64,000 nucleotides of DNA from Eledone cirrhosa. Lineage: Eukaryota. The stretch lies in assembly GCA_964016885.1 (NCBI GenBank), contig OZ024755.1, forward strand, positions 30,008,001-30,072,000, in the 5' to 3' direction. The notes under the pieces are model-generated. The model searched no databases. It was not told the DNA's origin and was given only the letters and a program-made list of their open reading frames with translations. Position numbers and translations under genes: made by a program. Positions 1-64,000 of this stretch are shown here, one piece after another (within the stretch, counting starts at the first letter, position 1; every line of letters starts with the position of its first letter).

Positions 1-424
1 TGATGGATGAATGATAAAAGGAATAATGCCAGAATTGTGATGTTGACTATGTTTATTTTACAATGTATTCTTTGATGGATGAATGATAAAAAGAATAATG
101 CCAGAATTGTGATGTTGACTATGTTTATTTTACAATGTATTCTTTGATGGATGAATGATACATAGAATAATGCCAGAATTGTGATGTTGACTATGTTTAT
201 TTTACAATGTATTCTTTGATGGATGAATGATAAAAAGTATAATGCCAGAATTGTGATGTTGACTATGTTTATTTTACAATGTATTCTTTGATGGATGAAT
301 GATAAAAAGTATAATGCCAGAATTGTGATGTTGACTATGTTTATTTTACAATGTATTCTTTGATGGATGAATGATAAAAAGAATAATGCCAGAATTGTGA
401 TGTTGACTATGTTTATTTTACAAT
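1..424. repeat. 72-bp tandem repeat (~6 units), start of duplicated block
   Basis: TGATGGATGAATGATA... recurs at 1, 73, 145, 217, 289 and 361; about 3 units recur at 25566-25783. Confidence 0.95.
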
Positions 425-1384
425 AACAATATTCGCTTGTTGGTACATTGAGCATCGAATAACAAACTTGTGGCAGCAATTATCACTACATTATTTGTTG
501 GCTAGCTACTTCGAGCTAGCGTGTATGCATGTATCAATACAACGACATAATAGACGTGAAATAACAGGAAGACGACAGATTAGGGAAAAACATAAGTAAA
601 CCTACTGCGTGTGTGTTTATGTTTGTCTACCCTGTCAGGAGAGAGAAGGGGTAAAAGGTCTGCTTGTGCCTACATCGTTATCTCTCACGGACTGCTTGTT
701 GCTTCGGGGTCTCTCTGTCTGTGGCCGAGAAGGTGAGAACCAGTGAGGCCAGGAGAGAGAGATAGAGTGAAAGGTTTGCTACATCATTAACTTTAACACG
801 GACTGCTTGCTTCGGTCTGGCTACTGGATTTCCCAAGTCCTTGTATTTATAATAACCCTATAGCTAGAAGGATGTGTATATGGGGTTGATTTATGGGCAG
901 CCATATGTGTTTCTTCTGTCTACAAGCTGGGGTCACAGGTCAAGTGGTATGTATGTTTATCATACTGTTTCTCGACAAGACAATCGTGGAAAACTCCCAA
1001 CAATAGGTGGTCCCAGAGGCGAGAAATCTCAGATGCGGTTTCGACTCTTCGCCGGTAAAACATAGGAGTATTCCGTTACAATTCTCACGGGATCGATAAA
1101 ATAAAGTATCAGTAATACACTGGGATAATTGCTGGCCTTGTGCCACAAGTAGAAACAATATTTTTACGAATGCTAATTAGGTTTCATTGCTATGTCACGA
1201 AAAAATTCTTGACATTGATTTATGTCTGCCAAACTGCCTTAAAAACATAAATATTTTATTGACCTTGGCTGTATGAATACCAATGTCACCTTCATCCGAA
1301 TTTGAATTCAGAATATAATTAGGTAGTCAAAGATGTCTACAAGTCGTGTTGGTTATAGATTTCATTATAAACACTTTCAGGGCA

Positions 1385-1813
1385 GCAGATTGGCGTCGGA
1401 CAACATTCTTCGCGGCATAGAGTTATGGGCTTTTACGTTCTGTGTTCAAGTCCCGCCGAGGTCAGCTTTGCCTTTCATCCTTACGGGGTCGATAAAATAA
1501 AGCACCAGTAATACACTGGAGTCAATTTAATCGACTTTTCCCTCCCCTTCAAACTATTGGCCTTGTGCCTAAAGTAGAAACAATTTTAAAAAGGGCGGTG
1601 GATTGGCAGTATCGGTAGAGAGTCGGACGCCATGCTTTGCAGCATAGAGTTACGACGCTTTATGATCTGAGTTCAAATGCCGCCGAAGTTAACTTTGCCT
1701 TTCATCCTTACGAGGTCGATAAAATAAAGTACCAGTCACGCACTGGGTTCGATTTAATTGACTTTCCCTTCCCCCCAAAATTGCTGGCCTTGTGCTTTTA
1801 TAAGAAACCATTA
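1385..1813 (+). mobile_element. Two tandem tRNA-derived SINE copies (family 1)
   Basis: A-box-like TGGCAGTATCGGTAG, B-box-like GAGTTCAAAT, conserved body TTTGCCTTTCATCCTTACGGGGTCGATAAAATAAAGTACCAGT, tail GGCCTTGTG...AGAAAC(A/C)ATT. Confidence 0.85.
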
Positions 1814-2944
1814 TAAACACTTTCTGTTCTTCTGATAGTATATAAATCAGATTTTATATTTAATTCACGGCTTATTTCCTTTGCTTTATTCATTTTTAAA
1901 TTTCTTACAATCACCTCAAATCTTTGATACTTCTTTATTTATAATCTACTCTACTTGAATGGTTATAGACTACGTGCCGAATTAGAAGCATTAGAGTGTC
2001 AGACGAAATGCTTTGTGGTAATCATTTCAAGCAGTAACTCCGGAAAGCACGTAACCCATTGTTTTATTTTATCCCCCATAGATTTCACTCACCAAAATTG
2101 TGTCACTCTAAACAAGCTCTCTTTAGTTAAGTCTATTTCTTTTATTTACTGTACACTTATTTGTATTGACTAAATGGCTTAAGTAATTATAATTATGTTT
2201 TATTTCGTCTGATATAAAGTTGATCTTTGGTTTGAGCTCAAATGTTATTCAATCTCTACAAATACGTATATGCTTAATCCCCACAAAGTTTTGACTTTTC
2301 GCCAATATTAGAAGTAAGTATTATTCTTATAGGTTAGTGGAGCTAATGAAGGATAATATATTTTCGGATATCTGGGCATCAACAAAGATCAGCTAACTAC
2401 GAGTTTATTCCAGGGGATGTGTTTATAGATAACAGACAGAAATCTCAGCTTGACAATGCTACCGGAAGATGGTAAGGGCTTATGGTTCGAGAGTAGCTCT
2501 ATAGGCATAGAAGTGCTCTCAACCAGGACTATTCGAGATGTACATAGAGTGATGAAACTGTTCCCCACGTCCATTTTCAATGTTCAATCATTGTTGACAT
2601 GTTGCCCAGTACTCCTCGCGACGCTGCTGTCTTTTGCTCTGGTGGTGACTTGGTTGTTCACCCCTTCCTTTATATTTTCTTTAATATTGCAACATTAAAG
2701 GAATATACCCTTCTGAAAGAACCGCGAGCAATTTATAATGTTATTTAAGCATTTGTAATGTTATTCATGTATATATTTAAATCATATTTGTTATGTTATC
2801 TCTACTGTAAATTTATTTATAGGCTTTGTATATATCATATGTGTTTATATTCTTAGTATTCCAATACTTATTTCAACAATTTTCTATTAAATATTTTATT
2901 CCAACGACACATCAGAGCATTTTCAAGCAATTCCCGTTGCTTAA

Positions 2945-3096
2945 TAATTATTTTAACTTTTGGCACAAGGCCAGCAATTATCCGAGAGTATCACTCGTAC
3001 TTTATTTTATCGACCCCGTAAGGATGAAAGGCAAAGTTAACCTCGGCGGGATTTGAACTCATACCACAAAGGGCCGTAACTCTTTGCTGTAAAGCA
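2945..3096 (-). mobile_element. SINE family 1, head removed by the duplication breakpoint
   Basis: Reverse complement of family 1 body; the paralog at 28450-28635 continues into the SINE head. Confidence 0.85.
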
Positions 3097-3184
3097 ATTG
3101 GTAAGTGTTATGTAATAATTATATTGTGGTGTTTAATTGTTGTTCTTTTACAAGATTTTAATATGTATGTTATTTTACTATTAG

Positions 3185-3262
3185 GTCCCAAGGAAGCCAA
3201 AATGTAACTGCAGCCCTTTCTCAGACCAGTGAATTATTAAAGGGTCTGACTAGCCTTTTAGG
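3185..3262 (+). CDS. Penultimate coding exon (78 nt, phase 2-2) of a gene with a low-complexity C-terminus
   Basis: TTTTACTATTAG acceptor, GG/GTGAGT donor; open frame SQGSQNVTAALSQTSELLKGLTSLLG; phase matches the next exon. Confidence 0.65.
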
Positions 3263-3643
3263 GTGAGTATTGTACATTATCTTTAACTACTTCGTGTAAA
3301 GTATGTTAAACTCATATCAAACTACCCTTGGTTCTGTTATAAAAAAAACTTCCATCATGATTTTGTTTCAAACACCAGCTTAACCCTTTTGTTACTATAT
3401 TTGTAAAATCATTTCAATTTTGGGCGAATATCTCTATAAAATAACCAATATTCAACTGGGGATATAACAGAATTGTGATCCTTATTGAACTTAACAAAAT
3501 AAATGTCCAGGGATTCGTTGTCACTTTGCAGGTAAATTTTAAAGTAAAATATTTAAAAGAATTAAATTAGTTTATACACAAATGAAATTGTATTTCTTTG
3601 ATATGTAAATGATTATTTCACATGTAATTTATTTGAATTTCAG

Positions 3644-3788
3644 TCAACAATTATTGAACCCCAGTCAAATGGGTGGTCAGTATGGTAACCAATCATGGGG
3701 TCATGTTGATCAGAGTAACAGCTATGGTTACCAGTCTGGTGGTAACAGAGGTTACAGAAATGACACTATGAATTATGGTAATTATTGA
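3644..3788 (+). CDS. Terminal coding exon, G/Q/N/Y/S-rich prion-like tail (RNA-binding-protein-like)
   Basis: TTTCAG acceptor; frame QQLLNPSQMGGQYGNQSWGHVDQSNSYGYQSGGNRGYRNDTMNYGNY-TGA; AT-rich 3' UTR-like sequence with ATTAAA hexamers follows. Confidence 0.7.
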
Positions 3789-4449
3789 TTCCAATTAGAT
3801 ATTTTATATGGCATTGTAATTAGGGAAACTCCCAGGCATAAGTTCCTAGACTGGGTAGCATGTTGTTATTGACAGCTAAACCTAGCTTGTTGGTCTCTTT
3901 GAGCAAGGCAGCTGGAAACATTTGAGTTGTGATGTTATCAAGCTATAACAATTTGGAGTGACAAGATTGTCTTGTATAGAGTTAGAAGGTTGGCGTTGAT
4001 TCTTTTCTTTCTTTTTTTGCATTTTTTGTTAATTAGGTTCACTTAATGCTTGTGTAACATTTCTAAAAGCCAGTTGATATTTTAGTTAGAACAGTTCTAC
4101 TAAATCTAAACAAAATTGTGTTGAACAATGGAACGTGATGTAGTTTAGTTTGAAATGTATTTACAGGGCTACATATTAAACACGATTCCTGCTTTAATAT
4201 AACGTATTGAAATTTAAATTTTCTTTTTCAGAATATTTTTGTGACATTAAAGGAATTGGCCATTATTCAAATGGCATTAGAATAGATCTGCTAACTAGAT
4301 AGTGTCTTTATTAATATTGTGAGTTGTGTAACGTTGGTCAGTTACAATGTCCCTCTCCCTCAGTATTGACTGATATCATGGTCTGAGACCAGGCAGGTTG
4401 GAGCAACCACACCTTCATTTTCCTGGTAGTGTTTGTTGTGACACTACCA

Positions 4450-4920
4450 CTTTACAGGTATACTGGGTGCGCCAGCACTAAAGTCTTTCCAAACCCTGTA
4501 TCGTCTCCATCCAATTACCTTATTTGTAGTGGTGAACAAGTCATGATGCTATATCACCAGTCAGCTCTGTCTTGTCTCATCTCTTGGGTGATGTTTAGTT
4601 TCCTTTGTTCCATCACTTCCTCTACCATAGGTTCCATCCATATTACATACAGCTCCTGCTCCCCTAACACATCATATGACCATACCAGTACATTCATCTC
4701 TTGCATGCTACCCAATGCATCGTATATTCAACTTTTCTCACAGTTCATTGTGTTCCATCATTCATGAACGCCAACATTATCCAGTAAAGCATGCCTCATG
4801 TAACCTGGCTTTCACCCTGAGAGCAGCCCCTTGTTGCCACAGAAGAGGTAACAACTCGCCGGACTTGTTACTCCCCATTCTTCTATCACTATTTTCGTAG
4901 GTGACCACCAAATTGGGGAT
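4450..4920 (-). mobile_element. Highly decayed RTE-clade LINE 3' fragment
   Basis: ORF 4777..4989 segment ELLPLLWQQGAALRVKARLHEAC aligns by eye with RELLPLLAAKGFSLKMKGRLYDAC of the RTE at 13176; WYGH motif downstream on minus strand. Confidence 0.6.
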
Positions 4921-5699
4921 TTTGTACTTCTGTTTAATTATAGAAATACCATCACTTATGCTTTTCCACGTCATAAAACTAAACTGCATCTCAATTAAAT
5001 TTTGATAGGGTTAGTTACTCTTTCTGTGATGTTGATAACTTAATCCATCTGCCCTTGTAGCTGTTGACAATGATACTACTAGTTCATTGTATGTGACACC
5101 TTGCACTACCTGCTTTATTATAACCTACTCCACCTGTCAGATGAATTATCTGTCATCAAAATAATTATTGAGGTGATATATAACAAGTCACTTTTATTAG
5201 GAACAATTCTCTTGCAAATTGGTGACTTTTTTAATTTGAATCCTGTCGCAGTCAACTTTTCATTGTTTCAGTGTAGTAGTTGATGGAATTGTTAGACAAT
5301 GTGTGTGTATGTATGTGAGGTAAGCAGTGACAATATTACCAGGATTGGCTTGCAACCAGTGGATAAACTAATGGAAACAGTTTCTTTGAGTTGATGTGTC
5401 AGTCGACATTTTCCATTGTCTCTGTCCTGAAACCACTTGAAGGAAAATAATTATTAGAATTACCAACTAGTTATTAGTGATTGTCTTGTTCGTGTCCCTC
5501 CAAGACTGGCTTTTAATATTTCTCTTACTATTTAATGTTCTCCAACTCCACTGCTCTTATATAACAGATAACAAACGAAGGAGACAGAACAGGACTAGGT
5601 GGTAAAGAAAGTACACTCGGTGAGTTGAACAAAGTTTGTAAACTAATAAGGATTACCTTTACCTTTTGGTCTACATCTTACTAGAGATGACATACCACT

Positions 5700-5785
5700 C
5701 CAGCCTAGTGGCTAGGCTGTGGGATTAATTCCTGGACTGGGTAGGGCATAGTGTTCTTGAGCAAGTCACTTCATTTCACATTGGG
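5700..5785 (+). mobile_element. Degenerate CORE-like SINE fragment (family 2 related)
   Basis: GTGTTCTTGAGCAAGTCACTTCATTTCAC resembles the CORE-like segment of family 2. Confidence 0.45.
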
Positions 5786-6119
5786 GCTCCTATCATTAAA
5801 ACACCCAAGAAACCTGAGATACCTCATAGAAGGCCAGCTAAACTTGCATGGGTGTGGCCTGTATTTTGTTCACCCAAAACTCTGGTTCTCTCAGACAAAA
5901 CTATCCATTTTAAACGGCTCCTATTATTATAACCTTTTGTTTTTTACAAATGCTACCTTTATAATACAATACCTTTAGTAAATTCCTCTAGATTCTCTCT
6001 GTCTTTTATTAGGAGTACGGTCATAGGTTAAACTTTAGGACCTGTTTCTCTCTTCAGTATATATTAATGTTACATTAGCATTTCTGTCCCACACTTGCAA
6101 GCACTGATAAGCGGACTTA

Positions 6120-6907
6120 AAATGATGTCCTCATCTTCCCACCGGCCATCCACTCCACCATCAGGTCTAGGCTCCAGCAGCTCACGAGCAGACTGGGCAT
6201 GATTGAGGCCCATCCATCTTCCTGTTGAGGAACTGCTTTACCATGCTGAAGCTCCTCTACACACTTCGTAGTGCTCCTTGCTATATTTACGCATCTCTCC
6301 TTGCTGACCTTGACACTTGTATCTGAGTGGCAGCTGAGGAGATATCCAACATCAAGTTTTACAACCTTGGATAGCAACACCCCATCTTACAAATGTCGCT
6401 TTCCATTACTACAGTGCCGGTCGCCTGCCACGCCATGCTGCTCTCAACGAGGTCATCAAGCATCGCTTGGATGCTGCAGGCTTTCCCTCCAATCTTGAGC
6501 TTGTAAAAGGCCATACGCCATCCCCATCTTCCTGTTCTTTGGTGGTAAACCTCTTGTCTGGGATGCCACATGCAGTGACACAATCTCCAATGGCAACCTG
6601 GTGCAGTCTGCGACTAACCCAGGCTCTGCTGCATTTCAAGCTGAGGAGGGTAAACTCTCCAAATATCGGTCACTCTCCGACAGGTTTGCAGTTGAGCACT
6701 TGCTAGCCGCATGTGTGAGCCTCCCGAGATGGAATGGCTCTTCCAGCGCATCTCCCTTACCATCCTCCAGGGAAACTCCTTCTCTATTCTGTCCACGGGA
6801 GGGCTAGCACGTGGGACCCCGTTTGCTCATAATAGTGAGAGATGGGGAAGGCGATGACAGTGGGTGTTTGGTTCCTCTGTGTTTGCACCTGGTGTACATG
6901 TGTGTGT
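6120..6907 (+). mobile_element. CRE-clade (restriction-like endonuclease) non-LTR retrotransposon 3' fragment
   Basis: Translates AGRLPRHAALNEVIKHRLDAAGFPSNLE and LVWDATCSDT...AEEGKLSKYRSLSDRFAVE, the RLE C-terminal motifs; homologous to 33630-34570; ends in (TG)n. Confidence 0.75.
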
Positions 6908-6966
6908 AATTTAACACTTATTTTCGGTTTTTATAGGTGTGGATACGTTCATTTTGAAAAATTCTA

Positions 6967-7122
6967 TGCACATGCGTACTGACGTTTAATTTTGTGCGCA
7001 TGCGCAATTGCTGTAAATATTTCAGAAAAAAAATGGCTGCTTAAATATTAGATGTATTTTCCAACCTGTAGAAAAAATAAACGTTAAAAACTTGGATTTT
7101 TACCATTTTTACGAAGGTAAAG
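6967..7122 (+). promoter_or_regulatory. Promoter-like cluster: NRF1 palindrome, YY1-like motif, splice donor
   Basis: TGCGCATGCGCA at 6995-7006, degenerate TGCACATGCGTA at 6967, AAAATGGCTGC at ~7030, AG/GTAAAG at 7117. Confidence 0.35.
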
Positions 7123-7935
7123 TAAATCTTTATTGTATATTGAAGCCTTTTATTGAAATATTGTATATTTATTTCCCTCCATAATGTCACCAATAACTAA
7201 TTAAACGATAGTTTTGTTTAGCTATTGCTAACCCTCCTCACGTATATACAGGGCGACCACAAAAACACTCCTCGATTTCAAATACTTATCATATGAAAAC
7301 TTAAATGAATATTCTTAAAATATTGGTAGCTACAGTTGCATAAACTAACAAAGTTTCATGTGGTGTTGGTTGATATCACATGTGGTAGTGGTTGATATCG
7401 CAGACACTCGATGTCTGCCTCTTTTGTTGGTCGGCAAAAATCAATGCAATAATTGTTTCTACTCTTGGCACAAGGACAGCAATTATCTCTTTATTTTATC
7501 GACTCCGTAGGGATGAAAGGCAAAGCTAACTCCGGACTCTTTGCAGTGAGTGTTTTTGTGATTACCCTGCATATATATACATATATATACGTGATGTCCC
7601 AGAAAAATGTATACATACTTCATTACCTGTACAGGCAATATTTATTATAATGCACAGCATTTCCCCAAAATATAATGATCTACAGACGTAATTCAATTGT
7701 ATGTCTTTCTCTGATCGATCAACAAGAGCCCGGACCTCATTCGCTTGTCGAGTGGGGTGGAGCTCGTCAAATTGGACCGAGGAAACAATGTTTCCATTGG
7801 TCTTTCTATTGCTGATATTATCTACCGATCGCAACTCCTGTATATATTATAGTACAGTTTATATATACATTATAATAGTGTATATATATATACATACATT
7901 ATAGTAGAGTGTATATATACATTATAACACAGTAG

Positions 7936-7989
<54 letters not shown>

Positions 7990-7993
<4 letters not shown>

Positions 7994-8545
7994 TTCACAC
8001 TTTTGTTGAGAGGTTTCAGGTCTCTGTCGATTATCTGGCGCCAGACTATCTTGTGAGGTCCTCTTCGTTTCTTTCCATGGGGGTGGGTACCAATACAGGA
8101 CCTGATTAACATGTCTTTCACTTGGAAGTCATGTGAGATAAATTGACGGACAGGCAGGCCTACAGATAGATTAGACTTAGAAACTCCCTCATCTTGAGAC
8201 ACATGAGGCAATCAAAGTGCTCCAGCGACCACCATGGTCAATTACATCTATCAATACATCGTTCCAACTTCTGTTTTGTTGACTGGTTTCAGGTCTCTGT
8301 TGATTATCTGTTGCCAGTTCATCTTGGGACATCCTCTTCGTTTCTTTCCATATGAAGGGGTATCAATACAGAAGCTTTGGTTCGTCCTCTTCGTCTCTTT
8401 TCACAGGAGTGGGTGTCAATACAGGACCTGATGAATCGCATTTGGGGGAGTCGTGTGAGATAGACAGGCAGACAGACAAATAGATATAGTTTCTTATTTA
8501 GACACTTCATCTACAATCTTGGGAGGCGGGGTACCAATACAGATT
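7990..8545 (-). mobile_element. Locally reiterated RTE-like LINE 3' fragments
   Basis: ORF 7936..8211 contains PHGKKRRGPHKIVWRQIIDRDLK (RGRP..W..D motif); motif CCTCTTCGT..C..CCA..GG..GG.T.CCAATACAG recurs about 4 times and again at ~9310. Confidence 0.55.
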
Positions 8546-10298
8546 TACACGGAACAGACCATTTGGGTCTCTCTCTCTCCTTCTCTCTGCTTAACTTTTA
8601 AACATGCTTTCCAACCTGTAGAAAAAATAAACATTAAAATCTTGGATTTTTACCATTTTTACGAAGGTAAAGTATATCTTTATTTTATTCCAACTAACTT
8701 TGTATTTTTATTTCCCTTTTGATTATCATGTCTCTCGTTTGGGAGTCGTGTGAGACAGATTAGACTTAAAACTCCCACGTGGTGAGACATAATTAAACGA
8801 TAGTTTTGTTTAGCTATTGCAACCCTTCTCCCGTGTTAATGTATTTCTAATATAATACAACACCTCCCTACATATTTCAGTATATATATATATATATATA
8901 TAATAGAAAAAAACGAGCAAGTTTCGTTTACATATGAAAAATATTTATTACATATCGACCTGGTACGCGCGTTTCACAGATGATTGGCTGAAGGTGACCC
9001 ATAGGAGTTATGGACCCGACTCCAGTATCGATCTGCTCTTCAGATTGGTGATATTACAAAAGATATATATACACTTTATTTCACGCTGCTCCTTGTCTAA
9101 ATTTGCGACAGATAGTATTCGCAATTGAAAAGAGCAACGGAAACATTGTTTCCTCGGTTCGATTTGACGAGCTCTACCCCACTCGTTAAACGAATGAAGT
9201 ATTGGATCTTGTCTATATATATATGCATGTGTTTGTGATGCACACAATTTAATGAAATAAAGTTTAACATAGATTCTTTTTGTCTGGCCCTAGTTCATCT
9301 TGGGACATGACATCCTCTTCGTCTCTTCCCATAGGAGGGGATACCAATACAGATTTAAAAAGTACAGACCCTTTGGGTCCTACTCTCTCTTTCGACCGAA
9401 GTTCTTTACATCAACAGAAATATAGTAAATACAACTTTAATAATACTTTTAGAAAGACATCTTAACAAAAAACGTCACACGATTCATCGATGTTCATTTC
9501 TTTCTTCATCGTGTATTTTCATATAACTTCGGTGTAAATTATATTTAATAAATTAGTAACATACCGGCTTTGTGATATCGTCATTTGTTTTATATATTTC
9601 ATTTCCTGTGTGATCAAGGAACCAACATATCATCATGATAATGAACACACATTTCATTTATTTTTGACACTTTCAAAAACATACATTTCATCTTAATGAA
9701 CACTGTTATTTACTTACACCCCCGCAATCTCTGGTCACACTGTATATATATATATTTCATTTCCTACGTGATCATCATCATCATCATCATCTTAATTAAC
9801 ACTAATACTTACTTGCACACACGTAATCTCTGGCCACACTATATCAGGCACATCGAATTTCTCTAGCCTACACTCCCACAATAGTGACAACAACACTCAG
9901 CAATCTACAAGTGAGCACACACACAATAAATGAATCAACGCCACAACACAACCTACCATTCGATTCGCTATATCAATAAAAATAATCCGAGGTCATATTC
10001 ATTTGGTTTTTGTTTATGAAAATCCGTAACTTCACAACCGACAGATCATTATGTGGTCCTCACACCGTTGTTTAATTGGCAACGTAAGTATTTAAATATA
10101 TATCTTTATATTTATGTACATAATATAAGACAAAGAGAATTTGATGAAGTTTAAAATTTTTTTTATTGACAACGTATGTAAATGATTTTCATAGTTTTTC
10201 TTATTTCATTTTTCTTACAGATGTCCGGCCTTCTCGGTCAACCTGCTCTGTTGTTTGCCGTAGCCACTGAGGGAAAGATTTTACAAGTCGAAGTTTCC

Positions 10299-10633
10299 TG
10301 AATAGTGATGAAGTGTCTGTTAATAAAAAAAATGTTTACATATTATTTACAAATTGTATGAAAAAAGATTTTGTTAATAAAAGAATCTTTGCACATTATT
10401 TACGAGTTGTGATTATTTACGAGAAAAAATATAAAAAATTCTACATATTGTATACGAGTTGGGTTGTTACTTTGACAATGAAAAAAATTAGCCTAATAAA
10501 TGGCTTCTAATTACTTCTCTTTGTAAAAAGTAAGGGAAGTAACTATTCAATATTTTTTTTTAAATTTCAATCACAGAGGGGGCCCCCCGTTAATTTTTTT
10601 TTTTATTTCTCCACTTTAGAGGCATCAGTTCCT
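10299..10633 (+). repeat. ~335-bp dispersed repeat (second copy 16268-16583)
   Basis: AGTGATGAAGTGTCTGTTAATAAAAAAAATGTTTAC...CTCCACTTTAG..CATCAGTTCCT shared by both copies. Confidence 0.85.
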
Positions 10634-11123
10634 CACTCCATGCCTTTAACCATGCATGAGTATCTGATGCCTCTAAAGTGGAGAAATAAAAAAAAAACAA
10701 AATGGCGTCCCGTTTCATATAGGTTTTTTTTTCGACATTTTCAAAGACATTTTTAGTTTCTTTATTTTGAAACTTCATACACTTACGTTCTTTTTTGTAC
10801 GTCTTACTCAGTTTCTTGTGGACTTGATTTCTTTATTCATTTTTGTTAAAGTAAAATTAACACAATTCGTATATAATATGTAAACTTTCTTTATTCATTT
10901 TTGTCAAAATAAAATAAAATGAAAACTTTCTTGATTAACAGAAACTACGCCATTCCCACTTGATACGGCAGACAGCACAGGATATGAACTTGAAGTCTGG
11001 ACATCTGTAAAAAGAAATGAACATACGTTATCAATAAAAAGAATATTAAACTTGATAAAATTCATCCAATTTTGTCTTTTATTATATATACATTCTTAGT
11101 TTCCTCTATTTAAATGTATATAT

Positions 11124-11330
11124 AATAGTTTCTACTTTTGGCACAAGGCCAGCAATTATCCAATACATTATTTTATCGACCCCGTAAGGATGAAAGGCAA
11201 AGTTAATCTCGACGGGATTTGAACTGAGATCGAGGTTAACTTTGCCTTTCACCCTTACGGGGTCGATAAAATAAAGTACCAGTAATCTACTGGGTAATTT
11301 GCTGGCCTTGTGCCAAATGTAGAAACAATT
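11124..11330. mobile_element. Inverted pair of SINE family 1 fragments
   Basis: Minus-strand copy 11124-11230 joined directly to plus-strand copy 11231-11330. Confidence 0.75.
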
Positions 11331-11402
11331 ATATATACATTTAATTAGAGGAAACTAAGAATGTAAATGAAGAAACTAAGAATGTAAATGGTTCTATGTT
11401 AC

Positions 11403-12543
11403 AGAGAAGAAATTCCAAACTTGAAAGCAGGGACTAGAAAGAAAGGGTCTCAAAGTCAACATGACAAAGACTAAGGACCTTGTAAGGACAAGAAAACAGA
11501 ACCCAGATCCCCTCAGGGAAATGGCCTTACTCACTATGTAGGAAAGGTGTAGGTAGGAATTCCATTCTCTGCACCAAATGCAAACAATGGGTACACAAGA
11601 GATGTAGCGGGATCTCAGGAAGCTTAATTAAGAATGTAGGCTTTACATGCAGCAGCTGTGCTGGGACAGCAAGCAGCAAACAGGAAACAAGTACCACCAA
11701 TCTCTGGGAGGGCTCTGTAGAAACAGTACACAGCTTCTGCTACCTAGTGACCGAATAATTAGCAGCGGAGTGGGTGTTCAGAAAGTACAATGACTAGGGT
11801 AAGAACGGGATGGAAGAAGTTCAGGGAGCTACTGCCACTGCTAGCTGCAAAAGGCTTCTCCCTCAAAATGAAAGGCAGACTGTATGATGCGTGTATCCGA
11901 ACAGCAAGGTGGAAGACTTACGTAGATTAGAGAGAAACGAAGCCTGCATGCTCCGATGGATGTGTAATAGTAATATACGCGAACGACAAAGCATAAATGA
12001 ATTGAGAGAGAGACTGAGCATAAGAGGAATCAAATGTTGTGTGCAGGAGAGGCGGATGCGTTGGTATGGACATGTGATGCGTATGAAGGATGACAGCTGC
12101 ATAAAAAGGTGCAGAGCACTAGAAGTCGATGGTAACCGCGGAGTGGGGAGACCCAAGAAGCCCTGGGATGAGGTGATAAAAGCCGACCTTACCCAATTAG
12201 ACCTCTCAAAGCGATGACACACGACCGTGACCTCTGGCGTCACGCAGTAATACAGAGTACCCAACCTCCCATGGGTACAAGCTGAAGCATATAGACAATA
12301 TGCCCCCACCCCTCCCACTGCAAGGTGGTCGTGGAGGTACCACGGCAAAAAAGCACCCAGCACTCACTGTAAATGAGGTTGGTGTTAGGAAGGGCATCCA
12401 GCTGTAGAAATCAAGCCAAAATCAGTTCCTGTATGAGCAAGGCATGGTCAGCCGACCAGACACTGCCCACAACAGGACAACCCGTCTAACCCATGCTAGC
12501 ATGGAAGAACGGACGTAAAACGGTGATGATGATGATGATGATG
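11403..12543 (+). mobile_element. 5'-truncated RTE-clade LINE with PHD-like finger, copy 1 (pseudogenised)
   Basis: RT C-terminal motifs RRMRWYGHVMRM and GRPKKPW; C4HC3-like NSILCTKCKQWVHKRCSG..FTCSSC; (GAT)n tail; ATGTTAC flanks both ends (11396, 12544). Confidence 0.9.
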
Positions 12544-12931
12544 ATGTTACGTAGGTTAAAGTGATATCGATCTAGTTAACACCGACCAACAGTTAAGTGT
12601 TGAAAAGGAACAAAGAATCGTAAGAAACTAAGAATGTAAATGGTTCTGTTACGTAGGTGAAAGTGATATCGATCTAGTTAACACCGATCAACAGTTAATC
12701 TTTGATTACGATGAAATCTAAAATAAATTCGTTCAAAACTTAAGTCGTCGTGCTTTACAATCGATAAAATAAAGCACCAGTAATCTACTGGGTAATTTGC
12801 TGGCCTTGTGCCAAATGTAGAAACAATTATATATACATTTAATTAGAGGAAACTAAGAATGTTAATGAAGTGTTGAAAAGGAACAAAGAAAGTAAATGAA
12901 GAAACTAAGAATGTAAATGGTTCTATGTTAC

Positions 12932-14099
12932 AGAGAAGAAATTCCAAACTTGAAAGCAGGGACTAGAAAGAAAGGGTCTCAAAGTCAACATGACAAAGAC
13001 TAAGGACCTTGTAAGGACAAGAAAACAGAACCCAGATCCCCTCAGGGAAATGGCCTTGCTCACTATGTAGGAAAGGTGTAGGTAGGAATTCCATTCTCTG
13101 CTCCAAATGCAAACAATGGGTACACAAGACATGTTACGGGATCTCAGGAAGCTTAATTAAGAATGTAGGCTTCACGTGCAGCAGCTGTGCTGGGACAGCA
13201 AGCAGCAAACAGGAAACAAGTACCACCAATCTCTGGGAGGGCTCTGTAGAAACAGTACACAGCTTCTGCTACCTAGTGACCGAATTAGCAGCGGAGGTGG
13301 GTGTTCAGAAAGTACAATGACTAGGGTAAGAACGGGATGGAAGAAGTTCAGGGAGCTACTGCCACTGCTAGCTGCAAAAGGCTTCTCCCTCAAAATGAAA
13401 GGCAGACTGTATGATGCGTGTATCCGAACAGCAATGTTACATGGTAGTTAGACCTGGGCGCTGAAGGTGGAAGACTTACGTAGATTAGAGAGAAACGAAG
13501 CCTGCATGCTCCCATGGATGTGTAATAGTAATATACGCGAACGACAAAGCATAAATGAATTGAGAGAGAGACTGAGCATAAGAGGAATCAAATGTTGTGT
13601 GCAGGAGAGGCGGATGCGTTGGTATGGACATGTGATGCGTATGAAGGATGACAGCTGCATAAAAAGGTGCAGAGCACTAGAAGTCGAGGGTAACCGCGGA
13701 GTGGGGAGACCCAAGAAGCCCTGGGATGAGGTGATAAAAGCCGACTCTACCCAATTACACCTCTCAAAGCGATGACACACGACCGTGACCTCTGGCGTCA
13801 CGCAGTAATACAGAGTACCCGACCTCCTATGGGTACAAGCTGAAGCATATAGACAATATGCCCCCACCCCCTCCCACTGCAAGGTGGTCGTGGAGGTGCC
13901 ACGGCAAAAAAGCACCGAGCACTCACTGTAAATGAGGTTGGTGTTAGGAAGGGCATCCAGCTGTAGAAATCAAGCCAAAATCAGTTCCTGTATGAGCAAG
14001 GCATGGTCAGCCGACCAGACACTGCCCACAACAGGACAACCCGTCTAACCCATGCTAGCATGGAAGAACGGACGTAAAACGGTGATGATGATGATGATG
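12932..14099 (+). mobile_element. 5'-truncated RTE-clade LINE, copy 2 (tandem duplicate)
   Basis: Near-identical to copy 1 including flanks; ORFs 13176..13451 and 13467..13775; in-frame stop after MLHGS. Confidence 0.9.
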
Positions 14100-14299
14100 A
14101 TGTTACGTTGGTTAAAGTGATATCGATCTAGTTAACACCGACCAACAGTTAAGTGTTGAAAAGGAACAAAGAATCGTAAGAAACTAAGAATGTAAATGGT
14201 TCTGTTACGTAGGTTAAAGTGATATCGATCTAGTTAACACCGATCAACAGTTAATCTTTGATTACGATGAAATCTAAAATAAATTCGTTCAAAACTTAA

Positions 14300-14390
14300 G
14301 TCGTCGAGCTTTACAATCGTGAGTTCGATTCTCAGACCGGACTTTGCGTTGTGTTCTTGAGCAAGACACTTTATTTCACGTTGATCCAAA
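14300..14390 (+). mobile_element. SINE family 2 fragment
   Basis: GTGAGTTCGATTC B box followed by GTGTTCTTGAGCAAGACACTTTATTTCACGTTG. Confidence 0.7.
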
Positions 14391-15378
14391 TCACACAGTA
14401 GAAATTAGTTGGACAACAAAAGGTTTCTTTCTACGTTCAAGAGAAAGATGTGTGCGAGAAAAGAAGCTGCCATGCTTCATTTGGGTGTGAAATAAATAAA
14501 GATAATAACAATGTAGCTGTATATAGAGGTTTCTTAGAAGGAAAGGTATATTCCTGTATAGAGAAGGTTTATATATTTTTCTTAGTAGACAGTATATAGC
14601 TTTATATGAATGTCTCTCAAAAGAGAAGATAGTAAAACGTATCTGCTAGTGCTGACAAGGTTTACTATGTATTCAATAAAGAAAGATCTACAGAATGATG
14701 TTTATAAAAAGAAATTTGAGTTATATTTCTTAGAAAGTATATATATAGTGTCGAGATGGCTATTTGTATGTGTAGTTTGTTTTTTTATTTAATTTAAAAG
14801 AAAACATGTGTCGAGAGGGTGAAGATGTTCCAGAAAGCCACATAAAATACCACTTCACAGGAACACAATATCCAAAGTGTGAAAGTTATTGACATAAAGT
14901 GTGTATTTAATAAAATGTAAGATAGTTCGAGTGTAGATCAAAGAAAACATTACATACCTCTATACACGGGGAAAGTAATATCCAAAATGAATTTTTTTCA
15001 AAGAACCGGAAGTCATTCGAAAAAAAAGAAGAGTTCCATAAAGTGGAAGTAACTCTAAATAAAGGAAGAGCAAAAATGATTGCTTGAGCGGTCCAGCATA
15101 TAGCAAACAGTTGCGTGCCCTCGATTTGATCTTCCGACACAGAATGGCCACGCCATACATAAGTAGACGATAAAGTCTGAAACGCTACCCGTGTCGCCAC
15201 GCTGAACCGCAATAATTCTCTGTAAATTAGTCAAACTTATAGCTAAAATTTTGTTTGTTTTTTAAAAAAAAATATAGAAGCGGAATGAAAGCTAGATAAC
15301 ACGCCTCAAAATATATTCCGTGTGTTACCTTACTCTCATTCCATTTCTATATATAAATTAATTAAAACACTACTAGTA

Positions 15379-15779
15379 CAAGGTGAGTCAAAATTATGTT
15401 AACACTTTTCTGTTCTGTTACAGATAGACGTACTGTTCGTGCTTTTCTCGACCAAACATTTCCAAATCCATGGACAGGTCGCGGTGGACCATTGACATGA
15501 CCTGCACACTCCCCTGACCTGACACCCTGTGACTTCTGGTTATGGGTCATGGTAAAGGAGTGCGTGTATAGCAAAAAAGTTAGAGACATCGATGAACTCA
15601 AGGACAGAATACAAGGTGTCATATCAAGTATTCCCCACGTGTGTCAAGGCACTAATTTGTACTGTTGATCGCTGATTTTTGTGTATTGATCCTGCTGGTG
15701 ACCAGGCTGAGACTGTTCAGTAAATTCTGAATAAATGATTTCTCCCATACTAGTGTTAACATAATTTTGATTCACCCTG
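15379..15779 (+). mobile_element. Internally deleted Tc1/mariner DNA transposon
   Basis: ~28-bp TIRs CAAGGTGAGTCAAAATTATGTTAACACT / AGTGTTAACATAATTTTGATTCACCCTG, TA on both sides; internal GRGGPLT*PAHSPDLTPCDFWLW matches the WPxxSPDL transposase motif. Confidence 0.9.
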
Positions 15780-16583
15780 TATTTAGTAGATATATACCGA
15801 ACAATTAATATATAAGTTAATATACATGTTTCTGTAAATTAAAAAATGAGTATATATAAAGTTTGTTCTAAGTTTATCATCTCCCATGATAGGATACGGT
15901 CTATCGCAGGATTAACTCCTTAATTTCTGAGTGTACTGGAACAACATGAAATAATTTTTTTTTTCTTATACACTTGAGTGTGTTGGCTGCTAACAACACA
16001 GAAAGAAGTATACAGCAGATTTCTTCCAGAGAAAGCTTTTAACAAAGTCCCCTATTCCATTATCTGGAGTGAGAGAGACAGGCGAGGTTTAACTGGCCGT
16101 AGGAGATCCTACGAGAAGTTTATGATCTTAAACTGCTTATTTCGCCATCTGACCTGGCATTGACCATGGTTTAGTTAGCTGTAGAGGACCAGGGTTTAGC
16201 TGGCCCTAGAAAAGCCTACAAGCAAACCGCGCCCTAAAGCCGTTACTTTCATCCTCTAACTTGGCATTGAACAGTGATGAAGTGTCTGTTAATAAAAAAA
16301 ATGTTTACATATTATTTACGAATTGTATGAAAAAAGATTTTGTTAATAAAAGAATCTTTACACATTATTTAGGAATTGTGATCAGTTGAGACAAATTATA
16401 CATAATGTATACAAGTTGTGTTGTTACTTTGACAATGAAAAAAATTAGCCTAATAAATGGCTTCTAATTACTTCTCTTTGTAAAAGAAAAATACTGTAGA
16501 GTTGCTTCTCTTGAATTCAATCGCAAAGGGGTCTCCTCCGTTAATTTTTTTTTTATTTCTCCACTTTAGCGACATCAGTTCCT

Positions 16584-17300
16584 CGATCCAGGCAATAAAA
16601 CCATGTCTCTTTGGTTGTAGCCAGAGAACTGCATGCGATTGGTGAAGTGTCGGATGCGCCTTTCCATTTTAGTTGGAACGCACATGCGGGACACATTCTT
16701 CATCACTCTTATCAAGTCTGCGATCAGAATACTAAACTTAACACTATTGGACATTGCTGAGCTTTTGAGTATAAGGTGTTTGGAGGCCATGGGTTTAGCA
16801 TAATGAGAGTGAAGAATTTGGGCCCTCTCAGTTATAGTGTTTAACCAGAGTTCAGTGTCTAATACTGGTAGTCTATTGATAGGGTGTTTGGAAGGGTAGT
16901 CAATAGTTACAGTTATACTCTGGTGTAGGGAGTTAGTGTTATTTTCCAGTTCAGGTTTATTGATACTCTCTTGTGGGGGTGTTCTTATTACTACATTGAT
17001 ATCGTCTACGTAATGAAAGTACATGATGAGGGCTATGGAGTTCTCTTCTAGGAGTACTCTGAGTCTCCTTTCCCACCATACCATAAATAGGTTGGCAAGA
17101 TCATCAGCTATGCTGAGGCCAATGGTTGCTCCCTCATTCTAGGTGTAGATTTTCTCATTAAATTTAAGCACGTGGCCCTTTTGGGTAGTTTTAACACTCG
17201 CCCCTACTGTATGTGTGACCATTTTTTTCACCTGATTGTTGTTCTTGGGTGTCTGTATGGCTTTGGTCCATCCAGTCCAACTTCCTATGGGAGTCTTTTT
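16584..17300 (-). mobile_element. Penelope-like element reverse transcriptase fragment (pseudogene)
   Basis: KIYT*NEGATIGLSIADDLANLFM (motif B), YFHYVDD (motif C), LPVLD, HYAKP and FSGY thumb motif; no GIY-YIG domain seen. Confidence 0.8.
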
Positions 17301-17549
17301 ACCCATTGAAGTAATGGGTGATAAAGTTTCAGTAGGAAACGTTTTTTATGTATTATTCTATAAACATATAATTATATTTTTGTTACATCTTACACTTCAG
17401 ATATTTTTTTTAACGTAAAGCACTGGATCTCAAATACTACAGTGGGTACATATAATAGTACAATGGGCACCCACTTGCCATAGGGCAACCTACCCAGTCT
17501 ACTACTGTATATATTATATATATATAATATAAAGATAAAGACAAATTCA

Positions 17550-19740
17550 CCTCATGCTGCCGGACGAAAAGGAAAGGCCTCCTCCTCTTTATTTCGACCG
17601 CGGATGGCCAACATAACCCCAACCCCAGCCCCTTCACCGCTCCCCAGCGTTCCCACCCACCAAACGCAATCCAAAACTTCAGAGTTGGTACCATGAATGT
17701 AGGCACCTTAAAAGGTCGCTCTAACGAGGTTGTAGAAATGCTTGATGTTTGCTGTATCCAAGAGACCAGGTGGAGGGGTGGGTCTGTTAGATTGATTGTG
17801 GGTAAAAAACGATGCTATAAGCTTTTCTGGGTGGGAAATGACAATGGGCTGGGTGGGGTAGGAATCATGTTAGCAGAAAAATGGGTAGATAAGATAATAG
17901 ACATAAATAGAGTGCACGACAGAATAATTAAAATAAGACTTGTCCTAAATAGAACTACTGTGACAGTAATATCTGCGTACACAACCCAATCCGGACTGCC
18001 TGGCGTTATAAAAGACAGATTCCATGAGACATTAATGCTCACTACCTCCCAAATAACTGACAGTGACTACATAATTATTGCTGGCGACCTGGACAACATT
18101 GTGATGGCTATGACGGAATCCATGGAGGCTATGTGTTTGGTACTAGAAATGAGGAAGGCTCCAGAATCCTGGAATTCTGTGACGCAAATAACCTAACTAT
18201 CTGTAACACTAACTTCAAAAAACGAGACAATCACTTGATCACCTATAGATCAGAGGAACACACCAGCCAGGTAGATTATATCCTTACCAGAAGACGTGAC
18301 AGAGTGTCTGTTGTAAACACTAAATCCCTCCCCCATGAAGAATGCACCTCCCAACATAGGCTCATAGTCAGGACGAGACGTACTCAACAACAGAGGAGGA
18401 CTATCCTCAGGAGAAAAATATGGAAGCTAAAGGACCCCACAGCCAGTAATAAATTTAAAAGCATATTACTTGATGCTTTTGACAGTAAGGAAGAGCAATT
18501 AGAGTCGTACAATATAGAGGAACAGTGGGAATTCCTGAAAGCTAACCTCCTGAAGGCGGCAAATGATGTCTGTGGCTGGAGCAGGCCTATAGGCAGGAGG
18601 AGAGTAACGTGGTAGTGGAACAGTAAGGTGGAGGAGTCAATTAAGGCCAAAAAGCAGGCTTGGAAAGTATGGCGGGATGGGGGAAGTAGAGAAGACTATC
18701 AAGTGGCTAGGAGACAAGTTTACTTCGCAAGAAGGGAAGCAGAGGAAAGAAAGTTCAAACATGTTCTACAACGCGAGGACCAAAAACGTGAGGTGTTCAG
18801 GATTGCTAGGCAATGTGTCAAGGAAAACCGTGATATTGTCGGGGAGAAGTGTGTCCTTAATGATGATGGTGTACTTGCCATCACCGACGTTGATAAGATG
18901 GTAGCTTGGAAGTGTCACTACGAAAGGCCTCTAAATGAGGAGAATAATTGGGAGAAAGACAGTCTCCCCCACATCGATCCAATAGAGGGACCAGCAGTGC
19001 TAGTTGAAGGTAGTATAATAAGTAAAGATATGAAGCAAAGATATGAAGATATAAGCAAAGATATGAAGACGGGTAAGACGGCTGGGCCTTCGGAAATAGA
19101 TGCTGAAATGCTGAAAGCATCTGGAACGGTGGGACACACTATGGTCACCCGGATAGTAAACCAAGTCATACAGAATGGGGTCGTTCCGAAGGACTGGCAT
19201 AGCAGCAGCATCATTAACTGCTACAAGGGTAAAGGAGATGCCCTAGATAGGGGTAACTATAGAGGCATTAAATTAATCGACCAGGTCATGAAGGTCACAG
19301 AAAAAGTAATAGCACATTGATCTAGATGAAATACAGTTCGGGTTTGTGTCAGGTGAAAGTACCACAGACGCTCTTTTCATTGTACGACATTTACAGGAGA
19401 AGTACCTAGCTAAAAGTAAACCCTTATACTTAGCTTTTGTTGACTTGGAGAAAGCCTTTGGCAGAGTCCCCCGTTCCATTATATGGTGGGCTCTTAGAAA
19501 ACTAGGTGTGAGAGCTATACAAGCCAGTCAGCAAGGTTAGAATTAACAACGAATATAGTGAAGAGTTTAGCATAAAAGTTGGTGTTCATCAGGGCTCCGT
19601 CCTTAACCCCCTCCTATTTATTATTGCCCTTCAGGCTATAACAGAGGAGTTCAAGACCGGCTGCCCATGGGAACTCCTATACGCAGATGATCTAACGCTC
19701 ATAGCTGAATCAATGGCCGAACTAGAGAAGAAATTCCAAA
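17550..19740 (+). mobile_element. RTE-clade LINE 5' part: AP endonuclease and RT, frameshifted
   Basis: GTMNVGTL, CIQETRW, IIAGD, QVDYIL and SQHRL (APE); YKGKGD..NYRGIKL, AFVDLEKAF, GVHQGSVL and LLYADD (RT). Confidence 0.92.
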
Positions 19741-20117
19741 AAATAATTCTTTTTATTTTAAATAAATATTGTTACTAATTAATAATTAAGAAGACTAGAT
19801 TTAGTTGCTTGTTTATTAGCAGAGTGTAACGGGTTTTATGACAATTGTATAAATTTACAGTAGAATAACATTGTAAATATATTTTGAATATATACATAAA
19901 TAACATTACAAATGCGTAAATAACATTATAAATTGCTCGCAATTCGTTAGGAAGGACATTACAAACAAAATGTCAAAACCGTGTATAAAAACACAATAAT
20001 ATAAATTCATTGAACAAAAATGATAAAGGAAAGAAAAAAGAAAGAGGTGGGGGTGCAATTCACCATCAAGTGTGATAATCGGCTGCACCTCACACCGTAG
20101 GGGTTAACTGCACACTT

Positions 20118-20695
20118 TCAGGCAAGCCAACATGCTCGGAGTACGGTGAAGGTGATGGCGAGGCTAAGACGCTGAAATAACCAGACACCCTCACGGGCAT
20201 CACCTGGCGCCTCAGTAAGGTGAGCCGCCAGTGATGACGGCAACTTTGCTGTCAGCGGCCCAACTCCACCAAACGAACGCCACAGGCTGGAAAAATAATT
20301 ATTTGATAAGTCTTGGTATTTCCGAATTTTATTCCGTTCGGCAGCGGAAGCAGTAACCCATACAATCACCTCGGCTTCACTGATGTGGGAGGGTGCAAAA
20401 GAGTCACTGATTGTGACGTCCTAGATGAGACACCTACCTCTCACTCAGGGACAAAGGGTAAGACCGTCTGTTCTCTTCCTATCACTTCTGAATATACCAG
20501 CCAATTCCAGAACTGTGGAGATATTTACCTGAGCCAGGGCCCGTTTGATGATCAGGTTTAGCTCAGTGTGACAGGCAAAACGACCAGCATTCAGGCGGCA
20601 GGACAAACCATGTAAACCTGTGGAGTCGAGGGATCTACTGCAGCAGCATCTCAGACCCCACAAACATCAGCTCCCACACGAAGTGCAATGGAGGG
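20118..20695 (-). mobile_element. CRE-clade non-LTR retrotransposon 3' fragment (zinc knuckle and RLE)
   Basis: CCCSRSLDSTGLHGLSC, RFACHTELNLIIKRAL, DRKRTDGLTL, AERNKIRKY and LFQRLSLAI. Confidence 0.8.
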
Positions 20696-21149
20696 TAGAC
20701 TTGACACTTTTTGTTGTGTCTCAAGTTCAACCACCTGACAGGGTGCTTTTTGTTACATCACTAGCATGAGCACCTTACAGAGTTGGCTAAGCACTTTTCA
20801 TTGTGTCACTAGCATGATCACCTTACAGGGTGAACTGGGTGTTGCTGTTGTAGTAGATCACCATATAGGGTGAACTTAGTGATTTTTTGTCATGGCAGCA
20901 ACATCATGACCGAGGAAATGTGGAGCATGTCCAACTTCCCATGCTTGTATGCATGTTTTGGACAGAAGAGGTATATTAGGGGTGAGAAATATGTGAGTTG
21001 GGGGTGGGATGATTATGCAATCATCACATTTAGCTGGTGGGAGCAGGTATTAAGATTGAAAGGGTGAATTGGGTAGGTGTAGAGAGAAGATTGGATTGAG
21101 GAGGTGTAGAGAGAAGATTGGTGCAGATTAATGTCCTCTACATGTTTGT

Positions 21150-21710
21150 TTCATCTTGTGCACATGGGAAGGTGGGTCTTTTGCAGTACAGCTTAATGCT
21201 AGATATCTCAATCCTGTGACATCTCCTTTGAGAGGTTTAAATGTGCAAGGTGAGCTTTTATTACTTCATCCCAAGATTTCCTAGGTCTTCCCTTTCCATA
21301 ATTTCTGTTGACTTTGAGAGCGCACTGTACATTTTTATACAACTGCCATCCTCCATACGCATCACTTGTCCATACTACCACAATCTTCTCTCTTGCAACT
21401 TGCATCTGACACCCCTTATGCCCAGTTTCTCTCTCATTTCATTGATTCTTCGTTCTTCATGCACAGTATTATTATACATCCATCGAAGCATGCAAGCTTC
21501 ATTTTTTTCCAATCTTTGTAGGTCCTCTGTGCTCAGTGCCCAGGTCTCACTTCCATACAGCATTGCTGTTTGTACACAAGCATCATACAATCTGCCTCTT
21601 ATTTTGAGGGAAAAACCTTTTTGTAACTAGGATTGGTAGTAGCTCCCTGAACTTTTTCCATCCCATTCTCACTTTAGCTACTGTACTTTCAGAACATCTA
21701 CCTCCACTAT
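21150..21710 (-). mobile_element. RTE-clade LINE 3' fragment
   Basis: MLYGSETW...MLRWM...RRLW and GKGRPRKSW; homologous to 13300-13775. Confidence 0.85.
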
Positions 21711-21811
21711 ATATTGTTTGTGAAAATTGTACTTTCAATAGAAAAACAAAACAAAAAAAACGTTAATTACTACTCACTGGATATTTTCCACTAAAGATAT
21801 ATATATAGTCA

Positions 21812-22025
21812 GTCGACTTTCGTCAAATCGGACTGAGGAAACAATGTTTCCATTGGTCTTTCCAATTGCTAATACTATCTATCGGTCGCAACTCCAGGTA
21901 GATGGAGCAACGTGAAATAAAGTGTCTTGCTCAAGGACATAACGCATCACCCGATCTGGGAATCGAACTCACAACCTCACGACTGCGAATCCAATTCTCT
22001 AACCACTCAGCCTCGTGCCCTCATA
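21812..22025 (-). mobile_element. tRNA-derived SINE family 2 (CORE-like centre)
   Basis: Reverse complement of 37165-37390; A box GAGTGGTTAG, B box GAGTTCGATTCC; partial copies at 7700-7840, 9075-9200 and 36500-36600. Confidence 0.8.
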
Positions 22026-22215
22026 ACTTAATGCAGGAATGAGATTTGTAAGAAGCTGATGATGGTCGTTAAATGTAGCTTTCCACATGTGCTTATGCAT
22101 GAACACAGAAAATAGAATATCCCTCATCTTCCACTAACTCCGGTGTTCTTTTTAGAACGTACCCACTGTCCAACAAAATAACATTTTGCTGTTTTTGTTT
22201 TGCTAGTGGTATATA

Positions 22216-22373
22216 CAGGTAAAATTCTGTTATAACAATACCATTATAACACATTTTTCAGAATAACAAAATATTTTTCAATCCCCAACGTGTTAAGTCT
22301 ATCTTGTTAGAATGAATTTTTCATTACAATTTTTTTTATACCCTGTGAATTTTGTTGTAATGGAATGTTACTG
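22216..22373. mobile_element. pogo/Tigger-like MITE
   Basis: Imperfect TIRs CAGGTAAAATTCTGTTATAAC / GTTGTAATGGAATGTTACTG flanked by TA. Confidence 0.55.
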
Positions 22374-22981
22374 TATACTGAAAAGGAAATTCAGAATGTT
22401 TTGATTTTCTGTCTTGAAAAATGTTACTTTTCACTTTAATAATAGGCAAAAATAAAACTGTTCCAAAACTAAGTACTGAGGTTGGCTAAACCAATTAAGG
22501 CCCCATGATAGAGGTTTAACCCTAGGCCAGCCTTGATCAACAATGTCTATGATTAAAGCATTCCAGTTGGGACCATCAGATTGTTTTCCTAGGGTGAGGT
22601 TTGAGGGAGTAACTGCTTTTTCATCTGAAGTCAGAGTCCCAGCATAGTTGCAATCCAGTTGCAATTTAAGATGGTAGGCTGTAATTTTCAGATGGAATGG
22701 TGTTAGTTAACTCGACAGAAAGCATTCTCCAACTTGCACTTGATAGGTTTGATGCCGAGTGCTGCATGGCTGGAATGAAAATCAGTGCTGCAAAAACTGA
22801 GACACTTTACCTCTCAAGGAGGGATTGCAATATCAATTAGAGATCATTTTAGGGTGTTGTTTGATTTTACAACAATATCAGGGCATTTTTGGAGAGGACT
22901 TTGTTTGTCGTTCCAAAATAACTCTACTATCTCCTCTGATAGGCACGATTCAAGAAGAGTATGTTTGCACCACTGACATTG

Positions 22982-23215
22982 ATAATAATAATAATAATAA
23001 TGGTTTCATTTATTGGTCACAAAGGACGACATATAGGGGACAATAGATAGGGACAGTATGGGTTTACACAAAAAATCGAGTAAAAAATAGGAAAACAATA
23101 ACAATAAACAATAAAAATTCCCCAATAGTGGGGATAACCAGCCAGGGTTGATTCAGGTACACCACCAATCCTGAACCACCCGACCCTTCGAGGGCACATG
23201 GGAAAGGCACCCCTC
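22982..23215 (-). mobile_element. Probable LINE 3' UTR with (ATT)n tail
   Basis: Minus strand ends CCTTTGTGACCAATAAATGAAACCATTATTATTATT. Confidence 0.45.
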
Positions 23216-23918
23216 TCCTCCTCATATTCACCAGCCTACAGGCGCATGATCAATAACAGATTTCATCTTCTTTTTCTTCTATTGCTTCAGCAGTTTAAAA
23301 TGTCAAATATTCTCAAGCGACTCAGTTACCTCGAGTTCCCTGAATGTACAAGGGAAGCACTCCTCTACCTGAGCCGCTGTTTGAGGAAAGAAACTGGTGG
23401 TATTCCAGGCTTAGGAGGAGGCGGCGAAGACTATGCTGTGGAGGTTTCTAGAGACTTCATTCATTTTATAGGCATTAAACATGCCAGAAAACATGCCAGA
23501 GAATTATAAACACAATTAATTGATTTTCAGAACTATTTGGAAGACCAGAAGGCATGTATATCATCCCAACAACCACGTCTTTGATGGGCTTATATAACCA
23601 TTCACTATTAGTATTATTCTGAAATGGTCGCATTGATTTACATACAATTTTTTGAGGTTAAAACGTCAATTGTCGAGAGAAATGATCGGAATTCGCAATA
23701 TTTCCTAACAAAACCGTAGACACATTACTTAACAAAACACATTACATAACAAAACACATTACATAACAAAACGTAAAAATGTATAATGAAATAGTATTTT
23801 TTCTAACCACACCTTGTATGTTTTTCCTAACACATTAATTATGTATATATATATTATATATATATATATATTTATGAGATGGGGTGTGGTAAAAACCAAC
23901 TAGACCATAACGCACCAG

Positions 23919-25314
<1,396 letters not shown>

Positions 25315-25565
25315 ATAATGCAAATGGTTGGAGTTGTTTTCTTGCTAATTGATGTTTTATAACAAGTCAGCCTAGTCCCACAACACCTACGATAAGAAAT
25401 ATTCTAGCTGTCATAACACTTCTTTTCCTTCTTTCAGAACAAGGCGGTCTTGGATTGTATTGACTTTTGGCCTTTCTTATTTCCAATCATATTTGCTTTT
25501 CAATATTTTTACGAATGTTCAAATCCCGCCGAGGTTAACTTTGCCTTTCATCCTGTAGCGGATAA

Positions 25566-28500
25566 ATGTATTCTTTGATGGATGAATGATAAAAAGAATA
25601 ATACCAGAATTGTGATGTTGACTATGTTTATTTTACAATGTATTCTTTGATGGATGAATGATACATAGAATAATACCAGAACTGTGATGTTGACTATGTT
25701 TATTTTACAATGTATTCTTTGATGGATGAATGATAAAAAGAATAATGCCAGAATTGTGATGTTGACTATGTTTATTTTACAATAACAATATTCGCTTGTT
25801 GGTACATTGAGCATCGAATAACAAACTTGTGGCAGCAATTATCACTACATTATTTGTTGGCTAGGATTGGCAGTATCGGTAGAGGGTCGGACGCCATGCT
25901 TTGATGCATAGAGTTACGGCCCTTGCTATTCTGAGTTCAAATCCCGCCGAGGTTAACTTTGCCTTTCATCCTTACGGGGTCGATAAAATAAAGTACCAGT
26001 AATGTACTGGGTATTTTCTGGCCTTGTGCCAATAGTAGAAACAATTATTTGTTGGCTAGCTACTTCGAGCTAGCGTGTATGCATGTATCAATACAACGAC
26101 ATAATAGACGTGAAATAACAGGAAGACGACAGATTAGTGAAAAACATAAGTAAACCTAGTGCGTGTGTGTTTATGTTTGTCTATCCTGCCAGGAGAGAGA
26201 AAGGGTAAAAAGTCTGCTTGTGCCTACATCGCTATCTCTCACGGACTGCTTGTTGCTTCGGGGTCTCTCTGTCTGTGGCCGAGAAGGTGAGAACCAGTGA
26301 GGCCAGGAGAGAGAGATAGAGTGAAAGGTTTGCTACATCATTAACCTTAACACGGACTGCTTGCTTCGGTCTGGCTACTGGATTTCCCAAGTCCTTGTAT
26401 TTATAATAACCCTATAGCTAGAAGGATGTGTATATGGGGTTGATTTATGGGCAGCCATATGTGTTTCTTCTGTCTACAAGCTGGGGTCACAGGTCAAGTG
26501 GTATGTATGTTTATCATACTGTTTCTCGACAAGACAATCGTGGAAAACTCCCAACAATAGGTGGTCCCAGAGGCGAGAAATCTCAGATGCGGTTTCGACT
26601 CTTTGCCGGTAAAACATAGGAGTATTCCGTTACAATTCTTACGGGATCGATAAAATAAAGTATCAGTAATACACTGGGATAATTGCTGGCCTTGTGCCAC
26701 AAGTAGAAACAATATTTTTATGAATGCTAATTAGGTTTCATTGCTATTTCACGAAAAAATTCTTGACATTGATTTATGTCTGCCAAACTGCCTTAAAAAC
26801 ATAAATATTTTATTGACCTTGGCTGTATGAATACCAATGTCACCTTCATCCGAATTTGAATTCAGAATATAATTAGGTAGTCAAAGATGTCTACAAGTCG
26901 TGTTGGTTATAGATTTCATTATAAACACTTTCAGGGCAGCAGATTGGCGTCGGACAACATTCTTCGCGGCATAGAGATATGGGCTTTTACGTTCTGTGTT
27001 CAAGTCCCGCCGAGGTCAGCTTTGCCTTTCATCCTTACGGCGTCGATAAAATAAAGCACCAGTAATACACTGGGGTCAATTTAATCGACTTTTCCCTCCC
27101 CTTCAAACTATTGGCCTTGTGCCTAAAGTAGAAACAATTTTAAAAAGGGCGGTGGATTGGCAGTATCGGTAGAGAGTCGGACGCCATGCTTTGCAGCATA
27201 GAGTTACGACGCTTTATGATCTGAGTTGAAATGCCGCCGAAGTTAACTTTGCCTTTCATCCTTACGAGGTCGATAAAATAAAGTACCAGTCACGCACTGG
27301 GTTCGATTTAATTGACTCCCCCCCCCAAAAAAAAAAAAATTGCTGGCCTTGTGCTTTTATAAGAAACCATTATAAACACTTTCTGTCCTTCTGATAGTAT
27401 ATAAATCAGATTTTATATTTAATTCACGGCTTATTTCCTTTGCTTTATGCCTTTTTAAATTTCTTACAATCACCTCAAATCTTTGATACTTCTTTATTTA
27501 TAATCTACTCTACTTGAATGGTTATAGACTACGTGCCGAATTAGAAGCATTAGAGTGTCAGACGAAATGGTTTGTGGTAATCATTTCAAGCAGTAACCCC
27601 GGGAAGCACGTAACCCATTGTTTTGTCACTCTAAACAAGCTCTCTTTAGTTAAGTCTATTTCTTTTATTTACTGTACACTTATTTGTATTGACTAAACGG
27701 CTTAAGTAATTATAATTGTGTTTTATTTCGTCTGATTTGAGCTCAAATGTTATTCAATCTCTACAAATACGTATACGCTTAATCCCCACAAAATTTTGAC
27801 TTTTCGCCAATATTAGAAGTAAGTATTATTCTTATAGGTTAGTGGAGCTAAGGAAGGATAATATATTTTCGGATATCTGAACATCAACAAAGATCAGCTA
27901 ACTACGAGTTTATTCCAGGGGATGTGTTTATAGATAACAGACAGAAATCTCAGCTTGACAATGCTACCGGAAGATGGTAAGGGCTTATGGTTCGAGAGTA
28001 GCTCTATAGGCATAGAAGTGCTCTCAACCAGGACTATTCGAGATGTACATAGAGTGATGAAACTGTTCCCCACGTCCATTTTCAATGTTCAATCATTGCT
28101 GACATGTTGCCCAGTACTCCTCGCGACGCTGCTGTCTTTTGCTCTGGTGGTGACTCGGTTGTTCACCCCTTCCTTTATATTTTCTTTAATATTGCAACAT
28201 TAAAGGAATATACCCTTCTGAAAGAACCGCGAGCAATTTATAATGTTATTTAAGCATTTGTAATGTTATTCATGTATATATTTAAAACATATTTGTTATG
28301 TTATTTCTACTGTAAATTTATTTATAGGCTTTGTATATATCATATGTGTTTATATTCTTAGTATTCCAATACTTATTTAAAAAATTTTCTATTAAATATT
28401 TTATTCCAACGACACATCAGAGCATTTTCAAGCAATTCCCGTTGCTTAATAATTGTTTCGACTTTTGGCACAAGGCCAGCAATTATCCGAGAGTATCACT

Positions 28501-28601
28501 CGTACTTTATTTTATCGACCCCGTAAGGATGAAAGGCAAAGTTAACCTCGGCGGGATTTGAACTCATACCACAAAGAGCCGTAACTCTTTGCTGTAAAGC
28601 A
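25566..28601 (+). repeat. Segmental duplication copy B
   Basis: Matches 1-3096 with small indels and one extra SINE. Confidence 0.95.
25865..26043 (+). mobile_element. Young SINE family 1 insertion with 16-bp TSD
   Basis: ATTATTTGTTGGCTAG at 25849-25864 and 26044-26059; single empty site at 490-505 in copy A. Confidence 0.95.
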
Positions 28602-28881
28602 TGGCGTTCGACCAGCTACTGATACTGCCAATCCATAAATATTTTCCGTTCACTAACTATATCAGACATTATAACAAATAAGTGATTCTAGAGAGAAATA
28701 CTGTCCAGAGGTGACGATGTAACTAATCTTGTTTCTACAAGCCCGGACAAATACATTCTCACTTAATAATACCAGGCAATGACAAACATGTTTTCTGTAT
28801 GTCTGTCATTCCTTGTCACATAATATTTACATCTAAACATCCGGCTGGTTTACAAAACATTGGGTCAACTATATCATCAAT

Positions 28882-29316
<435 letters not shown>

Positions 29317-29873
29317 CCCATGGTCGGGTCGTTGGCGACTAAACTGGCAACCCACCAAGTTTTCTTGGTGAGGAGGGTGACTTTGGACATCCTGCAGGAC
29401 TAAAAACAAAACCTGTCAAAGGGCAAAAGATCTCTTAAGAGTTAATGGCCATCCAAAATCACCGGGAGAGATGACCCCTTAGCTTTTGTCAAGGCAGAAT
29501 TCTAGGAGAAGGAAAACTCTGATATAACACCTGCAACCCTGATGGTATCCAATGATGTTGATTTGTTCTTCTTTTTGTTAAATATCCTCTTGGTTAAGAG
29601 AGTGGGACTGGCTTTGTGCAATGCCTTTGCTCACTATAAAAGCTTCACGGCACAGGCATTGCTTTATATCTGGAGATCTCTCTGCACTTGTCGTCATAGG
29701 GTGCCATGGGCCCAGCACTATGTGTCAGTAATTGTCACATGTGTAGTGTTTGTACCAGTGTGTTCATGTCGCTGGCTGGACTAAAAAGTCACACTCGTTC
29801 AGCTCATCAGTAAGGGTTCTCCTACATGGATATAAGGTAGTGGACGTACTCGAAAACGAGTTGGCAGCCACCC
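29317..29873 (+). mobile_element. Dispersed repeat, probably RTE 5' UTR-derived (inverted copy 43218-43620)
   Basis: ORF 29542..29784 nearly equals ORF 43308..43550; CTAGGAGAAGGAAAACTCTGA resembles RTE 5' UTR sequence (recollection, not searched). Confidence 0.55.
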
Positions 29874-29970
29874 TATATATATATATATGAATGTATGTAT
29901 AGTATATTTGGCAATATAACGTATGTTTAATTAAAAACATTTTCTTACCTTCTCTCCTTTCTTTTGCTAG

Positions 29971-30418
29971 TCTATATATTTAAAACAGAGAATGTCTGTC
30001 TGTCTGTCTCCCTAAAACTCGAGAACCACCCAACCGATTTTTTTCAAACTTTACACATGTAATACTTATGGTCGTGTATTTTGAGCAAAAAATATTTCAA
30101 ATTTTCAATGCCCTAGGGACCGCATTAGGCGCCGGTTAGCGATCTCTCTGTCTTTCCTTAGTCTGTCCTTTTAGATAGATACATAGATATACCGTCGCGC
30201 CCTTATAATATCTCTCTGTATGTCTGACTGCCTGCATTACGACATTATGACACTATCTGTGTGTGCATATGTACATATAGTGTGTTTATATATATATATA
30301 TAGTGTGTAACGTTTTTCGAAATACTTACTTCTGCGTTCACAGATTGATTTTTTTTAGTTTCAGAAGATCCTGCTAAGGGTGAAAGCAGCGATTCTTCGC
30401 TTAAACCTTAATCTGTTA

Positions 30419-30499
<81 letters not shown>

Positions 30500-30784
30500 G
30501 TGTACAGATATTTTTGCATACACAATAACAAAATATAAACAAACGTATTTATTTCACGAGGCTCGACAGCAGCAAAAACAACAACAAAAAAGAGAGGGAA
30601 CGCAATTACATGCTTTTGAAAAATCTTAATGGAGAATTATTTGCCTATTCACCCAAGGCGACTTCACTTTTTATTAGGACTTCTGCAACATTTGGTGAAC
30701 ATACGACGAAACTGTTTCAGAAAGGAGGGATAAACATGCCAATCTATGTTTAGAATCCCGAGCAACGCCGAGGCATTCTGCTAG
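29971..30784 (+). mobile_element. Non-autonomous Helitron-like element
   Basis: 5' TCTATATATTTAAAA with (GTCT)n; 3' GC hairpin CCCGAGCAACGCCGAGG then CTAG-T. Confidence 0.65.
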
Positions 30785-30950
30785 TTAAATATGTTATGAT
30801 GCAACACTGACTCTTTGTTCCTTTATTCTTATAGTATATATATATATATATATATATATATAATGTAGGAGGTGAGTTTTATTGTAGTACAATAAAGCAA
30901 TGCAGATATCGGATAAGAAGCACTCTACAGTTTGTGGGACTGGAGTATGC

Positions 30951-31477
<527 letters not shown>

Positions 31478-32340
31478 TGAATAAAGTTAATATATCTGAA
31501 GGTACACGGTACCCCCAGAAATACATAGGTTGTCTATGATTCAAGGTGGTTCTATGGTAATAATTTGATATACCAGAACTTAATATCAAGATAAGCAGAA
31601 CAAGCAAAATTTAACCAATTTTTCAAAATAAATCAAAATTAATTTACAATTAAAATTAATCAAAATTAAAAAATATAATATAAATATTTACCTATTCAGA
31701 TAGCCCTTACTGTACAGTTTCACTTTGCAAAACATTAGATATCACATGGATATTAATGGAAAAACAAAGATCATCAGAGAAGCATTTTCCTTTCCTAGGG
31801 TTAAAAACCTCAGGAACGATAAAATATATGACCTCGTCCCCAACTGACACGAGTCTAAAGGTCGTAAAAGTGACGCGTATGTTCGCTGGTGTAAAGTGAA
31901 GGCGGGAAATCGTAGACTTGTTGTCTATAGTCGCCACTAAAAAAAATAGCAGCTAGATAGAACGACAGATTTGTTCTCTACATAACGGAGAATATGAATA
32001 AAGTTAATATATCTGAAGGTACAAGGTACCCCCAGAAATACATAGGTTGTCTATGATTCAAGGTGGTTCTATGGTAATAATTTGATATACCAGAACTTAA
32101 TATCAAGATAAGCAGAACAAGCAAAATTTAACCAATTTTTCAAAATAAATCAAAATTAATTTACAATTAAAATTAATCAAAATTAAAAAATATAATATAA
32201 ATATTTACCTATTCAGATAGCCCTTGAATAGTAAATATTTATATTATATTTTTTAATTTTGATTAATTTTAATTGTAAATTAATTTTGATTTATTTTGAA
32301 AAATTGGTTAAATTTTGCTTGTTCTGCTTATCTTGATATT
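31478..32340 (-). mobile_element. Penelope-pLTR/retrozyme-like cassette: partial tandem repeat (517-bp offset) plus inverted end
   Basis: 31478-31708 is repeated at 31995-32225; 32226-32340 is an inverted partial copy; hammerhead motif at the repeat junction; (TA)n at the 3' end. Confidence 0.7.
31703..31783 (-). ncRNA. Type-I hammerhead ribozyme
   Basis: Minus strand GCTTCT-CTGATGA-TCTTTGT...GCAAAGT-GAAA-CTGTACAG-TA-AGGGC; palindromic stem III; GUA site; stem I weak. Confidence 0.6.
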
Positions 32341-32474
32341 TGTGTGTGTGTGTGTGGGGGGGGGGGGGGTATATTTACATACATATACTGGCGGAAACCC
32401 GGTATCTTCAACAAACCTATATTTTGAACCAAAAAATAACAACAAACTGTAGTGAATTGTTGTATTTATTGTTT

Positions 32475-32922
32475 ACTAGCCGAATTACCCGCGCTTTGCT
32501 GCGTTTCACACATAAAAAAGTAGAGGCCTTAACTAATCATTTTTGTTGTCTTAATTCTAGTGATGTTTTGCCATAGATAAAATGTCTAAATTAGCCAAAT
32601 TTTACTATAAAAGAGAGGTGCTTTTTTGTTGATTTACATTTAATTAATAGAAAAACCCCGAGGTTCCAATACTCATTATATACCTCCATTAGGGTGTCTT
32701 AATATTACTGAAATTTGCTGAAATTTTGTGAATATCACCTATGGTTTAAATTTCAGCATGGTTTTGTGTCCCCGGGGAACTCTTTCATTAAAATGAAATA
32801 TACTTATCCAAGTACCCTGGGCAATATAGTTTCAGAATATATATGATTATGGGGAGGGGGAGGGGGGGGGGTCTATCTTCAAAACCATAGGAGGAGTTCG
32901 TGAACAAACAAACAAACAGACA

Positions 32923-32930
<8 letters not shown>
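32475..32930 (-). mobile_element. Non-autonomous Helitron-like element
   Basis: Minus strand starts TATATAAAGTTGTCTGTTTGTTTG and ends CGCAGCAAAGCGCGGGTAATTCGGCTAG-T. Confidence 0.6.
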
Positions 32931-32976
<46 letters not shown>

Positions 32977-32979
<3 letters not shown>

Positions 32980-33079
32980 CGAAGGAAATGTGGTAAGGAA
33001 CCAGGTGGACCATAACGCACCAAAGTCCAGAATTAGCCGTCGAAACGGCTTGAGCTCAGCCGTCGGGGTCTTACTGGTT

Positions 33080-33082
<3 letters not shown>
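32977..33082. repeat. Short (TA)n-flanked dispersed repeat (relatives at 23880-23990, 40970-41157, 49130-49215, 49755-49810)
   Basis: TGTGGTAAGGAACCAGGTGGACCATAACGCACC and AGCCGTCGAAACGGCTTGAGCTC shared. Confidence 0.75.
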
Positions 33083-33173
<91 letters not shown>

Positions 33174-33184
33174 TTGTAATTGTT

Positions 33185-33400
33185 AACGGCGTGGTTTAGT
33201 GATTAAGGCGTTCTGCGCCCAAACGCAAGGTCCTGCGTTCGGTTCGCGCTGGCGAGTTATGTCCTTGAGCAAGACACTCTAGTCCACAAGTTACCCTAGT
33301 TCATTCAGCTGGTAAAAATATGCTGTATCTATAATTCGAAGGACCGATCTTGTTACACAAATCTCAGTAAAAGTTAAATTAAAGATGTATATGTCTGTGG
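33185..33400 (+). mobile_element. CORE-like tRNA SINE
   Basis: GGCGTGGTTTAGTGATTAAG A box, GTTCGGTTC B-box-like, GTCCTTGAGCAAGACACT. Confidence 0.6.
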
Positions 33401-33629
33401 AATTCTCAACAAATTTTACGCTAACCCCAGGTGCGGACTATTGCGTTGTTCGAATATCTCGAACAAACGTCATGATTTGTCATAATCTTTAGAACGAAAT
33501 GTGTCTTGATATGTAATAGTTTTACTATAGAGTCCCGTGATTTGCTCTCTTTACTCTAAAGAGTCTAATAATCTATTTGTTTATATAGATATATAAAAGG
33601 AAAAAATACTATGAATGTAAATCTGTCAC

Positions 33630-34570
33630 ACACACACACATGTGCACTAGGTCCGAACACAGAGGAACCGACCTCCCACTGTCACAACCTCCGTCTCTCC
33701 CGCTCTACCCATCTCTCATAGCATAATTACGTCCTTTTACGGTCTGCGTTCAAACCCCATCGAGATTAACTTTGCCTTTCATCCTTACGGGGTCGATAAA
33801 TAAAGTACCAGTATTGTACTGGGTATTTGCTGGCCTTGTGCCAAAAGTAGAAACAATTATTATGAGCAAATGTGCAGCGGATTGGCAGTATCGGTAGGGC
33901 GACGGACAACATGCTTTGCAGCGTAGAGTTACGGCCCTTTATTATCTGAGTTCAAATCCCGCCGAAGTTAACTTTACCAGTAATGTACTGGATAATTGCT
34001 GGCCTTGTGACAAAAGTAGAAAGAATTATTATGAGCAAATGGTCGCCCACGCGTTTGCCGCCCCACGGCCCCGGAGGACAGAATAGAGGGTTTCTCTGGA
34101 AGATATTGAGGGAGATGCGCTGGAAGAGCCATTTCAGTCCAGCTTGCGAAGATCACACCTGCGGGTCGCCTACTCTGCGCCGATGGTGGTGAGTAGGGAG
34201 TCGGCACTAGGGCAAAGGACACCAGAAGTCTCCAATGCTACGGGCTCGACTGCAAACCTGTCGGAGAGCGACCGATATTTGGAGAGTTTATCCTCCTCAG
34301 CCTGAAGTGCAGCAGAGGCTGGGTTAGTCGCAGACTGCACCAGGTTGCCGCTAGAGAATGTGTCACTGTATATGGCATATCGAGATGATGGGTTTACCAC
34401 CGCGGAACGGAAAGATGGTCATGCCGTCCCCTCGTTCCAGCCACACCGGAGAAGCCTGCAGCATCCAAGCCATGCTTTATGACCTTGTTGAGAGCAGCAT
34501 GGCGTGGAAGGTGGCCGGCACTGTAGCGACAGGTGGAGGCCGAAAGTGTCTACGTTGGATCCGGCAGTTA
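33630..34570 (-). mobile_element. CRE-clade retrotransposon 3' fragment interrupted by two SINEs
   Basis: DTFSSGNLVQSATNPASAALQAEEDKLSKYRSLSDRFAVEPVALETSG; 3' UTR homologous to 6805-6907; SINEs at 33720-33860 and 33873-34030. Confidence 0.8.
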
Positions 34571-34804
34571 TTGATATAACTGAATGAACCGTGATTTGAT
34601 GTCCCTAACTGAAAATAAAATATGTATGTGAATCGTAAATACACAGCAAATGGTTGTTATATGATTGTTAAATCATGTAATATACTACGGTGAATGTTTC
34701 CGGTATTTACTCTTTTACTTTTTTACCTGTTTCAGCCATCCGGCTGAGGCCATGCTGGGGAACCGCCCTTATTTGTATAATATATTAGGGAGTTATAAAA
34801 GCAA

Positions 34805-36490
34805 TAATTGTTTCTACTTTTGGCACAAGGCCAGTGTATTACTCGTACTTTATTTTATCGACCCCGTAAGGATGAAAGGCAAAGTTAATCTCGGCGGGAT
34901 TCGAACTCAGATCATAAAGGGCAGTAACTCTATGCTTCAAGGCATAACGTCCGACCCTCTACTGTAACTGCCAATCCACCGCCCTGTAAAAGAAATAATT
35001 GTTTCTACTTTAGGCACAAGGCCAGCAATTATCCAGTACATTACTGGTACTTTATTTTATCGACCCCGCGAGGATGAAAGGCAAAGTTAACCTCGGCGGG
35101 ATTTGAACTCAGAATGGCAAGGGACGTAACTCTATGCGTCAAAAGCATGGCGTCCGACCCTCTACCGATACTGCCAATCCAGCGCCCTGTAAAAGAAATA
35201 ATTAATGTATAATTAAAGAAGATTTTCTGGTGGAAATCCTGTGACCCTGCCAATGGTTGAGGCCGTGGTATCATTGATTGGCGTGGTGACAGTGTAATGA
35301 TGTTGAACGTTTTATAAAAGGTGGAGTACATTACATACATCATAATTGTTTCTACTATAGACAAAAGGCCAGCAATTTTGGAGGTGAGGAAAGTCGATTA
35401 AATTGACCCCAGTGCATGACTGGAACTTTATTTTATCAACCTCGTATGGATGAAAGGTAAAGCTAACGTCGGCCTTACGTATACCATAATATCGAAATTT
35501 GTGTAATACACAGTTGTATAAATGTATTAGGCGGCGAATTTGAAGAGTCGTAAGAGCCTCGGATAGAATGCTTTATAATATTCGTTCCGACTCTCTGCTT
35601 TCTAAGTCCAAATGTTCCCGAGGTCATCTTTGTCTTTCATCTTTTCGAGGTCGATAAAAAAAGTACCAGTCTTGTACTGGAGTCGATTCTTCCTCCATGT
35701 CTCTTCCTCATTTTTTTCTCTCACTTTCTACCTTTCTCTGGAAGAAATCTGAAGAAATCTGCTGTACTCAGGCCTGGAGAGGGATGGGCTCCGCTAGACT
35801 TAAAATGCCCAAGAAACGCCGTATGTTAATAAGGCGTACCTACGACTCTGTCAGGAGTTACGGGCTTATACCATACTATAAATGCATTAAGCTAATAATT
35901 GTTTCTACTTTAGGCACAAGGCCAGCAATTACCCAGTGCATTACTGGTACTTTATTTTATCGACCCCGTAAGGATGAAAGGCAAAGTCAACCTCGGCGGG
36001 ATTTGAACTCAGATCGTAAAGGGACGTAACTATGCTGGAAAGCATGGCGTCAAACCCTCTACCGATACTGCCAATCCACCGCCACTGCATTAAGCTAATA
36101 ATAATACATGTTTTAACTGAGTTTTCTTTCTGTAAGACTTTCATTTGCCGATGCTGATGAAAGAGCATAAAAGTTGTTGCTTCCGCCTGTATTATGTCTG
36201 AATATTGTGATTGGGATAATTTGTACAAAAGTGGTTAATTGAATCAACAGTTATGTCTTAACATATCTCTGTGAAGATTAGTGCCTAATCTGCTTTACTC
36301 TTCTGATTGTTTCACAATGCCTGAGTTAAAAGATAAAATGGAATATGGAGGAAAATGTGAGAAAGTGCAAGAATAATGGTTTCTTATATAGGCACAAGAC
36401 CAGCTACTTTTGGGGAGGGGAAAGTCGATTATATCGTCCCCAGTGCGTGACTGGTACTTTATTTTATCGATCGCGTAAGGATGAGAGCCA
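34805..36490. mobile_element. Cluster of about 6 SINE family 1 copies
   Basis: Copies at ~34805-34985(-), 35001-35183(-, TSD GCCCTGTAAAAGAAATAATT), 35345-35470(-), 35530-35690(+), 35900-36085(-, TSD TGCATTAAGCTAATAAT), 36375-36490(-). Confidence 0.85.
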
Positions 36491-36596
36491 AAGTTAAATA
36501 AAGTGAAATAAAGTGTCTTGCCCAAGGACATAACGCATCGCCTGGTCCAGGAATAGAACTCACAACCTTACGATTGCGAATCCAATTCTCTAACCA

Positions 36597-36669
<73 letters not shown>

Positions 36670-36675
<6 letters not shown>

Positions 36676-37074
36676 GTTTGAATATGTGTAATAAGGCCAA
36701 GACAATGCAGGTATGGACATAGAAAAAAGAATGCAATAGTGAAAGATATTGATGTGAATTCGTCTTTCACCTTGAATTTATTTAAATGTCCTTAATTTTC
36801 GAGATAATATCTCTTCTTCGGAGGAAAGTAAAGGTCTCAAACCAGCGTCTTTAAATCTCTAGCCTAGCCAGCATGGCTTGGCTAGAGATTTAAAGACGTT
36901 GGTTTGAGACCTTTACTTTCCTTCGAAGAAGAGATATTATCTCGAAAATTAAGGACATTTAAATAAATTCAAGGTGAAAGACGAATTCACATCAATATCT
37001 TTCACTATTGCATTCTTTTTTCTATGTCCATACCTGCATTGTCTTGGCCTTATTACACATATTCAAACGTTTAT
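36670..37074. repeat. ~400-bp palindrome after (TA)n with hammerhead-like motif in each arm
   Basis: Arms complementary with few mismatches; TCCT-(T/C)CGAAGA-A-GAGATATTATCTC-GAAA-AT-TA-AGGA at 36919-36955 (core variant, not CUGA). Confidence 0.85.
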
Positions 37075-37108
37075 ACCTCATTACACAATGCTTCAAGTGA
37101 ACTAAAAC

Positions 37109-37164
<56 letters not shown>

Positions 37165-37390
37165 GTGAAGGCGTGTGGCTGAGTGGTTAGAGAATTGTTG
37201 GATTCGCAATCGTAAGGTTGTGAGTTCGATTCCTGGACCAGACGATGCGTTATGTCCTTGGGCAAGACACTTTATTTCACGTTGCTCCTTCTACCTGGAG
37301 TTGCGACCGATAGATAGTATAAGCAATTGGAAAGACCAAAAGACCAACGGAAACATTGTTCCCTCGGTCGGATTTGACGAAAGTCGATCG
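37165..37390 (+). mobile_element. SINE family 2, near full length
   Basis: A and B boxes, GTCCTTGGGCAAGACACTT CORE-like motif, shared 3' domain. Confidence 0.85.
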
Positions 37391-37438
37391 TTCCTTTTAT
37401 ATATGGGTATGTCAATATTTATTTATAAAACAAATCTG

Positions 37439-37500
37439 TATTTTATCTGATGAAAGCGCACCATAATTTGCCTTGGTTGCCCTTGAAATATATATAAAAT
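37439..37500 (+). ncRNA. Hammerhead ribozyme, family H1 (possibly mutated near the cleavage site)
   Basis: TATTTTAT-CTGATGA-AAGCGCACCA..TGGTTGCCCTT-GAAA-TATAT-ATAAAATA. Confidence 0.55.
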
Positions 37501-37539
37501 AATTATGGTTTTATAAATATAGTTTCCATTTATTAATAT

Positions 37540-37665
<126 letters not shown>

Positions 37666-38003
37666 CAAGGAGTGTAACGTGAAGTTATTGTAGATTCACA
37701 CAGGTGAGCGTTCGATGTTTATTGATTGGAGGCGCGCGTTTCGCTATTGATCAGCTTAAGGTTCGATCTATATTGATCTGGCCCGACTCTGGAATCAAAA
37801 GCTTGTCGGACCTCTGCTGTAGTAGCAGAGGTCCGACGGTTTAAGTTTTAAGGTTAAAATTAAGAAATTAAAGTTAAGATTAAAGATTAAAAATTAAAAA
37901 TTTAAATTTAAAATTGAAAGATTTTATTAAAGAATTAGGAGAGGGATAAAATGTGGGTGCATTTATATAAAAAAAAACTAAATATATCTTTGATAGTCAT
38001 AAT

Positions 38004-38184
38004 TGTTTCTACTTTAGGCACAAGGCCAGCAATTACCCAGTGCATTACTGGTACTTTATTTTATCGACCCCGTAAGGATGAAAGGCAAAGTCAACCTCGG
38101 CGGGATTTGAACTCAGATCGTAAAGGGACATAATTATGCTGGAAAGCATGGCGTCCGACCCTCTACCGATACTGCCAATCCACC
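38004..38184 (-). mobile_element. SINE family 1 with 19-bp TSD
   Basis: TATCTTTGATAGTCATAAT at 37985-38003 and 38185-38203. Confidence 0.92.
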
Positions 38185-40178
38185 TATCTTTGATAGTCAT
38201 AATAAAAGGTTTAGACCTACCACCGTGTGTTTGTGAGGTGAAGAAAGAGTGTGGTTTGTCTTTCGGTACCTACTGAGATAATAGCCTTACAGTCACCCAG
38301 GCTCATTAACAAATCAACTTTTCCGAGTAAAATCTCATAGTGAGAATAGAGAAATTTCTATTATTTGCAAGCACTCTAGGAAACATCTATAGGCTCATCC
38401 TTTATATCGTATCTCCCTTTCGTCTATCTTTCTCTTTCTCCTTTCTCTCACTCTATCTCCGAATAAAAGCCTAACGTTTGAAACGTTAAGACCTTTTCTA
38501 CTACATCAAGTGTTAAACTAATATATATCTTCTTTGCTCTGTATTATTTCCCTACTTTGTTTCACTTCGTTGCCTTTTCGCATACACATTCACACACACA
38601 CACATTCATATGTATATAATCGCGCAACATACTATTAAATATACATAAATGTAAAGTTATGTATGTACGTGTGTATGTGTCTGTGTATGTGTTACGTAAA
38701 AGATCACGACATGGATGAACGTTCACTGGAAGCCATGATGTATAAATTACATTACTGTCCCGTGTGAAACCAAGAAGAATTATGAATATATCAAGAAAAC
38801 AACTTTGTAAAGAATACATTAGAAAACATAAAATGTATTTTACATGTTAGTTGATCTTTTTTCTTTATATATCACCCTGGTTGCCTGGGAAATATGAAAT
38901 AAATCGCATTTATATTTCTGTACTTCGGTGGTTTTCTGCTAGCATGTGTAGTGTGCATATTGATATTATACGCAAATAAATATACATGCATGTAGATATG
39001 ATATGTTAAATAAAATCGTAATTGAGAATATGCACAGAAAATGAAGAGAGACGGTGTAACACTCTCTTCTGTTATCAGTAAAGTAATCCATGATACATTA
39101 TAAAAAAGACGATATTATATATAAACTGCATTAGGGTGAAATTTTATGAAAACGAAAAAGGAGAAAATAAACGTTATATAACGACGCAAATATATGTTAA
39201 ACGGTTATATAAGCGATATAATACAGAGTCTATTATATCATAACCGGAAGTATTGATATTTGAAAATTTTAAAAGAAGTGAATCTTGAAATAAGCAAATA
39301 TTATTTATATTTAATCAAGAGTTACGAAATTTAGTAGATAAATTATGTAATATTCATTCATTATTTATTCAAAGTAATCCAACTTATTTTACAAACGGGA
39401 CAAAAAACTGTATTCAGGACACAGTCCCGCACTCCTCCCTTTATTATTTTATGATGAACAAGTACTAACGGAGAGAGAGTGGTTGGTGAGTGTAAAGATG
39501 GAAGTAATATAAAGTCCTATTGATTGGTAGATCAATTAAACAATAAGAGGTTTATATTTTGCTATATACATAGGCGGAACTGTCACTGGTTACCCGGTGA
39601 TAAACATTAGTAATGAATTGTATGTTTATCGATAATTATGTATAGTCGATTGGAAAACCATATACTTGGATTTCAATTATATCTGCACATATAGAACGCA
39701 TCATTTATTTCTCAATGACCTGAATCAGAATCATGGAATTTATGAATTTCAGAAACTTCTGAGCAGATACACAGAATGACAAAGACAGAAATGATGGCGA
39801 TATAAATATTAATAATTAGCTATATTGGTATACAGTTAAATATGTAAGGCTGTATGTATATATATGATATATATATATATATAGACCAAGTATTATGACG
39901 GTTGTGACCTGATCACGCCTGTCACCCCTTATTAGTAATCGGTATAGAATCGGCTATTTTTATGTCAGGAATATTTAGGATATAGTGCTGAAGGACGTAA
40001 TTGGTTTTATTCTATATCTAGTGGGGAATATATCTGGTAGGTTAGGCTCAGTTTATGCATCTGGAAAATATTTGCTTGAATTCCTGGATTTGTTTATGTT
40101 AGAACAATTAACAGTCATGTTTAAAGACATTTTTTCCAATTCCGCCCTCCCCCTAAGTCTATCTAATTTCTCATTCTT

Positions 40179-40214
40179 TCTTCTGATGAAGGACTAGCGT
40201 CCGAAACGTTAAGA
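40179..40214 (+). ncRNA. Minimal type-I hammerhead ribozyme
   Basis: TCTT-CTGATGA-A-GGAC(TAGC)GTCC-GAAA-CG-TT-AAGA; degenerate relatives at ~38455-38495 and ~62598-62635. Confidence 0.7.
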
Positions 40215-40320
40215 CCCTCTTCCTGTTATTTCAAGCGCGCGTTAACCCAATATATTCCTTCCATATACTGTACCGATTGTGTTGTTATTTCTGTTTACCT
40301 TTTAAACACACACATAAACT

Positions 40321-40356
<36 letters not shown>

Positions 40357-40465
40357 CGTTATTCCGGGTTGAATCGGAGGTAACCACAGTAAGTAAGGTA
40401 CTCAATACATTGCAGGGATTCCTGATGATTTCTAAAGAATGAAACAGTTCTAGTCCTTTAGAATC

Positions 40466-40553
<88 letters not shown>

Positions 40554-41154
40554 GTTATTGTTTTAATTATACGCTATTTCTCTATATAAGTCTTGCCTCG
40601 AGTAAATTACTTTCATACCTACGTACTCTGATGTGTTGACCAGAGGTGAATAATGTATTGGAGATCGAATAACGCAACATCAAGCGATTAGCGAACTCTA
40701 GACCCACATGATCAACGAAACAATTGTCAGTACTTTAAATAAAGCCCTTATTGTACAGCCAACCACATTAATCTTCATTCTTTAACTATTATTACTCCAA
40801 GTATAACCTGCATAAAAATTACCGCGAATTCGCTGCATAACTACGGAAGCATCTTGTTGAGTAAAAAAAACAAACCGTACGTTAAAACTATCCACGACGC
40901 AGAGCACTCACAACCTCTAACTGGATTACATATAACGATAACTTGTTATCCCATATATATATATATATATAACGAAAGAAATGTGGTAAGGAACCAGGTG
41001 GACCATAACGCACCAAAGTACTCAATACTTAGGGTAGTAGAGTGGGTAATAGGAACGACGGCTAATTCTGTCCAGACGGGTAATTCGACGGCTAATTCTG
41101 TCCAGAATTAGCCGTCGAAACGGCTTGAGCTCAGCCGTCGAGGTCCTACTCGTT

Positions 41155-41245
<91 letters not shown>

Positions 41246-41249
<4 letters not shown>

Positions 41250-41436
41250 GCTTTCACTGTATTTTTGACTAAAGGAATTTTAGATTGATAATGGGGTTTA
41301 GAACCCTCAGATAAATGGAAAAATCTGAGGGTTCTAAACCCCATTATCAGGCTAAAATTCCTTTAGTCAAAAATACGGTGAAAGCTATTCTATTTTCTAA
41401 TTTCAAACCTGCTCACTGTTTCAAAACATACTTACT

Positions 41437-41439
<3 letters not shown>
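41246..41439. repeat. ~145-bp inverted repeat plus one-sided extension between (TA)n tracts (inverted copy 50137-50330)
   Basis: ATAGCTTTCAC...AACCCTCAGAT / ATCTGAGGGTT...GTGAAAGCTAT. Confidence 0.85.
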
Positions 41440-41526
<87 letters not shown>

Positions 41527-41689
41527 CGATATTAACAAATGGAAACTATATTTATAAAACCATATTTAGTTCATTATACATATTTGAAGGACACCAAGTT
41601 AAATTATGGTGTGCTCCCGGGAGCTTCCAACAGTAATGGTTGCATTCTTTAAGGGTATGTCTATTTATTTATAAAACTGATCTATATTA

Positions 41690-41754
41690 TATTTTATCTG
41701 ATGAAAGCACACCATAATTTAACTTGGTGTCATTGAAATATGTATAATGAAATA
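41690..41754 (+). ncRNA. Hammerhead ribozyme, family H1
   Basis: TATTTTAT-CTGATGA-stem II ACACCA/TGGTGT-GAAA-TATGTA-TA-ATGAAATA; truncated inverted copy at 41520-41615. Confidence 0.7.
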
Positions 41755-41881
41755 AATATGGTTTTATAAATATAGTTTCCATTTGTTAATATCGTATTTT
41801 TACTCCAAATATTTGTTGAGTGCTTTATATCAGTTATAAAAATATTTGCTTGTTGTATCCCAACAATTTAAATAGAACTTT

Positions 41882-41952
<71 letters not shown>

Positions 41953-42098
41953 AACGCTGAAGAATGAGTCATATTACTTTGTAGTGTTATCACCTACTTA
42001 TCACAGAGTTATCTGATGACCCTGTCATAACCACTTAATAAATTATTCAAATTCTACCTCGACAGTGAGTACTCTTTTCTCTCAACCATCAACTGCAT

Positions 42099-42153
<55 letters not shown>

Positions 42154-42460
42154 AACACACACACACATAAAGTATTTTCGTAGGAAAGGTACAGGAAAAG
42201 AGAGTGCTCTATGTATGTTACGGAGCTTATCAGTTATGTAATAAACAACATAAGATAATTATTTTATTTACCAGTGGTTTCTTGAAGGCAGATATTTAAA
42301 TAAATAAATATATATATATTTATATAAACAATGTGTTATATGCTTTGTTGATAAGTATTCAACAGAGTTATGTTCATAACAGATACAAATAAATTTTTAT
42401 CCGGTGTATTATAATAGTAACTATAGTAATAAATGGAAAATATCACTATAGGATCATATT

Positions 42461-42520
42461 TATTTTATTATACATATTTCAAGGATACTAAATTATAGTA
42501 TGCTTTCATCAGATAAAATA
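42461..42520 (-). ncRNA. Hammerhead ribozyme, family H1
   Basis: Minus strand TATTTTAT-CTGATGA-AAGCATACTA..TAGTATCCTT-GAAA-TATGTA-TA-ATAAAATA. Confidence 0.7.
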
Positions 42521-43104
42521 CAATATTTGATGTATAAGATAGTGACCAGATGACGAGATATTCAATAGCAGCACAAAAAAAAAAAAAAGGATTATTGAAG
42601 AGAACACCCGAATTGTGTATTTATAAATTTCCAAATAAATTTAATATGTTGAAACACTGGTTGAAGAAGTTAGCTAAAAACTATCTCAAGTTTCATACCA
42701 ACAGAGAAAATCCATTTCCCAGCATCTTCTCTGTCCTTCATGTACAAATATACCTTAGACTATCTGATCAACATACAGACCTCGATGGTTCTGTGTAGCA
42801 GGAAAATCCTCTCTAACATGAAAAATGAAAATTGCGCTGATCTGAATATAATTGTGATTCAATCAGCACATATTTTTAACTGTTATATTACATTATACTA
42901 TAAAAACTTTACTAACAAACATTGTTATTTCTATTAGTTACTGTTTTAAGATCTGTTATACATTTGATAAGAAATTAATGTGCATATGGAACACAATGGT
43001 AAGAGTAAGTTTATGCAGTGGTTCCACTTGGGAGCTATTTCTGTTTTCCGTTTCCCAGCGATTTTCCGTGAGAGAGTAAAGGCCTGATTCCAAAGACACA
43101 CACA

Positions 43105-43200
<96 letters not shown>

Positions 43201-43661
43201 CATGCATACATACATACATGGTGGTTGCCAACTCGTTTTCGAGTACGGCCACTACTTTATATCCATGTAGGAGAACCCCTACCGATGCGCTGAACGAGTG
43301 TGACTTTTTAGTCCAGCCAGCGACTTGAAAACTCTGGTACAAACACTACACTTGTGACAATTATTGACACATAGTGCTGGGCCCATGGTACCATGTGACG
43401 ACAAGTGCAGAGAGATCTCCAGATATAAAGCAATGCCTGTGCCGTGAAGCTTTTATAGTGAGCAAAGGCACTGCACAAAGCCAGTCCCACTCTCTTAACC
43501 AAGATGATATTTATCAAAAAGAAGAACAAGTCAACATCATTGGATACCATCAGGGTTGCAGGTGTTATATCCGAGTTTTCCCTCTCCTAGAATTCTGCCT
43601 TGACAAAGGCTAAGGGGTCATATACACACATATATACATACATATATATATACATATACAT

Positions 43662-43701
<40 letters not shown>

Positions 43702-43811
43702 TCACTGTACTGTATTATTGCAGTATTGTGTTAGCTCAATGTACGTAGACTGAGCCGTTATATACAAAAAAAAACCCAAAGAACGCTTACATACCCAAAC
43801 AGTCTTTATTC

Positions 43812-43856
43812 ACTAACAATGTTTCATCCTCACCTTTAGGCAGGAATCATCAGAGC
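43812..43856 (-). ncRNA. Candidate hammerhead ribozyme
   Basis: Minus strand GCT-CTGATGA-T-TCCT..AGGA-T-GAAA-CATTG-TT-AGT; stem I only 3 bp. Confidence 0.5.
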
Positions 43857-44319
43857 TCAACAAATACCGTGTTGAGTATAAGCTCCACAATAACTTAGTC
43901 ACATGAACAATCAGAAAAAATAATATGGGGATTGGAGATAGCTAACAAAGAGGTTCATGCTTGGGTTACTAAGCATCACTACAAAATACCAAGGTACAAT
44001 TGGATTCAACAAGATGAAGACACAGTAGATGGCATTCAAAAATATAGAATGTAAAATTAAAAAGTGTGAAAGCATTAAAAAGTACATAATAAATACATAA
44101 AAATGCATAAAAATACATAAGAAATTCATAAAAAATACATTAAAATATCTAAAAATACATAAAGAAATACTGGCAAATGTTAAAACATAATATAAATTAT
44201 ATTAAAGTAATAACAAATTTTTACTCGTTTCGCAGTTCTTGTGCTTTTCAAAAGTAGAGTTGAGATGGAAGGCTTGTGGTTTTTCTCGCATCCGATTTCA
44301 TATCAAAAACTTCGCAAAC

Positions 44320-44406
<87 letters not shown>

Positions 44407-45590
44407 CAAGCACTCTATGTACAGGTAGAGTGTATGTATTAAAAAGAACGATGAAGTTTCGTTTACAAGTATTTAGATTTTTATTGTGTATCGACTCGTT
44501 AGGTGCGTTTCGCAGAGGAGTGGTTCAAGGACACCCCTAGAAGCTATTATCGATCTGATCTTCAGATTGGCGATGCGACAAAAAATATACTGTTTGTTGT
44601 GATTTGTGACATGGAAGGTGTATATATAAGCATCTGCCTTTTTTTTGTGTGTGTGGGCGTGTGCGAGTGTAATATGTAGGGCAACTTTGTACGTATATAT
44701 ATACACATGTATATTCATGTGATTGGGTGTGTCTGTGTAACGATTCGTTACACAGACACACACAACGAATAATTCAAAACTCAAACGTGATTGTATAGTC
44801 CACAGCAAGAGAGATATAAGACAGCTCAGATTATATATATATATAAGTTTCAACGCACGTATTTAATGACTATGAAAACAATCTTTTCACCTCTATTAAT
44901 AGTTTTGTAGGCTATTAATTCCTCAATTCTCTATTATTTAATTCTTATAGTAATTGATACTTCATTACTGAATTAAGCTTTCATTATTTTTATATTGTTT
45001 TTGTTAATTATATTATTTATATTGTTATTGTTAATTGTATTGTTATTCTTAATATAATTGTTTCTATTTTTAGAATCTATTAATGTTATGCTTGAAATTG
45101 TTATTACTTCAATTAATAAGTATGATTAAATTGATGAGCTCTGGTTGTATTCCTTTAATGTTATTGAAGAGTTTAATATAGGTACTTTAAATTTTATGAG
45201 TCAAATAAATACTGTTTAGTTATATATAGCACATAGTATCGGCAGAGCGTCAGACACCATGTTTTACAGCATAGAGTTATGGCTCTTTACGTTCTCAGTT
45301 TAAATCCCTCCGAGGATAACTTTGCCTCTCATCCTTACGAGGTCGATAAAATAAAGTACCAGTAATGCATTGAAGTAATTGCTGGCTTTGTGCCAAAAGT
45401 AGAAATAATTATATTTGATCATCAATAAATTTTAATTTGTATGTTTAGTCTTCGAAAAAAGTTTTAACGTCTTACCAATTGTTTTTTAATTTTGTTTACA
45501 TTTTTATATTGGAGATGTCTGACATCGATGGTAGATATGTTATTAATATTTTTTTCATGGATTCTGATGAAATCAGTAGAGGAAAATAAT

Positions 45591-45965
45591 TGTTTCTACT
45601 TTAGGCACAAGGCCAGCAATTACCCAGTGCATTACTGGTACTTTATTTCATCGACCCCGTAAGGATGAAAGGCAAAGTCAACCTCGGCGGGATTTGAACG
45701 CAGATCGTAAAGTGACGTAACTATGCTGGAAAGCATGGCGTCCGACCCTCCACCGATACTGCCAATCCACCGGGATTCTGATGAAATCAGTAGAGGAAAA
45801 TAATGGTTTCTTATTTAGGCAGAAGGCAATCAACTTTGGGGGAGGGGAAAGTCGATTAAATCGACTCCAGTGCATGACTGGTACTTTATTTCATCGACCC
45901 CGTATGGCAAAGTTAATCTTAGCGGAATTTGAACTCAGAACATAAAGGGCCATAACTCTATGCTG
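45591..45965 (-). mobile_element. SINE family 1 inserted at the tail of another SINE, 32-bp duplication
   Basis: GGATTCTGATGAAATCAGTAGAGGAAAATAAT at 45559-45590 and 45773-45804. Confidence 0.85.
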
Positions 45966-45974
45966 TAAAAAAAT

Positions 45975-46600
45975 GTGTGTCTGTTGTAATTTTGGGGTTG
46001 GCAACAACGCCCTCTTTTGTTTTTCCACATCCAGCATTGGGCAAAATGCTTTTAAATGTGTTTTTTTCCACATTTGAAACAGTGTGGTCTTTTGCCCTCC
46101 ACTGCGACGTGGACAACATGGTTATCATCCACCGGCACCCTTTCCGGTATTTTTTCCAATCCTCTCCGGTTTCATTTGGACCAAGAGCTCCATTGAGGTC
46201 CCGTTCCAGTTCTGTCGGATTGATTTTTTTTACAGAGAAGAGGTTGTCTACACCCTCCTCCAAAAAACCACTCAGGATCCACTAAATGTTGGTGTTCGGT
46301 GAGAGATCCTTATTTTATGGGTTCTTCTTCCCATGTATGTTGGGAAGAAGATATGTTGGCTCGTTCTAATTGGAGCCACCGAATATTTCTGGGCGAGGGC
46401 CTCGCTTTTAAAGAGCACCGAGATGCTCCCGTACTGCTTGGCCCTCTGGAGGTAAGCAATGTCTGGCATTGCCTCCTTTAGTGCGGTTTCCACCGTGTTA
46501 TTGCTTAAAGCCATAGGTTTCTTGGTTTGTGAACAGATCGTCCGGAAGAAAATTGTTTTTCTTAAGGTCGCGACCCTAATTTCCGGTGGGGTACTTATTC
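45975..46600 (-). pseudogene. Possible non-LTR retrotransposon ORF1 remnant (L1/Tx1-like)
   Basis: ORF 46272..46514 reads as folded protein (YGSISVLFKSEALAQKY...PTYMGRRTHKIRI); GC-richer than flanks; family assignment is inference. Confidence 0.35.
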
Positions 46601-46607
46601 GAAAGCC

Positions 46608-47202
46608 GTTGCCTTCGAAACACCGTGCGGCATAAATTCAGGCTGTTCAGTTTGTTTACAAACGAACAAAGCGGGCGCTATTATAAGCGTCCGCTAAACT
46701 GATGCGTACATATATGTATGTGTACCTGTATGTATATATGTATATATATATATATATATATGCATGCTACTGTACGTCTGTATGCATATATGTATGTACG
46801 TATACATGCATACTTACATTTAAGTAAGTGCCGTACTAAGAGTGAGAAATGAAATTTCGTTTTCATTTTATTACAACTCATCGTTTTCGGTGCGCCTGAC
46901 CGATTTAACTCACTCGATATGCAAATTAGGCTGCTCAGCCGTTAATTTTCATAAGGAAAGTATATACTTTCGAACGTTCAACTATCTGGCAGATGGGTAT
47001 ACGGTGCTGATGATAGCTAACAAGCTTGAAACTAGTACATCGTTCCTGTGTCAGTGTTGAACAAAAAGGTGACGTGGTTGCCTTAACACCGTGCGGCATT
47101 AATTCAGGCTGTTCAGTTTGTTTACAAACGAACAAAGCGGGTGCTATAATAAGCGTCCGCTAAACTGATGCGTACATATATGTATGTGTACCAGTATGTA
47201 TA

Positions 47203-47235
<33 letters not shown>

Positions 47236-47356
47236 GCATGCTACTGTACGTCTATATACATATATGTATGTACGTATACATACATACTTACATTTAAGTA
47301 AGTGCCGTACTAAGAGTGAGAAATGAAATTTCGTTTTCATTTTATTACAACTCATC
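46608..47356 (+). mobile_element. Penelope-pLTR/retrozyme-like partial tandem repeat ending in (TA)n
   Basis: 46619-46881 is repeated at 47084-47356; hammerhead in the intervening segment; relative at 49815-50030. Confidence 0.7.
47001..47043 (+). ncRNA. Minimal type-I hammerhead ribozyme
   Basis: ACGGTG-CTGATGA-T-AGCT(AACA)AGCT-T-GAAA-CTAG-TA-CATCGT; 6-bp stem I; palindromic stem III; GUA cleavage after 47037. Confidence 0.8.
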
Positions 47357-48562
<1,206 letters not shown>

Positions 48563-49033
48563 ATGGCTCTTTCTATTATATGTTTGATTACTACTTTGCT
48601 TAGAATTGTATTTGTGTACAGTTAGATTACCGACATATCTATGCATCAAGTTATATTAGGATTGGCAGTCTCGGTAGAGGGTCAGACGCCATGCTTTGAC
48701 GCATAGAGTCCTTGCCATTCTGAGTTCAAATCCCGCCGATGTTAACTTTGCCTTTCATCCTTACGGGGTCGATAAAATAAAGTACCAGTAATGCACTGGG
48801 TAATTGGTGGCCTTGTGCCAAACGCAGAAACAATTATGGTACACGCACGCTTGCTATAGTTATGTATGCTTTGGTAAAGTAAATTAACTTCTATATATGT
48901 AAGTGAGCGAAAATGGACATCAAGAGAGAAAGACCGAGTGAGGTGAGGGGGAAAGAGACGTTTTCTGAGACAATTAGGACATGTAGCAACTCGTAGACTA
49001 ATCTATCACAAATGAAATCCCCCTTCTCTCTCT

Positions 49034-49118
<85 letters not shown>

Positions 49119-49211
49119 TAAAAAAAAATTCTAATTACCCACTCTACAACCCTAAGTATTGAGTACTCTGGTGCGTCATGGTCCATCTGGTTCCTTACCA
49201 CAATTCCTTCG

Positions 49212-49278
<67 letters not shown>

Positions 49279-49324
49279 TAGATAGGTAAATATACACGGG
49301 TGTGTATGATTGTGTATAGAAGAT

Positions 49325-49707
49325 TATATTAATAAGAGGAATTCCAACTTTGTCTGATTTACTCGTTTTATTTACAATCCTTTAAAATATATAATGGTAT
49401 TATAATGAAATAGTATGATAGAATATTAAATTCTAAGTGTTAATTGAACAAGTACTTTCATGCTTTCGCAATCTTCAGGTTCATAATATGTGGTGACAGA
49501 CAAGTTTGCAATTTTCAACTGTTGAAAATTGCAAACTTGACTGTCACCACATATTATGAACCTGAAGATTGCGAAAGCATGAAAGTACTTGTTCAATTAA
49601 CACTTAGAATTTAATATTCTATCATACTATTTCATTATAATACCATTATATATTTTAAAGGATTGTAAATAAAACGAGTAAATCAGACAAAGTTGGAATT
49701 CCTCTTA

Positions 49708-49715
<8 letters not shown>
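49325..49715. repeat. ~390-bp palindrome between (TA)n tracts
   Basis: Centre TTTTCAAC-T-GTTGAAAA at 49520. Confidence 0.95.
49557..49595 (+). ncRNA. Minimal type-I hammerhead ribozyme (mirror copy on minus strand 49445-49483)
   Basis: TGAAC-CTGAAGA-T-TGC(GAAA)GCA-T-GAAA-GTAC-TT-GTTCA; GNRA-capped stem II; palindromic stem III. Confidence 0.78.
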
Positions 49716-49749
<34 letters not shown>

Positions 49750-50045
49750 AAAATGTATGACCCCGACGGCAGAGCTCAAGCCGTTTCGACGGCTATTTCT
49801 GGACTATGGTTGCCGAACACTGTACGGCTAATAATTCGGGCTGTTTGTTTACAAACAAACCGAGCATTATAATAAATGTTCGGAAAAACCATACGTACAT
49901 ATATATGTGTGTATGTATGTATATACATACTACTGTACGTCTGTATACATATATGTATGTATGTATACATACTTATATTTAAGTATCAGCCGTACTAAGA
50001 GTGAGAAATGAAATTTCATTTTTTCCATTTATACATATATATAGG

Positions 50046-50108
<63 letters not shown>

Positions 50109-50417
50109 TATGCGATATATGTATATATATATATGGCAAGTAAGTATGTTTTGAAACAGTGAGCGAGTTTGAAATTAGAAAATATATAGCTTTCACCGTA
50201 TTTTTAACTAAAGGAATTTTACCTTGATAACGGGGTTTATAACCCTCAGATAAATCTGAGGGTTATAAACCCCGTTATCAAGCTAAAATTCCTTTAGTTA
50301 AAAATACGGTGAAAGCTATATATTTTCTAATATATATATATATAGGCGATATATATATAGGGTATATATATATTTTAATTCAAATATTAACAAAATAGAT
50401 ATTCTTGTGATCAAGTA

Positions 50418-50484
50418 TATTTTATTATACATATTTCAGAGGTACTGAGTTAACTTCAACAGTACGTCCTCATCAGATAAAATA
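50418..50484 (-). ncRNA. Hammerhead ribozyme, H1 variant with different stem II
   Basis: Minus strand TATTTTAT-CTGATGA-GGACGTACTG..CAGTACCTCT-GAAA-TATGTA-TA-ATAAAA. Confidence 0.68.
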
Positions 50485-50756
50485 AGATGATGCATGACAT
50501 ACCCTGACATAGTAGATGGTTAAGATTCAGTCACAGAAAATTTTTTTTTTTAACTGTTGAGTGCTTCCAATCTATTGTAAAACTCATTCTTTGATTTATT
50601 CATTGAACCTTGTTTAACCTTTAAATATAAATATATATTTATCCTTAATACTACGATTACTAAAATAAACAAACCACTATCCTGATGGCTTCCAAAAGTA
50701 AGGGTCGCATTTTGAAAGGGTACGTCAATGTTTATTTATAAAACTGGTATATATTG

Positions 50757-50821
50757 TATTTTGTCTGATGAAGGCATACCATAATTTAACTTGGTATCCT
50801 TGAAATATGTATAATGAAATA
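50757..50821 (+). ncRNA. Hammerhead ribozyme, family H1
   Basis: TATTTTGT-CTGATGA-AGGCATACCA..TGGTATCCTT-GAAA-TATGTA-TA-ATGAAATA. Confidence 0.7.
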
Positions 50822-50949
50822 AATATGGTTTTTATAAATATAGTTTCCATTTGTTAATATCGTATATCTACTCCAAATACTTGTCGAGTGCTTTATATCA
50901 GTTATAAAACTATTTACTTGTTGTATCCCAACAATTTAAATAGAACTTT

Positions 50950-50988
<39 letters not shown>

Positions 50989-51396
50989 TTTCTCTCTGTC
51001 AATTTTCTCTATGCCCTGCCGATACATTTGTGGTTAACACTTCCACACGGGGGTAAAAAGAAATCCTCCTCCAGTCCCACCATTTACATTTCTGCAGCTT
51101 TCTTTCTCAAAGATCTGACAAAAATAAATCCTACTAGATTATTCCTCGTGGGAAGTAATGACGTTTAGGAAACAAAAGTTTGGCAAAGTGGAGCCGCATA
51201 CATTTATGTGCATGCGGGGCTTTTGTCGAGCTTGCCCTGAAGAAGTCTGCATTTGAGGGTGTCGTTCATCCTATTCGTCACATTTCCCCTTTTGCCCTAT
51301 ACTGCCATCAAGGTATCTGAGTTCCTGAATACTACGATAATTGGAAATGAAACAACAACAACAACAACGTCGTCGTCGTCGTCGTCGTCGTCGTCA

Positions 51397-51428
<32 letters not shown>

Positions 51429-51447
51429 GTCGTCGTTATCGTCATCG

Positions 51448-51480
<33 letters not shown>

Positions 51481-51499
51481 GGTGGTCTCAGCCGAAATC

Positions 51500-51823
51500 G
51501 ACTCAACAATTGATCTCCACATGGGTTTGTTGTTCATTGCCGTTGCCATTCGTGAATTTCAATACCAGAATTTCTGGAGATGACATCGGGGTAGGAGAGC
51601 TTGCGCCCCCTGTTATTAGTGACTTGACTGCTTGTGGTTTCCAAGTCACTAATGTGGACACAGCCTCATAGGCGACACGATGGCAGTGGCAAGCAAATCT
51701 TACTCTTCTTTTATGTACAACAACAGATATGTGTGTGAGGCCGGCATATATCTCTCTCAAAGTCAGATGTCGCCAGCTTATGTTCTGAATGCGTCGAAGC
51801 AGGCGAGTGTAAGTACCATCAAG

Positions 51824-51877
<54 letters not shown>

Positions 51878-51955
51878 TTGTAAGTACCATCAAGGTGCTT
51901 TTGTTGTTTGGATGAAAGCGTCCATGTTTCACTTCCATATAGCAAGCTGACATAT
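51500..51955 (-). mobile_element. RTE/RTEX-like LINE 3' fragment
   Basis: SLLYGSETWTLS...LDGTY and EIYAGL...RRVRFACHCHR. Confidence 0.75.
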
Positions 51956-51959
51956 GCAT

Positions 51960-52060
51960 CAAAACAAAACCCGACTAATTCCTTGCACTTGATCCAAGGT
52001 TTCTTGGCAGTGAAACACATTTCGCTCATTCTACAGCCTCCATATTCTCCTGACATACAT
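51960..52060 (+). mobile_element. mariner transposase fragment
   Basis: FLAVKHISLILQPPYSPDI matches the mariner HPPYSPDL motif. Confidence 0.55.
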
Positions 52061-52491
52061 AGACCCTTCTAATTTCTGATTGTTCCGAAAAATGAAGATG
52101 AAATTGAAAGGCCCCCGACTGTAACGGTAGAGTTATGAGCCATTCCAGAAGAAGTATCCCAGATATAGTATCCCAGTAGCACGATCAGTGGACTAAATTT
52201 CTGGAAGCACCCCGAAAGGAGATTAGCAATTGGGGACGGAAAATTAGACAAAGATGCCCCTTTCAGACTCCAGGAGTACTTTATACGATTTCCTCAACTA
52301 TTATTTATAGTTATTGCCGAGGTTAACTTTACCTTTCATCCTTACAGGGTCGATAAAATAAAGTACCAGTAATACACTGGGATACTTGCTGGCCTTGTGC
52401 CAAAAGTAGAAACAATTATACTCATCTGCGTTGAGAAGACTACATTCAAATTTAAAATTTTCCAAATTCAACTAGATGTTTATACCCCCCC

Positions 52492-52561
<70 letters not shown>

Positions 52562-52659
52562 GATTTGCTATCAAAGGGCAAATTATCCGAAAAAAAAGAC
52601 GTAAAAATATTTAAGTTAATTATGTAATTCAACTTCTAAGTGATGACGCTTGAATCCCC

Positions 52660-52690
<31 letters not shown>

Positions 52691-53911
52691 CTTCTTCTTC
52701 TTCTTCTTCTTCTTCTTCTTCGTCTTCTTCGTCTTCTTCTTCCTCCTCCCCCTCCTCTCGTGTGTGAAATAGAGTTACTCAATTTCGAAGAATAATTAAT
52801 TATGAACGAAGTAATGAATTGAATGCGTACACTAAAAGAAAATTCCTGGGTTTTGTTTGATATAAATAGGGTTTTACTATACGTACTCTTTATAGGTGTT
52901 AACATAAGGGTTCTTGTTTTCTGCTGAATACCCAATAAGCTACGAACAATATTGGTAGAGGGTCGGACGCTATGCTTTGCAGCATAGAGTTACGGCCCTT
53001 TAAGGTCTTAGTTCAAATCCCGCCGAGGTTAACTTTGCCTTTCATCCTTACGGGGTCAATAAAATAAAGTACCAGTAATGCACTGAGTAATTGCTGGCCT
53101 TATGCCATGCCAAAAGTAGAACAATTATATTTCTGTGAATAGAAAGAACAAAATATATTTGCATTTAATCGCAACGTTTAAAACCTAAAACTATAGGTAT
53201 GCATACATTAAATTTATCTTAGACTTTTTCATGTAGAAAATCTTATCAAATGGGTCAGTAGCTTGAATTTGGGTAATTATGTTAAAGTGTAGTGCGCTGA
53301 ATAACTGATGAAAAATATAATTAATTGAAATTTCCCTCCTAGTGAGAACAAGAATACAAAACCCGGCAATATTTGTCAGCAACTCTCAAAGAAAGTAGGA
53401 AGATATATTCCTGAAATTCAGAATTAATAGCTCAAGTTAAATTTACAAGCTTAAGAGAATGACATTTTGATCCCTGTAAGCAGGTACGGGAATATTTCAG
53501 TCCCTTAGAATTTTGACCACGGATCTGGTACAATTGCTTACAAAAGAATGGGGCTTGATAAAGGCATTCAAGGCTTAGTTTTTTTTTCATTAAATCGGGT
53601 GACATGAAATCTCTCATCCCAGGGAGGTACAAACCATCTAATTGTGACTGCACGACTTCACGATGAAAGATATTTCTCCAAAGTGCCGTGTGGTAGGATC
53701 TAATCCGGTTCAACGTGTTTACAAATCGAACGTACTAAACACTCGATTATATCTGCACCCATACGTGTTGTCACTGGTATGTCTTCTGAAATATGTCAAT
53801 TAGGAAGCCTCTACACTATTACTCGAGATGTGGGAAATTGTACATTCGATAATATAGTCTTAGATATACCAAATTAAGGAAGGGTTCAATGGCTAAAAGT
53901 CCTTTGACAAT

Positions 53912-54012
53912 AAAACAAGGATGATTAAACAAGGATGCTAAAACAAGGATGATTAAACAAGGATGCTAAACAAGGATGCTAAAACAAGGATGCTAAAACA
54001 AGGATGATTAAG
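53912..54012. repeat. 13-14 bp minisatellite AAACAAGGATG(C/A)T
   Basis: About 7 tandem units. Confidence 0.9.
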
Positions 54013-54270
54013 CATAAGTATGGTTAAAAGGTGGAAGCGAGAACAACTTTTAAAATCTATACCCTTTAAGACGACCTCTCACAACAGCAACAAAGAAAAA
54101 ATATACAGGCAGAAGCAAAACTAGGAAAAAGTACAAATTTTAGCACTCCCTTAAAAAATTTTGTTTACAGAGAAAGTAGTTGACCAATCACTATCAATTT
54201 AAATAAAATCCTGAAAGGTGAATTTGTTGAAGTATCAAACGAATTGTTTTGGGTATTATTTAAATCTGGA

Positions 54271-54458
54271 GGGCGGTGCATTGGCAGTATCGGTAGAGGG
54301 TCGGACGCCATGCTTTGCAGCAAAGAGTTACGGCCCTTTACGGTCTGAGTTCAAATCCCGCCGAGGTTAACTTTGCCTTTCATCCTTACGGGATCGATAA
54401 TATAAAGTACCAGTAATACACTGGGATAATTGCTGGCCTTGTGCCCAAAGTAGAAACA
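54271..54458 (+). mobile_element. Full-length SINE family 1 with 16-bp TSD
   Basis: ATTATTT(A/C)AATCTGGA at 54255 and 54459. Confidence 0.9.
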
Positions 54459-54789
54459 ATTATTTCAATCTGGATGCATTTCCGATCGGAGTACTAGCAT
54501 ATATTAGACGATGTCATCACAGGTATGGTATGGTATGGAGCCGTAACTCAAGAGGAGTCGTAGAGGGCGCCATACGGCGTTTCTAGGGCATTTTTAAAAC
54601 CTGGTGGTCGGCAGACGATTGTGTACGAACACAGCTAACGAAATGTAACAAATGGTAGACAGCCTCTTTGTCGACTGCGAGGAATTTGGTTTGACAGTCT
54701 GTATCCCCCCAAAAGAAAACGTAGTTATGTAGAAACCCTTACCAGGCAAAGAGTAACATGAGAAACCCAAGGCAAAAATGACGGTCAAA

Positions 54790-55875
54790 GATTCACGTCA
54801 CCGGGTAGTGAAGTTCTTGTTGATGATAAGATCAATTTCAGGTTAGCTAAAGCAAATCCAGCTTTTGAAAGACTGCGTCCTAAAGTCTGAAATCGTATAT
54901 GCATTAGAACCACTACCAAACAGTCATAATCTTGGTACAAGTATATGTCTACGTGAGAGGAACATCTGCATTATTTCCACTACACTTGTATTTACAGATT
55001 GTAGCACATTAAGTAACAAGACAACATCGCAGACACCCGGAGGTACCGCAACTGGAGAAACTTACTTTAACACAAACCCTGTTGACCCCCCCCCCCCCCC
55101 ACACACACACACATACACAAACGCTGGACATGTTATGTCCTCCGCAAATTGTCTCCGCTATAGTGAGTTCACTATAGAAATGATACAAGCCTCAACATCG
55201 CAGACACCCGGAGGTACCGCAACTGGAGAAACTTACTTTAACACAAACCCTGTTGACCCCCCCCCCCCCACACACACACATACACAAACGCTGGACATGT
55301 TATGTCCTCCGCAAATTGTCTCCGCTATAGTGAGTTCACTATAGAAATGATACAAGCCTCAACATCGCAGACACCCGGAGGTACCGCAACTGGAGAAACT
55401 TACTTTAACACAAACCCTGTTGACCCCCCCCCCCCCACACACACATACATACACAAACGCTGGACGACATGTTATATCCTCCGCAAATTGTCTCCGCTAT
55501 AGTGAGTTCACTATAGAAATGATACAAGCCTGTGGCCAGAAAGTATAACATGAACTTAACATTGAACACCACGGATATTGATATAAAGTTCCGAGAAGAA
55601 CTTGTTCAAAACACGTCCCCATGGCGCACACATATTCATAAATGTGCACTCTTCACAAGATACACTCATCCAGACAGCGGAAACCATGCGTCAGCTCAGC
55701 AAAGTCCATTTATTTGGCAGCTCAAATGATGCCACAAAATACAAATGCCTAATGTGTGGTTGCCTACGTCAGCACCTGAATCAGATTCATCAGGCATCTA
55801 CGGACACACAAAAGCTAATTAATCAAGTAACCAAGGTCATGGTTTTAATTGATTACCATTAGATGAACAACCGGC
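54790..55875 (+). mobile_element. Decayed RTE-like LINE 3' part with internal ~170-bp triplication (55022-55531)
   Basis: CAACATCGCAGACACCCGG...GATACAAGCCT occurs three times; AGHV and YSEF motifs; terminal CxxC. Confidence 0.55.
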
Positions 55876-56739
55876 CAATCTTATGTGAAATAACCCAAGG
55901 AATACAACAAGAAATAACGTTTGTAAACCCTCCAGGAGAATCATATAGTACTTGTTAAAGGTATCACTAAAAGGTATCTAAAATGATAAAAACCTGAAAC
56001 AGTTCATTATCTTTCATATGATTATTTTATACAACAAAGTAAAAATTTCTACACCTATGTGTAGAGACGTTTTCCTTGTCGCAAGTAATGTTGCTACGGA
56101 CGAAGGTCAAATCTAATTGAAATTGCACACTATTGTTTAAAACAAACTAATACATTGTATTATGTAGCTGTACAAGAAGTATTATGTGAATATATAGAAA
56201 TAAGATAGGCAGGCTAGGATGGCTTTATCTGGTCGTGACCTATATGTAAACTATAAAAAAAAACATTATACAACTATGAAGTGTTAATGGTAGAATTAAT
56301 AAGTAAATGAACGAGACATTGTATTCTGTTGTTATGGATGGATTACGTCAGGAAAAAAGAAACGACACAGTTCGGTTGGCCAGAGCTAATCTGGGTTGAA
56401 AAACAATAACAAGCAAATAAATAAATAAATAACTACAACTTCTATTGGTTCTTTTCCAGCCAAGAAATAAATTCAATGTATTCTATTAAAGTGGGGTCAA
56501 TAAATGGACACCTCTACATGGTCATTCAACCTGCTAGAAATCACTAAAAAAGAAAGACACACTGGATATTGTAATCTGGAAAAAGACAAAATTGAAAGGA
56601 AGGAATGTCTGGTCACGCTTGGAATGTATTTGATCATAGATATGCTCACTGATGGACGACCTGGGGGTAACAACGACAATATTTCATTCGATGTTTCACT
56701 TTTTGTGATTAATATCTATAGTTTAGTGTTTATCTAAAC

Positions 56740-57031
56740 CAGGTATGGGCAACCTTTTTCGAGAAGCGGGCCGCTTGGGACATGGCTCATCATCAGGCGG
56801 GCCGCAAGCGCTAATTTACATCCGTGCCCACATAAAAAAAGGGCGGTAACTGAGGTTGTTTTGATTTTATTTCTTCAGAATTCGTACACGTTCTTTTCCT
56901 CGATCGTAAAAATGATTGAAAGATAAATTACGTCTGAAAAGTTGGGGTTAAAAAAAATCAGAAAGATTTCACATGGGTGACTTTGGTGAGCCATGCAGAA
57001 AGGTTCGCGGGCCGCAGGTTGCCCATGACTG
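56740..57031. mobile_element. hAT (Charlie-like) MITE
   Basis: TIRs CAGGTATGGGCAACCT / AGGTTGCCCATGACTG; 8-bp TSD ATCTAAAC / ATATAAAC. Confidence 0.85.
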
Positions 57032-57129
57032 ATATAAACAAAACCGTGATCATCCTGTAGCAACGGAGTGAAAAGGGTCCGGGTGGGGTTGAGACCGAAA
57101 TCGAAATCAAATGATGTGAGTGTTGGGTA

Positions 57130-57209
57130 TGATAATGATGATGATGATAGTTTTGATAGTGTTACGAAGATGATGATGATGATGATGATAGTTTTGATAG
57201 TGTTACGAA

Positions 57210-57251
<42 letters not shown>

Positions 57252-57481
57252 AGTGTTACGAAGATGATGATGATGATGATGATGATAGTGTTACGAAGAT
57301 GATGATGATAGTTTTGATAGTGTTACGAAGATGATGATGATGATGATGATGATGATGATAGTGTTACGAAGAAGATGATGATGATGATAGTTTTGATAGT
57401 GTTACGAAGATGATGATGATGATGATAGTTTTGATAGTGTTACGAAGATGATGATGATGATGATGATGATAGTGTTACGAA

Positions 57482-57515
<34 letters not shown>

Positions 57516-58037
57516 GTAGTGATTGTGATGATGGTAGTGATGATGATGATGATGATGATGATGGTGGTGGTAGTGATGATGCTACAACAAGAATTAATCC
57601 CACACAGCACTCTTGAAGATCGATATGGCCGTTGAAACAAGCACATACACGCAATGTAAACATTGATCTCTACCGATAATTTATTTACTATTGACTGTAG
57701 GTTATGGGGCATCAATTACACTACGTTGGTAGTTCCCTTGTGTTCATTTCATTTTATCACTTATATTGTTATTGTTGTTGTTGTTGTTGTTGTTATTGTT
57801 CTTCTTCTTCGGGTTCATCGTACAACAAGAGCAGCAGCAGAAACAACAACAACAGCAGCAACAGCAGCAGCAGAAACATCAACAACAACAACAACAGCAG
57901 CAGCAGAAAAAACAACAACAACAGCAACAGTAATAACAACAATTACAACGTAAACAGCAACAACAACAGCAACACACAGCAACAACAACAATTACAACAA
58001 CAACAACAACAACAGCAACAACAGCCACAACAACACC

Positions 58038-58068
<31 letters not shown>

Positions 58069-58240
58069 CCACCACCACCACCACCACCACCACCACCACC
58101 ACAACAACAACAACAACAACAACACCAACAACAGCCACAACACCACCACCACCACCACCACCACCACCACCACCACCACCAACAACAACACCACCACCAC
58201 CACCACCACCACCACCACCACCTACTACTACTACTACTAC
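57130..58240. repeat. Compound trinucleotide repeats: (GAT)n with GATAGTGTTACGAA units, then GTT, CAA/CAG, CAC and TAC
   Basis: Direct inspection. Confidence 0.95.
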
Positions 58241-58329
58241 AATGTGATATTGACAAAGAAAATAAAAGACATGAAGTAAAAGTTTCCTATGCGGGATATT
58301 ACATTTAGTTTCCTTTTGACTTAAAGATT

Positions 58330-61300
58330 TTCTACCTTGATGATAATTCTACCTGTGTAATGACGGTGACCATGGTGATAATTCTATCTGTGTAATGACA
58401 GTAGCCTTGGTGATAATTCTATCTGTGTAATGACAGTAGCCTTGATGATAATTCTACCTGTGTAATGACAGTGACATGGTGATAATTCTACCTGTGTAAT
58501 GACAGTGACATGGTGATAATTCTACCTGTGTAATGACGGTGACCATGGTGATAATTCTACCTGTGTAATGACGGTAGCCTTGGTGATAATTATACCTGTG
58601 TAATGACGGTAGCCTTGGTGATAATTCTATCTGTGTAATGACAGTAGCCTTGGTGATAATTCTACCTGTGTAATGACAGTGACATGGTGATAATTCTACC
58701 TGTGTAATGACAGTGACATGGTGATAATTCTACCTGTGTAATGACGGTGACCATGGTGATAATTCTACCTGTGTAATGACAGTAGCCTTGGTGATAATTC
58801 TACCTGTGTAATGACAGTGACATGGTGATAATTCTACCTGTGTAATGACGGTGACATGGTGATAATTCTACCTTTGTAATGACGGTAGCCTTGGTGATAA
58901 TTCTACCTGTGTAATGACAGTGACATGGTGATAATTCTACCTGTGTAATGACGGTGACCATGGTGATAATTCTACCTGTGTAATGACGGTGACCATGGTG
59001 ATAATTCTACCTGTGTAATGACGGTGACCATGGTGATAATTCTACCTGTGTAATGACGGTGACCATGGTGATAATTCTATCTGTGAAATGACGGTGACCA
59101 TGGTGATAATTCTACCTGTGTAATGACGGTAACCATGGTGATAATTCTACCTGTGTAATGACAGTGACATGGTGATAATTCTACCTGTGTAATGACAGTG
59201 ACATGGTGATAATTCTACCTGTGTAATGACGGTGACCATGGTGATAATTCTACCTGTGTAATGACAGTAGCCTTGGTGATAATTCTACCTGTGTAATGAC
59301 GGTGACCATGGTGATAATTCTACCTGTGTAATGACAGTGACATGGTGATAATTCTACCTGTGTAATGACAGTGACATGGTGATAATTCTACCTGTGTAAT
59401 GACGGTGACGATGGTGATAATTCTACCTGTGTAATGACAGTGACCATGGTGATAATTCTACCTGTGTAATGACGGTGACCATGGTGATAATTCTACCTGT
59501 GTAATGACGGTAGCCTTGGTGATAATTCTACCTGTGTAATGACGGTAGCCTTGGTGATAATTCTATCTGTGTAATGACAGTAGCCTTGGTGATAATTCTA
59601 TCTGTGTAATGACAGTAGCCTTGGTGATAATTCTACCTGTGTAATGACGGTGACCATGGTGATAATTCTACCTGTGTAATGACAGTAGCCTTGGTGATAA
59701 TTCTACCTGTGTAATGACGGTGACCATGGTGATAATTCTACCTGTGTAATGACGGTAGCCTTGGTGATAATTCTATCTGTGTAATGACAGTAGCCTTGGT
59801 GATAATTCTACCTGTGTAATGACGGTAGCCTTGGTGATAATTCTACCTGTGTAATGACGGTAGCCTTGGTGATAATTCTATCTGTGTAATGACAGTAGCC
59901 TTGGTGATAATTCTACCTGTGTAATGACGGTAGCCTTGGTGATAATTCTACCTGTGTAATGACGGTGACCATGGTGATAATTCTACCTGTGTAATGACAG
60001 TGACATGGTGATAATTCTACCTGTGTAATGACAGTGACATGGTAATAATTCTACCTGTGTAATGACGGTGACATGGTGATAATTCTACCTTTGTAATGAC
60101 GGTAGCCTTGGTGATAATTCTACCTGTGTAATGACAGTGACATGGTGATAATTCTACCTGTGTAATGACGGTGACCATGGTGATAATTCTACCTGTGTAA
60201 TGACGGTGACCATGGTGATAATTCTACCTGTGTAATGACGGTGACCATGGTGATAATTCTATCTGTGTAATGACGGTGACCATGGTGATAATTCTACCTG
60301 TGTAATGACGGTGACCATGGTGATAATTCTACCTTTGTAATGACGGTAGCCTTGGTGATAATTCTACCTGTGTAATGACAGTGACATGGTGATAATTCTA
60401 CCTTTGTAATGACAGTGACCATGGTGATAATTCCACCTTTGTAATGACAGTCGTCTTGGTGATAATTCTACCTGTGTAATGACAGTGACCATGGTGATAA
60501 TTCTACCTTTGTAATGACAGTGACCATGGTGATAATTCTACCTGTGTAATGACAGTGACCATGGTGATAATTCTACCTTTGTAATGACAGTGACCATGGT
60601 GATAATTCTACCTGTGTAATGACAGTGACCATGGTGATAATTCTACCTGTGTAATGACAGTGACCATGGTGATAATTCTACCTTTGTAATGACGGTGACC
60701 TTGGTGATAATTCTATCTGTGTAATGACAGTGACATGGTGATAATTCTACCTTTGTAATGACAGTGACATGGTGATAATTCTACCTTTGTAATGACAGTG
60801 ACCATGGTGATAATTCTACCTTTGTAATGACGGTGACCTTGGTGATAATTCTACCTGTGTAATGACAGTGACCATGGTGATAATTCTACCTTTGTAATGA
60901 CAGTGACCATGGTGATAATTCTACCTTTGTAATGGCAGTGACCTTGGTGATAATTTTACCTTTGTAATGACAGTGAACATGGTGATAATTCTACCTTTGT
61001 AATGACAGTGACCATGGTGATAATTCTACCTGTGTAATGACGGTGACCATGGTGATAATTCTACCTTTGTAATGACGGTGACCATGGTGATAATTCTACC
61101 TTTGTAATGACGGTGACCATGGTGATAATTCTACCTTTGTAATGACAGTGACATGGTGATAATTCTACCTTTGTAATGACAGTGACCATGGTGATAATTC
61201 TACCTTTGTAATGACAGTCGCCTTGGTGATAATTCTACCTTTGTAATGACGGTGACCATGGTGATAATTCTACCTTTGTAATGACAGTGACCATGGTGAT

Positions 61301-62036
61301 AATTCTACCTTTGTAATGACGGTGACCATGGTGATAATTCTACCTGTGTAATGACAGTGACCATGGTAATAATTCTGCCTTTGTAATGACAGTCGCCTTG
61401 GTGATAATTCTACTTTTGTAATGACGGTGACCATGGTGATAATTCTACCTGTGTAATGACGGTGACCATGGTGATAATTCTACCTGTGTAATGACAGTGA
61501 CCATGGTAATAATTCTACCTTTGTAATGACGGTGACCATGGTGATAATTCTACCTTTGTAATGACAGTGACATGGTGATAATTCTACCTTTGTAATGACA
61601 GTGACCATGGTGATAATTCTACCTTTGTAATGACAGTGACCATGGTGATAATTCTACCTTTGTAATGACAGTGACCATGGTGATAATTCTACCTTTGTAA
61701 TGACAGTGACCATGGTGATAATTCTACCTTTGTAATGACGGTGACCTTAGTGATAATTAAACCTGTGTAATGACAGTGACATGGTGATAATTCTACCTTT
61801 GTAATGACGGTGACCATGGTGATAATTCTACCTCTGTAAGGGTGGTGACTATGATAATTCTACCTGTGTAATGACAGTGACATGGTGATAATTCTACCTT
61901 TGTAATGACGGTGACCATGGTGATAATTCTACCTCTGTAAGGGTGGTGACTATGATAATTCTACCTTTGTAATGACAGTGACCATGGTGATAATTCTACC
62001 TGTGTAATGACGGTGACCATGGTGATAATTCTACCA
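58330..62036. repeat. 34-35 bp satellite array (roughly 105 units)
   Basis: Consensus GGTGATAATTCTACCTGTGTAATGAC(A/G)GTGACCAT head-to-tail with no unique spacers. Confidence 0.97.
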
Positions 62037-62189
62037 AGGAGGCAAAGTTGAGCCCGCCGGGATTTGAACTCAGGATGCAGAGGCATTTAATCATCCAACG
62101 CGATAAAGTATCTACTATTTCACACCCTTTAGTGGTAAGGGTAACACCCTTACCATTAAAGGGTGTTACCCTTACCATTAATCATAATT

Positions 62190-62400
62190 TCGTGTTCGAC
62201 TCCCGGGCTGGATTGCGTGTTGTGTTTTTGAGCAAAACGATTCATTTCACGTTCCTCCAGTATACTCAGCTGAAAATGAGTACCAGCAATAGCTGGGGGT
62301 TTAACCCTGCGATGGACTGGCGTCCTGGCTATAGGCGTGCCTTGTATTCTCAGTCGCTTCACGCCGTGAAACCGGGAAAAGTACCGGCCTAACGAGACTT
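62190..62400 (+). mobile_element. CORE-like SINE fragment
   Basis: GTTCGACTCCC B box followed by GTGTTTTTGAGCAAAACGATTCATTTCACG. Confidence 0.55.
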
Positions 62401-62894
62401 CTATCTTAAGACAGACTTTATACGGCAACAGAACACATTTATATCTGCTCCATCACATGGTATCATGATGTAACACTAGAACTCTAACTGGAACACTTAA
62501 CCCATTAGCATTTAAACCGGCAATATCCGGCCAGAATTACCTCACAGAGAAAGCAACATGAATGGACCCTGACCCTCCCTTTCTAATTTCTCATTCTTTC
62601 TTCTGGTGAAGGACTAGCGCCCGAAACGAAAATACCCTTTTCCTGCCATTTCAAGCGTTAAAGTAATATATTCCTTCCATATACTGTACCGTTTTTGTTG
62701 TTATTTCTGTTTACCTTTTACACACACACACACACACATATGTATATATAAGCAGAAGGGATATTCAATTTGTTGGTAATTCAACCAATATAAATGTTTA
62801 TAACTGATTCAGAGCACTCTACATTTTTCTGGAGTATAATATACAATGATATTAAATAAATGGAAACTATATTTATAAAACCATATTTATTCTA

Positions 62895-63103
62895 TAATTA
62901 TATATATTTCAAGGGTACCAACATTTTGGTACGCTTTCACCAGATAAAATACGAAGTGTGTTTTATAAATTTTGATATAACCAAGGATAACTTGAACCGT
63001 TAAGGTATATTCTCCTTGGTTATGTCACAATTTATAAAACACACTTCGTATTTTATCTGATGATAACGTACCAACATTTTGTTACCCTTGAAATATATAT
63101 AAT
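62895..63103. repeat. Imperfect palindrome with H1 hammerhead motif in each arm, right arm cut by a SINE (63099-63282, minus)
   Basis: TATTTTAT-CTGATGA..GAAA-TATATA-TA at 63049-63103; mirror copy has CTGGTGA. Confidence 0.75.
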
Positions 63104-63407
63104 TGTTTCTACATTTGGCACAAGGCCAGAAATTATCCCAGTGTATTACTGGTACTTTATTTTATCGACCCCGTAAGGATGAAAGGCAAAGTTAACCTCG
63201 GCGGGATTTGAACTCAGATCATAAAAGGACGTAACTCTATGCTTCAAATCATGGTCCCAACTCTCTACCGATTCTGCCAATGTACGTATATATATATTGT
63301 CACGTCACTAGTGCCAAGCTGAATCAGCCATTGCCTTTACCTTGAACAACATCATATATAGTGTATATATATAATATATATAATGTATATATATGTATAT
63401 ATATATG

Positions 63408-63499
<92 letters not shown>

Positions 63500-63510
63500 T
63501 ATATACATAC

Positions 63511-63542
<32 letters not shown>

Positions 63543-63544
63543 GT

Positions 63545-63603
<59 letters not shown>

Positions 63604-64000
63604 AACAATTAAGTTAAAGATGTACATCCATATATGTATACTGAAATACTAGTATGTATATGAATACACACACGTATACATATGTAGATGTACCAAGTTT
63701 TTTTCACTGGTCACTTTACTGTGAGTGGCCAGCTATTCCGTATGTAAACACACAGACAAACCGGTTTTTAGAGTCATACTGGTTTTTGAGGAAACACCTT
63801 TCCTCTATTCTCCAGAAAGCCAGACAAGGAATATTGAACTAGTTTCGTTGTTGTTACAACTCATCAGCAATATTTACCTATCTTCCGGCCTCTCTAGAGA
63901 ATCGTAAAAGCACATAGCGCTATATGCTTTTTCTATGAAAATTAGTAGTGGGCAGACTAATTTGCATAGAGTGTGAGTAAGTACCGGTTCAACGGAGACG

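What the first reader, a model, noticed from the sequence alone, without database searches (positions are those of the whole stretch)
31478..32340. Repeat boundary coincides with the predicted ribozyme cleavage site, defining a 517-nt monomer
Seen: on the minus strand the hammerhead at 31703-31783 should cleave GUA/AGGGCUA. The upstream direct-repeat copy begins at AAGGGCTATCTG (32225), within 1 nt of that site and exactly 517 bp away. It is preceded by an inverted partial copy (32226-32340). Inference: the insertion was copied from an RNA whose 5' end was made by self-cleavage, or from a 517-nt circular RNA read for more than one round as proposed for retrozymes. This would be a genomic footprint of in vivo ribozyme activity.
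Basis: partly seen in the sequence, partly recalled or inferred. Interest (0 to 1): 0.8.

Follow-up and report, generated by a model that had tools for sequence, protein, structure and literature searches.

The report
Retrozyme copy ending at ribozyme cut
This is one young insertion of a 517-base non-coding jumping repeat with a predicted self-cutting RNA motif; its inner end falls on the predicted cut, which possibly records one cut RNA, but sister copies in sequencing reads and four similar insertions nearby run straight through that site.

Summary
The minus strand holds 1.45 units of a 517-nt non-coding repeat with a type I hammerhead (cut predicted at 31708/31707), ending in (TA)n and joined to an inverted arm (32225/6-32340). 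The upstream copy starts at the cut or one base before it; base 32225 fits both arms. The motif looks real and selected: its helix III palindrome and the 10.1-11.1 pair covary in sister copies. The anatomy is that of a metazoan non-LTR retrozyme with Penelope-type ends. The inference is only partly supported. A circle explains the more-than-unit length but not a stop at the cut on the second pass; a tandem transcript cut at only its upstream ribozyme does. It is one case: 73 reads cover position -6 against 87 at +6, no pile of ends shows at the cut, and 4 of 5 inverted insertions in the window join 41-164 nt upstream of their cut. Chance per insertion is 0.4-1%. No genome was held and no RNA run was listed. 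The scan has noted the same coincidence many times in this and other genomes, with mixed verdicts. Odds that cleavage made this junction: about 45%.

The parts
31478..32224 (-). Long arm: one whole 517-nt unit plus 230 nt of the next (747 nt), non-coding
   Evidence: longest ATG frame 21 aa sense, 47 aa antisense, unit read as a circle
31708..32224 (-). 517-nt monomer, cut site to cut site (+1 = 32224); GC 32%; circular fold -115.5 kcal/mol, z -3.9 against 40 dinucleotide shuffles
31698..31787 (-). Type I hammerhead: stem I (8 of 10 pairs), intact core, U10.1-U11.1 mismatch, long stem II, 10-nt palindromic helix III; predicted cut between 31708 and 31707
   Evidence: covariation in reads
31992..32225 (-). 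Upstream repeat copy (pseudo-LTR-like); begins at the cut site or one base before it; lacks the ribozyme core
31475..31708 (-). Downstream repeat copy; its last 3-4 bases (ATAT) are shared with the (TA)n tract
32225..32225 (.). Ambiguous junction base: A17 of the direct copy or +10 of the inverted arm
32226..32340 (+). Inverted short arm, monomer +11 to +126, one G missing near the joint
32115..32214 (-). Predicted long AU-rich hairpin (+11 to about +110); the short arm's inner end lies at its 5' foot and at the 3' foot of ribozyme stem I
31368..31477 (.). (TA)n tract at the 3' end of the long arm (likely target); it is also the tail of the neighbouring palindromic hammerhead element
32341..32369 (.). 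(TG)n then G-run beyond the short arm; no target-site duplication can be read

Best explanation
This is a young insertion of a multi-copy, non-coding 517-nt repeat with a predicted dimer-type hammerhead, likely pasted into a TA microsatellite by a Penelope-type reverse transcriptase, and its inner end likely marks the 5' end of a tandem transcript that had been cut at its upstream ribozyme but not at the inner one. Steps: (1) shown: 1.45 units, inverted arm, (TA)n end, intact core, covarying helix III. (2) inferred: a tandem source array is transcribed; two neighbouring hammerheads pair through their palindromic helix III; the upstream site is cut, its 5' fragment leaves, and the remaining single hammerhead has no partner and stays uncut. 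(3) inferred from PLE biochemistry: reverse transcription starts inside the RNA (+230 to +233 of the second unit, where AUAU can pair with the target's TA end), runs 747 nt and falls off the cut end. (4) inferred: the short arm (+126 back to +10/+11) comes from priming by the other DNA end on the same RNA or from fold-back of the cDNA, and the two are joined head to head. The class (retrozyme / non-autonomous Penelope-type element) I hold at about 0.9; that cleavage made this junction at about 0.45. It is a minority outcome, not the family's rule.
For: Junction fits +1 exactly if T32225 is given to the inverted arm; chance 0.4-1% per insertion. Helix III does not fold alone (+1.5 kcal/mol) but gives a -13.4 kcal/mol duplex, the dimer design described in PMC4209133 and PMC3088659. 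Sister copies keep the palindrome through double changes (ACUGAUCAGU, ACCGAUCGGU), restore G10.1-C11.1 (run X4: 31770 change in depth 25.3 of 33.1, 31722 change in 15.7 of 23.5) and mostly carry bases at 31699 and 31702 that improve stem I, so the fold is under selection. U10.1-U11.1 is reported in natural hammerheads (PMC3088659). Partial tandem plus 5' inverted copy and microsatellite targets are the described PLE insertion form (PMC8557442); internal initiation at two sites and extension of both DNA strands are shown for a PLE in vitro (PMC11167929). The inner junction 31708/31707 is seamless.
Against: One case. Raw reads of sister copies: 87 cover +6 (31702) and 73 cover -6 (31713) in runs X7, X8, X9, a loss of 16%; the same tables show 73 to 72 over the next 11 nt and a larger loss near 31734, so the step is not exceptional. 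No pile of ends and no listed loose end at 31703-31712 (13 of 36 loose-end rows not shown). The pile at 31697 is diverged sister hammerheads that continue through the cut. Four X8 reads that stop near 31706 fit natural read ends; four X7 reads that stop between 31708 and 31713 stay unexplained. In the window 4 of 5 inverted insertions join upstream of their cut (-164, -70, -41/-124, -92). T32225 fits read-through by one base equally well. PMC11167929 found cleavage unnecessary for insertion in vitro and no RNA reads starting or ending at the cut; 10.64898/2026.07.22.740005 saw cleavage in 1 of 9 retrozyme dimers in vitro. No cleavage, transcript or partner PLE was shown here.
Confidence: 0.45

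Rival explanations
1. Same element and same insertion route, but the RNA was uncut: reverse transcription stopped or switched template here by chance or by stalling at the ribozyme fold, one base past the site, with 1-2 nt microhomology.
For: Other inverted insertions in the window join at scattered places; most reads pass the site. The short arm ends at the foot of stem I and of the long hairpin, so structure alone could bring stops to this area. T32225 can pair with A32215 and T32224 with G32216 (sequence). With 1757 windows of this genome noted and about 5 such insertions each (my extrapolation from this window), 34-85 chance coincidences are expected. A different repeat also joins another hammerhead within 3 nt of its cut, on the side cleavage of a template's 5' end cannot explain (63099-63104).
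Against: Only 0.4-1% per insertion under a uniform model; both arms end within 11 nt of the cut.
Confidence: 0.35
2. The template was a 517-nt circle read 1.45 times; synthesis paused at the ligation junction on the second pass.
For: Non-LTR retrozymes accumulate as circles in coral and mussel (PMC7229834); the unit folds well as a circle (z -3.9); seamless inner junction; circle model proposed in PMC4209133.
Against: The enzyme passed the same junction once without error; an RNA already in an RNA:DNA hybrid cannot fold the ribozyme, and a monomer has no dimer partner, so nothing in the model picks this site unless the junction is chemically unusual. The two copies differ at one base (weak).
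Confidence: 0.12
3. Two fully cut linear monomers were copied in series: the enzyme jumped from the 5' end of one to the 3' end of another (or the same), then ran off at the next 5' end.
For: Predicts a stop exactly at the cut; would allow the one-base difference between copies.
Against: Needs an exact jump onto a cyclic-phosphate end (from established ribozyme chemistry) without added or lost bases; predicts many solo copies starting at +1, which the reads do not show.
Confidence: 0.05
4. The junction arose later at the DNA level (deletion or fold-back repair) or in the assembly.
For: AT-rich repeats and hairpins can be mis-assembled; no read spanning this junction was seen.
Against: Arms are 99-100% identical and the form recurs in other families in the window and in the PLE literature.
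Confidence: 0.03

Closest known systems
Metazoan non-LTR retrozymes (Cervera and De la Pena 2020, PMC7229834; Li, Clavereau, Pollet 2026, 10.64898/2026.07.22.740005)
   Same: Non-coding head-to-tail unit with a type I hammerhead, GC under 50%, no LTR signals seen, multi-copy, predicted highly paired circle; 517 nt lies within the 51-972 bp range of Li et al.
   Different: Longer than the 150-450 bp of PMC7229834; only one complete hammerhead here, so not 'active' by Li et al.'s criterion of two; circle and cleavage untested; in the parts I read neither paper reports where genomic copies end relative to the cut.
Penelope-like elements with hammerheads in pseudo-LTRs (PMC4209133; PMC8557442; PMC11167929)
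   Same: Partial tandem giving direct repeats, adjacent 5' inverted copy, microsatellite target without readable duplication, palindromic helix III, 3' end inside the unit downstream of the cut.
   Different: No RT or GIY-YIG frame in the unit; no partner PLE found among 34 of the window's 62 stop-to-stop frames scanned; distance between the two outer ends is about 105 nt against the 30-40 bp tail described.
Ribozyme-defined 5' junctions of R2 (HDV-like; PMC3774820) and Perere-3 (twister variant; PMC8501958)
   Same: The idea that a genomic 5' junction records ribozyme cleavage of the template.
   Different: There it is the rule for full-length copies and cleavage was assayed; here it is one junction, a different ribozyme class, and most copies read through.

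Membership tests
Type I hammerhead ribozyme | Core C3 U4 G5 A6 N7 G8 A9, G12 A13 A14, A15.1-U16.1, H17 | tested here: met
   consensus as given in PMC3088659
Type I hammerhead ribozyme | Stems I, II, III around the core, stem I open | tested here: met
   stem I 8 of 10 pairs, stem II 6 pairs after the first position plus an inner hairpin, helix III palindrome; covariation in reads
Type I hammerhead ribozyme | Paired 10.1-11.1 | tested here: not met
   U-U in this copy; G-C or G-U in sister copies; U-U is a reported natural variant
Type I hammerhead ribozyme | Self-cleavage after H17 | not testable with these tools
   needs an in vitro assay
Metazoan non-LTR retrozyme | Head-to-tail non-coding unit of a few hundred bases with type I hammerhead, GC under 50% | tested here: met
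   517 nt, GC 32%, no long frame
Metazoan non-LTR retrozyme | Multi-copy in the genome | tested here: met
   many variant contigs and reads in runs X1, X2, X4, X7-X9; these runs are not shown to be the window's own species; one copy in the window
Metazoan non-LTR retrozyme | At least two consecutive complete hammerheads (active copy, Li et al.) | tested here: not met
   one complete motif; upstream copy lacks the core. Lowers 'active source copy', not 'family offspring'
Metazoan non-LTR retrozyme | Expressed as linear and circular monomer RNA | not testable with these tools
   no RNA holder listed
Penelope-like element insertion | Partial tandem (pseudo-LTR) with adjacent 5' inverted copy | tested here: met
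   form as in PMC8557442
Penelope-like element insertion | Microsatellite target, duplication often unreadable | tested here: met
   (TA)n and (TG)n flanks, no exact duplication
Penelope-like element insertion | Fixed 3' ends (two RT start sites, tail) | tested here: inconclusive
   outer ends +230/233 and +126 in this copy; one read group in X7 joins TA repeats near the same +230 site; no family-wide count
Autonomous PLE | RT plus GIY-YIG frame | tested here: not met
Ribozyme-defined 5' junction (R2 / Perere-3 type) | 5' ends of copies pile up at the cleavage site | tested here: not met
   as a rule not met; a small excess is untested because few independent loci were sampled

The most novel reading that the evidence does not exclude
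Hammerhead cleavage happens in the germ line of this animal and half-cut tandem transcripts are real templates for Penelope-type enzymes, leaving a small, sharp excess of genomic copies that begin at the cut nucleotide. Insertion junctions would then be a read-out of hammerhead activity in vivo for Penelope-type elements, where function of the ribozyme is still open and the one in vitro study found uncut RNA to be the main template.
Probability: 0.4. Interest if true: 0.55.

Novelty: new member of a known kind. Interest (0 to 1): 0.3.

Why it matters
The role of hammerheads in Penelope-type elements is unresolved (PMC8557442, PMC11167929). If ends pile up at the cut across many copies, genomes alone would show that these ribozymes cut in vivo and would tell linear half-cut from circular templates. 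This single junction only points to that test; the element itself is of a known kind.

Tried and rejected
Own-genome search and file: no genome held, so no genome-wide count of ends. Rfam: no hammerhead family hit; miRNA hits are AT-rich hairpin noise far below gathering scores. No RNA holder listed; no evidence either way on expression. Metagenome and viral contigs: 0 matches in 3 scans. Apparent piles of read ends at 31664 and 32082/3 first looked like element ends; they sit on AATT words (31664, 32079) in RAD libraries and I read them as restriction ends with ligated foreign fragments (that AATT is a RAD enzyme site is recalled, not from a call). The tenfold depth step at 31697 in contigs looked like a shared boundary; loose ends show diverged sister hammerheads instead. 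Contig data have low power for single-locus junctions (10 of 130 and 12 of 143 records only partly laid). Weak in-window matches at 39534-39635 and 44986-45116 looked like AT-rich noise on inspection, with no hammerhead seen. A plain alignment of 10 window hammerheads was uninformative. MFE folds do not form ribozyme stem I, as expected for a weak dimer-type motif; not counted for or against. The tandem at 46608-47356 (469-nt period, upstream copy starting at +40 of its cut) was left out of the 5-insertion count because it has no inverted arm and a second copy starts at the same place, so that end may be fixed for another reason; the palindrome at 50174-50331 was left out because no hammerhead was found in it. 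The four control insertions were found through their retained cores, which biases them towards joints upstream of the cut.

Full report
Setting. The window is animal-like DNA: AT-rich, full of (TA)n tracts and dispersed repeats. No genome is held. Earlier AI notes call related windows cephalopod; I did not test that.

Observation. All coordinates hold. A 234-nt direct repeat (31475-31708 / 31992-32225, spacing 517, one difference) and an inverted arm (32225/6-32340) are present. On the minus strand the insertion reads: inverted arm, then a 517-nt unit starting AGGGC at 32224 (+1), then 230 more bases of a second unit, then (TA)n. The hammerhead has an intact core, stem I with 8 of 10 pairs, a U-U at 10.1-11.1 and a 10-nt palindromic helix III, with the cut predicted at 31708/31707. 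My descriptor gives 3 hits in the window and 0 in 40 shuffles; Rfam does not see the motif. The base at 32225 belongs equally to the direct copy (A17) and to the inverted arm (+10), so the long arm ends on the cut or one base past it. The arm lacks one G seven bases from the joint. No target duplication is readable.

Is the ribozyme real? Nine public runs were listed, six holding the stretch or part of it, none on record as RNA. I laid six of the nine (X1, X2, X4, X7, X8, X9). They are not shown to be the window's own species; most raw reads are 90-95% alike or less. Sister copies change helix III while keeping it palindromic (ACUGAUCAGU from the paired changes at 31713/31714; ACCGAUCGGU from loose ends), show G10.1-C11.1 in X4, and mostly carry bases at 31699 and 31702 that improve stem I. 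Helix III alone costs +1.5 kcal/mol, as a duplex it gives -13.4 (variants -13.6, -16.6). This is the dimer design of PMC4209133 (parts 1-2 of 4 read) and PMC3088659 (passages, which also reports U10.1-U11.1 in nature). Activity is untested; Li et al. saw cleavage in 1 of 9 dimers (10.64898/2026.07.22.740005, parts 1-3 of 5).

What it is. A non-coding (longest ATG frame 21 aa sense), 32% GC, multi-copy unit with a type I hammerhead is a metazoan non-LTR retrozyme (PMC7229834: passages and sections 13, 14, 17). Partial tandem, adjacent inverted copy and microsatellite target are the insertion form of Penelope-like elements (PMC8557442, passages). A purified PLE starts reverse transcription inside the RNA at two sites and extends both DNA strands (PMC11167929, parts 1-2 of 4), which fits a 3' end at +230/233 and a second arm ending at +126. 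No PLE protein turned up in 34 of the window's 62 stop-to-stop frames scanned against Pfam (most of the rest lie in simple repeats or overlap scanned frames). With one complete hammerhead this copy could not release the monomer by double cleavage: it is likely a dead-end offspring.

Do ends pile up at the cut? Not as a rule. In raw reads 87 cover +6 and 73 cover -6 (X7 28/23, X8 28/21, X9 31/29); these come from few loci (up to 16 start places per variant). One search lists no pile of ends and no loose end at 31703-31712 (23 of 36 loose-end rows shown). The depth step at 31697 is made by diverged hammerheads that continue through the site. Four X8 reads ending near 31706 match natural read ends (109 loose letters plus about 41 laid); four X7 reads lost between 31708 and 31713 I could not resolve. 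In the window, four other hammerhead insertions with inverted arms join upstream of their cuts: -164 (31160/1), -70 (49520), -41 and -124 (41615/41623), -92 (62990/63010). So 1 of 5 joins at the cut; by chance that is 2-5%, and the controls are biased towards upstream joints. Over 1757 noted windows of this genome tens of chance hits are expected if this window's density is typical, and readers flag exactly those.

Mechanism. A circle gives more-than-unit copies but no reason to stop at the junction on the second pass, after passing it once without error. A tandem transcript cut only at its upstream site gives exactly this template: after the first cut in a double hammerhead the 5' fragment can leave and the inner motif lacks a partner (inference from the dimer model). 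Run-off at that end, then joining to a second arm primed from the other DNA end or made by fold-back, yields the structure seen. Against it, uncut RNA was the dominant substrate in vitro and no RNA reads began or ended at the cut in anole. The rival of nearly equal weight is a stop by chance or at the fold: the short arm ends at the foot of stem I and of a long hairpin (+11, P unpaired 0.01) and the joint has 1-2 nt of microhomology. I put half-cut template 0.45, chance or stall 0.35, circle 0.12, jump between monomers 0.05, artefact 0.03.

Known and new. Ribozyme-defined 5' junctions are established for R2 (PMC3774820, abstract) and Perere-3 (PMC8501958, abstract). I found no paper that maps ends of retrozyme or PLE genomic copies against the hammerhead cut in eight searches (listings only, apart from the papers named); supplements were not opened and subscription papers on Penelope and Terminon ends are outside the library, so it may be in print. 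Earlier notes of this scan report the same coincidence in at least ten other findings, some with a small excess at the cut, some with none; they are unchecked and concern other families. Verdict: a real, well-formed new member of a known kind; the footprint claim is an even bet for this junction and not the family's rule. Interest 0.3.

Noticed in passing
window 30946-31375: Near-perfect palindrome with 215-nt arms, each with a type I hammerhead (cores 31270 + and 31051 -, palindrome AUGCGCAU); folds back 164 nt upstream of its cut and ends in the same (TA)n tract that holds the finding's element.
   Followed up: partly
window 37447, 41698, 42512, 50476, 50765, 63057: A second hammerhead family with at least six copies; 3' ends fall at about +50 or +170, and the insertion at 41521-41918 uses one of each in its two arms, as two-ended priming would give.
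   Followed up: partly
window 63099-63104: The forward arm of a hammerhead element stops at +3 of its predicted cut and runs, through 6 shared bases, into the 5' end of an abundant SINE-like repeat; the rest of the arm was not found downstream. Chance, deletion, or a template jump at a cut 3' end.
   Followed up: partly
window 46608-47356: Partial tandem of a roughly 469-nt unit with a hammerhead at 47007 (U-U at 10.1-11.1, palindrome ACUAGU); upstream copy starts at +40, as does a solo relative at 49807; a related hammerhead lies at 63867 on the minus strand.
   Followed up: partly
window 49325-49715: Palindrome with 195-nt arms, each with a CUGAAGA hammerhead (cut after 49590), ending in (TA)n on one side.
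   Followed up: partly
window 40183, 62579, 38433, 43853, 9043, 44565: Further hammerhead candidates, including a minimal PLE-type motif at 40183 with two decayed relatives.
   Followed up: no
window 50174-50331: Palindrome with 78-nt arms and a 2-nt loop, no hammerhead found in it.
   Followed up: no
window 32470-32930: Repeat that by recall resembles short Helitron-associated elements (start TACTAGC..., end ...ACAGACAACTTTATATA); not tested.
   Followed up: no
window 17528-18612 and 13015-13317: Broken frames with endonuclease/exonuclease/phosphatase hits (likely a decayed LINE) and a PHD-finger frame.
   Followed up: no
window 58334-62035; 1-424 and 25565-25783; 55022-55531; 11263-14319: Tandem arrays of about 35/70, 72, 171 and 1498-nt period; 490-3096 recurs at 26044-28601 at 96% identity.
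   Followed up: no
window 31507 / 32024: The only difference between the two repeat copies sits in the 3-nt loop of a predicted strong hairpin just upstream of the 3' end.
   Followed up: no
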